From NCBI GenBank assembly GCA_963733195.1, contig CAVTCR010000009.1, positions 1 through 64,000 on the forward strand: 64,000 nt of DNA, written 5' to 3'. This DNA is from an uncultured delta proteobacterium. GTDB lineage: Bacteria; Desulfobacterota; Binatia; Bin18. How positions within the stretch are numbered: the first letter of the stretch is position 1; every line of letters begins with the position of its first letter. The notes below the pieces were generated by a model. It made no database searches and was not told the origin of the DNA. It saw nothing but the letters and a program-made list of their open reading frames with translations. Position numbers and translations under genes: made by a program. This document shows, in pieces, positions 1 to 64,000 of this stretch.

Positions 1-1
1 C

Positions 2-573
2 GAACAACAGCGCCACGCCGTCTTTCAGCGGCTGGTCGAGCAACGGGGACTACGCGCCCAGCTGCGGAGCGGGAGCTTACTCACCGGCCAACTCTTTGTG
101 GCCCTCGATTACTTCCCGAACGCGCCGCAAGCGAAGATGGATTGGAGTCAAGAAGTGCCGGAGCTGCCAGTGGTCCTGAGTACCCTCCCGGACATCGAGG
201 CGAAGCTCAGCAACATCATCGCGAAGCTAGAGAAGCTCCCACTTGAGGCGATCGGTGGCGACCTGAGAAAGGCGCTTGCCACGCTTGATCAGACGCTCAA
301 GGCTGCGGATAAGGCGGTTAATCACCTTGATACAGAAATCACTCCCGAGTTGAAGACGACCTCGACGAGCTGCACGGCACGCTTGCCACCGCCGATCGGA
401 TGCTCAAGAACACGAACGCGACGCTCGTGGGCACGGACGCTCCGGCTCAGCAGGAACTGCGGAACGCGTTGCAGGAGATCACCCGCGCCGCCCGCTCCCT
501 ACGCCTTCTGACCGACTTTCTTGAGCGTCATCCTGAGTCGCTGCTCCGCGGTAAGAGCAAGGAGAAACCCTAA
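2..573 (+). CDS. pqiB: PqiB/MlaD (MCE) family intermembrane transport protein, C-terminal part; frameshift near 360
   Basis: Translation GLRAQLRSGSLLTGQLFVALDYFP... continues after a 1-nt shift to ...RAARSLRLLTDFLERHPESLLRGK*, the typical PqiB C-terminus; precedes a PqiC-like gene. Confidence 0.85.
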
Positions 574-659
574 TGCACCGCCCTACCGTCATCGTTACCA
601 CGAGTCCCAACTTAAGGGGAGTACCGGGTTTTTTGGCGTCTATGCCACAGGTTTGGGTT

Positions 660-780
660 CCTTCTCCCCCAGGGAGAAGGTCAGGATGAGGGAAACAAAA
701 GAGAAGAAGTCCTTATTTACATTCCCTCACCCTGGCCTCCTCCGACTACGCGAAGGACAAGCTCTCCCGAAGGGAGAGGG
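660..780. repeat. REP-like palindrome doublet (CCCTCACCC...CTCTCCC-GGGAGAGGG class) with a 24-nt insert
   Basis: ccttctccc-gggagaagg-tcaggatgaggg (660-692) faces ccctcaccctggcc[738-761]ctctccc-gaa-gggagaggg (724-780). Confidence 0.7.
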
Positions 781-787
781 AATTGCT

Positions 788-1385
788 GTGCAAACGATAT
801 TAAGGTGGGACCGGTGCATCGTGATCTTCTGCGCCCTTATTCTCTTCGTGACTGGGGCTCATCCGCGCCTGTGCGCTACTACACCCTCAGCGCCGCGACC
901 GAGCCTGCCGCAGCCTCATCTGACCTGTCGGTGGTCGTGGGCCCAGTATCCGTGCCTGACGAGGTTGACCCGCCGCAGCTGGTTGTCAGCACGGGCCCGA
1001 ACCAGATACGGGTGGACGAGTTCAACCTGTGGGCATCACCGCTGCAGAGCAGTATCTCGCGTGTCGTTGCCCAGAACCTGGTCACGTTGCTGGGCACGCC
1101 GCACGTGACCTTGTTTCCGCAGACGGTGAGCGCGGACGCGGGCTATCGTGTCGCGATCGAGGTGAAGCGTTTCGACTCGGCGCCCGGGCAGGCCGCCACG
1201 CTGGACGCCGTCTGGACCGTGCGCCGCATGATGGGCGGGAGAACGGAGACGGGTCGCACCACCGTGCGCGAAGCGGTCCAGGAGAATAACTACGAGGCAC
1301 TCGTCGCCGCGCACAGCCGAGCGGTGGCGCGCCTGAGCCAGGATATCGCCAATGCCGTAAGGTGCTGGAGCGCTCTGCATCGTAA
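788..1385 (+). CDS. pqiC: PqiC-family lipoprotein; frameshifts near 855 and 1362
   Basis: Signal peptide IVIFCALILFVTG, then SSAPVRYYTL, VVVGPVSVP, WASPL, LDAVWTV, YEALVAAHSRAVARLSQDIA; lipobox Cys codon lost at the indel. Confidence 0.8.
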
Positions 1386-1497
1386 TGGCGGTGTCACCAA
1401 CTCAGATTACAAACGATTGGCTCACAGAGTAGAGGTGCATCTTGTATTCGTCCTGCGGGGTGCGACACAACGGCGCTTGGCCGCTCCCTCTTGTCTT

Positions 1498-2198
1498 TCA
1501 CCGCTGACTGTGGACGAGGTGCAATCCAACAAAGCGGGCGACCAGCACGGCCATATAGAATTGCCCAATGATCCCTTCGAGAGCAGCAAGCCCGTGGGCA
1601 GGTCCGGGAAGCGGAAGAATGTCGCCGTAGCCCACCGTAGAAAGCGTCACAAAACTGAAATACAGGAAGAGCGAAAACTGAGCGGAACGGGGATGGGCTA
1701 GGTCTGTGGCGGATGTCATCCCGTCTCCGAGCCGGAAAGAACCAGGGTGGACAGATTCCAGCAGCAGAAACAGAAATGCCCATACCAGCCCGATAAGCAA
1801 GTACACGCACAGCGCTCCACTGACGATGTCTCCCGTTACGGTCTTTGTCGTAGCACCGCAACGAGGATGAGCACAGAGATAAAGGCAAAGAAGAGTGTGC
1901 CGATCCCTTCGCCAATGAACAACAAGACGCGGCTCTCGCTAACAGACGTTACCCATCCAAGGACAAGGGCGACAACGCCGAACACGCTGGCGAAGAGGGA
2001 AATTATTCTGTTGTCACCGAACAGGTAGATATTCGTAACGAGGGTGACGAACACAAGCGCAGGTACGAAATAATGCGCCAGGTGATGACCGGCCAGAAAC
2101 GTATGGAGAAGAAAGAAAAAGAACAGGGAAATAAGCAAGAAGGAAAACCGGCCTCTGCGGAAGCCAACGGAGAGCGGGAGGAGTTGCTCATTCTGCAT
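1498..2198 (-). CDS. Potassium channel family membrane protein; frameshift near 1835
   Basis: Joined ORFs 1836-2198 and 1498-1806; several TM helices and filter YFSFVTLSTVGYGDI. Confidence 0.85.
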
Positions 2199-2344
2199 GT
2201 CACCACGTCTGAAGTCGAAACAGCGCGCCCCTGTACCGGCACGCGTGTCACGCCCGCCGTCTGGGAGACTGGGCAGTATTTAGACGGGACTGCCCACTCG
2301 GCAAGCCCGGGTATATTCAAGACGAATGGAGGGGAAAAACGTTC

Positions 2345-2509
2345 TTGAGCTTAGCCCGGCTGTGGCAGAGTCAAGGCAAGACAGATGAAGCCCGGCAGAT
2401 GCTGGCCGACATCTACGGCTGATTTACCGAAGGGTTTGACACCAAGGATTTGCAAGAGGCGAGGGCGTTATTAGGGGAATTACAGGGAACAACAAGAAAT
2501 GGGACGTAG
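2345..2509 (+). pseudogene. Remnant of the C-terminus of an adenylate cyclase/AAA/TPR protein
   Basis: [42 protein letters not shown] matches the end of the gene at 34270 ([20 protein letters not shown]); Trp codon is TGA; no upstream part. Confidence 0.8.
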
Positions 2510-2553
2510 CGTAACGAAGGATCACTCAGGCTTGCACCAGGTAAAGAAGATCC

Positions 2554-2850
2554 ATGTCGTACGAAATTATTTTTGAACCCGATGCCATGGATCATCTCCG
2601 GGCGCTCTCTGCACGAGAGCGAGCGACCGTGCTTGATATGGTAGAGGAACAACTCACGTTCGAGCCTGGACTCGAAACCCGGCACCGTAAACGTTTACGA
2701 CCGAATCCCCTTGCTCCCTGGGAACTTCGCATTGGAGCATTGCGAGCATTCTATGACATCTATACGGAAGTATCAGAGGTGCGAATTGTCGCAGTCGGAC
2801 GTAAACGTGGCAACAAATTGCTCATTGCTGGTCAGGAGTTTGTGTTATGA
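2554..2850 (+). CDS. Type II toxin, RelE/ParE superfamily
   Basis: 98 aa, MSYEIIFEPDAMDHL...WELRIGALRAFYDI...VRIVAVGRK; overlaps the next gene by ATGA. Confidence 0.8.
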   Translation: MSYEIIFEPDAMDHLRALSARERATVLDMVEEQLTFEPGLETRHRKRLRPNPLAPWELRIGALRAFYDIYTEVSEVRIVAVGRKRGNKLLIAGQEFVL

Positions 2851-3137
2851 AACGGATCGCTCTTGAGAAGACAGAGTTAACCGTTCAACAGCTTGTGCGT
2901 ATGGCGGAAACAGAGCCAGTAGTGTTGACTCGGGCTGGGGTTCCAGTCGTTGGCATGGTCGGTATGAAAGAGGCGGACCGTGAAATATGGTCTTTGGGAG
3001 ACAACCCAGAGTTTTTGTCGTTGATCGAACGCTCTCGTGCTCGGGGTCGCCGAGAAGGAGGAATTACACTTGCTGAGGCTCGTCAACAACTAGCTCCACG
3101 GCGTAGAACGACTCGCCCAGCCAAACGATCCGCGTAA
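2847..3137 (+). CDS. Putative antitoxin (Phd/YefM-like)
   Basis: 96 aa, EPVVLTRAGVPV motif, translationally coupled to the toxin. Confidence 0.65.
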   Translation: MKRIALEKTELTVQQLVRMAETEPVVLTRAGVPVVGMVGMKEADREIWSLGDNPEFLSLIERSRARGRREGGITLAEARQQLAPRRRTTRPAKRSA

Positions 3138-3238
3138 ACGGTACAGTCTCATTGTTCAGAGAAGTTCCTATCTTTTTTCTCTGTCCCAGGCAGAACCTGG
3201 GACAGAGGGCACTCTCAGAATTATCCGCAAGCTTTAAC

Positions 3239-4438
3239 TTACAGCGGCAACAATCGCTTCAACGCCGTTTCGATCTGATCGAGTCCTTGTTCGAGGTTCT
3301 TCATCGAGGTGGCGTAGGAAATACGTACATGTTCTGATGATCCGAACCCTTCCCCGGCGACCAGGGCAACTTTTCCTTCTTGTAACAGATAGAGAGATAG
3401 ATCCATCGCGGACGAGATCTTTTTGTCTTGCCACTTGGCACCGAAGTACGATGAGACGCGGGGAAATACATAGAACGCGCCTTCTGGCAGAGTGCAGGTA
3501 ATGCCAGGTATGGCGCGGAGACGATCCACGACATACTTTCGTCGTTTGGCGAACTCTTTGGCCATGATGCCGACGGGTTCTTGGGTACCGGTCAACGCGA
3601 CAACGGCTGCTGCCTGGGTAATTGAAGTCGGGTTTGAGGTGCTCTGACTCTGTAAGGTCTCGATTGCAGAGATGAGTTCCTTGGGGCCAGCCGCATAGCC
3701 CAAGCGCCACCCAGTCATAGCGTAGGTTTTGGACACCGAGTTGGCAATCAGCACCCGGTCGCGCAGGTGGGGTTTGAGCCCCAAAATATGCGGGCACTGC
3801 GGTGAGTCGTAGAGAAATTTTTCGTATACGTCATCGGAGATCACAAAGAGATTGCTCTTCTCGACGACCTCAGCAATTGCGCGCAGTTCACTTTCTGTAT
3901 AGGCTCCGCCGGTCGGGTTTGATGGGCTGTTGATCAACAAGGCTTTGCTCTGTGGAGTAATCGCCGCTTGCAGTTGCGCAGCGGTGATTTTGAATCCGGT
4001 CTTTTCGTCAGTCATCAGCAGTTTCGGTTGTCCACCAGCAAGGATGACCATGTCTGAGTAACTGACCCAGTACGGCGCCGGGATCAGTACTTCATCACCT
4101 TCACCAAACAACGCGTGAAACGCATTGAAGAGCGTATGCTTGCCGCCGCAGTTCGATGTGACTTCTTGCATACTATAGGTCAAGCCGTTGTCGCGTTGTA
4201 ATTTGGCGATAATCGCTTCTTTCAACTCCGCGGTTCCACCAACTGGGGTGTACTTGGTTTTGCCTTGCTTGAGGGCAACGATGGCAGCTTCTTTGATGTG
4301 TTCGGGGGTGTCGAAGTCCGGCTCGCCAGCGCCAAAGTCGATCACTTCGATTCCCTGGCGGCGGAGCGCAGCGACCTGCACGGTGACCATCAGTGTCGGT
4401 GAAGGCTTAATGAGTTGTAGACGTTTTGCGAGTTGCAT
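3239..4438 (-). CDS. aspC: Aspartate aminotransferase-like PLP enzyme (class I/II)
   Basis: GAGEPDFDTP, NSPSNPTG, SDDVYE, SKTYAMTGWRLGY. Confidence 0.9.
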   Translation of the reverse strand: MQLAKRLQLIKPSPTLMVTVQVAALRRQGIEVIDFGAGEPDFDTPEHIKEAAIVALKQGKTKYTPVGGTAELKEAIIAKLQRDNGLTYSMQEVTSNCGGKHTLFNAFHALFGEGDEVLIPAPYWVSYSDMVILAGGQPKLLMTDEKTGFKITAAQLQAAITPQSKALLINSPSNPTGGAYTESELRAIAEVVEKSNLFVISDDVYEKFLYDSPQCPHILGLKPHLRDRVLIANSVSKTYAMTGWRLGYAAGPKELISAIETLQSQSTSNPTSITQAAAVVALTGTQEPVGIMAKEFAKRRKYVVDRLRAIPGITCTLPEGAFYVFPRVSSYFGAKWQDKKISSAMDLSLYLLQEGKVALVAGEGFGSSEHVRISYATSMKNLEQGLDQIETALKRLLPL

Positions 4439-4457
4439 ATGACTCCTCTAAAAATGC

Positions 4458-4485
4458 GTAGGGGCACGGCATACCGTGCCCCTAC
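4458..4485. repeat. GTAG-type REP palindrome
   Basis: gtaggggcacgg-cata-ccgtgcccctac, perfect 12-bp stem; related copies at ~18622, 36057, 36214, 46867, 55907. Confidence 0.8.
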
Positions 4486-4514
4486 TAGTAATCTATTGAC
4501 ACGGCGAAGTGTTG

Positions 4515-5009
4515 TTAGGTCTTTTTATCAAACTTCTCTTTGAGACGCTTAACAACATGGGGAGGAACTAACCCGTCCACACTACCATCGAAGCTGGCAA
4601 TCTCTTTGACCAGACGTGAGGCTGTATAGAAATGTGCAGCGCCGGTCATGAGAAAGATCGTCTCGATGTGTGGTTTCATGCGTCGATTCATCAAGGCCAT
4701 CTGGAACTCGTAATCGAAATCAGAGACCGCTCGTAAACCACGAATGATGACGGTGGCGTTCTTTTTATCAACATAATCAACTAGTAATCCGTAGAAATGA
4801 TCGTACTCGATGCGGTCGTCTTCAACCTTGAGTTCCTCACGGAACATGTCGATCCGTTCTTGCGGAGTGAACAGAAAGCTATCTTTCTGCGGATTGTACA
4901 CAACTGCGACAACCACTTCGTCAACAATCTGTAAACTGCGACGAATGATGTCGATGTGTCCGTAGGTGGGAGGATCAAATGATCCAGGATAAATCGCCCG
5001 GCGTGTCAC
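4515..5009 (-). CDS. coaD: Phosphopantetheine adenylyltransferase
   Basis: YPGSFDPPTYGH, IRGLRAVSDFDYEFQMALMN. Confidence 0.97.
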   Translation of the reverse strand: MTRRAIYPGSFDPPTYGHIDIIRRSLQIVDEVVVAVVYNPQKDSFLFTPQERIDMFREELKVEDDRIEYDHFYGLLVDYVDKKNATVIIRGLRAVSDFDYEFQMALMNRRMKPHIETIFLMTGAAHFYTASRLVKEIASFDGSVDGLVPPHVVKRLKEKFDKKT

Positions 5010-5578
5010 GCAGCCTCCTGAGTCTGCCGCTGATAAAAAGACACCCCGGTTGTGCCGTAACGACGCCGGTCCGTCAAGAGCAAGGATGGATATGCCTCAG
5101 CTCCAGTTTCTTTCTGACTATGTTCGACGACAACCCATGCTTGCGGTTCAAGAATGGAGCTGCGTGCTAACAATCGTAAAACCTTATCGACCCATCCTTC
5201 ATCATAGGGAGGATCAAGAAACACGCCGCCAAAACGCAACCCCTGTTCCTCCACAACGCGAATGCCTTTGTTAGCGTACGCGCGAATCAGCCGACCGTGC
5301 CGCCGAAAACTGGTAAGCGCGAGATTCTCAAGAATCAGACGTTGAGAATCCGGACTGGCGTCAATAAAGACAGCCGACCGTGCACCGCGACTCAAGGCTT
5401 CAATGCCAAGTGCACCAGTACCAGCAAAAAGATCGAGAATCGCAACGCCTTCGAGCGCAAAGCGACTGACGATGATGTTAAAAATTGCTTCCCGCACTTG
5501 GTCAGCGGTGGGTCGAACTTTGTGGCCCTTGGGGACTTTCAGATGAAGGCCACCGGCAGTGCCGGAGACGATACGCAT
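5006..5578 (-). CDS. rsmD: 16S rRNA m2G966 methyltransferase
   Basis: MRIVSG, RPT..VREAIFN, LDLFAGTGALGIEALSRGA, DPPY; upstream of coaD. Confidence 0.95.
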   Translation of the reverse strand: MRIVSGTAGGLHLKVPKGHKVRPTADQVREAIFNIIVSRFALEGVAILDLFAGTGALGIEALSRGARSAVFIDASPDSQRLILENLALTSFRRHGRLIRAYANKGIRVVEEQGLRFGGVFLDPPYDEGWVDKVLRLLARSSILEPQAWVVVEHSQKETGAEAYPSLLLTDRRRYGTTGVSFYQRQTQEAA

Positions 5579-5589
5579 CTTCTGGGGAG

Positions 5590-5722
5590 AATTAAGAGTT
5601 AAGAATTAGAATTTAAGAATGTCAAGAATGAGGAGAAGAGTTAAGAATTTCGGAAAAAGCGAGCACGTCTTTCAGTTTTTCTTAATTTCTTCATTCTTCA
5701 CTCTTAATTCTTAATTGTTCAC
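5590..5722. repeat. Degenerate 7-mer tandem tract with inverted arms (ATTAAGA / TCTTAAT)
   Basis: Left arm aattaag agttaag aattaga atttaag...; right arm tcttcat tcttcac tcttaat tcttaat tgttcac. Confidence 0.8.
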
Positions 5723-6939
5723 TAGACCGTAAGAATATGAACAGCGAGCGCCGCGGCCTCACCGCGTACCATGCCGCCACCGTTTTCAGTCAGACCAACT
5801 TTCGCTCCCTGCACTTGGCGTTTGCCAGCTTCACCGCGCAACTGCCAGAAAATCTCTGCGAGTTGTGCTACGCCAGTTGCGCCGACCGGATGCCCTTTAG
5901 CGAGTAAACCTCCACTCGGGTTCACAGGAATGCGACCGCCAAGCGCTGTTGCACCTTCATCAATCAAGCGGCCACCTTCGCCGTGTTTACAGAACCCCAA
6001 TTCTTCGCAAATGATTAACTCTGCGGGAGCGGAGGCGTCGTGTACTTCTGCGACATGAATGTCGTTTGGTCCGAGACCGGCAACTTCGTAGGCTTTTCGT
6101 GCCATCCGTTCGGTAACTTCAGGATCACCAGGCTGACGGTCTTTGCCAGAGCCAAGCACAGACGCTTTTACGTACACTGGCTTACTGGTGAACTGCCGTG
6201 CTTTGTCAGCGCTAGTGAGGAGGAGAGCTGCTGCGCCATCACCGATCGGAGAGCACATCATGCGGGTGAGCGGGTCGGCAATCATTGGTGATGCGAGTAC
6301 ATCCTCGACTGTCCGTGGGGTTTGGAACTGCGCGTGTGGATTGAGGCTACCGTTCGTATGATTCTTCGCGGCGATTTTCGCATAGTGTTCTTTGGTCGTG
6401 CCATACTTGCGCATATGGTCACGGGCGAATTCAGCGTAGAAGTCCATGAACATGCTGCGTGACTTGCCAGCCCCGGCTTCATCGCTTGCGTCCTTGGTTG
6501 CAGTTTTCATTTTTTCCAAAGTTTGTTGCATCAATTCGACGTCGATAGCGCTGCCGATTGCAGCAAAGGACTTACCTTTATCTTCATGAAAGAGTTTTTC
6601 CATACCGAGGGCGAGGACCATGTCGTACATCCCGGAGGCCACATAGAGCCAGGCAATATGGAAGGCCGTGGCTGCGCTCGCGCAGGCATTCTCAGTGTTA
6701 ATGACGGGAACACCGCCGATGCCCATCTCGCGGAGCACGACTTGGCCACGAATGCATTCTTGACCAGTAATGAGACCTGCCATTGCATTGCCGACAGCTA
6801 CCGCTTCAAGCGCATGTTTATTCACGCCGGAAGAGTTCAGCGCACCTTCGATCGCCTCACGAGCAAGATCTTTCATACCGCGGTCCATATGTTTGCCGAA
6901 GCGAGTCATTCCCGCGCCAATAACAGCAACCTCTCTCAT
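5722..6939 (-). CDS. Thiolase family protein (SCP2/SCP-x-like)
   Basis: ENACASA, AEVHDA, NPSGGLLAKGHPVGATG. Confidence 0.92.
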   Translation of the reverse strand: MREVAVIGAGMTRFGKHMDRGMKDLAREAIEGALNSSGVNKHALEAVAVGNAMAGLITGQECIRGQVVLREMGIGGVPVINTENACASAATAFHIAWLYVASGMYDMVLALGMEKLFHEDKGKSFAAIGSAIDVELMQQTLEKMKTATKDASDEAGAGKSRSMFMDFYAEFARDHMRKYGTTKEHYAKIAAKNHTNGSLNPHAQFQTPRTVEDVLASPMIADPLTRMMCSPIGDGAAALLLTSADKARQFTSKPVYVKASVLGSGKDRQPGDPEVTERMARKAYEVAGLGPNDIHVAEVHDASAPAELIICEELGFCKHGEGGRLIDEGATALGGRIPVNPSGGLLAKGHPVGATGVAQLAEIFWQLRGEAGKRQVQGAKVGLTENGGGMVRGEAAALAVHILTV

Positions 6940-7019
6940 TGTTGTGATCCTCCCCGAGATGGATTAGCCTTCATGATAAACCACATTCCCCCTTGTTCCG
7001 CAAGGCGAACTCCGCCACT

Positions 7020-7700
7020 ATGAAGGCTTCTATGAACTGCGTGTTGGTCCCGATAAAAGCCCTTGCCCAAGGAAAAAGCCGTCTCTCCGTGTGCCTTTCT
7101 GCCGAGGCGCGTCACGCGCTGTCACGTGCCATGCTAACGGATGTGTTGACCAGCGCTCGGAGCGCGACTGCGGTTGATCGCGTGGTTGTGGTCTCCTCCG
7201 ATCCTTCGTTGTTACAACTTGCTCGTCAGCTTGAGTGTCGAAACGGTTGATGAAGAGTACCCTCGTGGCCTCAATGGTGCGGTTGCCGTCGGAACCGAGT
7301 TCTGTTTGCAATTAGGAGCCACAGCGGTGCTCGTGCTTTTGGCAGACCTGCCGTTGGTAACGGCTGGTGACATTGAACTCATTTTCCAACAGACAAACGG
7401 TGGACCTCAGGTTATCTTAGTCCCTTGTAAAGAAGGGGAGGGTACCAACGCGTTATTGCGTGTTCCACCTGAGGTTGTTCCTACCCGTTTCGGTGGACCG
7501 AGTCTCGAAGCGCATCGAAAAGTTGCCCGTGAATACCGCATTGCCTTTCAAACGGTTGAACTCCCCCACATTGCGTTTGATATCGACTCAAGCGAAGATC
7601 TGCGGTGGTTTGCGTCTCAACAAGGAACGCGACCCTGCGTGACAAGAATGGGCGGGCGAGGAGAGACAGGTAACGCAGACCCTGCGTGTACTGCAAGAAT
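7020..7700 (+). CDS. cofC: 2-phospho-L-lactate/PEP guanylyltransferase (F420 biosynthesis); frameshift near 7233; 3' end uncertain
   Basis: LVPIKALAQGKSRL...AMLTDVL; GLNGAV; ADLPL; GTNALL; FGGPSLEAH; FDIDSSEDL. Confidence 0.85.
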
Positions 7701-7762
7701 TCGGCGTGTTTACCAGAGGAGAGTCGTAAGAGGGGTCTCTGTTGCTGACAAGTCATTGAGAC

Positions 7763-7899
7763 TGGATTCCGGCTTTCGCCGGAATGACGACTACCACCCG
7801 CCCGTCATTCCGGGCGAGCAACGTGAGACCCGGAATCCATCCGCGTTTTCCTGGATTCCCGCTCCCAGTAGGACTTGGGACAGGCTGCGCGGGAATGAC
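7763..7899. repeat. Cluster of three GGATTCC...GGAATGAC palindromic repeats, the third with a nested hairpin
   Basis: ctggattccggctttcgccggaatgac; gtcattccggg...cccggaatcca; ctggattcccgc[tcccagtaggacttggga]caggctgcgcgggaatgac. Confidence 0.8.
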
Positions 7900-7926
7900 G
7901 GACGGTGGCACTCCCTCTATTTCTGC

Positions 7927-8646
7927 TCACGATCCTGTGGTGAAGCTGATTTCGCTGAACACGCGATTGCCGTTCGCTCCGATCGCACCCAGGCTTACTT
8001 CATATTCAGTGTTGGGCAGCAGCAAGCCGTTGGGAATGGCAAACGAAGAGGCATCCGCTGGCAGATCCACTGTCAGGGTGGCCTCTGTCTCGTCGTTTTC
8101 CAGTTCGAGGAAGTACCCGCTCGCGCCTGCTACCGGTGCCCATGTGATAATCTGGCCGGTCACCGGAACTCCGGTTGCCCCGTTGCTCGGTATACTGATG
8201 ACAGGGGCTGGTAACAAGTCGTGAGAAAGCGTCACTTCCCCGATCACTCTGTCTCCACCATCCACCGTTGTACCACGAAATCGGTAGACCCCGGCTGGAT
8301 ACACAGCCTTGATCTCGTCGAGTGAGAGCTCGGGCGTTTTCACCAGCACCTCGCCCTGCCCCAGATTGGGGGTGTTCTTTGAGGTGAGGGACAATACCGT
8401 CTTGTCGTTTGGCGCTATCACTTTGAGTACTTTGAGGCCCACCTCGGCATCGACCACGGTAACCACCTCCGCCTCGTTGTCCGTAGCGTTGAATTCGAGA
8501 TAGAGGGTGACAAGTTCGAACTCCGGTTCCCCTTCGTCATCATTCGTCTGTGCTTGCACGGTGCTTGTCAGGCTCAACATCATCAGGGTCGCAAGGCCAA
8601 ACACAACAAGATATTTCTCTAACCAACTGCGTTTCCTATTATTCAT
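7927..8646 (-). CDS. Secreted acidic protein, paralog 1 (probable beta-sandwich/FN3-like C-terminal domain)
   Basis: RBS aggagg + ATG 8646; signal peptide ending VQA; LYLEFNATD, YPAGVYRF, ITWAPV, VDLP, GNRVFSEISFTT align with paralogs 2 and 3. Confidence 0.8.
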   Translation of the reverse strand: MNNRKRSWLEKYLVVFGLATLMMLSLTSTVQAQTNDDEGEPEFELVTLYLEFNATDNEAEVVTVVDAEVGLKVLKVIAPNDKTVLSLTSKNTPNLGQGEVLVKTPELSLDEIKAVYPAGVYRFRGTTVDGGDRVIGEVTLSHDLLPAPVISIPSNGATGVPVTGQIITWAPVAGASGYFLELENDETEATLTVDLPADASSFAIPNGLLLPNTEYEVSLGAIGANGNRVFSEISFTTGS

Positions 8647-8696
8647 ACTTTCCTCCTTGTTGGGGACATTGTGTTGACGTTTGTCTAAAGAAAAGA

Positions 8697-8710
8697 GCAA
8701 AGACGGTGCC
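8697..8710 (-). promoter_or_regulatory. sigma54 -24/-12 promoter of paralog 1
   Basis: Minus strand GGCACCGTCTTTGC (GG-N10-GC). Confidence 0.8.
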
Positions 8711-8770
8711 GCAAAGACGTGAGACAGGTGTCGATTTTTATAGAAGAGAATGCGCAGCAACACAGAAGCC

Positions 8771-8814
8771 GACAATTTTTGCAGACAATTTTTGCACCCC
8801 CTGTCTTTTTTGCA
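8771..8814. promoter_or_regulatory. Putative enhancer (UAS) for a sigma54 activator
   Basis: GACAATTTTTGCA twice in perfect tandem plus a third degenerate TGCA box; 60 nt from the -24 element. Confidence 0.7.
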
Positions 8815-8907
8815 GGGTATGGAGGGACAGGCTCCATTCGTCTCCGCCATAAAAAAGCGACTACGAATGGAGCCCGCGATCCACGACAGCGCGCGACTTC
8901 AGCGCCT

Positions 8908-9663
8908 TTACTGGAGAGTGAAGCAGGTCTCTATCGCCGTGTTGTTGCCAGTGGCCGTTCTGGCGATGATCTCGAACTTGAACTCGTCGCCCAGGGCAAG
9001 TGATGTCCGCTGGAACCTCGAACTGCGTCACTGTGGGCGGAAGGTCGACGGCGAACTTGAGGCCTCGCGCTCGACAAAGAACTGGTAGCGGGCGATTTCG
9101 ACCGGTCCCGTTTTGCCGATCTCGGGATGTGATGTCGTCACCGGATCCCAGTCGATGATGACGGGCTCGCTGACTGACTGGGAGGGGAACTGCGTCGCAG
9201 TTTTCTGCCGCCGGAATCTCCGTTAACCGTAATGTTGCCCACCGGGGCCGCCAGCACGTGGCTGAGCATCACTGTAGCCTTCGATCTCTTCTCCTGTCAG
9301 GCTCACGGCGTCGATTTCGTAAGTGCCTTCAGGAAACCGGCGGAAAAACTCTGCGGGAGCTAACTCGTCAAACGTTGGCTCAGCACTCTCGAAAAATAGC
9401 TGGGTAAGGCCCTGACGTGCCAAGCGCCCTATAGCTCTCAGGACCAGTATCACGCGCTCGTTCGGGTCTTCGATTTCCAGCCTCGAATAGGCCCCTCCAT
9501 CGATCGCACCGTGAATACCCAGATCTCCATCGGTGTCATTGAGCTCGACGAACAGTTCTGCCTCGGAGAATTCCGCGGCCTGAACCGCCGGGATAGCGGC
9601 TGCCAACGTAAGGCTGACCATCACTATCAGAGAGAGAGTTAACGGATTCATTCTTTTTCGCAT
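8908..9663 (-). CDS. Secreted acidic protein, paralog 2; several frameshifts in the 3' half
   Basis: Signal peptide ending VQA; ELNDTDGDLGIHG, FFESAEPTFDEL, RFPEG; shifted frames give AAENCDA, IIDWDPVTTSHP, FKFEII..GNNTAIETCF*. Confidence 0.8.
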
Positions 9664-9828
9664 TGTTGTGACTCCTTCTGTGTTTGAGAAGCTATCCACA
9701 CTCGAAAACAGCAACCCTTCCGTACGTCCGTAGGTCTCCACTGGTATGGTTATTGTGTAGTCATAGGAAAGCTCCTCCTTTGTTCAAAGTTATTCAGCCG
9801 AGATGGCTGTTACACTTGGAAGGAGAGA

Positions 9829-9842
9829 GCAAAGGGGGTGCC
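9829..9842 (-). promoter_or_regulatory. sigma54 -24/-12 promoter of paralog 2
   Basis: Minus strand GGCACCCCCTTTGC. Confidence 0.8.
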
Positions 9843-9903
9843 GCAAAGAGGTAAGAAAAATGTTGGATTTTTACCGAACAAGCCACGCAAAAATGCGGCG
9901 GCT

Positions 9904-9948
9904 GACAGTTCTTGCAGACAATCTTTGCGTGTTCCTGCCTTCCTTGCA
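9904..9948. promoter_or_regulatory. Putative enhancer (UAS), copy 2
   Basis: GACAGTTCTTGCA GACAATCTTTGCG plus a third TGCA box; 61 nt from the -24 element. Confidence 0.7.
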
Positions 9949-9997
9949 GGGGTGGGTAGGGAAGGGGGACGTGGTTACACGTCCTTGAGGAGGCCAG

Positions 9998-11762
9998 TCA
10001 TCGGGAAATCTCTGCCACTGGAAGATGGACGCGAAAGACCGTACCACGGCCTATCTCGCTCTCCACCGAGACACGGCCACGGTGCTCCTGCACCACTCGC
10101 TGAACGAACGTGAGACCCAGTCCTGCTCCGCCCTCACGACGGGTGAAGAATGGCTCGAAGATCCGGGCGCGAACCTCTTCGGTCATCCCGGGGCCGTCAT
10201 CGCGGACTTCGAAGCCGGCGTAGCCATCACGTACGGGCAGGATGGCAATCTCGATTGAGCCGCCATCCGGTAGAATCTGTACCGCGTTCACGAGGAGGTT
10301 CAACGCGACCTGATGGATAAGCTCGGGGTCACACAGAACCACCGGGTCCGGATCGATGGCACGGCGCCGGATGGTCACGTGCTTCTGGCGGGCTTGGGCA
10401 TCAACGAAGTCCGCTGTGCGAAAGAGAATCTGACCGAGTGGCGCCGGTTCAGGGCGCATTTTACGCGGCCGTCCGAGCTCGATCAGAGCCGAGACCACTC
10501 GTTCGATGCGATCGACTTCCTCTTGCAAGAGCCGGAGGAGTTCGCGTGACTCGTCGTCTTTCACTTCGAGTGAGCGTTCGAGGAGCTGAGCCGAACTGCG
10601 CAGGACACCGAGTGGCGTGCGAACCTCATGTGCGACACCGGCAGCCAGTTCGCCAACAAAGGAGAACTTTGCTGCCTCAACGAGCTCGCGTTCAGCACGT
10701 TTGAGGTCAGCAGCCATGCGGTTGAATGCGTCCGTGAGTGTCCCAATCTCATCTCGTGAGCGTACCGGAACCGTTGACTCCGGCCTCACGCCACGGCCAA
10801 CGGCTTCGGCTGCCCTGGTGAGTTCGGTCAAGGGTTCAGTTACCCGGCGAGCGGCAAGGAGGGAGATTGTTAGAGCGGCGAGCAGCGTCCCCCGAGAACT
10901 GTCGCTAGAAGTGTTACCATCCGACGGGCAGGAGCGAAAGCATTGGCAAGAGGTTCTGCAACGACCACTGTCCAGGGTGGTAGATCGTCGGGAAGCTTGG
11001 CATGACCGACAAGCATAGCCGCAGCTGGAGTCGATATACCCTGTGGTTGCATCGGTCCTTGCAGTATGCGAGATTGGAGGGGAAGTATGTCTCCGGGTTG
11101 CCACGGCCCATCCGTCCGGGCAGCACCGCCAATGACGATCCCGCGTGCGTCGAGAATCAGCACATCGGGGTCAAGGCTCACAGACACCAGGCTTCTCGCG
11201 CAGTCGCGCCATGACGTCCGTTCCCCGTCCCCAGTCGAAGAGTGCCACAAGCCGCCCGAGTCATCGCCTCGCGTGAGTCAGGGTCTGGCACTGGAACTGT
11301 AAAGCGGATAAGGTCCCGGCGGCATCGGTCGCTCTGGAATGGACCTTCAATCGTCTCTTCCGCGTCAGTCCCACCGGGTATCGTATTTTCATTCTCTCCG
11401 ATCCAGGAAGGGATTACTCGGAGGCGACGACGCGGCCCGCTGCGATTGAGCACGAGGAGATCCACACAGGCCGAACAGCCGCGCTTTACCGAGGCAAGAA
11501 ATGAGGAGATACGTTTGTCGAGGTCGGCGATACGAATTTCGCGCATCACATCCTGCGAGGCGAAAGACTCGAAACGTGCCCGCTCCGAGCGCAGGGTCGT
11601 GGCGAGACGGTCAGCTCCCTGTGAGCCTCCTCGACGAGCTGACGCCCGACCACCTGCGCAAGCGCCGCGCGGCTGCTCGAAAGCGAGATCGCTCCATAAA
11701 TGCCGCCAGGAATCAGGACCAGCGCGGTGCGAAAAGAAAAGAAGTTTGGTCCGCAACGACAA
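9998..11762 (-). CDS. Membrane sensor histidine kinase (periplasmic domain, HAMP, HisKA, HATPase); multiple frameshifts in the 5' half
   Basis: RDEIGTLTDAFNRM (HAMP), AHEVRTPL (H box), NLLVNA, DDGPG, FEPFFT, GAGLGL; N-terminus MSLRTKLL. Confidence 0.88.
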
Positions 11763-11958
11763 AGCCTGTACGCTCTCGGTACGTCACGTCGCCTGCTCCC
11801 TTTGCACGCACGGTCTCACAGGTGTGAAATTATATCAAGCAGTGAATCACTCGGGCTCCGCGATATGCCTCGAGTTATTCTCCAAATCGTTCTCCCTGTC
11901 GCAGCTCCACATTTGACTTTTGCATTTGGTGACAGTTGGTGATTTGACTCTGTCGATA

Positions 11959-13120
11959 TATTCCTCTAATAACCGCGAAATGCAGCGCTGCACCCGTGCA
12001 AATTCTGCCAGTCCTCCTCAGGTGCGGCTTCGTATCTCCTCTCTGCTTGTGATCGTGTTCTTCTTGTTAGTGCTCGTTTCACCCGCTGTGGGAGCGGACC
12101 CCGTGAAACAGCCACCTCCCAGCGTCGCTCCCGTCGAGCCGGAACTATTCGGTGCTGACACAGCACTTGGACGATTTTCATACCACACTGGTCGCGGCCT
12201 ACGGCTAGGGAAGACAGGGCTCACAGTTGGGGGATTCACAACCGTAGAGACGGAACTCCTTGAAGACGGCGAGCAGCGTGGCGGGATCGAGGAGCTAAAC
12301 TTCCTTATCTCCTTCGATCCGGTACCATTTGCCACACCTGTTTACCGAACTTGGGGTAGAGTCGCTGGCGGAAGTGGAGGAGGGTCGGCGGGGAGTGCAT
12401 TCAAATCCCTCGTTACAAGTCGAGCGGCTGTATCTAGACCTTGGATCTCGTGACGCTCTACGTCTACGGTTTGGCAAGTTTCAGACACCCATCGGACGGT
12501 GGAACCTGACACCGCGGGAACCGCTCCTGTGGACAACCTCTGAACCATTGATCGTAGAAGATGTGTTCGACGAGACGTCAACGGGAGCGATGCTGCATGG
12601 ATCGGTGTTCCCTCAGGGTGGGGCACTATCGTACTCACTGTACGGGACGTTCCTGCCTCCGCTCGATGCGGAAAGCGATGAAGACCCGGTCAGACGGAGT
12701 GCTGGGGCACACCTCGAATGGGCAAGTCTCAAAGGGTGGACCTTGGGAGCGTCGTATTTCGCCTCGCAACTGCGGAACGGCGAATGGAATCATTTGGGCG
12801 GTGCTGACCTCTTGTGGCAACTGCACAGGCGCGTCGAGCTGAGCGGCGAAGTGGTGTTCGGCGAGGGCAGTATCGAAGACGGCGCGACGTGGGGGTTGTA
12901 CGCTCAGGGTGTGGTGGAAACACTACCCACCCTGTACCTCGTCGGGCGTTACGAACGATTCAAGCCACCTGGCGGTGGGCGCGATATTAACCTGTTTGAC
13001 CTCGGTTTCGCCTGGGTACCAGTCCCCTATCTGCGCTTCAAGGCCGACTACGTTATCGCGGACCACCTTAATGAGATCTCTTCTCCCGGCTTGCGCATGT
13101 CGCTGTCAATTCTCTTTTGA
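11959..13120 (+). CDS. Outer-membrane beta-barrel (OprO/OprP-like porin); frameshift near 12333
   Basis: Signal peptide; LFTELG, LQVERLYLD, RFGKFQTPIGRWN; amphipathic strands; C-terminal Phe (LSILF). Confidence 0.75.
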
Positions 13121-13126
13121 ACTGTT

Positions 13127-13555
13127 ATGGGCACGCGACTTCTCAGCATAGCTCTCGCACTCCTCGTCTTCGCACCGGCGAACATCGCCGGGCAAGAGAG
13201 CCGTGTGGCGGTGATTGTTCATCCCGAGCGACGTGCCGAACTTTCGGCCGACGAAGTCGCGCAAATCTATCTTCGCCGTAAGCGTTTCTGGGACGACGGT
13301 ACACCTATCGTCCCGCTGAATCTTCCCTCGCAGGCGCCGCTGCGCACACGGTTTTCACGACTTGTGCTTCAACAGACTGAGCCTCGACTTGCGGACTACT
13401 GGAACCGGCTGTACTTCGACGGCATCCTTCCGCCAGCGACTCTCGCCTCGACTGAAGCCATCCGCCGTTATGTCGCTTCTGACGCAAATGCGATCGGGTA
13501 CGTTCCCGTCTCGGAGGTCGATGGAACGGTCCGCGTCATTCTGCAGTTGGAGTGA
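13127..13555 (+). CDS. Small periplasmic protein, PBP2/phosphate-binding-like single domain
   Basis: Signal peptide; VAVIVHP, IYLRRKRFWDDG, YWNRLYFDGILPP, VASDANAIGYV. Confidence 0.8.
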   Translation: MGTRLLSIALALLVFAPANIAGQESRVAVIVHPERRAELSADEVAQIYLRRKRFWDDGTPIVPLNLPSQAPLRTRFSRLVLQQTEPRLADYWNRLYFDGILPPATLASTEAIRRYVASDANAIGYVPVSEVDGTVRVILQLE

Positions 13556-13666
13556 GGACGCAGGCGTTGCCGCATCGCCTTGAAAAAAATAGCCACTCCA
13601 TCAGTGTACTCTAAATCGAAGCACAGAAGATTCGCACACTTCTTCTGCGGGTGAGACATCCGAGCA

Positions 13667-14509
13667 CTACTCCGTCTCGAAGCAGGTCTCAGCGGCGGTC
13701 TGGTTTCCACTTGCTCCTCTCACCACGATCTCGAGCTTGAATTCCGTGCCTAAAGCGATCAATTCCGGCGGAACCGTCACCTGTGGTTCGTTCGAGGGCG
13801 GAAGGTCGACACTAAACACGAGGAGGGTTGGGTCCTCCCGTTCGACGACGACTTGGTAGCCGACTATTTGAATTGCTGGATCAGATCTACCTATCCTGGG
13901 GTGTGATTGTGTAACAGGAGCCCAGCTGATGATGACCGGCTCGTCGCCGTCAACGGACGGAAGGAGGGCTGCATCGCAGTTCTCCGCCGCAGGAATTCCT
14001 GAGATCAAGATGTTTGCTGGCGGAGCTGGCAGAACATGCGTGAGCACCGCTGTGCTCTCTAGCTCATCTCCCTCAACTGTCTCGCCCTCGAATTCATATT
14101 CCCCCTCCGGGAACCGGGTCAGGAACTCGGTGGGCGGGAGTTCATCGAACGACGGCTCGTCGCTCTCGAAGAACACCTCGGTTAGGCCGTGCTGCCCAAG
14201 GCTCCCTCTGCCCCTGACCACAAGAATTTCTCGGTCGTCCGGGCCTTCGATCTCGAGCTTCTTCCAGGCGTCTCCATCAACGAGACCATGAATGCCTAGG
14301 TCGCCATCCGTATCGTTGAGCTCCAAGAAAATCTTCGCTTCGTCGAAGGGGGCCCCCTCCCCGTCGTCGTCTTCATTGTCATCATCGGCCCGGCTTCCCG
14401 GAGCAACAGCCACCACACTGAGGATGACTACCACCAGCAGTGAAAAGACCAACAGTCCCATGCTTTTTCGCATGGCCATGACTCTTGTCTTGTTTGAGAG
14501 AGTATTCAT
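13667..14509 (-). CDS. Secreted acidic protein, paralog 3 (intact)
   Basis: Signal peptide; DDDNEDDDGEG; ELNDTDGDLGIHG, FFESDEPSFDEL, AAENCDA, GNQTAAETCF. Confidence 0.85.
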   Translation of the reverse strand: MNTLSNKTRVMAMRKSMGLLVFSLLVVVILSVVAVAPGSRADDDNEDDDGEGAPFDEAKIFLELNDTDGDLGIHGLVDGDAWKKLEIEGPDDREILVVRGRGSLGQHGLTEVFFESDEPSFDELPPTEFLTRFPEGEYEFEGETVEGDELESTAVLTHVLPAPPANILISGIPAAENCDAALLPSVDGDEPVIISWAPVTQSHPRIGRSDPAIQIVGYQVVVEREDPTLLVFSVDLPPSNEPQVTVPPELIALGTEFKLEIVVRGASGNQTAAETCFETE

Positions 14510-14567
14510 AGAAACGTTCCCCCTTCGCTTGCAGAATTCAGCCGAGGTGGCTGTTACGCAGGGAGGA

Positions 14568-14581
14568 GCACTTCCCGTGCC
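14568..14581 (-). promoter_or_regulatory. sigma54 -24/-12 promoter of paralog 3
   Basis: Minus strand (T)GGCACGGGAAGTGC(T). Confidence 0.8.
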
Positions 14582-14644
14582 AGCGATGAAAGGTCAAAAG
14601 GGCTGGATGTTCGGAAGAGGGAGGGGCGTTGAAGTGGAGAGTCC

Positions 14645-14688
14645 GACGTTTTTTGCAGACAAATCCTGCATGATTCACGTTTTGTGCA
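14645..14688. promoter_or_regulatory. Putative enhancer (UAS), copy 3
   Basis: GACGTTTTTTGCA GACAAATCCTGCA plus a third TGCA box; 63 nt from the -24 element. Confidence 0.7.
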
Positions 14689-14720
14689 GTGCACGTTCAG
14701 CAAGAAGTAGTCAACTTTTT

Positions 14721-14794
14721 AGGGGCTGGGGATTAGGGATTGGGGGCTAGTGTTTTCTGTTTTTACCCACTCCTAACCCCTAGCCCCCAACCCC
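14721..14794. repeat. 7-mer tract with inverted arms (GGGGATT / CCCCTAA class)
   Basis: aggggct ggggatt agggatt gggggct ... cctaacc cctagcc cccaacc. Confidence 0.8.
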
Positions 14795-14822
14795 TTTTTT
14801 CTTGCTGAAAGCTGACCGCTGA

Positions 14823-16190
14823 CTATGACAGCCCGTATTTCTTCACCTTATACCAGAGTGCTCGCTCACTCATATCGAGTATCCGAGCAGCCTTTGCTTT
14901 ATTGCCGTCCGTCTGGGCCAGAGCTTTGGCGATGAATTCTCTTTCCAGATGCTCGATCGCCTGCGGGAGCGATATGGACTCGGGAAGAGCAGGGCGCTCG
15001 GCAACAGACAGACGCGCACTCGGCACGACAATTTCCTGGGGCAAATGCGTACTGTCGATGGGTTTCCCGCGACTCAGAACGGCGGCCCGTTCAAGGACAT
15101 TTTCCAACTCACGGACATTACCGGGCCAATCATACTGTTGCAGACTCTGCAGTGCCTGATCACTGATTTGCAATCGTTCATACCCTAACTTGGTTCCGTG
15201 ATGCTCAAGGAAGTGTTGGACCAGGAGCGGAATATCTTCCACCCGTGCCCGCACAGGTGGCATCTCTAGCGTGAAGACGTTAATCCGATAGAAGAGATCT
15301 TCCCGTAAGAGACCGTTCTGCACAGCCTGCTGCGGGTTGCGGTTGGTTGCCACAACGACACGAATATCCACCGAGACGCGCCGGTTACTGCCCAGTCGTT
15401 CTATTTCTCGTTCTTGTAACACTCGCAGCAGCTTTGCCTGCATCGGCAGTGGCATTTCCGTAATCTCATCAAGAAAAATAGTGCCGCCGTGGGCCATCTC
15501 AAACTTTCCCGCACGGTCTTGCGCCGCACCAGTGAAGGCCCCCCGAGTATGTCCGAAAAGTTCGCTTTCCAGGATGTCATCGGGAATCGCCGCGCAGTTA
15601 ATCGGCACGAACAGAGCCTTCTTTCGTGGCGACGCGCGGTGAATCGCCCGCGCAGCAAGTTCTTTACCCGTTCCCGTCTCGCCCGTAATCAGGACATTAG
15701 TGTTGTTGGGCGCGACTTGGTGAATGAGATCGTAGACGTGTTGCATGGCGGCACTGCGACCGACAAATTCGCCCCAGCCTTTTTCAACTTCTTCGCGCAG
15801 GAACAGGTTTTCTCGTCGAGTGCGTTCTGTCGTCAGGGCGCGGGTAATGACGCGTTCCACGGCCTCAACATCGAACGGCCGCAGAATATAATCATAGGCT
15901 CCCAACTTCATTGCTTGGACCGCGCTTTCGACCGTTCCGTACGCGGTAAGGAGAATGACCGGCGCCTCAACCTTTTGCGCGCGCAGCGCATCGAGCAAAG
16001 TCAGACCGTCCATCTCTGGCATTCTGAGGTCAGTCAGGACTAAATCGAAGGATTCCCGTTGGGCCAGGGCGAGCGCCTCCTGTCCGTTGCGTGCAGCGCG
16101 AGTCTCAAGTCCCATCTTTTGCAGCATGATTTCGAGCACCCGCCGCATCCGGGCTTCATCATCAACGACAAGAACGCGCTGCTGACTCAT
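14823..16190 (-). CDS. sigma54-dependent response regulator (NtrC/AtoC/ZraR family)
   Basis: REC (VVDDE, DLRMP), GETGTGKE, ESELFGH, GAFTGA, WPGNVRELEN, Fis-type HTH. Confidence 0.96.
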   Translation of the reverse strand: MSQQRVLVVDDEARMRRVLEIMLQKMGLETRAARNGQEALALAQRESFDLVLTDLRMPEMDGLTLLDALRAQKVEAPVILLTAYGTVESAVQAMKLGAYDYILRPFDVEAVERVITRALTTERTRRENLFLREEVEKGWGEFVGRSAAMQHVYDLIHQVAPNNTNVLITGETGTGKELAARAIHRASPRKKALFVPINCAAIPDDILESELFGHTRGAFTGAAQDRAGKFEMAHGGTIFLDEITEMPLPMQAKLLRVLQEREIERLGSNRRVSVDIRVVVATNRNPQQAVQNGLLREDLFYRINVFTLEMPPVRARVEDIPLLVQHFLEHHGTKLGYERLQISDQALQSLQQYDWPGNVRELENVLERAAVLSRGKPIDSTHLPQEIVVPSARLSVAERPALPESISLPQAIEHLEREFIAKALAQTDGNKAKAARILDMSERALWYKVKKYGLS

Positions 16191-16330
16191 GACACAACAC
16201 TCCTTTTGTTGGGGAATTGGACCACAAAACAGGCTCCTCGGTCACAAGGTTCGATAATAGCAAGTATCTCGCCATGTCCGCGTCTACAGCGGGTTGCAAT
16301 TGCCTGGGTCCAAACCCACATACTGCTTAG

Positions 16331-16500
16331 CCTGAGCGTAACGAAGCGAAGTCGAAGGCCGCCCTGCCTCTGACGGCAGGCGCAGCCTGCCCTACGGGCT
16401 CAGGAGAGAGGAAAACAGGGAAAGGAATAAGTGGGGAAAGGCTACAGGCAGTTTTTTCCTTTTCGCCTTTTACCCTTTTCACCGGTTTCCCCTTTCTCGC
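16331..16500. repeat. CCTGAGC...GCTCAGG REP-like element with nested hairpin, followed by an 8-mer purine/pyrimidine inverted tract
   Basis: cctgagcg..gaagtcgaagg..cctgcc-tctgac-ggcagg..gctcagg; then tttcgcct tttaccct tttcaccg gtttcccc. Confidence 0.65.
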
Positions 16501-16560
16501 TGTGGTCGTCTGTACTTTCCGCTCTGCCTTCCTTATTCTAACCTGCCCTTTTACACACCT

Positions 16561-17478
16561 ATGGAGCAACCGCAAATTGTCATCATCACTGGTCCGACGG
16601 CGACCGGGAAAACTGCGCTTGCGATTGAACTTGCGACCCAGTACGAGGCGGAAATCGTCAGTGCTGACTCGCGCCAGGTGTATCGTTATCTCGACATCGG
16701 TACGGCAAAACCCACGCCCGCACAACGTACAGCGGTCCCGCATCATCTTATCGACATCGTGGACCCAGATAAGCAGTTCGACGGAGCACAGTTTCGGACG
16801 TTAGCGTTGGCAGCAATCGAGAGCATCTTGCAGCGAGGGAAACGCGTCCTTGTGGTCGGTGGTACCGGACTCTATCTCCGCATGCTGACCCGTGGCCTCT
16901 TTGCTGGACCTCCGGCGGACCCCGCGTTGCGTACTCGTTTGCACGAGCAGGAACAAAGCGAAGGGAAGGGTTTCTTGCATCAGTGCTTACGTGACGTTGA
17001 TCCAGACACTGCGAACCGTTTGCACCCGAATGATATCGTGCGATTGATTCGTGCATTAGAAGTGTTTCTCATCACGGGAAAACCGATGAGCCACTGGCAG
17101 CGTGAGCACGGGTTTCGTGAACGTCAGTTTGCTACGTTGACGCTCGGTTTAGTGTGTGAGCGTGAAACCCTCCACCAACGCATTGCCGAACGTTGTCAAC
17201 AAATGTTGAAAGATGGCCTTGTTGACGAAGTACGCCGCGTATGGAACATGGGGTACGGACCTCAACTGCCAGTGATGAAAACTATCGGGTATGCGCAAGT
17301 CGGAGCGTTTCTCCAAGAACAGTGTAGTAGCGAAGAGGCGCTCGCGCAGATGACGACAGAAACAAAACAGCTAGCGAAGCGGCAATTGACGTGGTTCCGT
17401 GCGGAACCAGACGTTCAGTGGTTTGCACCCTCCCAAGGACGAGAGATCGCTTCTGTGATAGGGAAGTTTTGGCAATAG
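16561..17478 (+). CDS. miaA: tRNA dimethylallyltransferase
   Basis: GPTATGKT, DSRQVYR.LDIGTAKP, VGGTGLY, LAKRQLTWF. Confidence 0.97.
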   Translation: MEQPQIVIITGPTATGKTALAIELATQYEAEIVSADSRQVYRYLDIGTAKPTPAQRTAVPHHLIDIVDPDKQFDGAQFRTLALAAIESILQRGKRVLVVGGTGLYLRMLTRGLFAGPPADPALRTRLHEQEQSEGKGFLHQCLRDVDPDTANRLHPNDIVRLIRALEVFLITGKPMSHWQREHGFRERQFATLTLGLVCERETLHQRIAERCQQMLKDGLVDEVRRVWNMGYGPQLPVMKTIGYAQVGAFLQEQCSSEEALAQMTTETKQLAKRQLTWFRAEPDVQWFAPSQGREIASVIGKFWQ

Positions 17479-17490
17479 TAGAATGCAGAG

Positions 17491-17585
17491 GGCGAAATGG
17501 CGAACAGGGGAAAAGGCGAAAAGGACAACAAAGATTTTTTCTCTTGACCTATTCCCCATTTTCCCTTTTACCCTTTTCCCCTGTT
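17491..17585. repeat. 8-mer tract with inverted arms
   Basis: ggcgaaat ggcgaaca ggggaaaa ggcgaaaa ... attttccc ttttaccc ttttcccc. Confidence 0.75.
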
Positions 17586-17594
17586 GGAGAGAGT

Positions 17595-18584
17595 ATGCCA
17601 AGTTCGTATCTCGATTTTGAGCAACCATTAGCCGACGTTGATAAGCGTCTTGATGAGTTGCGTCGGTTATCTGCGCGGTCAGAAGAAGAACAAGCGGAAC
17701 TGACTCAGTTAGCCGAACAAAGTCAACAGCTTGAGCTGGAGATTTACGGATCATTGTTGCCCTGGCAGCGAGTGCAACTATCCCGTCACATCGATCGTCC
17801 GTATACCCTCGATTACATCGAGCGGCTGTGTTCTGAATTTGTCGAACTTCACGGCGACCGCAACTTTTCTGACGATCCGGCGATTGTTGGTGGGCTGGCG
17901 CGTTTTCGTGGACAACCAGTGGTGGTGGTTGGGCATCAACGTGGGCGCACCACCGCCGAAAAAGTGAAGCGTAACTTCGGCATGCCACGTCCTGAAGGGT
18001 ATCGCAAAGCGCTACGGCTATTTCAGCTTGCCGAGCGATTCCATCGTCCGATCCTTACGTTTATCGATACGCAGGGCGCGTATCCAGGCATCGATGCAGA
18101 GGAGCGTGGTCAGGCCGAAGCCATTGCCCGCAATATCCGAGAAATGGCAGGGTTACGGACGCCGATCGTTGTGACTGTCATTGGCGAAGGTGGCAGTGGT
18201 GGTGCACTCGCGTTGGGGGTCGGTGATCGTGTGCTCATGCAAGAAAATGCGTGCTATTCGGTTATTACCCCTGAAGGGTGTGCAGCAATTCTCTACGGTG
18301 AACGTACTCCCGAGCGTGTGTCGTGGGCAGCAGAAGCACTGAAAATCACTGCGGCGGATTTGCTCGCACTCGAAGTGATTGATGCGGCGATTCCTGAGCC
18401 GCCAGGTGGAGCCCACCGTCACCCAGAGGCTGCGGTGGCCGCGGTTGGCGATGTGCTTGAGCAGCAACTGAAAGAACTCATAGTGTTACCGGTTGAAAAG
18501 TTAATGGAGCAGCGTTACACGAAGTTCCGTCGGATGGGATCTGTTGCCATCGTGGAAGGGAAAAACGACCATTCCGGAAAATAA
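17595..18584 (+). CDS. accA: Acetyl-CoA carboxylase carboxyltransferase alpha subunit
   Basis: YLDFEQP, ELHGDR, NFGMPRPEGYRKALR, GEGGSGGALA. Confidence 0.97.
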   Translation: MPSSYLDFEQPLADVDKRLDELRRLSARSEEEQAELTQLAEQSQQLELEIYGSLLPWQRVQLSRHIDRPYTLDYIERLCSEFVELHGDRNFSDDPAIVGGLARFRGQPVVVVGHQRGRTTAEKVKRNFGMPRPEGYRKALRLFQLAERFHRPILTFIDTQGAYPGIDAEERGQAEAIARNIREMAGLRTPIVVTVIGEGGSGGALALGVGDRVLMQENACYSVITPEGCAAILYGERTPERVSWAAEALKITAADLLALEVIDAAIPEPPGGAHRHPEAAVAAVGDVLEQQLKELIVLPVEKLMEQRYTKFRRMGSVAIVEGKNDHSGK

Positions 18585-18716
18585 TTACCTCCTGACATCC
18601 ACAAAGATCGTGACAGTATGGTAGGGGTGTTCGATCGGACGCCCCTCCTTTTTCTCTTGGCGTGGAGCAGCTACAAACCGTAGACGTTCATAGGAAACCA
18701 TAGTAAGAGACCGTCC

Positions 18717-19826
18717 GTGTCACAGAAGCGTATACCCCCGTCGCTCACACAATTTCGTGAGCAAATCGATCGTCTCGATGCCCACATTCTCACCCTCGTG
18801 AATCGCCGCGCACGGTTGGCTGCTCACATTGGCCACGTCAAACGCCAGGAAGGCGCGAATACCTACGTTCCGAGTCGCGAGCGGCAGATCTTTGCTCGTT
18901 TGGCAGAGCTGAATCGTGGGCCATTACCCGATGAAGCCGTCCATGCTATCTATCGTGAGATTATTTCTGCTTCGCGTGCCTTAGAACAGAAGCTGCGAGT
19001 AGTCTACTTCGGACCAGAAGCTACCTATACGCATATGGCGGCCCGCGAGCAGTTCGGCTCACAGACAGTGTTTGTGCCGGTGTCTACGATTCCGCAAGTG
19101 TTTGCCGAAGTCGAACGCGGGGAGGTTGATTACGGTGTGGTACCCATCGAGAATTCGAGTGAAGGAGCCGTGGCTATCACACTCGATATGTTCATCGAGT
19201 CGCCGCTGAAGATTATTGCTGAACGATCACTCGAGATCCGCCATTGCCTGCTGAGCCGGAACACAAAGCTTGGACAGATCGAGCGAGTATTGGCGCATCC
19301 ACAGGCGTTGGCACAATGCCGACGCTGGCTAGCATCGCATCTTCCTGGTGTTCCGACTGAGGAAGTGGCGAGCAATGCACGCGCGGCGGAGTTGGCAGTC
19401 GGTAACGCACGAGTAGCTGCTATTGCTGGACGCCTGGCTGCTGAGCACTATAAGCTCAAAATTGTGGCGGAAAGCATTCAAGATCAGGCCGCGAACTTCA
19501 CGCGCTTCGCCGTGTTGAGTCGTGACACGCACCCCTCGCAACCAACCGGACATGATCGAACGTCGTTGTTGCTTTCTGTCCGTGACGAAGTCGGCGTCCT
19601 CTATCGTACGCTGCAGCCGTTCGCTGATCATGCGATTAGTCTCATGCGCATCGAATCACGCCCACTGAAGGGGCGACCGTGGGAGTATCTGTTCTTCATT
19701 GACGTCCAAGGACATGTGAGCGATGCTCCCCTTGCGCAGGCGTTACGGGCAATCGAGTCTCACTGTCCATTGGTGAAAGTGCTTGGATCATATGCGAGTG
19801 CTAATCATACTGCGCGATCGAGGTAG
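18717..19826 (+). CDS. pheA: Chorismate mutase/prephenate dehydratase
   Basis: N-terminal CM domain, VVPIENSSEG, TRF, IESRP ACT domain. Confidence 0.95.
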   Translation: MSQKRIPPSLTQFREQIDRLDAHILTLVNRRARLAAHIGHVKRQEGANTYVPSRERQIFARLAELNRGPLPDEAVHAIYREIISASRALEQKLRVVYFGPEATYTHMAAREQFGSQTVFVPVSTIPQVFAEVERGEVDYGVVPIENSSEGAVAITLDMFIESPLKIIAERSLEIRHCLLSRNTKLGQIERVLAHPQALAQCRRWLASHLPGVPTEEVASNARAAELAVGNARVAAIAGRLAAEHYKLKIVAESIQDQAANFTRFAVLSRDTHPSQPTGHDRTSLLLSVRDEVGVLYRTLQPFADHAISLMRIESRPLKGRPWEYLFFIDVQGHVSDAPLAQALRAIESHCPLVKVLGSYASANHTARSR

Positions 19827-19832
19827 CGACAT

Positions 19833-20930
19833 ATGGACATGAGTAAATACGTCCCGGAATGGATTCTTTCACTGACACCTTATCAGCCAGGGAAACCGAT
19901 CGAGGAACTTGAACGCGAGTACGGAGTGCATGACTCGATCAAGATTGCCTCGAACGAGAATCCACTTGGCCCATCGCCCAAAGCAGTGGCGGCAATCACT
20001 GCTGCTTTGCCCGATCTCCATCGCTATCCTGACGGTGATGCATTTTATCTCAAGCGTCGTCTCTCAGAAAAGTTAGCGATTGATCGATCACGTTTGATCA
20101 TCGGTAATGGCTCGAACGAGTTGATTGAGATGATCGTGCGCACGTTCCTGCGCGTGGGTGAATCTGTCGTGGTGGGCAAGCATGCATTTGCAATTTACCA
20201 CCTCTGCGTGCAGGCAGCGGGTGGGAAAACGATCGCAGTTCCTCACAAAGGCTTCAAATTCGACCTCGAAGCGATGGCGAAAGCGATTGAGCCGAGCACA
20301 CGGATCGTTTTTCTCGACAATCCCAATAACCCGACCGGAACGATTTATACACGTCAGGAATGGGAAGCGTTTCTACAAGCAGTATCACGTGATGTGCTGA
20401 TCGTCGTCGACGAAGCATATTTCGAGTTTGTCGATGATCCTGGATATCCAAACTCGATGCAGTATCAGAAGGGCGATCGCTTACTCATCTCACTGCGTAC
20501 ATTTTCAAAAATCTGCGGACTTGCTGGTGTTCGTGTTGGTTACGGCGTTTCTTCACCAGAAGTGATTGATGCACTGAACCGTATTCGGCAACCCTTTAAT
20601 GTGAACTCACTCGGTCAGATCGGGACGCTGGCAGCACTCGACGATAATGAACACATCAAACGGACGCAAGAGAACAATCGCCAAGGGATGGCCTACTTGC
20701 AACGTGAACTTGAGCGCTTGGGCCTGGAATATGCGCCAAGTTGGGCGAACTTCTTCCTGGTGAAAGTCGGTGCTGGAATGTACCAACGCTTATTGCCTGA
20801 AGGAGTGATCATCCGGCCGATGGAAGGATATGGTTTCCCTGGCTATGCCCGCGTGAGCATTGGAACACCAGCGGAGAATCAACGCTTCGTTGCGGCGATG
20901 GAGAAGATGTTAAAGAAACGTGAGACGTGA
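19833..20930 (+). CDS. hisC: Histidinol-phosphate aminotransferase
   Basis: YQPGKP, ASNENP, GNGSNE, NPNNPTG, RTFSK. Confidence 0.95.
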   Translation: MDMSKYVPEWILSLTPYQPGKPIEELEREYGVHDSIKIASNENPLGPSPKAVAAITAALPDLHRYPDGDAFYLKRRLSEKLAIDRSRLIIGNGSNELIEMIVRTFLRVGESVVVGKHAFAIYHLCVQAAGGKTIAVPHKGFKFDLEAMAKAIEPSTRIVFLDNPNNPTGTIYTRQEWEAFLQAVSRDVLIVVDEAYFEFVDDPGYPNSMQYQKGDRLLISLRTFSKICGLAGVRVGYGVSSPEVIDALNRIRQPFNVNSLGQIGTLAALDDNEHIKRTQENNRQGMAYLQRELERLGLEYAPSWANFFLVKVGAGMYQRLLPEGVIIRPMEGYGFPGYARVSIGTPAENQRFVAAMEKMLKKRET

Positions 20931-21025
20931 TGCGTAAACGTGAAGTCTCATGTGGGCCTCAGAGCATGCTCCACGTAACACGTATCACGGACCACGCATC
21001 ACGTGTTACGTATTGCGTGTTGCGT
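20916..21025. repeat. 7-mer tract with inverted arms (ACGTG / CACGT class)
   Basis: aaacgtg agacgtg atgcgta ... cacgtaa cacgtat cacggac cacgcat cacgtgt tacgtat; overlaps the hisC stop. Confidence 0.8.
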
Positions 21026-21060
21026 GGAATCATGATCGTTGCTTGGTGATCGAAGTACCC

Positions 21061-21936
21061 ATGTTATTCAACCGCCTTGTCATCGCTGGAGTCGGGCTTA
21101 TTGGTGGGTCACTTGGACTTGCGGCTCGCGAACGCGGGCTCGTGCGCGAAGTTGTCGGCTTTGGCCGTACCGAGGCGAATCTCAGAGTTGCGCTCGATCG
21201 TGGTCTCATTAGTTCGTATACCTTCGATCCGGCTGAGGCGGCGCGTGGAGCCGATCTCTTTTTACTCGCGGTTCCAGTGGAAGCCACTGAATCGACGATG
21301 GAGAAGTTTATTCCACATCTTCCACCAGGCTGCATTATTACGGACGCGGGCAGTACCAAAGAACAGGTTGTGAAGACGCTGGAGCACGTATTGCCACCGA
21401 CACTACTGTGTGTGGGCGCGCATCCGATTGCCGGAACCGAACATTCCGGTGCGGCCGCGGCATTTGCCACGCTGTTCGAGAAACGGTTGTGCATTCTTAC
21501 TCCGACCCCACGGACCGATCGTATGGCTTTAGCTCAGGTGCGCGCCTTGTGGGAAGGCGTTGGTATGCGGGTCGAAGAAATGGATATGCACACGCACGAT
21601 CAAGTTCTTGCTCGTGTGAGCCATCTGCCGCATCTGATTGCCTTTAGTGTGATGAATGCGGTGTTAGATACGCAGGTCGCAGATGTGGACCTTTTGCCTT
21701 ATGCTGGTGGCGCTTTCTCTGATCTGACCCGGGTGGCGGCGAGTCCAGTCGAAATGTGGCGTGACATTTGTACCTCTAATCGCGAAGCGTTGCTTGCCGC
21801 TATTACTGAATTTGAAACAGCGCTGTCTCGTATGAAGACAGCGGTTGAGAATGGCGACGGTGAAGCGCTTTCCACTGCTATTGATCGTGCCCGAGGTGAG
21901 CGGCAGAGATTAACCAAGCTGCGGGAGCAGAAGTAA
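21061..21936 (+). CDS. tyrA: Prephenate/arogenate dehydrogenase
   Basis: GVGLIGGS, DAGSTK, HPIAGTE, SHLPH, DLTRVA. Confidence 0.93.
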   Translation: MLFNRLVIAGVGLIGGSLGLAARERGLVREVVGFGRTEANLRVALDRGLISSYTFDPAEAARGADLFLLAVPVEATESTMEKFIPHLPPGCIITDAGSTKEQVVKTLEHVLPPTLLCVGAHPIAGTEHSGAAAAFATLFEKRLCILTPTPRTDRMALAQVRALWEGVGMRVEEMDMHTHDQVLARVSHLPHLIAFSVMNAVLDTQVADVDLLPYAGGAFSDLTRVAASPVEMWRDICTSNREALLAAITEFETALSRMKTAVENGDGEALSTAIDRARGERQRLTKLREQK

Positions 21937-21940
21937 GTAA

Positions 21941-22092
21941 CCAGTAGTTAGCATTCAGTAGTCAGTAGGAAAAAAGGATAAATAGTGAATTGAATGAGAG
22001 ACAGGGAAAAGTGGAGAGAGAGAACAATAGATGAAGGAACGCGAAAAGAACGCTCTGTTTGCTTTATCCGTTTATCCCTTTATCCTTGTTCT
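21941..22092. repeat. TCAGTAG 7-mer tract followed by an 8-mer (TTTATCC) inverted tract
   Basis: ccagtag ttagcat tcagtag tcagtag; ctttatcc gtttatcc ctttatcc. Confidence 0.7.
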
Positions 22093-22118
22093 ACCAGCCT
22101 CTAGTTTGGATCTAAATC

Positions 22119-23432
22119 GTGGAACGTGACACCATTCTGATACATCCTGCACTTTCTGGCGTGCGAGGCGAAATTACGCTCCCCGGCGATAAATCGATTA
22201 GTCATCGTGCGGTGATGTTTGCGGCAATTGCCCGAGGGGAGAGTCACATCGTCAATTGTTCTGGTGGCGGGGACAACCGCAGTACGATTGCGGCGTTTCG
22301 TTCGCTTGGAGTGGAGATCGATCAACAGAGGACAGAGATCCTGGTGAAAGGGAGAGGCTGGCAGGGGTTGCGTGCTGCTACAGTGACGATTGATTGTGGG
22401 AATTCCGGCACAACCATGCGTTTGCTGTCAGGGTTGTTAGCAGGATGCCCGTTCGATTCTCGTCTCGATGGTGATGCCTCGCTTCGTAGCCGACCGATGC
22501 AAAGAGTTATAGCGCCGCTCAAAGAAATGGGTGCGGAGATTATCAGCGAAGGTGGCGAAAATCGCGCCCCTTTACGTATTCATGGCAAGCCGCTGCAAGG
22601 GATCACCTACCGCAGTGCGATTGCCAGTGCGCAGGTGAAATCCGCCGTGCTGCTTGCAGGTTTATGCGCACAGGGAAAAACGACTGTGTGGGAACCGGTG
22701 CAGTCACGTGACCATACCGAACGTATGTTGCCTGCGTTTGGGGTCCCGATTCACGTCAATGGGACCGAAGTGTCGATTACGGGTGGGCACGAGTTACGTG
22801 CATGTGATGTGGAAGTGCCGGGTGATTTTTCTTCTGCCGCGTTTTTTCTTGTTGCTGCCTCGATCGTGCCAGGGTCAGAGCTTTACGTACGTGGAGTGGG
22901 GTTGAATCCAACACGGATCGGTGCCCTCGACGTATTGCAGGCGATGGGAGCGCGGATTGAAATTGAACATCTTCGCGAAGTGTGTGGTGAGCCGGTAGGA
23001 GATCTGTTTGTACGCTCCAGTACGTTACGTGGTATCGAACTCAACGGAGAGTTGGTCGTCCGGGCCATCGACGAAATTCCTACGCTTGCTATTGCTGCGG
23101 CTTTTGCCCGCGGAACAACGACCATTCGTGATGCACAAGAACTGCGAGTGAAGGAAAGTGATCGACTCAAGGCCCTTGCGACGACGCTCACTACCTTGGG
23201 AGCCCGAGTGACTGAGCTGCCTGATGGTTTGATCATTGAAGGAGGCCAGCAATTACACGGTGGACGAGTCAGCAGTTTCGGCGATCATCGTATTGCCATG
23301 GCGCTCACGATTGCTGGGCTAGCCGGGACTGGAGCGATAGTGCTAGAAGAAGGAGCGTCTGTGGCAATCTCGTTTCCTGGATTCTTCAGTTTGGTACGAG
23401 AGCTGACCACACCAGCAACTATTCAGCTATGA
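22119..23432 (+). CDS. aroA: EPSP synthase
   Basis: PGDKSISHR, GNSGTT, SAQVKS, RVKESDR, DHRIAM. Confidence 0.97.
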   Translation: MERDTILIHPALSGVRGEITLPGDKSISHRAVMFAAIARGESHIVNCSGGGDNRSTIAAFRSLGVEIDQQRTEILVKGRGWQGLRAATVTIDCGNSGTTMRLLSGLLAGCPFDSRLDGDASLRSRPMQRVIAPLKEMGAEIISEGGENRAPLRIHGKPLQGITYRSAIASAQVKSAVLLAGLCAQGKTTVWEPVQSRDHTERMLPAFGVPIHVNGTEVSITGGHELRACDVEVPGDFSSAAFFLVAASIVPGSELYVRGVGLNPTRIGALDVLQAMGARIEIEHLREVCGEPVGDLFVRSSTLRGIELNGELVVRAIDEIPTLAIAAAFARGTTTIRDAQELRVKESDRLKALATTLTTLGARVTELPDGLIIEGGQQLHGGRVSSFGDHRIAMALTIAGLAGTGAIVLEEGASVAISFPGFFSLVRELTTPATIQL

Positions 23433-24106
23433 AAGCAGGTCTGATTATTGCCGTGGATGGCCCCTCCGGTGCAGGGAAAAGCTCATCGAGTCGTGCCTTA
23501 GCTGAACGTCTTGGCTATCAGTACATCGACACTGGTGCGCTGTATCGTGTGATTGGCCTCCTGGCCTGGGAGCAGCAGACGAATCTAAACGATGCAAAAC
23601 GATTAGCCTCGCTCTGTGAGGATCTGCCGTTACGGTTCGTGTCCAGTGGAACTGGAGTGCGAGTACTGCTTGGTGAACGAGACATCACGGCGGCGATTCG
23701 TCAGCCGGAAGTCAGTCAGATGGCTTCGAAAGTCTCCGCGCAACCGGTTGTGCGGCAATGTCTTTTGACTTTGCAGCGAAATATGGGCAAGGGTGGTAGG
23801 GTTGTAATGGAAGGACGTGATATCGGGACGATCGTCTTCCCTGACGCGGATCTCAAGTTTTACCTTGATGCGTCAGCCGAGGAACGCGGACGTCGACGTT
23901 ATGCGGAGTTGCAGCAACAAGGGGTGCCAACGACTGTCGAGACCACTGTGCAGGAAATGGCGGAACGCGACCAACGGGACAGCAATCGAGAACACGCCCC
24001 GTTACGATGTGCCGACGATGCTATTGCAATTGATACGACGGGGCTCTCTTTAAACGAGGTAATAGACGCTATGCTCCGTCATGTCGAGAACGTTCGCAAG
24101 TGCTGA
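23429..24106 (+). CDS. cmk: Cytidylate kinase
   Basis: DGPSGAGKS, DTGALYR, EGRDIGT. Confidence 0.96.
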   Translation: MKAGLIIAVDGPSGAGKSSSSRALAERLGYQYIDTGALYRVIGLLAWEQQTNLNDAKRLASLCEDLPLRFVSSGTGVRVLLGERDITAAIRQPEVSQMASKVSAQPVVRQCLLTLQRNMGKGGRVVMEGRDIGTIVFPDADLKFYLDASAEERGRRRYAELQQQGVPTTVETTVQEMAERDQRDSNREHAPLRCADDAIAIDTTGLSLNEVIDAMLRHVENVRKC

Positions 24107-24207
24107 TATGGCAAGAGAAAAAACCCAACTACGCTCTTGCAACCTGGTGGGGAGGAGAGTATGGAAAGGCGAGCATCAGGGAGATTCCTAGGGGGTATAC
24201 GAGCAAC

Positions 24208-25965
24208 ATGGAACAAAACAGAGAAACACTCACCGAATCGAGGCCGCCCAAGGGAGGCGGCATGGGCGAAGATTTCGGGCAAATGTTTGAAGAGAGCCTG
24301 CAATCGGTAAAGCCTGGAGAACTCGTTCGCGGTCGAGTGGTTAAGATCGGACCGGAGTTTGTCACCGTTGATATTGGTTACAAATCAGAGGGGCATATTC
24401 CTGTTTCTGAATTTCGTTTACGCGACGGTCGGATCGCCGTTCAAGAAGGAGAAGAGATTGAGGTCTTCTTCGACGCGGCAGACGCAGAACAAGAAGGTAT
24501 TGTCCTCTCTCGAGCCAAGGCGGAACAGCATCGTATCTGGCACGACATCGAAGAGGCATATAACACGAAGACCCCCATCGACGGAGCAATCGTTGGCAAG
24601 GTGAAAGGTGGCCTTAAGGTTGATATCGGCGTGCTTGCTTTTCTTCCGGGCTCTCATGTGGACATTCGCCCGGTTCGTGATCTGGATCGGTTTGTCGGTA
24701 AAAAAGGCAAGTTTGCAGTCCTCAAGTTCAACCGTGCCCGTGCGAATGTGGTCGTCTCCCGCCGCGCAGTATTGGAGCTTGAGCGCGCGAGCCTGCGTGA
24801 TGAAACCCTAAAGATCCTCGAAGAAGGGGTGATCATCGAGGGAACAGTCAAGAACATCACAGACTACGGCGCGTTCGTCGATCTGGGTGGGATCGATGGT
24901 CTCTTACATGTTACAGACATGTCATGGGGACGTATTGGTCACCCCTCGGAAGTGATTTCCGCTGGGGAGAAAATTCAGGTAGTTGTTCTTAAATACGACA
25001 GCGAACGTCAGCGCGTATCGCTCGGTATGAAACAACTTGTGCCTGACCCGTGGAGTACTGTCACAGAACGTTACGCTGTCGAGAGCCATGTCCAGGGAAA
25101 AGTGGTCAGCCTGGCAGACTACGGCGCATTTGTCGAATTGGAAAAGGGTGTTGAAGGGCTGCTCCATGTCTCAGAATTGTCTTGGACGAAGCGGATTACT
25201 CATCCCTCGAAGCTCCTGACAGTTGGACAAGATATTGAGGTGGTGGTCTTAGAGGTCAGCCCTGAACATCGACGCATCTCACTTGGACTCAAGCAAGTTG
25301 GTCCCAATCCATGGGAGCAGGTCCGTGCAAATCATCCAGTTGGCACGCGTATTCACGGGAAGATTAAGAGTATCACCGACTTCGGTGTTTTCGTCGAGAT
25401 TGAAGAGGGTATTGACGGCCTCGTGCACATCTCTGATCTTCACTGGACCAAAAAAGTGAAGCATCCCTCTGAACTGTACAAAAAGGGCGATGAAGTTGAT
25501 GCCGTCGTGCTTGGCGTCGATGTCGAAAACGAACGGGTCTCGCTCGGCATCAAGCAAGTTGTTTCTGATCCGTGGCTAACATTGACGCAGCGTCACCCGG
25601 TCGGGAGTCGCATCAAAGGGAAAGTGACCAGTGTGACTGATTTCGGTGTCTTTGTTGAGATCGAAGAAGGTATTGAAGGACTCGTCCATATTTCTCAACT
25701 CTCCACCGAGCGAGTTGAGAAACCGTCAGCGCTCTTTCAGGTAGGGAAAGAAGTCGAAGCCGAGGTCATTCATATTGACCCGCGTGAGCATAAGATGGGG
25801 CTCAGCATCAAGGCCTTACGGCGGAGCGAAGAACGGGCAGAGATGGAAGCGTACCTGAAACGTGAACGAGAAGAAGCACGTTTCTCCTTTGAAGATATTT
25901 TGCGCGAAGAACTCCGCCTTGATAAAGAAGAAGGAGATGATAGGGGAGGGAGACGTCGAGGATAA
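24208..25965 (+). CDS. rpsA: 30S ribosomal protein S1
   Basis: Six S1 repeats (YGAFVDLGGIDGLLH, FGVFVEIEEGIDGLVH); follows cmk. Confidence 0.97.
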   Translation: MEQNRETLTESRPPKGGGMGEDFGQMFEESLQSVKPGELVRGRVVKIGPEFVTVDIGYKSEGHIPVSEFRLRDGRIAVQEGEEIEVFFDAADAEQEGIVLSRAKAEQHRIWHDIEEAYNTKTPIDGAIVGKVKGGLKVDIGVLAFLPGSHVDIRPVRDLDRFVGKKGKFAVLKFNRARANVVVSRRAVLELERASLRDETLKILEEGVIIEGTVKNITDYGAFVDLGGIDGLLHVTDMSWGRIGHPSEVISAGEKIQVVVLKYDSERQRVSLGMKQLVPDPWSTVTERYAVESHVQGKVVSLADYGAFVELEKGVEGLLHVSELSWTKRITHPSKLLTVGQDIEVVVLEVSPEHRRISLGLKQVGPNPWEQVRANHPVGTRIHGKIKSITDFGVFVEIEEGIDGLVHISDLHWTKKVKHPSELYKKGDEVDAVVLGVDVENERVSLGIKQVVSDPWLTLTQRHPVGSRIKGKVTSVTDFGVFVEIEEGIEGLVHISQLSTERVEKPSALFQVGKEVEAEVIHIDPREHKMGLSIKALRRSEERAEMEAYLKREREEARFSFEDILREELRLDKEEGDDRGGRRRG

Positions 25966-26160
25966 GGGATCATAAACCTCTCATGTTGTGGAAGATGGCA
26001 GAGCAGTTCCTTCAGTGTGAAACGTTCGAGTGTATGGTTCTGCTATGAGTTTCTTCTTTATCTGTGAAAATACCCAATGAAAGAGACGGTCCAATAGAAT
26101 CCGAGGGGATTGAACCCTTGTATCTTAGTCTCCGACTTTTATGAGGAAGGAAGTGGAGTA

Positions 26161-26535
26161 GTGACTAAGCGGGATTTGATCGAAGAAGTCGCACAACAGT
26201 ACCCTCGATTCTCCAGACGAGATGCCGAGGTGATGGTAAATGCAGTCTTTGACAGCATGACTGAGGCCTTGGCCAAAGGCGAGCGCATTGAGATTCGCGG
26301 CTTTGGCAGCTTCATGGTGAAACAACGTGAGGCTCGTGAGGGGCGCAATCCGCGTACTGGGGCCCTCGTGTCGGTTGCTGCGAAAAAGGTACCGCTGTTC
26401 AAAGTGGGCAAAGAGTTGCGCTTGCGGGTTGATGGGCAACCAGTCGCCGAGGCCGATCTTGCTGGGGATGACAATCTTGAAGACGATGACAATGATCTCG
26501 ACGACGACGATAATGACGCAGAGAACGACGAATGA
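26161..26535 (+). CDS. ihfB: Integration host factor beta subunit with acidic tail
   Basis: MTKRDLIE, RIEIRGFGSF, GRNPRTG, FKVGKELR; follows rpsA. Confidence 0.9.
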   Translation: MTKRDLIEEVAQQYPRFSRRDAEVMVNAVFDSMTEALAKGERIEIRGFGSFMVKQREAREGRNPRTGALVSVAAKKVPLFKVGKELRLRVDGQPVAEADLAGDDNLEDDDNDLDDDDNDAENDE

Positions 26536-27086
26536 GCGGTCGTGATCCTCAGTACCCAGGTGGCGCAGAAGATGGAACGGCGGTACTCTGGGCACCCTGG
26601 CGCATGCGTTATATCGAGGAGAAAAAGCCCCAGAGGTGTATTTTCTGCGTGCCGTCAGCAGAAGAGTCATTGAAGGATAATCTGATCTTGCGCGTGACGT
26701 CGCACTCCCGCGTCATGCTCAATAAGTATCCCTACAACAATGGTCACCTTATGGTTGCACCGCATCGTCATACTGCGGACCTGGCAGAGCTTCCTGACCA
26801 GGAGTTTGCTGATTTGATGTATGAAGTTCGCAATGCTGTGGGAGTTCTGAAAGCTGCACTGCAACCGCAAGGGGTCAATGTGGGCCTCAATCTCGGCGTA
26901 TGTGCGGGAGCCGGCGTTGCTGACCATCTTCACTGGCACGTGGTACCACGGTGGGTTGGCGATACCAATTTCATGCCAGTGATTGGTACGGTGCGTGTTA
27001 TGCCACAGCATCTATTTGAGAGTTACGATCGACTACGCCCCTATTTTCTCTCCTCATCGTCTGCTGTGGGGAGAAGTTCTAACTAA
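26532..27086 (+). CDS. HIT family protein (Ap4A phosphorylase-like)
   Basis: LWAPWR, CIFC, NKYPYNNGHLM, HLHWHVVPRW.GD.NF. Confidence 0.92.
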   Translation: MSGRDPQYPGGAEDGTAVLWAPWRMRYIEEKKPQRCIFCVPSAEESLKDNLILRVTSHSRVMLNKYPYNNGHLMVAPHRHTADLAELPDQEFADLMYEVRNAVGVLKAALQPQGVNVGLNLGVCAGAGVADHLHWHVVPRWVGDTNFMPVIGTVRVMPQHLFESYDRLRPYFLSSSSAVGRSSN

Positions 27087-27088
27087 AG

Positions 27089-28522
27089 GTGAGTTTTCCC
27101 GTGCAACACAACACTGAAACACTACATCGTGAGGCAAAAACCGTTGGAGATTTAAAAAAGGCAGGCTATCGTGTTCTTCCGGTCCGCGAAGAGATGCGCG
27201 CCAACTTGATTCGACGGCTTGCTGCTGGTGAAGGTATTCTCCCAGGTATCGTCGGCTACGATGATACTGTTATCCCCGATATCGAGAATGCAATTCTTGC
27301 TGGTCATCATATAGTGTTCCTTGGTGAACGCGGCCAAGCCAAGTCGCGGATCATTCGTGGGCTGGTGTCTTTGCTTAATGAGTACGTCCCGATTATCCGT
27401 GAGGCTGAAATTCCCGAAGATCCCTTTGTGCCGATTACCCCTGTAGGTCGTCGCCTTGCTGCCGAACGGGGTGATAATTTGGAAATCCGTTGGCTTCATC
27501 GTGACGAACGTTACGCAGAGAAACTTGCCACGCCAGATGTGGCGGTCGCCGATTTGATCGGTGAAGTTGATCCGATTAAAGTGGCTGAAGGTCGTCATCT
27601 CGCTGACGAAGAGACGATTCATTATGGACTGATTCCTCGGACCAATCGTGGGATCTTTGCTGTTAATGAGCTGCCAGATCTCACAGAAAAAGTGCAGGTT
27701 GGTCTCTTCAACTTGATGGAAGAGAAAGACGTCCAGATCAAAGGATTCAAGATTCGTCTACCTCTCGACATTGTCATCGTCGCGAGTGCCAATCCAGAAG
27801 ATTACACTAGCCGTGGACGTATCATTACGCCGTTGAAGGACCGGTTTGACGTCCAAATTCGCACCCATTATCCGCGTTCGCTTGAGCATGAGATTTCCAT
27901 TATGGAGCAAGAAGCGACCGCCTTCCCGCGGGAAGACAATGTCATTCATGTTCCGCAGTTCATGAAGGAAATCATCGCCCAGATCACTATGGAGGCACGG
28001 GCGTCAAACGAGATCAATCAGTCGTCGGGTGTGAGTGTGCGGGTGTCGATTAATAATTTGGAAAGCGTACTCAGTAATGCTGAGAAACGTGCAATTCGAT
28101 TGGGCGAGAAAGAGATCGTACCACGGATGAGCGATCTTCATGCGCTCTTTGCGTCAACATCGGGCAAAATCGAACTCGAGTATTCAGGGGAAGACAAACG
28201 CGAAGATGATCTGGTCGATCGCCTTGTCAACCGCGCAGTGCTCAAGGTTTTTGATCGCTATTTTCAACTCGATGCGCTCAAGACAACCATCGCCTATTTC
28301 AGTGAAGGCGGGGGAATCAAAGTGTCCGATTCGATGGCCTCGGCTGCCTACCTTGAAGAGCAGCAAAAAGTTCCTGGCCTGAAAGAAGGACTTGCAGCGC
28401 TCGGTGTTGGCAGTAAACCTCCACGGATTGCCTCAGCCTGCGAGTTTATCCTCGAGGGGCTGCACCTCCATCAGAAGCTCAATAAAGAGCGAGAAGGTGG
28501 GCGGTATACCTACCGTTCGTAA
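27089..28522 (+). CDS. Mg-chelatase ChlI-like AAA+ ATPase
   Basis: GERGQAKS, DLIGEVDP, NRGIFAVNELPDL, ASANPEDYT. Confidence 0.85.
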   Translation: MSFPVQHNTETLHREAKTVGDLKKAGYRVLPVREEMRANLIRRLAAGEGILPGIVGYDDTVIPDIENAILAGHHIVFLGERGQAKSRIIRGLVSLLNEYVPIIREAEIPEDPFVPITPVGRRLAAERGDNLEIRWLHRDERYAEKLATPDVAVADLIGEVDPIKVAEGRHLADEETIHYGLIPRTNRGIFAVNELPDLTEKVQVGLFNLMEEKDVQIKGFKIRLPLDIVIVASANPEDYTSRGRIITPLKDRFDVQIRTHYPRSLEHEISIMEQEATAFPREDNVIHVPQFMKEIIAQITMEARASNEINQSSGVSVRVSINNLESVLSNAEKRAIRLGEKEIVPRMSDLHALFASTSGKIELEYSGEDKREDDLVDRLVNRAVLKVFDRYFQLDALKTTIAYFSEGGGIKVSDSMASAAYLEEQQKVPGLKEGLAALGVGSKPPRIASACEFILEGLHLHQKLNKEREGGRYTYRS

Positions 28523-28532
28523 ATTCTCGCAC

Positions 28533-28662
28533 CTGATGAGTTTTGACGACCAAGTTCGGGAATGCGTAGGTAGAACAGGCTTCCAGCCTGTTTCTGTGGA
28601 CAGGCAAGATGCCTGTCCCACCAAGCTATGGCTTGCCGGTTTTGATCGTCAAATTTCATCAG
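28533..28662. repeat. MITE/REPIN-like element: 21-bp outer inverted repeats enclosing a REP doublet
   Basis: ctgatgagttttgacgaccaa / ttgatcgtcaaatttcatcag (18/21 complementary) around ggtagaacaggcttccagcctgtt and gacaggcaagatgcctgtcccacc. Confidence 0.7.
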
Positions 28663-28681
28663 AGACAGAATAGACAGCATC

Positions 28682-28725
28682 ACGCCTTTCTCCTCGACGC
28701 AGAAACGAAGGGAAAGGCGTTTTCT
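28682..28725 (+). terminator. Possible intrinsic terminator hairpin
   Basis: acgcctttc...gaaaggcgt followed by tttctctt. Confidence 0.4.
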
Positions 28726-28754
28726 CTTCTGGGGTTTCTGCTAAGGTCGGTAAT

Positions 28755-30347
28755 ATGATTACGATTCAGTATAGCGAGTGGGATGGAACGCAACGCGTAC
28801 GGCTTTCCACGGACCAGCTTTTTGAAGAGTTGGCTAAGCACTTATCGAATACCGACGACCTCCAGCAGGCGATGGAATCCATGATGCGCCAAGGCCTGGA
28901 GGGAGAGCAAGGTAAACTCAAAGGACTCGATGATTTAGTCAAAGAACTACGCGAGGAAATGCGCAAGCGATATAAAGAATACAACCTGCGTTCGTCGCTC
29001 GACGAAATGCAGCAAAGGCTTGAGAACATTCTTAATCAAGAGCGCCAGACCCTTCAGGACCGGAAACCACAGAAGCCGGAGCTAAATGAGAAAGAGAATT
29101 TCCTCAAGCAACTTCCCCAACGCATGAGCGATCAAATGGAGAAGTTGTCGCAGTACGAGTTTGAAGATGAAGCTGCGCAAGAGGCATTCAACGAACTCAT
29201 GCAGGAATTCAACGACATTCGCTCGGTCGAAGATTTTCAGCGCCGCTATAAAGACCTCTTCAATGGTCCGCAATCGCTCGACTTCCAACAAACGTTACAG
29301 TTGATGGAGGAAATGCAGAACCTCCAAGAGATGGAACAAAACCTGCTCGCGGGCCGCTCAGAGAAAATCGATCCGAACGAGTTGCAAGAATTGATGGGGC
29401 AAGGGGCGTGGCAAGATTTGCAGAATTTGCAGCAAATGCAAGCAATGCTGCAAGATGCTGGTTTCTTGGTGTATCGCGAAGGCCGCGTAGCGCTCTCGCC
29501 CAAAGGCATACGACGCATTGGCCAGCTCGCGCTGCGTGATATCTACGCCAACCTGCTGCGTGACCGCACTGGCCCGCATGAGAATGACCATCGCGGGGCT
29601 GCAGAAATAAAGATGGACGAAACCCGCCCGTATTCCTACGGTGATCCGATGCATCTTGATCTGGTCGGAACGATGAAGAAGGCGCTACAACGAACTGTGA
29701 GTGTGCCGATCAAGATGTCTCCAGAAGACTTTACTATCTATGACACTGATCATACGACGACGAGCTCGACCGTATTGCTTTTGGATATGAGTTGGTCGAT
29801 GAGTTGGGAAGGTCGCTTTGCTGCGGCGAAGAAAGTCGCCCTCGCGTTAGAGAGTCTCATCCGTACTCGCTATCCACGGGATTATTTTTCAGTAGTCGGC
29901 TTCTTTACTCGAGCGGTTGAACTGAAGATTAAGGATTTGCCCGAAGCTAGTTGGAACATGGGCGATCCCTTCACTAACCTCCAGGATGGCATTCGCCTCG
30001 CCAGCGATTTGTTACATCGTCACCCTGGTCAAAACCAGAACATTATCGTTGTGACGGATGGTCAACCGACAGCATATTTTTCGCGCGGCCGCCTGTATTG
30101 TGAATGGCCACTCTCGTTCGGTGGCATCAGCATGCGTGCAGCGCAGGAAACGTTGAAAGAAGTCGAGCGTGCCACTCAACGGAAAATCACCATCAATACT
30201 TTTATGCTCGATGACAGTCCGAGTCTGCGAGCCTTTGTCGATAAAATGACACAGCTCAACCGCGGGCGGGCGTTTTATACTCGCCCCGACCATCTTGGTG
30301 AGTATTTGCTCGTGGATTACGTCTCGCGGAAGAAGAAGAAGATATGA
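28755..30347 (+). CDS. VWA domain protein with coiled-coil N-terminus
   Basis: MIDAS DMSWSM, TNLQDG, VVTDGQPT; adjacent to the AAA+ ATPase. Confidence 0.9.
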   Translation: MITIQYSEWDGTQRVRLSTDQLFEELAKHLSNTDDLQQAMESMMRQGLEGEQGKLKGLDDLVKELREEMRKRYKEYNLRSSLDEMQQRLENILNQERQTLQDRKPQKPELNEKENFLKQLPQRMSDQMEKLSQYEFEDEAAQEAFNELMQEFNDIRSVEDFQRRYKDLFNGPQSLDFQQTLQLMEEMQNLQEMEQNLLAGRSEKIDPNELQELMGQGAWQDLQNLQQMQAMLQDAGFLVYREGRVALSPKGIRRIGQLALRDIYANLLRDRTGPHENDHRGAAEIKMDETRPYSYGDPMHLDLVGTMKKALQRTVSVPIKMSPEDFTIYDTDHTTTSSTVLLLDMSWSMSWEGRFAAAKKVALALESLIRTRYPRDYFSVVGFFTRAVELKIKDLPEASWNMGDPFTNLQDGIRLASDLLHRHPGQNQNIIVVTDGQPTAYFSRGRLYCEWPLSFGGISMRAAQETLKEVERATQRKITINTFMLDDSPSLRAFVDKMTQLNRGRAFYTRPDHLGEYLLVDYVSRKKKKI

Positions 30348-30423
30348 ATGAAAGGTTGTAGGCTAAAGGATACAGGGAGTTGCTCCCTATCCTCCCTACA
30401 GCTTCTAGCCTTTGGCCCTGTAT

Positions 30424-30990
30424 CTATTTCACCCATTTGTCTTCCGCAATTTCTTTTAACGCCTTCTGTTCGTCGGCCAGCATTTCGGCAAATGCTTCAG
30501 CCTCAAGTTTACGATAGCGCTCAAGCGATGCTGCAACTTTTTCTGCTCCCGCTGTCTTCTCTAGTTCTTTGAGCGCTTCCCCGACCCACGTCAGGTGCCA
30601 ATCCTCATCTTTGCGCATTTCCTCCAGCACCTTGAGAGTGTCAGGATCAACGTCCGCACGCGAGGCATGTTCTTCGTAGCGTTTATCCGCGCGCTCTTCG
30701 ACGACATACGTCAGGGCGAGCAAGTCTACAAAATGCGAAGGGAGACCAGCTTTGCGTCGCAGGTGGCGATGATACCCGTCCTCAATACGAATCGGTTGTC
30801 CGCCGAGAGCGCGAATGCGTTCGGTCCATTTCCACGCATGTTCGGTTTCATCGGCCAAATGGCGAGCGAGATTCTCTTGGAGCTGGGCACTTTCTGTATG
30901 ATTAATCAAACGAAGGATAAGATCTGCTCCACGTAACTCAGCGTCTCGGTAGTAGCTAAATAGCAAAATGTCATAGGCCTTCTTGTTCAT
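30424..30990 (-). CDS. Ferritin-like diiron domain protein
   Basis: Helical; ligand pattern E...DETEH...EE...DEDWH. Confidence 0.8.
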   Translation of the reverse strand: MNKKAYDILLFSYYRDAELRGADLILRLINHTESAQLQENLARHLADETEHAWKWTERIRALGGQPIRIEDGYHRHLRRKAGLPSHFVDLLALTYVVEERADKRYEEHASRADVDPDTLKVLEEMRKDEDWHLTWVGEALKELEKTAGAEKVAASLERYRKLEAEAFAEMLADEQKALKEIAEDKWVK

Positions 30991-31164
30991 GTCCGTCCGT
31001 GTTCAGAAGGGAGCTCGTTTGTTCTCCCCCTCTTAGCTGAAACCGCCATAGACGCAAGGGCCAACGATCAGAGGCGAAATGACTTTACCTGCCGTTGACC
31101 CACGCGTGGTACTCCTTATCATGCCGCTGCCTGACCACTCAGAGAACGACTGCATGGAGGTAGA

Positions 31165-31971
31165 ATGTCATCGATTTTGACGGCCTTGTTCCTTGGAATT
31201 CTCCAAGGGCTCACCGAGTTTCTACCGGTGAGCAGCTCTGGCCATTTAGTCTTGGCCCAAGCGTTACTGCCAAATCTCTCCCAACCAGGAGTCGTGTTTG
31301 AAGTGACGTTGCATATCGGTACGCTCGTCGCCGTCTGCCTCTACTTCTGGAAAGATCTATGGGCGATGATCATGGCATTGTTTTCTCCTCGCGACGAAAA
31401 GATTGTGAATGACCGCTGGCTTCTCTGGTTAGTGATAGTCGGAACTATCCCGACCGGAATCATCGGAGTACTCTTTCGCAAACAGTTTGAATCTATGTTC
31501 ACCGATTTACGCGGAGCTGGAATCTGGTTCGTTATCACCGGAATCATTCTTTTCATTACTGATAGGGTAACGACCAAGGGACGACAACTCACAGAAATGA
31601 ATATGTTGGACGCGATAGTAATAGGTATCGCTCAAGGGGTATCGATTATTCCTGCTCTGTCTCGCTCTGGTTCGACCATCGCGGCAGGAATTTTGCTCGG
31701 CTTAGATCGTACCCTATTAGTCCGATATTCATTTCTCCTGTCAATTCCAGCAGTTGCTGGGGCCTTTATTTTAGAGGTCGTCTCCCACCGCCATGAACTT
31801 CTCCAAGGGTTCGACCCGATAGCATATGGACTTGGGACGATCGCTGCCGGAATCGTTGGCTATTGGAGCATTGCAGTGTTGCTCAACCTGACCCGCTCGC
31901 GTCGACTTTCTATTTTTGCCTATTACTGTTTTATTGTTGGGGCGGTTGCTTTCCTATTGGGGAGCCGATGA
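31165..31971 (+). CDS. uppP: Undecaprenyl-diphosphate phosphatase
   Basis: QGLTEFLPVSSSGHL, PALSRSGSTI, SFLLSIP. Confidence 0.96.
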   Translation: MSSILTALFLGILQGLTEFLPVSSSGHLVLAQALLPNLSQPGVVFEVTLHIGTLVAVCLYFWKDLWAMIMALFSPRDEKIVNDRWLLWLVIVGTIPTGIIGVLFRKQFESMFTDLRGAGIWFVITGIILFITDRVTTKGRQLTEMNMLDAIVIGIAQGVSIIPALSRSGSTIAAGILLGLDRTLLVRYSFLLSIPAVAGAFILEVVSHRHELLQGFDPIAYGLGTIAAGIVGYWSIAVLLNLTRSRRLSIFAYYCFIVGAVAFLLGSR

Positions 31972-31981
31972 AGTGAACTGG

Positions 31982-32079
31982 AAAAGAAAAGGCCTGCAGG
32001 GTAAAGGAGGGGAAACCTGCAGGCCTTATGAGCACCGCTGAATGGGGAAAATCAGCGGTGAACTTGTTGTCTTGTTGTT
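31982..32079 (-). ncRNA. Candidate small regulatory RNA with two C-rich-loop hairpins and intrinsic terminator
   Basis: Minus strand: ACAACAAGACAACAAG, 9-bp stem with loop UUUUCCCCAU, 12-bp stem with loop UUUCCCCUCCUUUAC, U-tract; no ORF. Confidence 0.6.
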
Positions 32080-32083
32080 ATGT

Positions 32084-32112
32084 AAGGTAACAAAGAGGGT
32101 TTCCTGATGCAA
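32084..32112 (-). promoter_or_regulatory. sigma70-like promoter for the candidate sRNA
   Basis: TTGCAT-N17-TACCTT with extended TGn. Confidence 0.55.
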
Positions 32113-32264
32113 GATAAGAAATGATAACTTTTTTTCCTTTTTTGTATAAATTTATCTTATGAATAAAAAGACTCCAGGGAAGCACCGGCGGCGAGGTCGA
32201 AGGATAGAGAAACCATCCCTCCAACTGCAAACCTCCATCGCATAGCTCGCTTCTTCTTTTCCAC

Positions 32265-32293
32265 TGTAACGTCCTGACCTCCTCGAACGTCCT
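32265..32293 (+). promoter_or_regulatory. Putative ECF promoter upstream of the sigma factor gene
   Basis: tGTAACGtcctGACCTccTCgAACGTcCT, repeated at 33280. Confidence 0.6.
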
Positions 32294-32317
32294 TGCTGTT
32301 ATGAGGGAGGTGTACTG

Positions 32318-33271
32318 ATGAACCAAGTCACAGTGACAGCCGACCCTGTACTGATGAACAAACTCGACGATTTGTTTCGCGACTACAAACGCATGCTCTG
32401 GGGGCTGTCCTATCGCATGACCGGATGTGCTGCTGATGCTGATGATATTGTTCAGGAAACCTTCGCCCGTGCTGCGGAACGACCTACACCGTCCGATGAA
32501 CACACTTGGCGACCATGGCTCATACGAGTGGCAACGAACCTGAGTCTCGATCTCCTGCGTCAGCGTCGCCGACGTTCGTACCAAGGGTCTTGGCTTCCTT
32601 CGCCCATAGAGATGAGCGGTGAAGAGGCTCCCGCCGACACGAGTGCACCAAGTACAGAAGCTCGCTATGAGTGGGTCGAGAGTCTGTCGTTCGCTTTCCT
32701 GCTGGCACTCGAAGCTTTGACGCCACGGCAACGAGCGGTGTTATTGCTACGAGACGTTTTCGACTATTCGGCTCGTGCCACCGCTGAGCTTCTGAACCTT
32801 TCGGAAGAAAACATCCGGATTACGCACCTCCGGGCGCGTCGCGCCATGCGAGACTATGACCACAACCGCTGTCACCCGACCTGTGCTCTGCAGGAACAGA
32901 CCCGTCAGGTGCTTGGCCAGTTTATCCGCTGCCTGGTCACACAAGATGTAGACGGAGCTGCGTCTCTCCTGGCAGCCTCGGCCCGCGCGGTAACTGACGG
33001 TGGTGGGGAATACACAGCGCTCCATCAGCCGCTGGTTGGACGCAAAGCGGTGCTCACGCTTCACCTACGCGTTGCCCAACGCCGTGGCGCAGGGGCGCGT
33101 GTTGAGTTTCGCTTAATGAATGGGCTGCCCGCGGTAGTTATTGAGTATGCTTCTGCCATCAAGCGGCAAGCACCGCGGGCCGTACTCCGTTGTGAATTAA
33201 GTTCAGATGGACACATTCGTGAGCTGCACACAATCCTCGCCTCACGGAAACTGACGGCGGTCCGGTTCTGA
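32318..33271 (+). CDS. ECF sigma factor, ECF41/SigJ type with SnoaL-like C-terminal extension
   Basis: DADDIVQE, WLPSP (cf. WLPEP), LEALTPRQRAVLLLRDVFDY, TDGGG. Confidence 0.9.
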   Translation: MNQVTVTADPVLMNKLDDLFRDYKRMLWGLSYRMTGCAADADDIVQETFARAAERPTPSDEHTWRPWLIRVATNLSLDLLRQRRRRSYQGSWLPSPIEMSGEEAPADTSAPSTEARYEWVESLSFAFLLALEALTPRQRAVLLLRDVFDYSARATAELLNLSEENIRITHLRARRAMRDYDHNRCHPTCALQEQTRQVLGQFIRCLVTQDVDGAASLLAASARAVTDGGGEYTALHQPLVGRKAVLTLHLRVAQRRGAGARVEFRLMNGLPAVVIEYASAIKRQAPRAVLRCELSSDGHIRELHTILASRKLTAVRF

Positions 33272-33279
33272 CCGTCTCG

Positions 33280-33308
33280 CGTAACGAATCGACCTGTTCA
33301 AACGTTCT
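33280..33308 (+). promoter_or_regulatory. Putative ECF promoter upstream of the hydroxylase gene
   Basis: cGTAACGaatcGACCTgtTCaAACGTtCT. Confidence 0.6.
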
Positions 33309-33349
33309 GTTGAGTGACAGTCCACAACAACTCAACAGGAGGGATGAAC

Positions 33350-34132
33350 ATGGATCTTCTTTTTTTTGGCGTCGCGTTGGTGACCCTCATCATTGCCGAG
33401 CGAATACCGCGGTTGCAGTTTCAGCCATCTTCTCTGGTCCGTCCTTTTTTCTTAAGTGACCTTTTTTATCTGGCAACCGGAGGAGTGCTGCTCTCCCTGG
33501 TGATGCGAGCCCAGGCGGTACCGTGGGCGGGGGTATTCAACGAGGGCGTGCGGCGTGCATTGGCCGACGCGCCCTTTGCAATGACGGTACCGATCGCTCT
33601 CATTCTCTATGATCTCGGCGCATATGTGACACACATATTATTACATCGCGTCAACACGCTCTGGGAGTTGCATAAGGTCCACCACTCCAGCCGCACATTG
33701 GATTGGTTGGCCACGTTTCGCGCACATATTATTGAACATGCTCTCCGCCATCTTCTCTCTCCGGTGCTGCTCATTCTCCTTGGCTTTCCGCTGGCAGCGG
33801 TTGGCATCGCCAGTGGGGTGCTTGCTGCCTGGGCCGCTCTGGTCCATGCGAACCTGGATGTCTCTTGGCGCTGGCTTGAGCCGATTCTGATTACCCCGCG
33901 CCTGCATCGCTTGCATCACGTTCCCGCCACGAGCGCTCGCAATCTGGGTGTGTTCTTCTCCGTATGGGATCGACTCCGCGGTACACTGGAGACCAATCCC
34001 ACAGCATCCCCCCAGTCGACCGGCGTCCCCGGCGCTGTCGATACGTACCCGCAGACCTGGCCCCGACAACTCGTCGAGCCGTTCATCCGGAGAACCGAGC
34101 ACGAGAAAGAAACGTACAAAGCCGCAGCATAG
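33350..34132 (+). CDS. Sterol desaturase/fatty acid hydroxylase superfamily membrane protein
   Basis: His boxes HILLH, HKVHH, HAN, HRLHH; WDRL.GT. Confidence 0.9.
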   Translation: MDLLFFGVALVTLIIAERIPRLQFQPSSLVRPFFLSDLFYLATGGVLLSLVMRAQAVPWAGVFNEGVRRALADAPFAMTVPIALILYDLGAYVTHILLHRVNTLWELHKVHHSSRTLDWLATFRAHIIEHALRHLLSPVLLILLGFPLAAVGIASGVLAAWAALVHANLDVSWRWLEPILITPRLHRLHHVPATSARNLGVFFSVWDRLRGTLETNPTASPQSTGVPGAVDTYPQTWPRQLVEPFIRRTEHEKETYKAAA

Positions 34133-34150
34133 GGGATGCCGTTCTTTTGT

Positions 34151-34257
34151 ATTGGGTCATTTGTTCATTGGGTCATTGATTCATTTTCTGATTGGGCCAT
34201 TTGTTCATTGAGACAATGGTCCAATGATGCAATCTGTCAATTCTGCAATGATCCAAT
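34151..34257. repeat. 8-mer tract with inverted arms (ATTGGGTC / GATCCAAT)
   Basis: attgggtc atttgttc attgggtc attgattc attttctg attgggcc atttgttc ... ggtccaat gatgcaat ctgtcaat tctgcaat gatccaat. Confidence 0.85.
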
Positions 34258-34269
34258 CCTTCATATGGT

Positions 34270-37200
34270 TCAATGGCTCAATTCTTCAATCAGCGCCTTG
34301 GCCTCTTGCAAATCCTTCGTGTCAAACCCTTCCGTGAACCAGTTATAGACATCGGATAACATATTGTGTGCTTCGGCTCTCTTCCCTTGTTGCCGCCACA
34401 GCTCCACGAGGCTCACCGTGGCGCGGAGTTCCAGTGACTTGGCTTGTTGCTTTCTGGCGATCTCAATGGCTTTCAGGAAGCACGCTTCGGCTTCCTCGAA
34501 CGTGCATGGTGGGCGAGGGGTGAAGGGCCGAGGGGTTCGGTAGCTGTCAATTGTGAACGTCATGATTTTGCATAACTGCGTTCATCTGTAGAATGAGTTC
34601 GCCCTTGAGTCGATATAGCTCGGCTTCGTACAACGTTCTCCATGTCTTCATCTACACTGGCCAGTGCCTCGGCCAACAAGAGTCAGTCCTTCCTCGATTC
34701 GCCCTGTTTTCCGTATACCTCAGCAAGCAATGGCAAGAAAATACGGACTTACTCAGTTTTCTGATGCCTGTCGCTCTAACAGTCAGCCAAACCCTGGTGC
34801 ATCTGCGCAATCCCCTCATCTGTTTGTCCTTGCTCAGCGAGCGCCCAGCCCTGATGGATGGTCCCAGACGCCAAGCAAAAAGAGAAACCCGTGCTCGGTC
34901 GAAAGACAATCGACCGCTTCCGCTCGCTCCTGCATCTGCTTTCTCTTCTCGACGAAATTGGTGGAACTACGCAGCAACGCTTAACGTCGCGGCGAGGCTG
35001 TAAGGGTAGCGAAGCGTCCTGCGTTAAGGTAAGGCATGCATGGTTTTCTGTGAGCGCTTGGTCGGAAAGCCAAGAAGCCAGAGTGCCCAAGCCTACACAG
35101 ATCAGACTAACCACTCCAGGGTGCTTCCCCGTAGAGAAAGGTCAGGGAGCGGTGCTGCTGGGGATTATGGAGGGCAATACCTTGCTCTAGGTGTTCTCGC
35201 GCTTGAGGCCACGTCTGCCAAGCCACAATGAACTAAGGTGTCCCCTAACGTCGGTGGGCCTCCATGAAGAGGATGTGGGTCTTGCGCCATTCCGGGCTAA
35301 GTTGTAGGAACTGTTCCCCCAGCTCTAGGCTGCCTTCTGTAACTCCGCCCGCACAAGATGAAAGCCCACAGTCCATACAGCACAGGGAAGAGCTGGGGAG
35401 TTTCGCCCACGTGGCGGCACAGCTCGAGCGCCCGGGCGTAGACTTTTTCCACTTCTTGGGCAGCGTAGCCCTTCACCGCACCCAGGGGTATGCCCAGGGC
35501 AATTTGCAGTGCGAGTTCTCGCTGCGCGCGCTCAGGTGTCTCCGCCAGGGTCTTGAGCAACTCCAGCGCTGTAGTCAAGTGAGTGTGATGGCCTCTGCGT
35601 GCGCCGACCGCTGCACCGCCTGTTGTCCCGCCAGGCCGAGATACTCCACTGCCTTCTTGGTGTTACCGCTGCGCCTGTAGTGATGGGCCAGATCACTGTA
35701 GTGGTCTTCTAACCTCTCGTGATAGAGCGCCTCGATCGCTTGCCCGGTCTGCTCGTGCAAGGCTTTGCGTCGCTCCTGGAGAACAGAGTTGTACGCCACT
35801 TCCTGAGTGAGGGCATGCTTGAAAATATACTCAACCTCTGGAAACGCGGGCTGCTCGTAGAGAAACTCTTTGTGCTGGAGCGAGGCCAGAAGCCGATAGA
35901 GTCGTCTTCGGGCTGAGCGATGACTTGGCGGACAGGCTGAGCGGGAACTCCCGACCGATCACCCCGAGTTGTTGGAGTAGCGCTTTCTCTTCTGGGGCGA
36001 GACGGTCGATACGCGCGGCCAGGACACCTTGGACGGTGGGGGGAATGTGAATTGCCGTAGGGGCAGGGCTCGCCCTGCCCACGGAGGGCGACGCAAGCGT
36101 CGCCCCTATATCGGTTCGGACCAACACGCCTTGTTCAACCAAATCCTGGACAATCTCTTCCATGAAAAACGGCGTACCTTCGGTCTTCTCTAGAATCAGT
36201 TGTTTGAGGGTGTGTAGGGGCGCACCTATGTGTGCGCCCGGTCTCTCTGGGCCGGCACGTCAGGTCGGCCCCTACGGAAACACCTAACAATGCATCCAGG
36301 AATTCTTCAGCCTCGGCTCTGCCAAACGGTGCTAACCGCAGCTGCGTGTAATACGTCTTCTGCCCCCACTCATGCCGATACTCTGGACGATAATTCACCA
36401 GCAGAAGAATCTTGGCTGAGGCAATTCCTTCACTCAGAGTATCGAGAAATCCTTGCGTCTCGCTATCAATCCAATGCAGGTCTTCAAAGATGAGGAGCAG
36501 TGGCTGATTAAGACTCTCGCGTAAGAACAACTTCTTGATCGCGTCGAACGTGCGACGGCGGCGAATCTGCGCATCCATCTGCTGGAGATTCGACTGGTGC
36601 TCGTCGATACCCAGCAGTGAGAATAGATATGGCAAAGTCTCTTCCAAGCTGCGATCAAGCATGAGCACTTTGCCGCCGACCTTCTCCCGTCGCGTGCGTT
36701 CATCGTCTTGGGGTTGAAGCTGGAAATAACTCTTGAGCAGTTCAATCACTGGTAGATAGGGCGAGGCTTTGCCATGCGAGATCGAGTAGGCTTCAAGCAC
36801 TAAGCAACCGCTTTGCGAGGTCTGTTTGAACTCGTAGAAAAGACGGGATTTCCCGAGTCCGGGTTCACCCATAACGCCTATAATCTGCCCATGCCCGGCT
36901 TTGGCTTGCATCAGCGCGTGCTGCATCTGGGCCATCTCACTCTGCCGTCCGACGAATCGTGTCAATCCACGCCGTGCTGCGACTTGTAACCGCGTGCGTA
37001 ACGGGCCCGCGCCGAGCACTTCATAGACGTTCAGCAGCTCTTCGACGCCTTTGATCTGCGCGGCTCCGAGCGTCTTCAATTCAAAGTAGCCTTCCACTAA
37101 TCGTCGTGTGTAATCAGTAATTAGGATCGAGCCCGGTGTCGCCATCTGCTCCATGCGTGCCGCTAAGTTCGTCGAGTGCCCAACCGGGACATAATCGGTA

Positions 37201-37843
37201 TGTAGATCATCTTTACGAATCGAGCGCACGACGACTTCGCCGGTATTAATTCCTACGCGCATTTGTAGAGGAGTCCCACCCTTCAAGCGTGACTGGTCAC
37301 TATACCGTCGCATTTCCTCCTGCATGCGGAGGGCAGCATAGAGCGCGCGTTGGGGATGATCTTCATGAGCAATCGGCGCACCAAACAGAGCAAAGATGCC
37401 ATCACCTAACGCTTGTGCAACGTAGCCTTCATAGCGATGGACGGCATCCATCATCAGCTGCAAGGCGGGATCAATAATCGCGCGTGCTTCTTCTGGGTCG
37501 AGGCCTTCAATCAACGCCGTCGAGCCCTTGAGATCGGCAAAAAGAGCCGTGATGGTTTTGCGTTCACCATCCGACACGGACACCGCACGGATGCGGTCCG
37601 CCAGATGAGCGGGAGTGTAGGCTGCTGGGGGTGGGGAACTGACAATGTTGGGGGCTGGGTACTAGGTGCTAGGGGTAGGGACTGAGAACTGACAACTAGC
37701 GAAGCACCACACTCGGCGCAAAACTTCGCCGTGGGACTGACCGAAGAGCCACATTGAGAACAAACTGTGATCAGTTTCGTTCCACACTCTTCGCAGAACT
37801 TGGCGGTATCACTGTTCGGGTGACTGCACTGCGGACAACCCAT
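34270..37843 (-). CDS. Double zinc ribbon + class III adenylate/guanylate cyclase + AAA (STAND-like) + TPR protein; many frameshifts (possible pseudogene)
   Basis: CPQC..FCEECG..CSQCG..FCAECG; ERKTITALFADLKGST, LGDGIFALFGAP, NLAARME; GEPGLGKSRL; EDLHWID; WFTEGFDTKDLQEA; split over at least 7 ORFs. Confidence 0.88.
36057..36110. repeat. GTAG-type REP doublet inside a CDS
   Basis: gtaggggcagggctcgccctgccc acgga gggcgacgcaagcgtcgcccctata; read in frame as IGATLASPSVGRASPAPT. Confidence 0.85.
36214..36275. repeat. GTAG-type REP doublet inside a CDS
   Basis: gtaggggcgcacctatgtgtgcgccc ... gggccggcacgtcaggtcggcccctac. Confidence 0.85.
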
Positions 37844-37902
37844 GCCTTCCTCCTTGGGTCCTGGCGATAAGGCTTCTAAGACAAACTGAAATCTTAAGCG
37901 GC

Positions 37903-39121
37903 TCAGTACTTTTTCTCCACCAATACTCCTTCCGTGCGCAACCGTTGCACTTCTTCAGATGTCTTTTTCAAATAGGTCGTCAGCACTTCATGGTTGTGCT
38001 GACCAAGCAAAGGTGCAGTCAGCGGTAATTCCTCAGGGAAGTCCGAGAACTTGAGCGGAAATCCAGGAACGTCCACATCACCACCGTAGGTTGCATCTTG
38101 GATAGTGCGAACCGTTCCACGGGCACGTAGGTGTGGATGGTCAAGGGTTTCTGCGACTGACAGCACTGGTGCAACCGGTACCTCGAATCGCTCCATATGA
38201 GAGACGGCGCTGGTAACATCAGGAAACGTGTGTAACCAATCTTCGATGATTGTCACTACCTCATCTCGTCTTTCCAGCCGTGCAGGATCAGTACTATAGC
38301 GTGGGTCTTCGATGAGATCCGGTCGTTCCATCGCTCGACAAAGATCCGGCCAGTGGTGGAAAAACCCCATAATTACTACGTGCCCCCCCGTGGCACGAAA
38401 CACGCCACCAGGACAAAGATAAGTCATGTGACGACCAACTCGCGTGGGCTTAACTTTCCCGCCGCTTGCTCTGACTTGGTGGACGTTGATTTCATGGAAG
38501 TGGTAGTACACATCGAGTAGAGCAACATCGAGATGCTGTCCCCGTCCGGTACGGTCGCGATGACGCAGAGCAGCAAGCACAGCGAGTGCACCATGCACGC
38601 CAGTATTCACGTCCCCTAATCCCACCAAGGGAATGTAGGGTGGTTCGTCTTCGTCACCAATCATCGAAGTTACTCCGGCGTACGCCTGGGCAATGTAGTC
38701 GTAGCCTGGTTTGTGAGCGAGTGGACCCGTCTGCCCTAGTGCAGAGATCGAACACAAGATGACATCCGACTTAAGTTCTCGCAATCGTTCATAACCCAAG
38801 CCCATGTCTGCCATGATCTCCAGGTTTGAAGTTCTCGACCACCACATCAACATGCGGGATCAGTGAAGTTACCAATGCCATGCCACGAGGATCACGTAAA
38901 TTGACGCACAAGCTCTTTTTCCCGCGATTGTGTTGGACGAAAAACAAGCTGCGTTTGTTGTAGACCGACGCAGCCCGGCTCATGTCTCCCTTCGGAGCCG
39001 GTTCAACTTTGATCACTTCCGCCCCCATCTCTGCCAGCATGCGTGTACATGTCGGCCCAGCTAGGGCACGAGTGAAATCGAGGACCCGTAAGCCAGTGAG
39101 GACATGGTCAGTCTGCGGCAT
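37903..39121 (-). CDS. Class III CoA transferase (CaiB/BaiF); frameshift near 38822
   Basis: RVLDFTRALAGP, NRGKKS, VENFKPG, GYDYIAQA, APLLGQH. Confidence 0.92.
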
Positions 39122-39170
39122 GGGATTATTCCTCCGGTGTCATTGTTGAATCTTAGGTTTTAGGTTCACT

Positions 39171-39327
39171 GTTGGGGTAAATAGGGAAAAGGGGGAAGGG
39201 GATAGAAGGATAAGGGGAAAAGGATAAAGGATGAAATGGAACAAGAAAAGAGAACGTCCTCACGTTTTTCTGCCTTTATCCCTTATCTATCCCGTTTTCC
39301 CCTTTCCCCTTTTCGCCTTTTACCCGC
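39171..39327. repeat. Purine-rich / pyrimidine-rich 8-mer inverted tract
   Basis: ggggtaaa tagggaaa ... aggataaa ... ttttcccc tttcccct tttcgcct tttacccg. Confidence 0.75.
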
Positions 39328-39333
39328 GAAGTC

Positions 39334-40551
39334 TCATATCTCTTTCTCAATCAGCACCCCCGCTTCTCTTAGTTTATGCACTTCTTGTGATGATCGGCCA
39401 AGGTAGGAGGTGAGAATCTCCCCATTGTGCTGACCGAGAGTTGCAGCTTCCAGTGGCAGATCTTTGGGGAAACGCGAAAATTTCAATGGCATGCCAGGCA
39501 TCTCGAAATCGCCAGCCAGCCGATCATGCACCGTGCGGACAGTGCCGCGTGCGCGGTGATGCGGATGCTGTACTGTCTCTGCGACCGATAACACCGGGGC
39601 AACCGGTACCTGGTGCTTCTCTAGATGCGTAATTACGCTGGGAACGTCAGGAAACGTTTGTAACCAGTCTTCGATAATCTTCACCACTTCTGCACGACGT
39701 TGTAGGCGGGCAGGGTCGGTGTTGAAGTTTGGGTCCTCGATGAGATCGAGCCGTCCCATCGCCTGACAGAGATCTTTCCAGTGATGGAGAAACGACATGA
39801 TGACTAGATATCCGCCAGTGCCGCGAAAAATACCACCTGGGCAGACATACGTCATGTGACGTCCGGCACGGGTCGGTTTCACCGTGCCACCACTGCCACT
39901 GTACGTGTGCACGTTCACTTCATGGTAGTGGTAGTAGACATCAAGCAGAGCAATATCCAAGTGTTGCCCTTCGCCAGTCCGATCGCGATACCGCAGTGCA
40001 GAGACAATGGCTAGAGCAGCGTGTACGCCGGTACTGACATCACCTACGCCAACTAAAGGCAGATATGGTGCGTCGTCAGGGTCGCCGATCATCGAGGTCA
40101 CGCCCGCATATGCCTGCGCGATGTAATCGTACCCAGGTTTACTCGCTAGCGGACCACTTTGCCCTAGCGCAGAAATGGAACACAAGACAATATCTTTTTT
40201 CATCTCGCGCAGACGTTCATACCCAAGTCCCATCTCAGCAATCACTCCGGGTTTGAAATTCTCGACCACGACATCCACATGCGGGATCAGTTCGGCGATC
40301 AGTGCGAGCGCACGTGGATCGCGCAAATTCACGCACATACTTTTCTTGCCGAGATTTTGCTGGATGTAATAGAGGCTGCGGTTGTTGCGATAATTCGACA
40401 AGCGTCGTGCTAACTCACCTGCGGGTCCTGGTTCAACTTTAATCACTTCGGCGCCCATTTCGGCGAGCATCCGCGTGCAGCTTGGTCCGGCCAGCGCACG
40501 AGTTAAGTCGAGGACGCGCAGGTCACTCAGTACATGATCCATCTTCGGCAT
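39334..40551 (-). CDS. Class III CoA transferase (CaiB/BaiF), tandem paralog
   Basis: RVLDLTRALAGP, VENFKPG, GYDYIAQAYAG, GDVSTG. Confidence 0.94.
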   Translation of the reverse strand: MPKMDHVLSDLRVLDLTRALAGPSCTRMLAEMGAEVIKVEPGPAGELARRLSNYRNNRSLYYIQQNLGKKSMCVNLRDPRALALIAELIPHVDVVVENFKPGVIAEMGLGYERLREMKKDIVLCSISALGQSGPLASKPGYDYIAQAYAGVTSMIGDPDDAPYLPLVGVGDVSTGVHAALAIVSALRYRDRTGEGQHLDIALLDVYYHYHEVNVHTYSGSGGTVKPTRAGRHMTYVCPGGIFRGTGGYLVIMSFLHHWKDLCQAMGRLDLIEDPNFNTDPARLQRRAEVVKIIEDWLQTFPDVPSVITHLEKHQVPVAPVLSVAETVQHPHHRARGTVRTVHDRLAGDFEMPGMPLKFSRFPKDLPLEAATLGQHNGEILTSYLGRSSQEVHKLREAGVLIEKEI

Positions 40552-40600
40552 GTGGTTATTCCTCCGATACAGTGTTCAGAGCTTAATTCTCAGGTCCACG

Positions 40601-40700
40601 TGGGGTAAATGGGAAAAAGGAGAAACGGGTAAACGGTGAAGAGGGGAAATTACTCTTTCTCTCCCTATTTCGCCATTTCACCTTTTACACCTCTTTCCCT
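40601..40700. repeat. 8-mer tract with inverted arms
   Basis: ggggtaaa tgggaaaa aggagaaa cgggtaaa cggtgaag aggggaaa ... atttcgcc atttcacc. Confidence 0.75.
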
Positions 40701-40708
40701 TGTTCCAG

Positions 40709-41487
40709 TTAGTCCCACATCAATCCGCCATCGACGTTAAATGACTGGCCAGTGATGTTGCGTGCTTCATCGGAAGCTAAGAACGCCGCCATATTCGCAA
40801 TGTCGTCACCGTGTTCGAGCGTCTTAAAGGAATTGAAGCATCCATGCGGGCCATGGCCTCGGCTTCCGTAATTTTCTCGCGCTCGACAATTTCTTTCATT
40901 ATCCGATCGTACAGTTCCGTACGGGTCGCACCAGGATTGATGGCATTGACATTGATGTTGTATTTCGCAAGTTGTGAGGCGCCGATGCGGGTCATGGCGA
41001 TGACCGCACCTTTCGAGCCAGCGTAGGAAATATTCGAGGTGCCACGAAATCCTTTGCCAGCGATCGACGCGATATTGATGATCTTCCCCTCTTTGCGTTT
41101 GACCATCTCGCGCGCAACTGCCTGCATGCAGAAAAACACGCCCTTAGCGTTGACCGTGTGAATCCAGTCCCAATCTTTTTCCGTAACCTCGAAGAAATCG
41201 AGCTTCCTGGTCACGCCGGCGTTGTTCATGAGGATGTCGATGCGACCAAATGTCTCGATGGTTTTCGCGACCATCGCATTGATGTCGCTCAGTTTGCTCA
41301 TGTCCGTTTTCACGAATAGGCCACGACGGTCATGAGCACTGACTTCAGCAGCGATCTGGTTTCCGGTAGCGTCATTGATTTCGGCACACACGACGTGTGC
41401 ACCTTCTCTCGCGTACCGCAGGGCGATGGCTTTCCCCATACCTGCACCAGATCCAGTGACGATAGCAATTTTGTCTTTGAGTAACAT
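40709..41487 (-). CDS. SDR family oxidoreductase; frameshift near 40812
   Basis: TGSGAGMG, NNAG, S...YAGSK; shifted frame ends DIANMAAFLASDEARNITGQSFNVDGG. Confidence 0.92.
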
Positions 41488-41523
41488 GATTCCCTCCTTA
41501 TTCCGAACCTCTGGTTCGTTAAA

Positions 41524-41617
41524 AGGGGTCGGGGGCCAGGGATCGGGGGCCAGTATTTTCGGAAGCGTCTTTGCTTCCTTTTTTTGCCGACCCCCGACCT
41601 CTAACCCCTGGTCCCTG
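41524..41617. repeat. 7-mer tract with inverted arms overlapping the LLM stop codon
   Basis: aggggtc gggggcc agggatc gggggcc ... gccgacc cccgacc tctaacc cctggtc cctg. Confidence 0.8.
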
Positions 41618-42656
41618 TGTTCTTGAATTCCGGCATCACTTCCTGTGCAAATAATTCGATGCTACGCCGTGCCCGCTGTGGGTCACGTGCGCCAGCGTGG
41701 AAGTAAAAAGCAACTTGATCAAGACCTAACTCACGGTCGATTTCAGCCAGGCGGCGGCGACAGTCGGCTGGAGTGCCGACGATCGCTCGTTCTTCGAGTT
41801 CGTCGGGCATTGTGAGCACAAAGTTGAGAAAAGATTTCAGGGGGTCAGCCTCCCGCAGTGCTTCCATCGCTGCTGCCGGAACGAATGAGGTAATAAGCTG
41901 GGTGTAATTGCGTGTCGTTTCGATCCCGTCACGCATGGCGACTTGATAGTCAGGGTCAATAAAGAGAAAAAAGATCGCAGTCATCCGCGTTGGCGCGTGT
42001 CCATGTTGCTTCACGAGAGTGCGGTACCGTTCAACCCGCTTCTTCATGTCTGGAATTGGCGCACTGAGCCAGGGAACGACAAACGCGTGGTCTCCAGCAA
42101 TGGCTGCGCCTTCAAACGATTCTGGGCTCAGGGTGCCACGGTAGATTGGTGGATGTGGCTTCTGCAGTGGTTTAGGCGCAAGTGAGAGGGACGGAACCTG
42201 CCAGAACTTTCCTTCGTAGGAGAAGGTGTCTTGAGTCCAGGCTTGACGAATAATTTCCAGCGATTCTTCATAGCGCGCGCGACTTTCGTGCGGATCGACA
42301 CGGAAACCCTCAAAGTGCTTGGGAATAATGCCGCGACCGACACCGAAGTTGAGTCGCCCATCACTTAATATATCGAGCATGGCGAAATCTTCAGCTTTAC
42401 GCAGGGGATTCTCGAACGGCAAGAGGCTGATGGCGGTGCCAAGGCGAAGGCGTGAAGTTTCACGCGCAACCGCGGTGAGAAACAATTGTGGACTCGGACA
42501 AATTCCGAACGAGTAGAAATGCTCTTCTCCGAGCCAGACGGAATCGTACCCAAGTTTTTCGGATAAGAGGATAAGGTCAAGCGTATTGCGGTAATACGCA
42601 ACTTCGTCTTGCCGATCACGGAAGAAATCAAACAGTGAGAATAAGCCAAATTCCAC
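41601..42656 (-). CDS. Luciferase-like (LLM class) flavin-dependent oxidoreductase
   Basis: WLGEEHF, RLGTAI, AEDFAMLDILSDGRLNFGVGRG, PKPLQKPHPPI. Confidence 0.92.
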   Translation of the reverse strand: MEFGLFSLFDFFRDRQDEVAYYRNTLDLILLSEKLGYDSVWLGEEHFYSFGICPSPQLFLTAVARETSRLRLGTAISLLPFENPLRKAEDFAMLDILSDGRLNFGVGRGIIPKHFEGFRVDPHESRARYEESLEIIRQAWTQDTFSYEGKFWQVPSLSLAPKPLQKPHPPIYRGTLSPESFEGAAIAGDHAFVVPWLSAPIPDMKKRVERYRTLVKQHGHAPTRMTAIFFLFIDPDYQVAMRDGIETTRNYTQLITSFVPAAAMEALREADPLKSFLNFVLTMPDELEERAIVGTPADCRRRLAEIDRELGLDQVAFYFHAGARDPQRARRSIELFAQEVMPEFKNTGTRG

Positions 42657-42675
42657 AAAAAGCTCCTTCAAAACG

Positions 42676-42708
42676 AGTAGTCAGTAGTCAGCATTCAGTA
42701 GTCAGTAG
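42676..42708. repeat. TCAGTAG 7-mer tract
   Basis: agtag tcagtag tcagcat tcagtag tcagtag; nearly identical to 21941-21968. Confidence 0.8.
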
Positions 42709-42753
42709 TTTTTGACTCTAACCCAGACTTCAAGAGATCGGCACACCTAGAGT

Positions 42754-42884
42754 TGTCACTCTGAACCCTTCGATAGGCTCACCTGTGCCTGCGGCACTGG
42801 CGCAGGCAGGATAAACTCCGTGAAGAGTCTCCCAGAGAGATTCTTCGCAGCCTGTCTAGCGTAACTAATGAACTCAGAATGACA
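42754..42884. repeat. Nested REP-like composite
   Basis: Outer tgtcactctga...tcagaatgaca with gtgaagagtct/agattcttcgc; inner cccttcgataggctca..aggataaac; innermost cctgtgcc..ggcgcagg. Confidence 0.7.
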
Positions 42885-42952
42885 TGTAGAGTGGTTGCAT
42901 CGTAAAGTGTACCAACGTCATGACTTCTGGTTTAGACGCTAGACCCTGGACC

Positions 42953-43834
42953 CTAGACATTTTTCAACGTTTGCTCAAACACATCCAGACTCAGCCGTAC
43001 AACTGTATCAAAGCCTTGCGTATAGGTTTCATAATGTGAAATCCCAGGCAGAATGTGGAGCTGCTTTGGTTCACGCGCTTTCTCATAGAGGCTGACGCAT
43101 TCCTCAAACCCAGTGAGATAATCCAACTCTGCCCCAATGATGAGAAGTGGGCGTGGAGCAATTTGCGCGACTACCGCTTCCGGCTTGTAAGACATCATGT
43201 CGTCCGCGGTTTCGAGTGGTAATTCACTTTTTAGGGAAGCAATCTGTCCGCCGCCGCTGTACACCTTTTCCTCTGCGGGCGTAGGAATAAGAATCTCATA
43301 GGCATCGACGTATTCTGACGTACCAGTGAGAACGCGACGTTCACGATCTTTCTCGATCCGTTTGCGCAACGCCCAATACTCCCAGAGTCGGCGGCTATTG
43401 CGCATCCAGCGATCGCCATCACCAAAGCCCACCACACTCACGATGGCTTTGGTGCGTGGGTCAGCAGCACCGGTGGAAATAACATTTGCTCCGCCGTAGC
43501 TAATACCAAAGAGGGCGATGCGGTTAGCGTCAATTTCCGGCTGCATGCCGAGAAACGTTGTAGCATTGATGATGTCTTCATCTCGTTCGCGAGAAATCAA
43601 GCGTTGCTTTACTCCCTCGCTCTCACCGAAACCGCGGTAGTCAAAGACAAACGCAGCATAGCCTTGCTTGACAAAAGCGCGAGCAAATTCTGGCAGGATG
43701 ACTTTACGGTTCGCACGCAATCCATGACAACACAGCACCGTGGGGAGTTTCTCTCCAGGGCGAAGATTGTCCGGTATGTAAAAGGTGCCAAAGAGTTTGA
43801 AACCCGCGCTGTAAAAAGTAACGTCCTTTTCCAT
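42953..43834 (-). CDS. Alpha/beta hydrolase
   Basis: FDYRGFGES, nucleophile GISYGG, RPLLII, SHY. Confidence 0.9.
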   Translation of the reverse strand: MEKDVTFYSAGFKLFGTFYIPDNLRPGEKLPTVLCCHGLRANRKVILPEFARAFVKQGYAAFVFDYRGFGESEGVKQRLISRERDEDIINATTFLGMQPEIDANRIALFGISYGGANVISTGAADPRTKAIVSVVGFGDGDRWMRNSRRLWEYWALRKRIEKDRERRVLTGTSEYVDAYEILIPTPAEEKVYSGGGQIASLKSELPLETADDMMSYKPEAVVAQIAPRPLLIIGAELDYLTGFEECVSLYEKAREPKQLHILPGISHYETYTQGFDTVVRLSLDVFEQTLKNV

Positions 43835-43886
43835 AGAACACCCTCCTTTGGGTGATACCGATTATTCTTTCAGGTCGCGGTCAATG

Positions 43887-46052
43887 TCAACGCTTTCGCG
43901 CTCTCTTCTTACTTTTTGGTTTGTCCTTCTCCTTGGGTGGTGAGGGGGGTGGAGTAAAGATGGTTGCGACTTTCTGTTCGGCGTCAGCAATATAGGTCGC
44001 GACATCTTCCGGGAGCAACAAACGTTGGGTTTGTAAGTCTTTCACTGTCTGTTTGATCCGATTCACATATGACCGTTTCGGATAACGCTCGGTAAGCGAG
44101 AGCCGTGGATCACGTGCGAGATTACGAAGGGACTTCCCATAAGCAAATGGAATAAACTGTCCCAGATTTCCACACATGGCTCCAAGAACGTCAGCGCGTA
44201 CTGCCCAGCCAGTGTGAGTGCCAAGCGGGACGGCGATATCGGGGAGAACGATGCCAGAGAGATCATTACCATCCGAATTGGTTTTCGGTACCAGTGTCAG
44301 ATATTGCGTTTGTGAACTCTTTGCCGTGACAGTGCCGTACAAGACGTACGTCGGATTGGCGTGCCCAAGGTGTTGAACCCCAGGAATTGTGGGAAACGAC
44401 CCGACACTGACTTCCTCCGAGACAAGTGTTCCGCTTTGTCGCGTCGGAATTTGGGTCTCTGGAGGGAGTGTTCCTTTCGTAGCCCACTCATCGAGTGCTA
44501 CAAGCAAGGCTCGCATCACCGGCCCACGAAAGGCCGGATTCTGTTCCTGTTGGCAGACTCCTTTGGGTAAACGCTCACCGAGCGAAGTCGTAATCTGTGG
44601 GAACAAGGGGAAATGCTGGGCGCTGGCAAAGAAATAGAGGCGTACATTGTCAGGGATCGGCACGTCATTGCCTTGGGCATCGGTGTGCAACAGCGAGGCG
44701 CTTTTTCGCCAATACTCAGTGGCAGTGTTGGTGACCATTACGAAAGGATCAAAACCGTCACCGACCTTACCTGTACTATTGCGGAGCAATCCTTCGCGTT
44801 TGCCTGTGAACGGGTCATCCTGAACGCCATACGCGAATGGGAACCAATTCTCGGGGAAATCGTAGTCTTGATGTGCGCCACGGGTACGGCCAGGTTGGCC
44901 GAAAGCGAAGTTGGTAAAAGTTTTACCAGCGCCAGCAATGTCAATCAGTAGTCCGTCAAACACGATGCGCTTTTGTTCATCCTGGTTGAAGCCATTCACA
45001 AGATGTTCTTGCAAATACCGGCCAGCTTGCGAGATGCCTAACGCATAGACTTTCTCTATGCCAACTGTCTGTTCATTGCGACGTAGCGGATTGGCAGTTT
45101 TATTCTCGTCGCTCAGATGATAGCGTAGGAACGATACGATATCGCGAGTAATCGCAAATCCTAGCCCGAGGACGATTGGGTTCTTTGCCGTATAGGTGAC
45201 TTCGTAGAGGTGCCCTGAATCAAAGCCAGGCGAAATACGGATCGTCTGTTCGTCGACAAAACTCCAACAGCGGAGGACTTTCACCCCAGCCACACAAAAG
45301 GGAATAGGTTGTGGAGGTTCCCCTTCTGCCTTGGCTCGGACATCGACACGAACTTGCTGTGAGGTTTGATTGAGCACCGGATAGCTTAAGGTTGCCGTTT
45401 GGTGATCCGGCGGATTACTTTGCTGTTGACCAACAAACAGGTCTCGTACCGGGCCAATGATAGGCTGGTTGCCATTCGACGGAATCGGTAATTCTGCATG
45501 CATCACGCCAGGCTTTGGTTCAACGCAGCACTGTGCTCCGCTTTTTCCCTGCGCTTGCCATCCACCCCAGACCAGCACGTATCCCTGGTGCATGAGAAAA
45601 CCGTTACCAATGTCGGCGAGCGTAGTCGGGTTATTGGCGTGCTCGTTGTACGGAGCGTTATTCATCAGCACGAGGTCAAGTTTGTTCCCGCGATTGAGTA
45701 TACCGTACAAGACCTTGCTGTTGCCTTTGGTGAGGTCGACAGGCTTAAGAATGTACAGATTGGCACTGTAGGAGACACGACCGTTCGCATTTTTGGGCGC
45801 CTTGTCGAGATTCACAATCTCTACATTCTCTGGTGCATTAGGGTCGACCTCGCCGAAAATCCGGCCAGTGAGTTTCTCATACTTTCCGACTGGGCCGAAT
45901 TCTTGTCCTTCAAAGGTTGGGGATTCGATCTTGTCGATAACAACTTTCGTAACACGAGCGGACGCAGGGCTCGTAGCAAGTAAGCTGATCAGCACGAAGC
46001 AAAAAGGCAAAACCCTATAGCTGTGTTTTACTTTTGCCTTTCGCTTTTTCAT
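43887..46052 (-). CDS. Secreted large alpha/beta-hydrolase-domain protein
   Basis: Signal peptide ending ASA; NRGNK, GISQAGRY, TEYW, RLSLTERY; start uncertain because of a repeat tract. Confidence 0.75.
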   Translation of the reverse strand: MKKRKAKVKHSYRVLPFCFVLISLLATSPASARVTKVVIDKIESPTFEGQEFGPVGKYEKLTGRIFGEVDPNAPENVEIVNLDKAPKNANGRVSYSANLYILKPVDLTKGNSKVLYGILNRGNKLDLVLMNNAPYNEHANNPTTLADIGNGFLMHQGYVLVWGGWQAQGKSGAQCCVEPKPGVMHAELPIPSNGNQPIIGPVRDLFVGQQQSNPPDHQTATLSYPVLNQTSQQVRVDVRAKAEGEPPQPIPFCVAGVKVLRCWSFVDEQTIRISPGFDSGHLYEVTYTAKNPIVLGLGFAITRDIVSFLRYHLSDENKTANPLRRNEQTVGIEKVYALGISQAGRYLQEHLVNGFNQDEQKRIVFDGLLIDIAGAGKTFTNFAFGQPGRTRGAHQDYDFPENWFPFAYGVQDDPFTGKREGLLRNSTGKVGDGFDPFVMVTNTATEYWRKSASLLHTDAQGNDVPIPDNVRLYFFASAQHFPLFPQITTSLGERLPKGVCQQEQNPAFRGPVMRALLVALDEWATKGTLPPETQIPTRQSGTLVSEEVSVGSFPTIPGVQHLGHANPTYVLYGTVTAKSSQTQYLTLVPKTNSDGNDLSGIVLPDIAVPLGTHTGWAVRADVLGAMCGNLGQFIPFAYGKSLRNLARDPRLSLTERYPKRSYVNRIKQTVKDLQTQRLLLPEDVATYIADAEQKVATIFTPPPSPPKEKDKPKSKKRARKR

Positions 46053-46205
46053 GTTTGCCTTTTGCGTTTTTATGTTTGCCTTTTTTACAGCCTGCTCCTC
46101 CTATCGTATGCATGCCTGATCTGCAAGCATTTCGCACTTGACTTAACGAGCGCAGTACTCAATAGTCGCCAGGATAAATACATTTTTGTTGAGGGGGTAC
46201 TTCTT

Positions 46206-46849
46206 ATGAAGCTATACAATCTGGCGCTGAGCAATTTCGCGACGAAAAGCCGCATCGCCATCTACGAGAAAGGGATCAACGTGGATTTGGTTGATCCTCC
46301 TGGTGGGGCCGGTTCGGCAGACTACAAGAAAATCAACCCGCTGGGCAAAGTGCCTGCGCTTGTGCTCGATAACGGTCAGCTCATTGCTGAGTCTGAGCTG
46401 ATAAACGAGTACCTCGAAGATAAATATCCTGAGCAAGCCGCTTCTCCCAAAAGATGCCGAGGGTCGTGCCCAGGTGCGTGCATTCACCCGTTTCCATGAT
46501 CTCTATCTTAGAGCCGCCGATGCGGGCGGTGTTCCCGAAGTTGTTCGGTCAGCAGCTCGATGACAAATTCATTCAAGAGAAGATCACAGACGTGAATAAT
46601 CGCCTTGACCAACTCGAAGCAAGGATCGGGAGTCAGTGGGCAGCTGGAAGTGCTTTCACATTGGCTGATTGTGCGCTTGCGCCGACGATGTTTTTCTTGA
46701 CGACTTTCCTACCGCAATTTGGGTCGAAGGGGCCAACCGAAGGTCGGCCAAAGATCGCAGCGTGGTGGACTCGTGTGCAAGAGCAGCCATCTGTCAAGAA
46801 AGCGATTGGTGAGCAGCAAGCCGCGTTGGCTGCAATGATGAAGAAGTAG
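46206..46849 (+). CDS. Glutathione S-transferase family protein; frameshifts at about 46436-46505
   Basis: INPLGKVPAL, ESELINEYLEDKYP, FTLADCALAP. Confidence 0.9.
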
Positions 46850-46930
46850 AATCGCTCTGTACTCTTAAGGGCGCAGCACCCTGCGCCCTTTCTTGCCTTT
46901 GGTTTTCCCTAGAGAAATCGCTTTCTAGAG

Positions 46931-47587
46931 TTACACGGTTTTTTTCGTCTCCACTTCTATCGGGAAAATCTTCTCAAAAATTTGCTTCCAACGGGCAAGC
47001 TCTTCGGTCACAACACGAATGACGTCATCTTGGACTCGCCGTACAGTCACAGCTAACCCTTCGATCCCTTCTTCGAGTTTGCGCTTTTCTTCCGATTTGC
47101 TCACGCTGTCGAGCGCGCCGCGGAACTGATCGAGTTGCCGTGATACTTCCCGAACTGTGCTGTCGAGCCCAGCGATCTGTTTCTTGAGTTCAACTGCGAG
47201 CTCTGATTCTGCGCCCTTAATATGACTGCCTGGAGGGAGAACTGGGCTTGTCTCGTCAAAGACGACAAGGCGCAGTCCTGGCTCTGTTGTTCCTGTCGAA
47301 GGCGCAACGAGAAAAGTGGAGTTCTCTCGAAGTCGCTGTTGGCTGTTGAGGTCAAGAGTCACGATAACATCGGTGCCTCTCTCTCCATCTGAGGCAGAGT
47401 GTGGCTTTACTGCGACAACTTTTCCGATTGGCTTTCCGGTTTCTTCGATAATTGCGCCGGCTTTCAGGCCATGAGTTGCAGGCAGTCGCACGGTCCAGGT
47501 TGGCACAAGAGCAGGCGGAGTTGCAAAGCTGTGTAGGAGTAACAACGAGAGGAAAGCAAACACTCCAATGAAAAGATATTTACGCAT
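46931..47587 (-). CDS. MCE/MlaD-like protein with coiled-coil C-terminus
   Basis: N-terminal TM, HGLKAGA..GKPIGKV, helical tail. Confidence 0.65.
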   Translation of the reverse strand: MRKYLFIGVFAFLSLLLLHSFATPPALVPTWTVRLPATHGLKAGAIIEETGKPIGKVVAVKPHSASDGERGTDVIVTLDLNSQQRLRENSTFLVAPSTGTTEPGLRLVVFDETSPVLPPGSHIKGAESELAVELKKQIAGLDSTVREVSRQLDQFRGALDSVSKSEEKRKLEEGIEGLAVTVRRVQDDVIRVVTEELARWKQIFEKIFPIEVETKKTV

Positions 47588-47656
47588 GGGTACCCTCCGA
47601 AAATCGGCCTTTTATAAAAAACACATTGCAGCGGTGTAAGTTGCGCAAGAGTGGAC

Positions 47657-47737
47657 AAAAAGGGGAAATAGGGAACGGTGAAAATTTCTTTTTCTTTCCT
47701 TTTCGCCTTTTCCCCGTTTTATCGTTTCCCCTTTTTG
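47657..47737. repeat. 8-mer tract with inverted arms
   Basis: aggggaaa tagggaac ggtgaaaa ... ttttcgcc ttttcccc ... tttcccct. Confidence 0.65.
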
Positions 47738-47805
47738 TAAGAGCTGAAGGCTCATAGCTGAAGACGCGGGGTTCTGCTATTGGACCTGGGCAAAGGAGAA
47801 TCTGA

Positions 47806-48873
47806 ATGAAGTTCGGTTACTTCACTTTAACGGACAATCCTCCAGCGTATGGGGCGCAACGCAGAGATCCTAATCAGTTCTTACGTGAAGTGCTCGAAGA
47901 GTGTCAAGTTGCTGAAGAACTAGGCTATCACTCGGCATGGGTCCCGGAACATCATTTTGGTTTCTTTGGCTGTCTACCAGCTCCGGCGACATTCCTGGCC
48001 TATGTGGCTGCACGGACCAAACGTATTCAACTTGCTCCGGCGACGGTGTTGCTACCGTGTGATCATCCGTTGCGTGTGGCTGAAAACTTTGCCTTGCTCG
48101 ATTTACTCAGTGATGGGCGTGCAGTGTTCTCGGCAGGGCGGGGATACGATAAACGCGAATACGATGCGTTCGAGGTCGCATTTGAAGAAAGCCGTGACCG
48201 TTTTGCTGAAGGGCTTGATCTCCTCCGTACTGCCTGGACGAAAGAGGAATTTACCTACACTGGAAAATTCTACTCGATTACTGAACCTGTCATCTGTTTA
48301 CCGCGACCAGTACAGAAACCGCATCCGCCAATTTACGTCGCGTGTTTTAGTCGCCCCACTGTCGAAATGGCTGCTGAACAAGGATTTCATACGCTGTTTG
48401 CCCCATTTGCCGCGGCGATGATGTTCGGCAGCGTGGGTGATGCAGTGCAAACATATAAAGAGCTTGCCGCCAGCCATGGGCACCAAGATGCTCGAGCCAA
48501 GTGTTCCTATTTTACTAATGTTGCCGATAACAAAGCCGACGAATTACGGACAAAGGAGCGGCTACTGTACTATCTCCATTCGATTTTGCCAGCGTTTCCT
48601 GAGGATCGCGCGTCAGCGCCTCCGCATATCGCCTATTTCGCCGACATTGTTGAACGACTGAAAAGTATGAAAGCGGAAAATCTTGGTGAACGGAGTTTAG
48701 TGACAGGCGATCCTGAGGCGTGTATTGCCACACTGAAAAAATGCGAGGCTGCAGGGATTGAAGAAGTAATTCTCTATTTTAACTTTGGCAACTTCAACCA
48801 TCGCGACACGCTAAAATCGATGGAGCGTTTCGCTCGTGCTGTAATGCCGCATTTTTCTAGACTTGGGTCTTAG
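47806..48873 (+). CDS. Luciferase-like (LLM class) flavin-dependent oxidoreductase
   Basis: WVPEHHF, AENFALLDLLSDGR, GRGY, PRPVQKPHPPI. Confidence 0.92.
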   Translation: MKFGYFTLTDNPPAYGAQRRDPNQFLREVLEECQVAEELGYHSAWVPEHHFGFFGCLPAPATFLAYVAARTKRIQLAPATVLLPCDHPLRVAENFALLDLLSDGRAVFSAGRGYDKREYDAFEVAFEESRDRFAEGLDLLRTAWTKEEFTYTGKFYSITEPVICLPRPVQKPHPPIYVACFSRPTVEMAAEQGFHTLFAPFAAAMMFGSVGDAVQTYKELAASHGHQDARAKCSYFTNVADNKADELRTKERLLYYLHSILPAFPEDRASAPPHIAYFADIVERLKSMKAENLGERSLVTGDPEACIATLKKCEAAGIEEVILYFNFGNFNHRDTLKSMERFARAVMPHFSRLGS

Positions 48874-48948
48874 GGTTGGAGGCTACGAGAAGAGAGAAAG
48901 ATACGCCCGTCTTTTTTCTGGAGTCCAGACCCTGGACTCTAGACAGTC

Positions 48949-49308
48949 TTACTGGCACTTCGGATCGCAGCTACTCATCTTTTGTGCGCCGTCTTTCTCG
49001 CAGGATTCACTGCCAGTGTAGGTGTTCTTGATTTCGATGCATTTCAGCACATCATTGACCCCAACCGTCAAGCAGTTGCGATAGCACTGAGGAGAATTTT
49101 GTCCGCCAGCAGCGTTCAGCTTGTCGTTCATGTAAGTGGTAACTGCTCCGAACCGCGCTAATACGTTGGTTTCCCCTGTTGCAGATGGTTTCGAGGGCTT
49201 AAAGTCGGCAGGATACTCACCATCAGCAAAGAGAGGCAGAGCAAGGAAAAGTAAAGCAAAGAAAGACATTCCAATGGAAAGAATCAATGGTCGTACTCGA
49301 CACTGCAT
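48949..49308 (-). CDS. Small secreted six-cysteine protein
   Basis: Signal peptide ending LFA; Cys spacing 3-10-12-10-3. Confidence 0.7.
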   Translation of the reverse strand: MQCRVRPLILSIGMSFFALLFLALPLFADGEYPADFKPSKPSATGETNVLARFGAVTTYMNDKLNAAGGQNSPQCYRNCLTVGVNDVLKCIEIKNTYTGSESCEKDGAQKMSSCDPKCQ

Positions 49309-49429
49309 GGTCGCTTCCCCTTTATTGCGCAAATAGTGCAGTTCTCTTACCTGCCTTGTTTCAGTTGCGCAACTCCGGCGAAACTCATGATGTCGATATA
49401 AAGAATGGTCCTCACAGTCGATAATACTA

Positions 49430-49891
49430 TTGAATCATTTTATGCCTATTGTTTCTGCTCGTACCCTCTTATGGATTGGCCGAATCTTGTATGTGGCCGT
49501 GGTATTCTGGTGGCCAACGGTGTGGCACGATCCGATTTATACCCCCCGCCTAGCGCGAATGGCCGGCCATGAATTGCAGCTTGCGGATGGAACCTCGCCC
49601 AAGAATGATGACGAACGAGCGTTGGCGATCTTTTGGGCGTGGGAACACCGCCAGTTCGTGGAGACCCGTTGGGCTATCGGCCCGTTCCTCGGCCTGCGCA
49701 GCACTAACCGGACCGGTTGGCAACAAACCATTTTCGCGTTGATCTTTATCTGGATCCTTTTTAGTTTTCTTTTAGGGCGACGGAGCGAGGGTGCTACCCG
49801 ACCAGGAGAATCACCTGGTGCTTCTTCCAAAGGCGGAGTTACTGGACTGGTGACCACTCCCCTCTGGCAGCTTTTTCAGCGTTTACGATAA
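49430..49891 (+). CDS. Hypothetical membrane protein
   Basis: Two hydrophobic segments; fills the intergenic gap; start uncertain. Confidence 0.5.
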   Translation: MNHFMPIVSARTLLWIGRILYVAVVFWWPTVWHDPIYTPRLARMAGHELQLADGTSPKNDDERALAIFWAWEHRQFVETRWAIGPFLGLRSTNRTGWQQTIFALIFIWILFSFLLGRRSEGATRPGESPGASSKGGVTGLVTTPLWQLFQRLR

Positions 49892-49968
49892 GCGCCCTGA
49901 ACTTCAGTAGTGATCCTCGTTACTCCTCACGATTTTTGTGGTAGAGCCGTAGGCAAAGGAGGGTGCTT

Positions 49969-52014
49969 ATGCCTCATGTTGCTCACGCGGCCTGTCCGCA
50001 CGATTGCCCTGATTCCTGCCTCATGGATGTGACCATTGATAATGGCAAAGCGGTCAAGATCACTGCCAGTAAAGAGCATCCGTTCACTCGTGGTGCCCTC
50101 TGTGCCAAGGTCAACAAGTTCCTTGACCGTGTGTACGCACCCGATCGCCTCCTGTATCCCGTACGACGGATCGGTCCAAAAGGACCCGAGGCACAATTTG
50201 AACGCATCTCTTGGAATGAAGCTACGGCAACGATTGTAGCGAAGATGCAAGAAGCAATTACGACGCATGGGCCACAATCAATTCTGCCGTATTCGTATCG
50301 TGGGAATAATGGAGTCTATCAGAGTAATGCGATTGATCGCCGTTTCTTTCATGCGCTTGGGGCTTCAACGTTAGCACGGACAATCTGTGCAGGCGGCCTC
50401 TACGGCGCGCTGGCGTACTCAGACGTTTTTATGGGTTTTGCGCCGGAAGGGCTCGTCGAAAGCAAGCTGATTATCTTCTGGGCCTCTAATCCCCTCAATA
50501 CCGGCATGCATGTCTGGCCTTTGGTACAAGAAGCGAAACGGCGCGGGGCAAAACTGATTGTTATTGATCCGTATCGGTCACGTACTGCGCGGGTGAGTGA
50601 TGAACATGTATTCCTCCGCCCAGGGACGGATGCCGCCTTGGCGCTGGGCATGATGAAAGTGATCGAAGAAGAAGGGCTTGCTGATACAGACTACATCCAA
50701 AAGTACACCATAGGATACGAGCACTTTGCCATACGTCTCCGGTCTCTGTCGTTGTCTGAACTTTCCCAGACCTGCGATGTGCCGCATGAAACAATTCAAC
50801 GGCTCGCGCGTGAGTTTGCCACTACACGTCCTGCGGTGATCCGCATGGGTATTGGTATTCAGCGCAGTGGTGGTGGTGCCGCCGCCGTACGCGCAGTCGC
50901 GTCGTTACCTGCGCAGACTGGTGCCTGGCGGGAGGTTGGTGGTGGCATGTGCAATTTCTGGGGAGCAATGTTTACTGCCCAAGACATGGGGAAAGCGATG
51001 CGCCCGGATCTCTCACCACCTGGGACGCGAGAGATCAATATGGTGCGTTTGGCCGAACATCTGCTTGACCCGTCGCTCGATCCGCCAATCAAGGTGATCT
51101 ACAACTATAACTGCAACCCCGCCGCGTCGCTTCCTGATCAGCCTGCGCTTCGGCGTGCGCTCCAACGGCCCGACCTTTTCACCGTCGTGCACGACATGTT
51201 TCTTACTGATAGTGCTGACTACGCTGATATTATACTGCCGGCAACGTCACCTTTTGAGCATGACGATGCCGTGCTTGCCTATGGTGGAGATTTTGGTAGC
51301 TTCAGCCGCCGGATTATCGAACCTCTCGGTGAGGCAAAATCCAATGCTGAAGTCTTCCAGCTCCTCGGTAAAGCTCTCGGTATTATGGAACCTGCACTCT
51401 ATGTTTCTGCAGAAGAACTGATGGCAGAAACACTCAGACGGACCGTACCAGCTGATCAATTTACTAGTCAGCCCTTTCTCAAGACTCGCGCAACGCCGGA
51501 CCTGTTGCCTCGGGCACGCGGTGGCTTTCATTCTCCGTCTGGCAAGTTTGAATTCTATTGTGAAAAACTAGCCCAAGATGGTCATGATCCGCTACCGAGT
51601 TTTGTACCACCACATGAAACTCTCAGCACTGGACCGTATCCACTGAATTTCTTGCCCCGAAAACACAAAGACTCGCTCAATTCATCTTACGGTCACCTGC
51701 CCATCATGCGCCGCCAGGAGAGTGAGGCACGGACGGTGGAAATACACCCTGACGACGCCGCCACACGAGGCTTACACGATGGGGAGGACGTGCGCGTGTA
51801 CAATGCCCGCGGTGCGTTCGTCATGCCGGTCAAAGTGTCATACAATGTTGCTCCTGGAACCATCGCGACGTTCTGGGGCTGGTGGGACAAACTCTCTGGC
51901 GGTAAAGGCAACGTGAATAATGTTACGTCAGCAAAACTCACTGATCTCGGTGGGGGCGGAACGTTCTACGATTGTCGCGTTGAAGTCGAACGGTGGGATG
52001 GAAAGTCAGTGTAA
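49969..52014 (+). CDS. Molybdopterin-dependent oxidoreductase (DMSO reductase superfamily), cytoplasmic
   Basis: CPHDCPDSC...C Fe-S motif, RISWNEA, RPGTDAALALG, ADIILPA, EIHPDDA; no Tat signal. Confidence 0.92.
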   Translation: MPHVAHAACPHDCPDSCLMDVTIDNGKAVKITASKEHPFTRGALCAKVNKFLDRVYAPDRLLYPVRRIGPKGPEAQFERISWNEATATIVAKMQEAITTHGPQSILPYSYRGNNGVYQSNAIDRRFFHALGASTLARTICAGGLYGALAYSDVFMGFAPEGLVESKLIIFWASNPLNTGMHVWPLVQEAKRRGAKLIVIDPYRSRTARVSDEHVFLRPGTDAALALGMMKVIEEEGLADTDYIQKYTIGYEHFAIRLRSLSLSELSQTCDVPHETIQRLAREFATTRPAVIRMGIGIQRSGGGAAAVRAVASLPAQTGAWREVGGGMCNFWGAMFTAQDMGKAMRPDLSPPGTREINMVRLAEHLLDPSLDPPIKVIYNYNCNPAASLPDQPALRRALQRPDLFTVVHDMFLTDSADYADIILPATSPFEHDDAVLAYGGDFGSFSRRIIEPLGEAKSNAEVFQLLGKALGIMEPALYVSAEELMAETLRRTVPADQFTSQPFLKTRATPDLLPRARGGFHSPSGKFEFYCEKLAQDGHDPLPSFVPPHETLSTGPYPLNFLPRKHKDSLNSSYGHLPIMRRQESEARTVEIHPDDAATRGLHDGEDVRVYNARGAFVMPVKVSYNVAPGTIATFWGWWDKLSGGKGNVNNVTSAKLTDLGGGGTFYDCRVEVERWDGKSV

Positions 52015-52041
52015 GAAAAAAGCCTTTTGCGGAGTACGACT

Positions 52042-52221
52042 ATGAAAGGGACAGCAACAGGACTCCTCATTCTTGGAACATATTGGATACTGCAAGGGAT
52101 TGGTGAAATCCGCCAGGGGAATATGAACGGTATCGTGACCCTCGTGCTGGGGGTCGTTCTTTTGCCAGTGGCCAAATACGTATGGGGGAAAAATCTTGGC
52201 GGAACTGGTTCTGTGAAGTAA
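52042..52221 (+). CDS. Small membrane protein
   Basis: RBS ggag + ATG; two TM segments. Confidence 0.6.
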   Translation: MKGTATGLLILGTYWILQGIGEIRQGNMNGIVTLVLGVVLLPVAKYVWGKNLGGTGSVK

Positions 52222-52338
52222 TCTGAGTTGTCGCTTGTTGTTCTTACCGTAATCCCTTCGTTTGGGTACCCTAAAATTTTCCTACCTCATTTCTGTGCCC
52301 TCCTTTTCTTTTGCTAGAATGGGGAGGAAGGGGGAGCC

Positions 52339-52758
52339 ATGCTGACATTCGACCCAGTAAACGAACTGCCAACGGCGGTGATCCGTGTGCGGATGAGCGC
52401 TCATGATGCGCACTACGGGGGGAATCTCGTTGACGGAGCACGGATGTTACAACTTTTCGGCGACGTCGGAACCGAGCTCAGTATTCGTCTCGACGGCGAC
52501 GAGGGACTCTTCCGTGCGTACGACAACATTGAATTCCTCACGCCGGTGTATGCTGGGGACTTCATCGAAGCGCACGGACGCATTACCCAGATCGGCCGTA
52601 CGTCACGCAAGTTTGAGTTTGAGGCATGGAAAGTGATTCAGCCCCGGCCAGATATTTCTGATTCGGCAGCGGAGGTGCTCGTGAAGCCGGTCCTCGTCTG
52701 CAAAGCGAGTGGCACCGGAGTGGTGCTGCTCGATCGGCAACGTCAGAAAAAGTCGTGA
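52339..52758 (+). CDS. kal: Hotdog-fold 3-aminobutyryl-CoA ammonia-lyase-like protein
   Basis: [42 protein letters not shown]. Confidence 0.85.
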
Positions 52759-52796
52759 GTTGTTTTTGCCTTGACAACACGCCTGGGGAATCAGCT

Positions 52797-55457
52797 ATGA
52801 AGCAGTCACGGAAGACAAAAGCCCAGTTACAGCGAGAGAGCGAAGGATTACAGCGCATCAATCGTGTAATTGGGACAACCCTCGCTCTTGGTGAAGTGCT
52901 TCACTACATTATAGATGAAGTTGTCCGGCTTTTCGCCGCGCAGAGTGCGTCCGTCATTCTCTTTGACCATGAGAGAAAAGAAGCTGAAATCACGACGACC
53001 TATGGGCACCAAACAGCGACAGAGCCTACGCTTCGTTACCCTTGGGTAGGATCAATGGTTGGGTGGATCGCGGAACAGAAACGCTCACTGCGTGTTCCTC
53101 GCCTGACAGAGAAGGAATGGCCCACCTCGTGGGCGCTGGGGAAACAATTGGGCGGTAACCCAGGACAAATCTCAGTTTTGCTGGCTCCATTGTGGCAAGA
53201 AACGGAAGTGATGGGCTGCCTTGAAGTTGTCTGGGAGCCACATCACTCGATAAACGAGGAGGAGGAACAACTCTTAGAAGCCATTGCGACACAAGCCACT
53301 ATCGCAATTGTTCAAGCGCGGCTCTACCAAGAAAAAGAGCAGGCGTTGCAAACAGCGATTACGTCAGCCCACCTTGTTCGCTCGGCTCTCGATGTACTTC
53401 CTGTCTCTCTGGCTATGCTCGATGAGACAGGCAAAGTGATCTCTGTCAATCAGGTCTGGCGAAAGGGTGCTGAAGAGAATGGACTTTCTTCCAGGTCTTC
53501 CGTCGAAGGACTGAACTATCTTTCCGTGTGTGACGCTGCGGTCGGAGAAGAGGCAGAGGAAGGCCGCCGCTTCGCCGCGGGTATTCGTGCCGTGCTAAAC
53601 GGTGAACGTGAGACCTTTGCAATGGAATATGCGTGTCCCACACCAACACGGAAACTCCGGTTCCTCGGGAGGGTAACGCGTTTTCCGCAAGCTGAGTCGA
53701 TGCGATTACTGGTCACGCACGAAGACCTCACTGAGCAGAAGCAGGCAGAGGAAGCCCTACGCAAAAGCGAAGAACGTTTTCGGGCGTTAGTGCAGAACTC
53801 CTCTGACGTCATTACCATCCTCGATGCGAACGGTGACGTGCGCTATAATAGCCCCTCTATTGAACAGGTTCTTGGCTATGGCCAGGAAGAGCTTGTAGGC
53901 CAGAGCGTTTTTGCGCTGCTGCATCCAGAAGATGTCAATACGGTTCTATCGGTCTTTACCGACGCTCTCTCACAACCTGGACGTGTGGTTGCTCCCGAAT
54001 TTCGTATCCGTCATAAAAATGGAACCTGGGTCTACCTTGAAGCGATCGGTAATAATCTCTTAGCTGATCCCGCGATTCGTGGTGTCGTCGTTAACTCTCG
54101 CGATGTGACTGCCCGCAAACAAGCGGAAGCCGCGCTTCAGCATCAATTCGCTTTTGAGCAGTTGGTTGCCGAGATCTCAAAGAACTTCATCAACTTAGCA
54201 CCGACAGAGATTGACCAGGGTATTGTTCAAGCCTTGCAAACGGTCGGAGAATTCTCCGGCGTCGATCGAAGTTATCTTTGCCTCTTTTCTCCCGACCGGA
54301 CCACGGTCAATTGCACTCACGAATGGTGTGCCAGCGGCACCGAATCTCAGTGGGAGGCTTTACAGCAGCTGCCGCTAACTCCGTTGACCTGGAGTATAGA
54401 GAAGATGAAAGAGCAGGGAGTCCTCTACATTCCACGTGTTGCTGACCTGCCCACAGCCGGAATGAGAGAGCAGAAGATTCTCCAGGCAATTGGGGTCCAA
54501 TCGCTCGTTTGTATTCCGCTTATGTTCGGCAAAGTCCTCGGTGGTTTTCTGGTTTTTGCGACAGTCCGCACGGAAAAACTATGGTCAGAGGAAAGTATTA
54601 CTCTACTGAAAGTTATCGGCGAAATAGTGGCGAATGCTCTTGAGCGGAAACGGGCGGATGAGCAACAGCAACAACTGCATGCACAGCTCCTTCAGACACA
54701 AAAGCTAGAAGCGCTGGGGACTCTTGCTGGTGGCGTCGCCCATGATTTTAACAATATTCTTTCCGCAATCATGGGCTATGCTGCACTCGTAAAGGATGAC
54801 GTTCCTGAGGGGACGCTCACTCAACGCAATATCGACGAAATCCTCACTGCGAGTCGGCGGGCAAAAACTCTGATTCAACAGCTCTTAACTTTTAGCCGTC
54901 CTGGACAACGCAGTCGACGCCCAGTACATTTACGCAGCGTTGTGGAAGAAACACTCGCTCTGCTCCGTGTGTCATTTCCCAAAACGGCGACGTTTCATTT
55001 CGCGTGCAGCGCTGAAAAAGATACCGTTCTGGCGGACCCAACCCAGATCCAACAGATGGTAATGAATCTTTGTGTCAACGCCGTTCAGGCTGTCGGGGGA
55101 GACGAGGGTACTGTCACACTCCAGCTTGACGATGGAAATAACAGAGACACCGGGGGGGTGGGAACGCGAGGCGTCCACGACGAATCCTCTTGCCTCTGTC
55201 TCACTATAAGTGACAACGGCTGTGGTATAGAACCTGAAATCCTTGATCATATTTTTGAACCATTTTTCACTACCAAGCCGGTAGGACAAGGGAATGGAAT
55301 GGGGCTCGCTATTGTTCATCGTATTGTGACCAGTCACGGCGGAATGATTACCGTTGACAGTACCCCAAATCAGGGGACAACTTTTCGCATCTATTGGCCG
55401 TACGCTACGGGAGAAGAAGAAACCTCGGATTCGTTAATGGCGGCTATGGCATCGTAA
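52797..55457 (+). CDS. Cytoplasmic GAF-PAS-PAS-GAF histidine kinase
   Basis: LAGGVAHDFNNIL, NLCVNA, DNGCG, FEPFFTTK; PAS segment RFRALVQNSSDVI. Confidence 0.93.
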   Translation: MKQSRKTKAQLQRESEGLQRINRVIGTTLALGEVLHYIIDEVVRLFAAQSASVILFDHERKEAEITTTYGHQTATEPTLRYPWVGSMVGWIAEQKRSLRVPRLTEKEWPTSWALGKQLGGNPGQISVLLAPLWQETEVMGCLEVVWEPHHSINEEEEQLLEAIATQATIAIVQARLYQEKEQALQTAITSAHLVRSALDVLPVSLAMLDETGKVISVNQVWRKGAEENGLSSRSSVEGLNYLSVCDAAVGEEAEEGRRFAAGIRAVLNGERETFAMEYACPTPTRKLRFLGRVTRFPQAESMRLLVTHEDLTEQKQAEEALRKSEERFRALVQNSSDVITILDANGDVRYNSPSIEQVLGYGQEELVGQSVFALLHPEDVNTVLSVFTDALSQPGRVVAPEFRIRHKNGTWVYLEAIGNNLLADPAIRGVVVNSRDVTARKQAEAALQHQFAFEQLVAEISKNFINLAPTEIDQGIVQALQTVGEFSGVDRSYLCLFSPDRTTVNCTHEWCASGTESQWEALQQLPLTPLTWSIEKMKEQGVLYIPRVADLPTAGMREQKILQAIGVQSLVCIPLMFGKVLGGFLVFATVRTEKLWSEESITLLKVIGEIVANALERKRADEQQQQLHAQLLQTQKLEALGTLAGGVAHDFNNILSAIMGYAALVKDDVPEGTLTQRNIDEILTASRRAKTLIQQLLTFSRPGQRSRRPVHLRSVVEETLALLRVSFPKTATFHFACSAEKDTVLADPTQIQQMVMNLCVNAVQAVGGDEGTVTLQLDDGNNRDTGGVGTRGVHDESSCLCLTISDNGCGIEPEILDHIFEPFFTTKPVGQGNGMGLAIVHRIVTSHGGMITVDSTPNQGTTFRIYWPYATGEEETSDSLMAAMAS

Positions 55458-55528
55458 ATATTACGAGGTTATGGAATTCATGGACGATACACGAAGAAAA
55501 CGGAGACGATACGCTTCAGGAGGAGAGC

Positions 55529-55894
55529 ATGGCACGTATTTTAGTTATTGATGACGAAGACCCTGTTCGTAATATGCTTCGACAAGTGCTTGAGCGAGCT
55601 GGGCATGACGTTGCTGAAGCCCCAGATGGAAACGTAGGAATGCAACACGTCCGTGAGCAACCGATCGAACTCATTGTTACAGACATCCTCATGCCTGAAC
55701 AAGAAGGAATTGAGACTATTCGGACGCTCCACCGAGACTTTCCACAAATTAAAGTCCTTGCTATTTCGGGAGGGGGACGGCGGAAAAATTTGGACGTATT
55801 GCTGGAAGCAGAATTCTTTGGTGCCCACCGTGTGTTAGCGAAACCTTTTGAACGGGCAGATTTACTGAAAGCGGTGAGTGCGTTGCTAACGTAA
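55529..55894 (+). CDS. Single-domain response regulator
   Basis: ILVIDDE, TDILMPE, KPF. Confidence 0.92.
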   Translation: MARILVIDDEDPVRNMLRQVLERAGHDVAEAPDGNVGMQHVREQPIELIVTDILMPEQEGIETIRTLHRDFPQIKVLAISGGGRRKNLDVLLEAEFFGAHRVLAKPFERADLLKAVSALLT

Positions 55895-55971
55895 ATCTTG
55901 ATCACCGAGGGGCACGGCTTGCCTGCCATGCCCTCTGGATGCCGCCGTCGTTTCTGAACGGAATGCAGCGC

Positions 55972-57654
55972 CTACGTGCTGCGTAACACCTGACCAGCAC
56001 ACACGCCAGTGTGTTCCAGACCATTCATGAACGTCTGACCATTCACGAGAGTGTGCTTGTAACCTACAGATTTTTGGATGTAGCGACTACCACCAGCAGG
56101 GAGGTCCTGTACGAAGGTTGGCGGAGGTAACTGCAAGTTATCATAGTCGATGACATTGAGATCTGCGTACGCGCCTTGGCGAACAACGCCGCGATCCTGA
56201 ATACCGAATAACTGTGCCGTATCAAGAGTAAGCTTGCGAATCGCCTGCTCCAGGGTGAAATGCTGTCGCTCTTTGACCCAATACTTGAGGAAGTACGTCG
56301 GCAGACTTGAGTCCATGATCTGCCCGACATGCGCACCAGAATCACCCAACCCGATAACTACCCGTGGGTGGTCCAGCATTGTTTGCACAGCATCAAAGTT
56401 TGGATTGAGGAACGGATAATTGAACAGTGCCTTTCCGTCACGCTCGATGGAAAGCGTAATAAACGCCTCAGCCGGGCTGACGCCTAAACGCTGCGCATGA
56501 GCAGCGAGGCTCTCGTCTGCACGATGATCGTAACGTGCTTCCCCTTGCGGGAGGACGAAGATTTGGCTGAAATCGATCGGCGGCGGATCGGCCAATGCTT
56601 CTTGGATCATCGTGGCTCGGTATTCAGGATTACGCAGTTTCGCGACTTTCTCTTCTAGCTTCAGTGCTCGGAGTGCACGCCACGACGGAGCCCGATCGAA
56701 TGGCGTACGATTAACGAAGCCGAACAACACACCGATGCCGCGAGTTGTGGACTGAGCGAAGATCTGTGCCCCGCGCGCTGCACTTGCGCTGATCTGCTCG
56801 AGCATTGAGGAAAATACAGTGGGGTGCGGGCGGCTTTGTGCCAAACCAAAAGTTACAGGACGTCCAGTCGCGAGACTGACTTCGGTCATCCAATCGACTT
56901 CGCGTTTGATGTCGTCTGGCCGTCCGCTGTCGATACCCGGTGCCGCTTCAAACAGTCCACGTTTGAGTTCACCTAAAGCATGAGCGATGCCCATAATTTC
57001 ATTACGATCAGCAAAGGTTCCTGGGACGGGTTGACCTTCTGGAGTTCGATGCAGGATCGTGCGGGAAGTTGAAAAACCAAGTGCACCACCGGCAATCGCT
57101 TCAGCGACAATGTCGTGCATGCGGGCGATCTGATCAGGGCTCGCTGGCTTGTTTTCCAGACTTTCGGCGCCCATCGCCCAATAACGCACGGCGCAATGAC
57201 CAACCATGCCGCCAACGTTCATGCCTTTCGGTACAGAATCGAGTGCTTTGAGGTATTCTCCGTAAGTTTCCCATTGCCACGGCATGCCCGCCATGATGCT
57301 TGCTGCCGGAATGTCTTCGACGGATTCCATCAAATGAGCGAGGTATTCGCGGTCCTGAGGCTTACACGGAGCGAAGGTGACACCACAGTTGCCCATGACA
57401 ACTGACGTGATGCCATGCCAGCACGATGAAGAAGCGATCGGGTCCCAAAAGATTTGCGCATCGAGGTGGGTATGAATATCGACAAAACCAGGAGTGACAA
57501 TATGTCCCTCAGCGTCGATCGTGCGTTTCGCGGAATCCGTGACCTTGCCAACCTCGGCAATGCGATCACCTTGGATAGCGACATCAGCACGATACGGCTG
57601 CTGCCCAGTGCCATCGACGACCGTTCCGTTCTTAATCACAACATCATAAGCCAT
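55972..57654 (-). CDS. N-acyl-D-amino-acid deacylase family amidohydrolase
   Basis: PGFVDIHTHLD, VVMGNCG, DSGAH, GAYADLNVID. Confidence 0.92.
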   Translation of the reverse strand: MAYDVVIKNGTVVDGTGQQPYRADVAIQGDRIAEVGKVTDSAKRTIDAEGHIVTPGFVDIHTHLDAQIFWDPIASSSCWHGITSVVMGNCGVTFAPCKPQDREYLAHLMESVEDIPAASIMAGMPWQWETYGEYLKALDSVPKGMNVGGMVGHCAVRYWAMGAESLENKPASPDQIARMHDIVAEAIAGGALGFSTSRTILHRTPEGQPVPGTFADRNEIMGIAHALGELKRGLFEAAPGIDSGRPDDIKREVDWMTEVSLATGRPVTFGLAQSRPHPTVFSSMLEQISASAARGAQIFAQSTTRGIGVLFGFVNRTPFDRAPSWRALRALKLEEKVAKLRNPEYRATMIQEALADPPPIDFSQIFVLPQGEARYDHRADESLAAHAQRLGVSPAEAFITLSIERDGKALFNYPFLNPNFDAVQTMLDHPRVVIGLGDSGAHVGQIMDSSLPTYFLKYWVKERQHFTLEQAIRKLTLDTAQLFGIQDRGVVRQGAYADLNVIDYDNLQLPPPTFVQDLPAGGSRYIQKSVGYKHTLVNGQTFMNGLEHTGVCAGQVLRST

Positions 57655-57932
57655 AAGCTCCTCCTTCGCGGGCGTGCATGCTCTGCCCAGATTTCCTGTG
57701 GCAGGCTCAATACCATTTCACTGTGCGCGATATGGTTATGGGTGTCAATGATTGAATAACAGGCTAATTGACGTTCGTGCTAAAATTGTCGAAGCATGAA
57801 CAGCGCTGGGAACAATAGATAATGATCATAGGGAATCCGTACCAGAGATTCCCTATCTTTTTTTCATTCTCCGTTCGCTGTTTTCCTTCCCTTCTATCAT
57901 TACTAAGACCGAGTGAAATCCAAAAGGCCAGC

Positions 57933-60236
57933 TCACCGCATCGCCACCGCCTGAACCTGTTTGTAATCTGTCCAGCCTTGCAGAGTCTTCATGATGCCGT
58001 CTTGTACGAGGGTGGTCATGCCTTGGGTCAGAGCAACCGTCAGTATTTCCGACACAGGCGCTCGAGCATGAATCAGACGTTTAACGTCGTCGGTAGCGAC
58101 TAGCAGTTCGTGGATGCCCATGCGGCCTTTATAGCCACTTTGGCGGCAGGCTGAGCAACCTTTGCCTCGCGCGAGACGAAACTCATCGTTGTAGACAACC
58201 CCAAGTTGTATGAACGCCTCTTCGCCATAACCCAAGGCGAGGGTGTCATACTCTTCTTTGATCGGATGGTAAAATTCCTTACAGGCCCGACAGATCGTGC
58301 GGGTGAGACGTTGAGCAAGGACACCAAGGAGTGCATCAGCAAACAAGAACGGGTCCATTTCCATTTCTAACAAGCGAGTGACGGTTTCTACTGCACTGTT
58401 GGTGTGGAGCGTACTCAGAATCAGGTGACCGGTGAGTGACGCTTCAATACTGATCTCGGCTGTCTCGCGGTCGCGAATCTCGCCGACCATGATAATGTCG
58501 GGATCAGCCCGGAGAAACGAGCGCATGGCTGTCGCAAAGTCCAACCCAATCCGTGGATGCACTTGCAACTGACGTAATCCATACTGCGTAATCTCTACCG
58601 GATCTTCAGCGGTCCAGATCTTTCGGTCTGGCACGTTCAACTGTGCGAGTGCCGAATGCAATGTCGTTGTCTTTCCCGAGCCAGTTGGTCCGACGCAGAG
58701 AATCATGCCATAGGGTTTCTGGAGAATGCGCTTGAATTGTTGCAGGTTGCGCTCGGACATGCCGAGGTTATCAAGCTGCATGGGCTCCTTGGCGGTGAGA
58801 ATGCGCAAGACAACATCCTCGTTGTCTGCTCCTGCTGTTGGCAGGGTTGCTACACGGAGTTCAATCTCGCGGTCAGGGAGGCGAAACTGAATCTTGCCAT
58901 CCTGCGGTTTGCGGCGCTCGGCAATATCTAATTGCGCCATCACTTTGAGGCGTGAAGCGAGCGCGCGCCGATAGCGTGCTGGCACTTCGAGTGATTTTTC
59001 ACAGCGACCATCGACACGAATCCGTACGACTGCTTCACGGTGTGGGCCGTACGGTTCGATGTGAATATCTGAAGCACCGGCTTTGTATGCGTCCGAAATA
59101 ATCTGATTCACTAACCGCACTAGGCCGCTATCGTTTTCATCGACGACCCCATCTGTCGTGCCAGTCGCGCTCTGATGTTCTTCAGCGGCGAGCTGACCTA
59201 AGATGGCCGTGAGCGGCGCCTGGGCTGTTCGTTCTTGGCTCGCGGTGCTGATGACCGCGGCAATATCGTCGCTAAGGCCAACCACATAGCGGATCTTTTT
59301 CCCTGGAAATACCCGCTGAATATCTTGGCGCTTGGTAAACGCGGAGGGGTCGTCAATGAGAATTTCTACTCCGTCATCAGTCTCGCGTATGGGCACCCAC
59401 CCATGCGCCTTAAGATAATTGAGATTGAGACCTTCCAATACAGCAGGGGCAAGAACAAACTGTTCTTCGGAATCGAAAAAGGGACAGCGATAAAACGTAC
59501 TGAGCGCATTGCCGAGGTCCTGCTTGCGTATGTGATAGGCCTCCATGAGTATAGATTCGAGAGTGCGCTGCTTGTCCCGTGCCTCGGTGATCGCGAGGTC
59601 GAGCTCCTGTTGGCTCAGGAGGTTGCTACTCACTAAGGTGTCAAACTTCGCGGGCTTTCTCCGTACTGACTGATACTGATTGTGTAGTGCAATTCCAAGC
59701 GTTTGGGCAATTTCTTGGACTTTCTGCTCGTCGTGCGGGGTGAACCGCTCGGCGCTGCGTTTATTGATCAATTGAATGACACCTGTCAGTGCATTGGTGG
59801 AGGGGGCGCAGACCGGTACCGTCAGTACCTGGCGTGTACGCATGCCGCTCCGTTGGTCCCACGAACCGTCGAAGGTTAGCGTCGTACTGATACGTGCCAG
59901 TTCTGCTTTATCGTAGGCATTGGCGACATTGACGGCCAAGCAGTTATTGGCCACGAACCCGACGATACTCTGGTTCCCGAGCGAAACGCGAATCTCACGA
60001 ATCTTGTTGAGATCAGAGAATTTGGAATAGATCTCCTTGCGCTCGTAATCGATCGCATAAATAGCCAGACGCTCAGCATCAAACAAACTCAAAATCTCAT
60101 CGTGGAGAGTGATCAGAATCTGATCGACATCTTTCGCAGCATGGATGTGATTCATGACGCGCTTGAGGCGTTCATCGTACGCAACTTGCTGTTGGAGAGT
60201 GGCGAGGCGGCGGTTAGGGGTGCGGCCCAGGTCCAT
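57933..60236 (-). CDS. GAF-domain GspE/PilB family secretion ATPase
   Basis: N-terminal GAF; ASDIHIEP, PQDG, GPTGSGKTT, EDPVE, LRADPD, STLHTN, CRAC/CSAC. Confidence 0.92.
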   Translation of the reverse strand: MDLGRTPNRRLATLQQQVAYDERLKRVMNHIHAAKDVDQILITLHDEILSLFDAERLAIYAIDYERKEIYSKFSDLNKIREIRVSLGNQSIVGFVANNCLAVNVANAYDKAELARISTTLTFDGSWDQRSGMRTRQVLTVPVCAPSTNALTGVIQLINKRSAERFTPHDEQKVQEIAQTLGIALHNQYQSVRRKPAKFDTLVSSNLLSQQELDLAITEARDKQRTLESILMEAYHIRKQDLGNALSTFYRCPFFDSEEQFVLAPAVLEGLNLNYLKAHGWVPIRETDDGVEILIDDPSAFTKRQDIQRVFPGKKIRYVVGLSDDIAAVISTASQERTAQAPLTAILGQLAAEEHQSATGTTDGVVDENDSGLVRLVNQIISDAYKAGASDIHIEPYGPHREAVVRIRVDGRCEKSLEVPARYRRALASRLKVMAQLDIAERRKPQDGKIQFRLPDREIELRVATLPTAGADNEDVVLRILTAKEPMQLDNLGMSERNLQQFKRILQKPYGMILCVGPTGSGKTTTLHSALAQLNVPDRKIWTAEDPVEITQYGLRQLQVHPRIGLDFATAMRSFLRADPDIIMVGEIRDRETAEISIEASLTGHLILSTLHTNSAVETVTRLLEMEMDPFLFADALLGVLAQRLTRTICRACKEFYHPIKEEYDTLALGYGEEAFIQLGVVYNDEFRLARGKGCSACRQSGYKGRMGIHELLVATDDVKRLIHARAPVSEILTVALTQGMTTLVQDGIMKTLQGWTDYKQVQAVAMR

Positions 60237-60359
60237 GAGAAAGTCTCCTTGCGGTGGAGTCGGTATCGTTTGGCGTACCGTACTTCTCTCTCAATTGTCA
60301 ATGTGTTGATGGTTGTTCCCCTGTTCCTGCTTGACATCGTATGGTAGACAGTCCCCCTA

Positions 60360-61918
60360 TGAATTTGGCACGAATTTTCTGGGAGCATTTGACACGAAAC
60401 GAGTCGATGGTTGTGCTTGAGCGTCTAGAGGCAGATGGTACTGTCTCCTGGCGACAGACACGCGGCGAGTTGCGTCGGGAGGCTGCCCAGTGGATGGCGG
60501 CATTACACGCTGCCGGTATTGGTCCTGGGGACCGTGTTGCTGTGTCGCTGGGGAAATCTTCCGGTTTAGTGACGGCTCATCTCGCTGTGCTGGGTGTCGG
60601 CGCCGGTGTTGTGCCACTGAATCCTGCACTTACTGCACGTGAAACTGAGGCGGTATTGCAGCGAGCTCAGGTTAAACTGGCGATTACGCACCGTGAAACA
60701 ATCGTCCGAGCACCGGATATTATCAATGCCGTACAAGGGCCGTGCTGGGTCGCTGGCGAAACGGACGGAGTCCCGTCCGGCATTATCCCCCTCTCTCAGG
60801 TACTTCCGACAAGTCCTTCTGGAGTGGAACCAGTCGAACGCGTCAATGATGATCTCGCCTTACTCGTGTTTACTAGTGGAACGACTGGCGCCCCGAAAGG
60901 AGTTGGCCTCACACACGAAAACTTACGCGCGAATTTGCAAGCCCTGCTGGTTGAAACCTGGGAGATGAAGGAGTCTGATCGTCTGTTACACACGCTTCCT
61001 CCTCATCATGTCCACGGGCTTGGTCTTGGGCTGTACGGCAGTCTGTATGTTGGCAATACTGCTGTATTGCTCGAACGGTTTGAGCCAGCGGTGGTGTTGC
61101 GGACGTTTGGGCCACAACGCATTAGCGTATTTATGGGGGTGCCGACGATGTATCATCGCATGACGGAAGCAGTAGAGGCGGACAAAACACTGAAGCCTCA
61201 CGTCTCGCTAACTTCTATGCGCGTATTCACGTGCGGATCGGCACCGCTGTCGCCGGAAACGTTTCGTCGCTTCCGTGAGCAATTCGATTTTCCTATCGTC
61301 GAGCGCTATGGGTTGACGGAAACCGTGATCAATACGTCAAACCCGCTTCGTGGTCCCTGGAAACTCGGTAGCGTGGGCTTGCCACTCCCTGGCGTGGAGG
61401 TAGGGATTTTTGATCCGCAAACCCTGCAACGTCTAAATACACAAGAAACTGGAGAAATCTGCGTTCGTGGCCCGAATGTGTTTCATGGTTACTGGAATAA
61501 TCCTGAAGCTACGGCACCAGCGTTCCACGATAATTGGTTTCGTACTGGCGATCTCGGGGCTATTGATGCTGATGGTTATGTGTCAATTCTTGGGCGTATC
61601 AAGGAGCTGATCATTGTGGGTGGAACGAACGTCACTCCTGGAGAGGTCGAAGTGGTACTGGAGACGGATGTGGGAGTAGCCGAGTGCGCAGTTGTCGGAA
61701 TTCCAGATACGGATCTTGGTGAACGTATTACCGCTTTTATCGTTCCACGTGCAGGCGAGGACACTACCGCCTTAGAGGCACGCTTGCGTACGAAAGCAGA
61801 ACATGATCTCGCTCCCTACAAACGACCGCGAGTTTATCGGTTTCTGGATGCCGTTCCCCGCAATGCGATGGGAAAGGTGGAGCGAGCAAAGTTGCGAGAA
61901 CAGGGGACAGAAAAATAA
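60360..61918 (+). CDS. Acyl-CoA synthetase (MatB-like AMP-binding enzyme)
   Basis: FTSGTTGAPKG, HVHGL, ERYGLTET, FRTGDLG, RNAMGKV. Confidence 0.92.
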
Positions 61919-62057
61919 AAATCAAAAGGCAAAGGTCAAAAGTCAAAAATAACACAAATCGAAGTGGGGAAACGCAAAAAGAAGCATGAAACTTGGAACG
62001 TGAAACGTAAGACTTTAGACTTTGGACTGAAACTGTAAACCTTGAACCTTAAACTTT
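61912..62057. repeat. Two adjacent 7-mer tracts
   Basis: aaaataa aaatcaa aaggcaa aggtcaa aagtcaa; aaacttg gaacgtg aaacgta agacttt agacttt ... aaccttg aacctta. Confidence 0.8.
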
Positions 62058-62095
62058 CCTAACACTAAGAGCTTATACGAGAGGATAATAACTAC

Positions 62096-62950
62096 ATGCG
62101 TCTTGTGTCGTACGAACGAAATGATCAACGGAGTATTGGCGCGCTTACTACTGTAGGCATTATTGATTTTCCCTCCGCCTCTGGGGGTGAGTTGCCGGCG
62201 GATATGCTGACGTTTCTTCAACAAGGAGAGACCGCGCTCGCGCGTGCCAAAGAAGTAGTGGCAAAAGGCAGATCGGGAATTCCGCTGCCTGAAGTCCACT
62301 TGCTTGCCCCAGTGCCGAAACCCGGAAAAATTATTGGTATTGGCCTCAACTATGCAGACCATGCAGCAGAAGGTGGACGCGAGAAACCAAAGTATCCGAT
62401 GATATTTACCAAAGCCGTCTCTGCCGTTATTGCCAACGGTGAGACCATCCAGATTCCCTTTGTGACCGAGATGGTTGACTTCGAGGGTGAGCTTGCCGTG
62501 GTTATCGGTAAACGGGCCAAAGAGGTGTCAGGAAAGGATGCCCTTAGCTATGTCGCTGGGTACACCATTTGCAACGATGTCAGCGGACGCGATTACCAAG
62601 AGCGCAGCAGCCCGACTGCCGGAAAGTCGTTTGATACCTTTGCGCCGCTTGGTCCGGCGATTGTCACAAAAGATGAGATTTCCGATCCACACAGCCTCGA
62701 TATCCGTACGATCGTGAGCGGCGAGGAAATGCAACATTCCAACACTCGTCATCTCATTTTCAATGTGAATTACTTGATCGACTACCTTTCGCACATCTTC
62801 CCACTGGAGCCGGGAGATATTATCTCAACTGGGACGCCATCTGGTGTGGGGTGGTTCCGGAACCCACCACGATTCCTCAAATCGGGTGACACTGTACGGA
62901 TTGAAATTGAGAAGGTAGGTATTCTGCAAAACTCTGTTGTGGCATTGTAA
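62096..62950 (+). CDS. Fumarylacetoacetate hydrolase family protein
   Basis: [43 protein letters not shown]. Confidence 0.94.
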
Positions 62951-63105
62951 GAACATTGCTTGGAGGTTGTCTCGTTTGTTTTACAGGGTGGAAGAGGAAC
63001 CCTCCCGCCTTGCCTACACACGCCTACTTTTTTCCGCTGAAAATTCTCTTTCCTCGTCTTTTGCCTTTTATCCCCTACTCACGTTATAAAGATAAAGGGA
63101 CCAAG

Positions 63106-64000
63106 ATGAGTATACGTGACGAGGAAAAGAGCAAAGCACAGCTCCTCGCAGAACTGCGCGCCTTGCGTAAGCAGGTAGGGATGCTTGAGGCGGGTGCAGC
63201 AAAGCACCAGGACACAGAAGCGGATCTAGGTGCGGCGAAAGAATACGCAGAAACAATAATCAACAGCTCGCTCGACATGATTATCGCTGTCGATGAGCAT
63301 CGACGGATCACCGAATTTAATCCTGCTGCAGAGAAGACCTTTGGCTATCGCAAGTCAGAAGTCGTCGGCCAACCTGTCGACATCTTATACGAGGACCCCT
63401 CCCAGGGAGAGGATATCTATGAGAAGGTCCTTGCTACTGGAGGCGGTACCGCAGAGGTGAGAAACAAGAAGAAGGATGGAGAGCCTTTTGATGCATACCT
63501 CGAGGCATCAGTCCTGCGCAATGCAAAAGGGCATGTTGTTGGATTAATGGGGATTTCGCGCGACGTGTCTGAACGGAAACATACGCGCGAAGTTCAAGCT
63601 CGATTGACTGCCATTCTTGAAGGTACAACGGATTGTGTCGGTATCTCTGTTCCTGGTGGCGAATGGTGTACCTGAATCGTGCTGGCCGAAAGTTGCTGGG
63701 TATTGGGGAAGATGAGCCGCTGTCAGAGATCAATGTCCTACATTTTCATCCTGAGAGGACCCGTATCCAACTGAGTGAGATTGTCCCGAGCTTGATCAAT
63801 GACGGACAATGGAGTGGTGAGACTGCTATCCTCACCCGAGGTGGTCGAGAAGTGCCAGTATCGCAAACTGTTCTGGCCCACAAAGGGCCAGACGGCATGG
63901 TGCAATTTTTTTCAACGATCATTCGGGATATCTCCACGCAAAAAGAGATCGAGTCAGCACTACGCGAATCCGAAGAGAAGTATCGAGAGTCTGGTCGAGA
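63106..64000 (+). CDS. Multi-PAS sensor protein, N-terminal part; frameshift near 63652; runs off the window
   Basis: KSKAQLLAEL coiled coil, FNPAAEKTFGY, RDVSERK; shifted frame YLNRAGRKLLG...WSGE...RDISTQK. Confidence 0.85.

Follow-up and report, generated by a model that had tools for sequence, protein, structure and literature searches.

This locus raises the question of whether an uncultured delta proteobacterium encodes, in a single 8.3-kb block, a complete route from an envelope signal to the secreted proteins induced by it. A sequence-only reading of the window (the whole stretch of DNA analysed, 64 kb long) had proposed such a route, in which a signal passes from the outer membrane to the periplasm, to a sensor kinase and to a sigma-54 activator, and co-induces three paralogous proteins. 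The block itself proved to be real: every gene named in that reading was found again from open reading frames and Pfam matches, namely an NtrC-type activator (enhancer-binding protein, EBP), a kinase with Cache-like and HAMP domains, a porin-like barrel, a PstS-like protein of a single lobe (142 aa) and three acidic exported paralogues, here called PAR proteins (Table 1). We consider it fairly probable that the locus, from a soil bacterium that is probably Binatia-like, is a lineage-specific sigma-54-dependent two-component regulon, in which the sensor kinase and the activator co-induce the PAR proteins as an envelope ion- or metal-sensing output.

Repeats do bound the block, REP-like on the left and period-8 on the right, but those of the period-8 kind are not specific markers of it, because they are present in four further intergenic regions of the window. 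The inverted repeat upstream of par3 (arms 14735-14755 and 14775-14795, 86% complementary) is not followed by a T-run.

Table 1. Features of the block, in window coordinates.
Feature	Position	Strand	Basis or remark
REP-like hairpin units (GTCATTCCSGCG ... GGAATCC)	7700..7925	.	left edge of block
par1, divergent PAR paralogue	7927..8646	-	239 aa from Met after Shine-Dalgarno site
Sigma-54-type promoter of par1 (CGGCACCGTCTTTGC)	8697..8710	-	motif scan
UAS of par1, two perfect TGCAAAAATTGTC units	8764..8796	-	core 8771-8788
par2, PAR paralogue with 5 frame breaks	8908..9663	-	ORF 9223-9741 plus C-terminal part in other frames
Sigma-54-type promoter of par2 (CGGCACCCCCTTTGC)	9829..9842	-	motif scan
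UAS of par2	9897..9929	-	repeat search; core 9904-9921
Sensor histidine kinase: TM, Cache-like periplasmic domain, TM, HAMP, HisKA, HATPase	9998..11762	-	Pfam and orthologues
Outer-membrane beta-barrel, porin-like	11980..13120	+	two ORFs; approximate coordinates
Single-lobe PstS-like periplasmic protein, 142 aa	13127..13555	+	weak sequence and fold matches
par3, intact 280-aa exported acidic protein, two beta-sandwich domains	13667..14509	-	ORF
Sigma-54-type -24/-12 promoter of par3 (TGGCACGGGAAGTGC)	14568..14581	-	7/8 scored consensus positions
UAS of par3, tandem 13-nt units, core TTGTCTGCAA	14638..14670	-	repeat and core search, alignment
Inverted repeat, possible hairpin or terminator	14735..14795	.	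between EBP stop and par3 upstream site
EBP response regulator, 455 aa: receiver, AAA+ with GAFTGA, Fis-type HTH	14823..16190	-	Pfam
Period-8 tandem repeat	16452..16511	.	right edge of block

Promoters, upstream sites and the activator

The arm of the proposal that leads from one NtrC-family activator to three sigma-54-type promoters driving three exported acidic paralogues is supported in silico. The promoter motif GGCAC-N5-KTGC occurs at three sites in the 64 kb, all on the minus strand and each upstream of one PAR paralogue, a count that is unremarkable alone (the mean in shuffled sequences was 1.47, and 17 of 100 shuffles had at least three). The upstream-site (UAS) core TTGTCTGCAANAANNGTC is present in exactly three copies, even with two mismatches allowed, a number reached in none of 100 shuffles (mean 0.17), and the only three TTGTCTGCAA-type sites in the 64 kb precede the three paralogues. 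From core to promoter GG the distances are 78, 79 and 81 nt, the last being that of par3 (core 14645-14662), which bears out the claim that each paralogue has its own promoter and the same enhancer at the same distance.

Together with an intervening A/T-rich stretch, UAS and promoter form one module of ~150 nt that is conserved in L037 and L043, two loci from close relatives, where it also precedes non-homologous genes, namely an ATP-grasp operon and a gene for a secreted protein of 388/389 aa. Computation established these cis-elements and the conservation of their module, as well as the domain architectures. Downstream of the par2 promoter comes a leader of ~180 nt that contains a conserved hairpin, and the leader repeat at 9792-9820 matches 14536-14564. 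For PAR genes generally, the sigma-54 motif is at background (9 of 83 genes vs 488 of 5000 random windows), and rpoN was not seen among the window ORFs scanned.

The EBP carries all bEBP domains (Response_reg, 107 bits; Sigma54_activat, 243 bits; AAA_lid_14; HTH_8, 49 bits), GAFTGA is visible in its translation, and no frame breaks appear in its alignment to the EBP of L050, a third locus from a close relative. In the kinase, HAMP, HisKA and HATPase_c were matched in the 368-aa C-terminal ORF; the Cache-like periplasmic domain measures ~250 aa, and the intact orthologues (609 and 613 aa) match dCache_1 with E=3.4e-4, below the cutoff. At L050, the kinase orthologue overlaps the EBP gene by 4 nt and a PAR paralogue follows; at L059, an independent case, an EBP-kinase pair is followed by TGGCGCCCGGATTGC and then by a PAR gene. 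Against the pairing of kinase and EBP in the window, the window EBP is 53% identical to the L050 EBP, which is operonic with its kinase, vs 86% for the kinase core, and the PAR promoter region of L050 has no UAS. We infer nonetheless that this kinase pairs with this activator, and that the activator binds the candidate repeat sites. The membrane kinase, with its periplasmic Cache-like sensor, would thus phosphorylate the NtrC/AtoC/ZraR-type activator; this would bind the tandem 13-nt TGCAAAAATTGTC-type sites ~80 nt upstream of the three -24/-12 promoters, and would co-induce three Sec-exported, very acidic PAR proteins, each of two beta-sandwich domains.

The barrel, the PstS-like protein and the proposed input to the kinase

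The barrel, read from ORFs 11920-12453 and 12329-13120 and ending in ...SILF, is 85% identical over its C-terminal 261 aa to the intact L043 protein, whose only Pfam match, Porin_O_P, reaches 17.3 bits and so misses the cutoff of 20.9; Atlas clusters for the barrel suggest Porin_O_P, LbtU and BBP2. No relation to the barrels of other PAR loci could be demonstrated: of two compared by BLASTP, one gave E=0.005 over 85 residues and the second nothing. The PstS-like protein matches TIGR02136 weakly (E=0.0013, 17.9 vs a cutoff of 206.6), its five weak PDB sequence matches are all PstS, and the first 35 listed fold matches of its model (pLDDT 67), with E down to 1.7e-5 and TMq 0.5-0.58, are without exception phosphate-binding proteins. 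It is half a PstS, with one lobe and 142 aa vs 241-334 aa in the matched chains. Among its 362 homologues, the 120 listed measure 107-175 aa (exactly 142 aa in 93 cases) and are 69-98% identical, a very strong conservation that fits constrained protein-protein contacts. The pair resembles OprO/OprP with PstS in the sole Pfam match of the barrel orthologue and in the relatives of the small protein; it differs in both sub-cutoff scores, in the single lobe, and in lying beside a kinase and not a transporter, no pstCAB or phoBR being present at the locus.

The OprO/P-like barrel and the PstS-like protein would most likely admit a ligand and present it to the kinase. They are co-inherited with it in the nearest relatives: L043 preserves the PstS-like gene, porin and kinase, and L050 the porin and kinase. 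The neighbourhood search for co-occurrence of the five families, which the sequence-only reading had called for, found the full set at only 2 to 3 of 80 PAR loci, all of close lineage (L043, L050 and, partly, L037). Of the proposed route, the promoters, upstream sites and activator stand, while the evidence for the leg from outer membrane through periplasm to kinase is the synteny at L043 and L050.

The pair may instead be an independent uptake or outer-membrane unit, or an output or client of the system, while the kinase itself senses the ligand, by way of the Cache-like domain. Direct binding of small ligands is common among Cache-type sensors. Moreover, motif scans of the 64 kb revealed neither a sigma-54 promoter nor a UAS before the pair, no physical link ties it to the kinase, the PstS-like protein is half a binding protein, and PAR-associated systems elsewhere have no PstS-like gene, tblastn finding it among PAR loci only in L043. 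On the other hand, the pair is divergent from the kinase in both the window and L043, as is the barrel in L050; the small protein has the high identity among listed homologues given above; and outer-membrane barrels accompany the two-component system at 12/80 other PAR loci. We regard this account as rather unlikely, and retain the pair as the probable input.

Frame breaks in the kinase, par2 and barrel genes

It should be noted that the kinase, par2 and barrel genes are not single open frames as given, a feature that the earlier reading had not noticed. Frameshift-aware alignment to intact relatives placed 7 breaks in the kinase (between 11729 and 10886, seen with both references), 5 in par2 (at 9276, 9218, 9178, 9068 and 8998, seen with the L043 and L050 references) and one in the barrel (near 12334). 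If the breaks were real, the sensor would be dead in this genome, and the locus would be a decaying remnant of true pseudogenes that no longer works here. The concentration of 13 breaks in three block genes, with EBP, par1, par3 and the PstS-like gene intact, and the first transmembrane helix of the kinase, which two compensating breaks on either side put out of frame, would agree with this. It appears unlikely, however, and assembly errors are the more likely cause, because the corrected sequence is as conserved as the intact relatives. The corrected kinase has no in-frame stops and shares with L043 221/291 residues in the sensor half and 265/294 in the kinase half, with no excess of substitutions over the intact pair L050/L043 (199/291 and 239/294); for corrected par2, 202/267 aligned residues are identical to the L043 orthologue. 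In addition, similar dense patches occur in unrelated genes (cofC, and an adenylate-cyclase/AAA_16 gene at 34.3-36.1 kb) while most of the window consists of long clean ORFs, a pattern that fits patchy consensus error better than decay.

The PAR family and its known counterparts

PAR proteins have no relative in Pfam or the PDB, and the family is large (2206 clusters; 1220 homologues of par3, all unnamed). It is marked by a conserved Cys pair, conserved acidic (Asp, Glu) and His positions, an invariant ELNxTDGDLG-type motif of its own in the N-terminal domain, and C-termini ending in ...CFETE. At the nucleotide level, segments of par2 and par3 are 71-79% identical; par1, with 30% identity to par3, is without the Cys pair and matches fn3 weakly (17.1 bits vs a cutoff of 25). 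N-terminal hydrophobic stretches followed by A-x-A-like sites, read by eye, point to export, and mature par1 and par3 have a pI of ~4.05, the cleavage sites being approximate. The AF2 model of par3 (pLDDT 86.8) consists of two beta-sandwiches, whose matches are tandem FnIII/Ig-like folds of generic quality (TMq 0.2-0.35); the C-terminal domain is fn3-like, and among 16 longer relatives scanned Pfam fn3 was reported in 11.

At 34/80 loci, a two-component or FecR/ECF system is found no more than 3 kb from the PAR gene (a raw count, uncorrected for background). Two-component genes are concentrated beside PAR, since 17, 25 and 27 of the 80 loci have one within 0.6, 3 and 5.5 kb, respectively. In other phyla, PAR adjoins either two-component systems of the OmpR family and heavy-metal type, some of them accompanied by a porin, or FecR/ECF/TonB-type genes, and on this ground we read the PAR proteins as an output of envelope ion or metal sensing. 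The best models for four sampled two-component pairs were in all cases TIGR01386/TIGR01387, of heavy-metal type, with scores below the curated cutoffs (214-269 vs 292.55; 243-258 vs 279.2), and one barrel at another PAR locus belongs to the LbtU family (122.7 bits, cutoff 90). Such neighbours lend indirect support to the suggestion that the acidic outputs bind cations. The direct adjacency at 17 loci and the heavy-metal models recall CusRS/CopRS/CzcRS-type systems; the window differs in using a sigma-54 EBP with a Cache-like kinase, and PAR is not known to be related to a named metal chaperone.

Metal-loaded PAR proteins could also act as periplasmic accessories that bind and tune the sensor kinase by negative or positive feedback. 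In published accounts, ZraP is an accessory of ZraS (PMC4987338), and the acidic periplasmic protein PmcY is a Zn-dependent partner of CzcS that feeds this metal sensor (PMC13231896). The conserved Asp, Glu and His residues, the acidity, and the position of PAR directly beside sensor systems of three architectures would suit such a role, but PAR, which has no Pfam family, is not known to be related to ZraP or PmcY in sequence or fold, three paralogues with a promoter each look more like dosage output, and at 46/80 PAR loci the nearest 3 kb contain neither a two-component nor a FecR/ECF gene. We consider this account unlikely.

It is likewise improbable that PAR proteins serve, as RbmA does, in an extracellular matrix or in adhesion, and that the system governs aggregation or biofilm on a nutrient cue such as phosphate: RbmA, itself an exported protein of two beta-sandwich domains, ice-adhesin Ig-like repeats and SiiE are among the best fold matches, the C-terminal domain is fn3-like as noted above, RTX and CBM_4_9 fusions occur in 2/16 and 1/16 longer relatives, and barrel and PstS-like protein point weakly to phosphate, but the RbmA matches are low (TMq 0.22-0.23 at 10-13% identity) with no sequence relation, the N-terminal motif is PAR's own, the block contains no secretion-system gene or sorting signal, and at other loci PAR lies beside sensors of metal type instead of polysaccharide genes.

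No characterised system matching the locus was found in Pfam, NCBIfam, the PDB or a targeted literature search. The description of the system as new holds to that extent, although its logic is that of known sigma-54 two-component regulons. The top NCBIfam matches, AtoC for the EBP (493 vs a cutoff of 714) and AtoS for the kinase (205 vs 646), are below the equivalog cutoffs, as is NtrC (447 vs 559). AtoSC and NtrBC share the GAFTGA-bearing regulator architecture and upstream sites ~80-100 nt from a -24/-12 promoter, whereas the predicted targets here are exported proteins and not metabolic genes. The NtrC upstream site is a dyad, unlike the tandem direct 13-nt repeat of the locus. In PEP-CTERM/PrsK-PrsR systems, a sigma-54 EBP and a kinase activate many paralogous exported proteins, each with its own conserved upstream box, much as proposed here; however, TIGR02915, the third-best NCBIfam match of the EBP, scores 404 vs a cutoff of 503, PAR has no PEP-CTERM model match or C-terminal anchor, and the block holds no EpsH/exosortase or polysaccharide genes.

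A close analogue is ZraPSR, the zinc/envelope-stress system of E. coli and Salmonella, in which a membrane kinase and a sigma-54 EBP drive the sigma-54 promoter of a small periplasmic protein encoded alongside (PMC4987338). The locus likewise combines a membrane kinase and a sigma-54 EBP with sigma-54-type promoters of predicted periplasmic proteins beside their genes, and the NCBIfam models that match its kinase and EBP best include ZraS and ZraR, but at 175 (cutoff 479) and 397 (cutoff 760). It differs further in that its outputs are three beta-sandwich paralogues and not ZraP, its kinase and EBP are not operonic, the GGCAC-N5-KTGC scan of the 64 kb found no sigma-54 promoter before either, and it has a barrel and a PstS-like gene in addition. 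Its outputs belong to a widespread but unstudied family; like ZraP in ZraPSR, they may serve in the periplasm as an output of the sensing of ions or metals at the envelope, and possibly as an accessory that feeds back on it. The locus may thus best be read as an ion-sensing circuit of the envelope, analogous to ZraPSR and with PAR as its output, that has been rewired to sigma-54 in one lineage.

Promoters, upstream sites and gene layout of the block

The motif GGCAC-N5-KTGC occurs three times in the 64 kb, always on the minus strand (8697-8710, 9829-9842 and 14568-14581), and each site sits upstream of one of par1, par2 and par3, the genes for three paralogous acidic exported proteins whose family is here called PAR. 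The number alone is not unusual, at least three sites being present in 17 of 100 shuffled sequences. The three sites match 6, 6 and 7 of the 8 scored positions of TGGCAC-N5-TTGC, with GG and GC 10 nt apart, and by sequence criteria all three are predicted sigma-54 promoters. The core of the upstream activating site (UAS), TTGTCTGCAANAANNGTC, was also found three times, even allowing two mismatches, and none of 100 shuffles gave three; from its first base to the promoter GG downstream the distances are 78, 79 and 81 nt. The par1 UAS consists of two perfect tandem copies of TGCAAAAATTGTC, with a short inverted repeat (CCCTG-N9-CAGGG) before and an A/T-rich stretch after. Because promoters and UAS precede the paralogs at near-constant spacing, the sequence-only reading was correct in assigning to each paralog its own promoter and the same enhancer at the same distance (three promoters, three UAS, 78-81 nt). 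Scans of 7600-16600 for sigma-70 promoters (3 against 2.8 in shuffles) and for terminators (9 against 9.3) remained at shuffle level.

A 5'-leader element with a small hairpin (AACAGCCAYCTCGGCTGAAT) lies downstream of the par2 and par3 promoters (9792-9820 and 14536-14564), and is also kept in the par2-like leaders of L043 and L037, two relatives of the window locus. Downstream of this element in par2 come a Shine-Dalgarno site and a mini-ORF of 4 codons, which precede the real start by about 100 nt. The conserved element may exert post-transcriptional control.

The genes and cis-elements of the block are as the sequence-only reading described them, save that it overlooked frame breaks in the kinase, par2 and barrel genes.

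Genes of the block, with the evidence used to place them (EBP, sigma-54 enhancer-binding response regulator; barrel, porin-like outer-membrane protein; PBP, single-lobe PstS-like protein)
Feature	Position	Strand	Basis and remarks
EBP, NtrC-family response regulator, 455 aa	16190-14823	-	ORF and Pfam
par3	14509-13667	-	ORF
142-aa PBP-like gene	13127-13555	+ (opposite to rest)	ORF
Barrel gene	about 11980-13120	+ (opposite to rest)	ORFs; upstream of 142-aa gene
Histidine kinase	11762-9998	-	ORFs and Pfam
par2	9663-8908	-	ORFs
par1	8646-7927	-	ORF

The block is flanked by housekeeping genes (coaD, rsmD, thiolase and cofC on one side; miaA, accA, pheA, hisC-like, tyrA, aroA, cmk and rpsA on the other), and is therefore chromosomal. 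No Rfam family or tRNA was detected in the 64-kb window, and no rpoN gene was seen among the window ORFs scanned.

Several repeats were observed. The stretch between cofC and par1 (7700-7925) contains three REP-like hairpin units (GTCATTCCSGCG ... GGAATCC). Intergenic tandem repeats of period 8 (CCTTTTCG/CCTTTTAC-like) are located at 16452-16511, 17534-17593, 39286-39345, 40659-40710 and 47684-47735, and a second period-8 array with a different unit (ATTGGGTC/ATTTGTTC) at 34151-34238; in this lineage, such arrays may represent an intergenic repeat found throughout the genome. Two 33-nt copies of a AGTAGTCAGTAG-type repeat, 91% identical, directly follow genes (21936-21968 and 42676-42708). Elsewhere, the window encodes a cytoplasmic GAF-PAS histidine kinase of 900 aa (52755-55457, +) and a PAS protein (62956-63675, +), and nothing ties either of them to the block.

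Frame breaks in the window genes

In L043 and in L050, a further relative of the window locus, the kinase is encoded by one ORF of 609 or 613 aa and the barrel by one ORF of 417 or 438 aa. Frameshift-aware alignment of the L043 and L050 proteins to the window mapped seven breaks in the kinase gene (11729, 11622, 11261, 11194, about 11075, 11026 and about 10886), five in par2 (9276, 9218, 9178, 9068 and 8998), a single one in the barrel gene (12334) and none in the EBP gene. The count excludes a break at the par2 stop (8913) and those at or before start codons (11760 and about 11916/11925), as well as the +1 steps at 11441, 11419 and 11403, which appeared with the L050 reference only, sum to one codon and fall in a divergent stretch.

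The corrected window kinase has no stop codons left. It is identical to that of L043 at 221 of 291 positions in the sensor half and 265 of 294 in the kinase half; for the two intact orthologs, L050 and L043, the corresponding figures are 199/291 and 239/294, at the same ratio, and the picture for corrected par2 is similar (99/128 and 95/122, compared with 81/123 and 86/121). Most of the window consists of long clean ORFs of up to 900 aa. Since the indels come without extra substitutions, and in patches across unrelated genes, consensus error is favoured over old pseudogenes and is probably the origin of the frame breaks. Because the breaks are patchy, a read-level check is needed before any gene here is called a pseudogene.

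Frame breaks were also observed outside the block. The cofC gene (2-phospho-L-lactate guanylyltransferase-like; 6993-7640, +) is split into two ORFs covering positions 2-60 and 62-179 of Pfam CofC, with one frame break near 7175-7250. An adenylate/guanylate-cyclase and AAA_16 gene (34270-37583, -) begins with the ORF 36135-37583 and continues as at least five pieces in different frames; these pieces, from 36.1 to 34.3 kb, contain TPR-like sequence and make up another dense patch of breaks.

Relatives of the locus and neighbours of PAR genes

A scan of one genome per species yielded 297 confirmed PAR loci, spanning Binatia, Gammaproteobacteria (including the cultured Litoribacillus peritrichatus and Lysobacter koreensis), Acidobacteriota, Planctomycetota, Desulfobacterales, Nitrospirota and others, and the best 80 of the 297 were analysed. 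When the window proteins were compared with these 80 loci by tblastn (matches of at least 100 bits being tallied for EBP and kinase), barrel, PBP and kinase were found together in L043 only, and barrel, kinase and an EBP in L050 only; L037 is syntenic with part of L043. The window is 77-86% identical to the relatives in the kinase core, barrel and PBP. As the relatives carrying the set are close, the five families co-occur within one lineage only.

The exact UAS was present in 1 of the 80 loci (L037), and a relaxed search then gave variants in L043. The promoter module is conserved in the relatives, where it also stands ahead of non-homologous genes, namely an ATP-grasp/Kdo-hydroxylase/ThuA operon and genes for secreted, acidic and Cys-rich proteins of 388/389 aa; this speaks for a real regulon whose members vary. 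The interpretation given in the sequence-only reading is partly supported: the regulon is well supported, and the five families are not seen as one recurring system outside a single lineage (L043, L050 and partly L037 among the 80 loci).

The relatives show several features of their own. L043 encodes two exported Cys-rich proteins of 372 and 389 aa, with 13 Cys each, at 8684-9802 and 11036-12205 (with equivalents in L037); both lie behind the same sigma-54 promoter module and are absent from the window. The 389-aa protein is strongly acidic (pI 4.45), and the 372-aa protein, of pI 5.74, has no Pfam match. The ATP-grasp/Kdo-hydroxylase/ThuA operon of L043 (5103-8114) is likewise preceded by a copy of the module, and after it lies a fragment (8117-8422) 88% identical to residues 197-256 of the window kinase ORF; a duplication or insertion has rearranged the L043 cluster. 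The kinase and EBP genes of L050 overlap by 4 nt and are followed by a PAR gene; the EBP is just 53% identical to that of the window, and the window-type UAS is absent. In L059, an independent locus from Lysobacterales, a TGGCGCCCGGATTGC element stands between an EBP-kinase pair and the PAR gene that comes after it. Sigma-54 control throughout the PAR family was considered and rejected, the motif being found upstream of 9 of 83 PAR genes, against 488 of 5000 random windows.

For the neighbourhood analysis, BLASTP single-linkage clusters were built from the ORFs within 7 kb of PAR, with the shorter of overlapping ORFs left out; at 15 loci a longer shadow ORF took the place of the PAR gene, and kinases and regulators formed one cluster. 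Two-component genes are concentrated directly beside PAR, with raw counts of 17 loci out of 80 within 0.6 kb, 25 within 3 kb and 27 within 5.5 kb, and in 12 of the 80 loci an outer-membrane barrel accompanies the two-component system. A FecR or ECF sigma factor gene was found within 5.5 kb in 12/80 loci, often with a TonB-type receptor. Either type of sensor is present within 3 kb in 34/80 loci, or in 24/54 if only loci with at least 3 kb on both sides are considered (raw counts). For four kinases and four regulators sampled from pairs near PAR, the best models were all the heavy-metal models TIGR01386/TIGR01387, all below cutoff (214.5-268.9 against 292.55 and 243.4-258.1 against 279.2). One barrel from a PAR locus passes the LbtU siderophore-porin model, and others carry Alginate_exp. 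From this pattern of neighbours, PAR recurs beside envelope ion-type sensor systems of different design. Such neighbourhoods fit PAR being a target or accessory of those sensors and, indirectly, the earlier suggestion that the acidic outputs bind cations.

A signal-peptide HEAT-repeat protein (Pfam HEAT_2) is encoded within 0.4 kb after PAR in 27 of the 80 loci, and directly downstream of it in 28. The gene was observed in many Gammaproteobacteria and Acidobacteriota (e.g. at 10906-11773 in locus L077 and 10817-12160 in L052) and is absent from the window; its product may be a partner of PAR.

The encoded proteins and a possible signal path

The EBP contains Response_reg (107 bits), Sigma54_activat (243 bits) and HTH_8 (49 bits) domains above the Pfam cutoffs, together with AAA_lid_14, and its translation includes the GAFTGA loop; it is a bacterial EBP of the response-regulator class, NtrC family. 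Its scores fall below the NCBIfam equivalog cutoffs for AtoC (493 against 714), NtrC (446.6 against 558.6) and ZraR (396.8 against 760), and below that of the PrsR model TIGR02915 (403.8 against 502.6). The kinase is a sensor histidine kinase of the HisKA class, the window copy having seven frame breaks: its C-terminal ORF matches the Pfam models HAMP (48.6 bits), HisKA (53.3) and HATPase_c (96), and the intact orthologs have transmembrane helices around a periplasmic domain of ~250 aa. The L043 ortholog matches dCache_1 with 20.7 bits (E=3.4e-4; Pfam cutoff 45). The C-terminal ORF, which alone was scored, is below the equivalog cutoffs for AtoS (204.8 against 646) and ZraS (175.3 against 479).

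The sole Pfam match of the L043 barrel ortholog is Porin_O_P (17.3 bits, cutoff 20.9), and neither the L050 ortholog nor either window barrel piece has any. Its look-alikes in the Atlas include Porin_O_P, LbtU and BBP2 clusters. By BLASTP, comparison with the LbtU-type barrel of another PAR locus gave E=0.005 over 85 residues, which does not show kinship, and comparison with a second barrel type from PAR loci gave nothing.

The PBP-like protein has 362 homologs, often named phosphate-transport binding proteins by JGI; the 120 matches listed are 107-175 aa long, 93 of them exactly 142 aa, and 69-98% identical. It scores 17.9 bits with TIGR02136 (cutoff 206.6) and matches nothing in Pfam at E<=0.01. 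Its only sequence relatives in the PDB are five weak matches, all PstS (E 0.03-0.6), and in a Foldseek search with its model (pLDDT 67) the first 35 listed matches are all phosphate-binding proteins (E 1.7e-5 to 0.08). The matched PstS chains are 241-334 aa long, and the alignments span 118-145 columns. The protein corresponds to one lobe of a two-lobe binding protein, the part present having a PstS-type fold; as a single lobe it cannot be a canonical PstS. A complex prediction for the L043 PBP-like protein (24-142) and the sensor domain of the L043 kinase (30-279) scored 0.28, against a mark of 0.32, and speaks neither for nor against binding.

PAR is related to no named family. Among the candidates scored, par3 has 1220 homologs at E<=0.001, all unnamed and without Pfam domains. 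A 93-sequence profile recovered 2206 clusters (50% identity) at E<=0.001, 1447 at 1e-10 and 461 at 1e-30, and no PDB sequence at E<=1; no NCBIfam model, the PEP-CTERM sorting domain included, matched any of the three paralogs. The AlphaFold model of par3 (pLDDT 86.8) has two beta-sandwich domains and a disordered N-terminus, and Foldseek returned generic tandem FnIII/Ig-like proteins (RbmA, ice-adhesin repeats, SiiE and integrin FnIII pairs; TMq 0.2-0.35). Invariant or nearly invariant residues are E63, N65, T67, D68, D70, D78, E111, E115, E118, D122, E123, H158 and H203, and the Cys pair C178 and C276. Of these, the first motif and H158 are retained in par1, which is without the Cys pair and H203. 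With approximate cleavage sites, mature par1 and par3 have a pI of about 4.05, and mature par3 has 54 Asp+Glu against 13 Lys+Arg. With Pfam fn3, par1 scores 17.1 bits (cutoff 25) and just 2 of the 93 family members match at E<=0.01, while several longer relatives pass the cutoff (e.g. 46.5 and 43.9 bits). Sixteen longer representatives contained fn3 (11), RTX repeats (2), CBM_4_9 (1) or no domain match (4), and a word-indexed search for fusions found just six longer proteins (fn3, AMIN). These fusions are weak hints of an extracellular setting.

The best-supported reading of the block is a sigma-54 two-component regulon with the three PAR paralogs as outputs. Its domain architectures, its three promoters and upstream sites, the conservation of the module and the synteny in relatives are computed observations. 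In the mechanism that we propose, a signal would act on the kinase, which would pair with the EBP of the block, and the EBP would bind the 13-nt repeats; barrel and PBP would form the entry and presentation path for the signal. Such a trans-envelope relay is plausible.

Among known systems, ZraPSR comes closest in its logic: there, ZraS and ZraR act on a sigma-54 promoter from which ZraP, a zinc-binding protein of the periplasm, is expressed (PMC4987338). No window protein reaches the equivalog cutoffs for ZraS, ZraR, AtoS, AtoC or NtrC. The PEP-CTERM/PrsKR system, where each of the many exported paralogs has its own upstream box for the sigma-54 activator, is a second analogue; it differs in that PAR is without that sorting signal and the EBP is under the PrsR cutoff. 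PmcY-CzcS offers a precedent, in that an acidic protein of the periplasm there feeds into a metal sensor (PMC13231896). Targeted literature searches returned no description of this gene set, and PAR has no name to search by.

In a joint reading, PAR would be a large and so far unrecognised family whose acidic beta-sandwich proteins serve in the periplasm as the dedicated output or accessory when ions and metals are sensed at the envelope, in at least six phyla and in three architectures: a two-component system of the heavy-metal type together with a porin; FecR/ECF plus a TonB-type receptor; and, in the present locus, a sigma-54 two-component system whose porin and single-lobe PstS-like protein make a true relay from outer membrane to periplasm to kinase. 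Taken as a whole this appears rather unlikely; if true, one locus would reveal a new module of envelope homeostasis in full, from input and relay to cis-sites and output.

The regulatory logic is standard (kinase, NtrC-type activator, and sigma-54 promoters with upstream sites), and the locus represents an unusually clean, self-contained regulon from a poorly studied lineage, with three promoters and a simple tandem 13-nt site. What makes it interesting is mainly the PAR family, which lacks annotation, and the single-lobe PstS-like protein, the second small, strongly conserved protein of interest. PAR is the more useful result: neither a Pfam model nor a solved relative exists for it, although it numbers some 2200 clusters and stands repeatedly beside envelope sensors of different kinds. 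These neighbourhoods provide a concrete hypothesis for widespread 'hypothetical proteins', namely that PAR may be a periplasmic ion- or metal-responsive protein.

Follow-up and report, generated by a model that had tools for sequence, protein, structure and literature searches.

The Cuckoo (CcsR) and AbcR RNAs of Alphaproteobacteria are encoded in several copies and fold into hairpins whose C-rich loops resemble the anti-Shine-Dalgarno sequence. In function and layout, the described RNAs nearest to the one considered here are LhrC and, after it, sX13, 6C and RsaE. LhrC of Listeria monocytogenes is a multi-copy RNA with UCCC motifs in its hairpin and terminator loops, which is reported to block a Shine-Dalgarno (SD) region with Hfq unneeded (Sievers et al. 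2014, PMC4132741). The C-rich (4C) apical loops of sX13 from Xanthomonas act on G-rich motifs of ribosome binding sites (RBS), Hfq being reported as dispensable (Schmidtke et al. 2013, PMC3771888). The 6C sRNA of Actinobacteria is reported to bind several mRNAs directly through C-rich hairpin loops in a chaperone-independent manner (Mai et al. 2019, PMC6486639), and RsaE/RoxS, of the staphylococcal UCCC class, to bind the SD through an unpaired UCCC and to keep the initiation complex from forming (Geissmann et al. 2009, PMC2790875).

The gene compared with these RNAs lies on the minus strand of a 64,000-nt stretch of DNA from an uncultured member of the Binatia (the window). Sequence comparison strongly indicates a conserved structured RNA gene of about 100 nt, predicted to be non-coding. 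The promoter, leader, two hairpins and tail listed in the initial annotation are all present on the minus strand at the positions claimed and, together with the flanking genes, they form the following layout.

31165..31971, plus strand: uppP/BacA gene, convergent neighbour (Pfam BacA, E 3e-78)
31982..31990, minus strand: U-rich tail UUUUCUUUU with the predicted 3' end, read directly; in other members of the family, too, the stem is followed by a T-run
31989..32027, minus strand: hairpin 2, the terminator stem, a perfect 12 bp (32027-32016/32000-31989) with loop UUUCCCCUCCUUUAC (32015-32001), from sequence and fold
32033..32060, minus strand: hairpin 1, a perfect 9-bp stem (32060-32052/32041-32033) with loop UUUUCCCCAU (32051-32042), from sequence and fold
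32061..32079, minus strand: predicted 5' end (about 32079-32076) and A/C-rich leader, unpaired in the minimum free energy (MFE) fold
32078-32071 and 32070-32063, minus strand: two copies of the leader repeat ACAACAAG, read directly
32084..32092, minus strand: extended -10, TGt + TACCTT, read directly, with a 17-nt spacer to the -35
32107..32112, minus strand: -35 hexamer TTGCAT, read directly; TTGCAT or TTGCTT at equal spacing in orthologues
32111..32130, minus strand: conserved promoter block TTATCTT (32117-32111), a family motif overlapping the -35, with GTTATCAT before it
32318..33271, plus strand: ECF-type sigma factor gene, 317 aa, divergent neighbour (Pfam Sigma70_r2 and Sigma70_r4_2)

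We infer transcription from a start site at about 32079-32076, placed by its distance to the -10. The gene would extend from about 32078 to 31984 and give a predicted non-coding RNA of about 95-100 nt, one of a multi-copy family, in which an unpaired A/C-rich leader would be followed by two stable hairpins, each bearing a C-rich loop and the second presumably serving as intrinsic terminator. As had been annotated, the sRNA contains no ORF, the sole long minus-strand ORF (32078-32731) being antisense to the sigma factor gene and without Pfam match. A U-run directly 3' of hairpin 2 is found on the minus strand only; none follows this stem on the plus strand because ATGAGCACC comes next there. 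Hairpin 2 was missed by the terminator scan because its loop is longer than the 8-nt limit of that scan. Similarly, a simple consensus promoter scan does not call TTGCAT-17-TACCTT, listing instead two other weak sites ending at 32121, because the -10 is weak and fits TATAAT at 3 of 6 positions only. Contigs from three RNA-library sets and one probable DNA set fall on uppP and the sigma factor gene only, at a depth of 2-4, and are uninformative for the sRNA either way.

The RNA is predicted by RNAfold to form exactly two hairpins at -38.1 kcal/mol, against -17.6 +/- 2.8 for shuffled sequences (z -7.3), with 0 of 200 shuffles as good. When 75 family sequences are aligned with MAFFT (alignment A1), 93.8% of the cells are paired and 18 of 22 pairs show changes on both sides, a level that 0 of 500 shuffles attain and that compares with 32-50% in slid controls. 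Loop invariance is partly built into this set, since its selection required an exact loop 2 and hairpin-2 complementarity, and the count was therefore repeated on 34 sequences that came from BLAST or the covariance model R1 alone. In this second alignment (A2), which was fitted to R1 and hence leans towards the R1 structure, 96.2% of the cells are paired (a level reached by 0 of 500 shuffles, with slid controls at 35-49%), and both-side changes affect 19 of 22 pairs, that is 9 of the 10 modelled pairs of hairpin 1 and 10 of the 12 pairs of hairpin 2. The homologue search and covariation analysis proposed in the initial annotation yield family-wide homologues in which both stems covary. Stem sequences vary between groups while the loops are fixed, 13-15 loop bases being nearly invariant across paralogues; within A2, UCCCC is present in loop 1 of 32 of the 34 sequences and the core UUUCCCCUCCUUU in loop 2 of 29. 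At 13 loci, the BLAST match covers hairpin 2 alone and the hairpin upstream of it nonetheless has UCCCC in its loop, which is an independent sign of conservation.

Promoter layout, covarying hairpins, fixed C-rich loops and the minus-strand U-tract are conserved across at least 10 genera, and this comparison strongly supports the independent small-RNA gene that had been proposed. The opposite view, namely that the locus is not a gene and consists of a chance or purely structural pair of intergenic hairpins such as a repeat element, would suit a genome rich in repeats. However, a genome has no more than 1-4 copies, all of them next to a promoter-like region, both stems show compensatory changes and the loops are kept across these genera; a non-gene is scarcely credible, and the covariation leaves this reading close to refuted.

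At the DNA level, BLAST gives matches in 34 of the 36 sampled genomes of the window's own taxonomic family against 0 of 24 that represent 13 further families within the class. The misses within the family are one 84%-complete assembly and a genome (G032) that was later matched by the covariance model. With the stricter filters of Infernal, R1 gives hits in 18 of 18 genomes of the family, 1-4 in each, and in 0 of 132 that belong to 18 other families of the class. Within the sampled genomes, the sRNA family is restricted to a single family of Candidatus Binatia. In the genome to which the window belongs (93% complete), the window copy scores 85 bits with R1 and a second clear copy 58 bits; the latter, on contig C53, is flanked by genes for a cytochrome c' and a VWA-domain protein and has one A replacing C in loop 2. 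Four weaker look-alikes score 18-37 bits. BLAST recovers one sRNA copy only in this genome, the paralogues requiring the covariance model. A collection-wide pattern scan returns 115 stretches, and most of those that show the two hairpins belong to records whose titles name Candidatus Binatia or Binatota. Several of the MAG records with the sRNA, for example those of L048, L071, L073, L082, L084, L100, L115 and L116, are titled Enterobacteriaceae or Klebsiella pneumoniae by their submitters, labels that look wrong for these contigs.

The promoter is shared by the family as well. In 63 of 75 members, the motif TTATnTT precedes the -10 by about 21 nt, and the family consensus reads TAATTCAG-N6-CTTATCTT-N~21-GCTATA, preceded by an A/T-rich region and with CTTATCTT overlapping the -35. 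The -10 is GCTATAgT in most paralogue groups and TGnTACCTT in the group of the window copy, TGnTAC(C/T)(T/G)T being kept in L009, L010, L015, L017, L022 and L023; close to the 5' end, AACAAG(A) recurs in several paralogue groups. In five complete genomes, a strict form of the promoter motif has 10 matches, 9 of them directly before sRNA copies and 1 elsewhere, and its reversed control has 0. A position-matrix scan of the window's own genome with this motif gives no convincing protein-gene promoters.

The convergent arrangement with uppP, also claimed initially, is confirmed: the uppP stop and the sRNA tail are 11 nt apart, and a uppP transcript must therefore enter the sRNA gene in antisense. 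This opens the way to a mainly local role, in which the hairpins would end uppP transcription and the RNA would act as cis-antisense partner of the uppP 3' end, perfectly complementary kissing loops tuning the stability of the uppP mRNA. Indeed, RNA from the plus strand folds as mirror hairpins, with a U-rich stretch after the mirror of hairpin 1, and BacA is tightly convergent with the sRNA in 11 of 25 other loci scanned, in several genera. In the other 14 loci, however, no uppP adjoins the sRNA (7 have a thiolase-like gene, the others PhoX, a porin or other neighbours), paralogues elsewhere retain identical loops and promoter, and the direct U-run after hairpin 2 belongs to the sRNA strand only. 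A terminator role alone would leave the conserved promoter and the 13-15 fixed loop bases unexplained. The initial annotation had itself set unconserved loops, on stems serving only to terminate uppP, against its own proposal; the conservation of both loop motifs in A2, together with the 14 of 25 loci without an adjoining uppP, speaks for the proposal. A mainly local role is unlikely, and a cis-antisense role may coexist with action in trans.

On its other side, the sRNA faces a sigma factor gene that is not a conserved neighbour of the sRNA in other genomes. This ECF-type protein continues for about 135 residues past region 4 without Pfam match, an extension that may be a fused regulatory domain, and its gene is directly followed by a gene of the fatty-acid hydroxylase family (33314-34132, plus strand).

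Genes of phosphate metabolism adjoin the sRNA at some of the 25 other loci, PhoA at 4, PhoX at 3 and a phosphate porin at 1. In one genus (L015, L017, L022 and L023), the order is PhoA, the sRNA and a convergent uppP, the promoter of the sRNA directly following the stop of phoA. In another (L033, L034 and L036), the sRNA stands between a divergent gene for a type I phosphodiesterase and PhoX, the latter on the same strand as the sRNA. The gap of about 50-100 nt between terminator and phoX makes read-through into phoX possible there. With no obvious promoter in this gap, the RNA could be regarded as a cis-acting leader or attenuator of the downstream gene instead of a free sRNA. A phoX leader role is conceivable in this genus but not in the window, where the next downstream gene is on the opposite strand, as it is at the 11 uppP loci and at the 7 thiolase-like loci; for the family, a leader is very improbable.

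Phosphate control of the window locus was also considered and rejected. GTCAC/GTCAT repeats, which resemble the classical Pho box, stand 11 or 22 bp apart upstream of pstS and phoX of the same genome. None occur in the sRNA promoter sequences examined, unlike these pstS and phoX upstream regions, and a Pho link at this locus accordingly lacks support. Upstream of a PstS-like gene on contig C81 (44872-45648, minus strand), GTCAC-N6-GTCAC, with the repeats 11 bp apart, lies about 65-76 nt before the start, plausibly, from its sequence, a PhoB site of proteobacterial type in a Binatia genome. A separate element is seen on contig C36 at about 30320-30560 (L155:1310-1600), where GTCAC/GTCAT repeats 22 bp apart are followed by a CU-rich stretch with CCUCCUCC and then by two hairpins with a U-run at their end; a PhoX gene lies about 250 nt downstream of the element. 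There is a near-twin at C81:71252-71341 (L156), and the two give weak R1 matches of 36.8 and 28.7 bits. The element, which is not the sRNA itself, may be an RNA of phosphate starvation or a leader of phoX.

Compared with known RNA families, the sRNA stands apart. Rfam 15 holds no model for it: at gathering thresholds, there are 0 matches in the window and none at the sRNA position in 20 related loci. A relaxed search of 31850-32350 returns 9 matches at E up to 10, of which LhrC (RF00616) is the best, though weak, with 26.4 bits and E 0.076 against a gathering threshold of 110. The model of sX13 (RF02232), an RNA of three hairpins where the sRNA has two, scores 19.0 bits against 50, and RsaE/RoxS, 6C, AbcR and CcsR are absent among the 9 matches. 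The Infernal comparison that had been suggested thus finds no family at threshold. The AbcR, cuckoo and RsaE RNAs named in the initial annotation are analogues and not relatives, since the host is a member of the Binatia and none of these Rfam models matched.

The likeness to LhrC is nevertheless the closest one. Both RNAs are about 100 nt long and multi-copy, with CU-rich UCCC motifs in the 5' hairpin loop and the terminator loop, and the match extends over the full model length, the leader UAACAACAAG being common to both. The two differ in phylum. LhrC has three C-rich sites and the window copy two (loop 1 and terminator loop); in some paralogue groups a further C-rich stretch immediately precedes hairpin 1. 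The sRNA loop is also longer and copies the anti-SD (CCUCCUUU), and the LisRK control of LhrC is not known to apply to it. Regarding sX13, the likeness lies in G-rich RBS motifs present in a few percent of genes, 5% as reported for Xanthomonas and, here, 6.1% for GGGGA and 1.3% for GGAGGGG. The sX13 RNA has three stem-loops versus two, comes from an unrelated lineage and has experimental targets, whereas those of the sRNA are predicted only. The 6C sRNA shares C-rich hairpin loops and G-C-rich loop pairing and differs in phylum and sequence. RsaE has the same layout of a 5' hairpin and a stable terminator, in Firmicutes versus one family of Binatia. For CcsR and AbcR, which were compared by loop type and Rfam match alone, the likeness is the general loop type and the multi-copy state. 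As far as sequence tells, the sRNA would work like LhrC, sX13, 6C and RsaE while being a member of none of these families.

Pairing with ribosome binding sites is suggested by the loops themselves. The 16S rRNA of the window's own genome ends in GGAUCACCUCCUUUCU, and loop 2 has 8 nt in common with this 3' end, CCUCCUUU; with UUUCC before it, this motif makes the loop complementary to AAAGGAGGGGAAA. Two traits of RNAs of this class are found here, the C-rich motifs being unpaired in conserved hairpin loops, as judged from the MFE fold and the compensatory changes, and complementary to the organism's own SD sequences. On a crude gene call with 6771 predicted starts, GGAGG is found upstream of 19.7% of the starts versus 2.2% of random windows, GGAGGGG within 22 nt upstream of 90 of them (1.3%) versus 0.1%, and GGGGA at 6.1%. 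The exact 14-mer complement of loop 2 is present in this genome solely at the sRNA's own antisense position; with up to two mismatches, 107 sites are counted, of which about 30, by eye, lie directly before a start codon.

Specific targets do not emerge from this complementarity. Across the same predicted starts, loop-2 duplex energies average -9.6 +/- 4.0 kcal/mol, 50 of the 6771 reaching -20 or better, and they correlate with anti-SD pairing (r 0.63); the target scan, a crude duplex scan, is unspecific and brings out no specific or conserved target. A Pfam scan of the 20 best loop-2 targets gives no functional theme, and the neighbouring genes are poor predicted targets, with ranks of 1298, 2976 and 6635 among the 6771. 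Regarding chaperones, none of the 41 family genomes searched, of which 24 are of high quality, gives an Hfq match, while the positive controls do, and CsrA is not found in the window's own genome.

We infer target pairing and repression from the SD complementarity and from the analogy with LhrC, sX13, 6C and RsaE, which would make the sRNA a trans-acting translational repressor, as the initial annotation had proposed. The loops would pair with the G-rich SD regions (GGAGGGGA-like) of a subset of mRNAs, and this pairing would keep the 30S subunit from binding and so repress translation, with no need for Hfq. The evidence for this mode of action is circumstantial. As its C-rich loops could pair with ribosome binding sites, the sRNA looks like a new family within a familiar type of translation-blocking regulators; a stand-alone minus-strand sRNA gene whose product is an Hfq-independent trans-acting repressor occluding ribosome binding sites is the preferred reading, held as somewhat probable.

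The same loops can be read as a decoy or sponge that would titrate a protein or another RNA, in imitation of either a C-rich site for protein binding or the 3' tail of 16S rRNA. The 8 nt shared by the terminator loop and the 16S tail, the 13-15 near-fixed loop bases, which exceed a typical seed, and the several copies per genome all agree with such a function. On the other hand, no candidate partner is found, CsrA being missing from the window's own genome and Hfq from the 41 family genomes, complementary 8-mers are not over-represented in the genome, and the characterised RNAs with such loops (LhrC, sX13, 6C and RsaE) are reported to pair with mRNAs. A decoy is accordingly quite improbable. 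A further reading keeps mRNAs as the partners and widens their number: with a terminator loop that copies 8 nt of the 16S anti-SD tail, the members of the family would be 16S-tail mimics competing with ribosomes for all mRNAs with strong, extended SD sites. It is suggested by the several co-regulated copies and the near-invariant anti-SD in the terminator loop, in a lineage where Hfq is undetected, and is considered fairly unlikely. If true, the sRNA would be a global switch re-weighting translation by RBS strength and not a regulator of a few targets.

The sRNA has a bearing beyond this locus. Full-text literature searches find no paper combining Binatia or Binatota with small RNAs, and the sRNA, if real, would be the first family of regulatory RNAs to be described from these uncultured soil and sediment bacteria. 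It would also be an independent case, in a distant phylum where Hfq is undetected, of C-rich loops directed against G-rich ribosome binding sites, and would support this as a recurrent chaperone-free design. In practice, the covariance model R1 can be used to annotate the sRNA family in Binatia genomes and to seek it in metatranscriptomes.

Some observations concern other elements of the window and of the related loci. The only gathering-level Rfam match in the related loci is 5_ureB_sRNA, with 48.5 bits at L027:1-82 on the minus strand, at the edge of the locus and near an ORF of the amidohydrolase family on the opposite strand (589-1350). Purine-rich arrays of 7-base repeats were considered as pairing partners of the sRNA and rejected, as the units vary in the window and complementary 8-mers are not over-represented, ranking 8-88 among permutations of the same composition. 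One such tandem array (GGGAAAA-like), at 39184-39241 of the window, faces a pyrimidine-rich array (TCCCCTTTT-like) at 39290-39320, about 50 nt apart.
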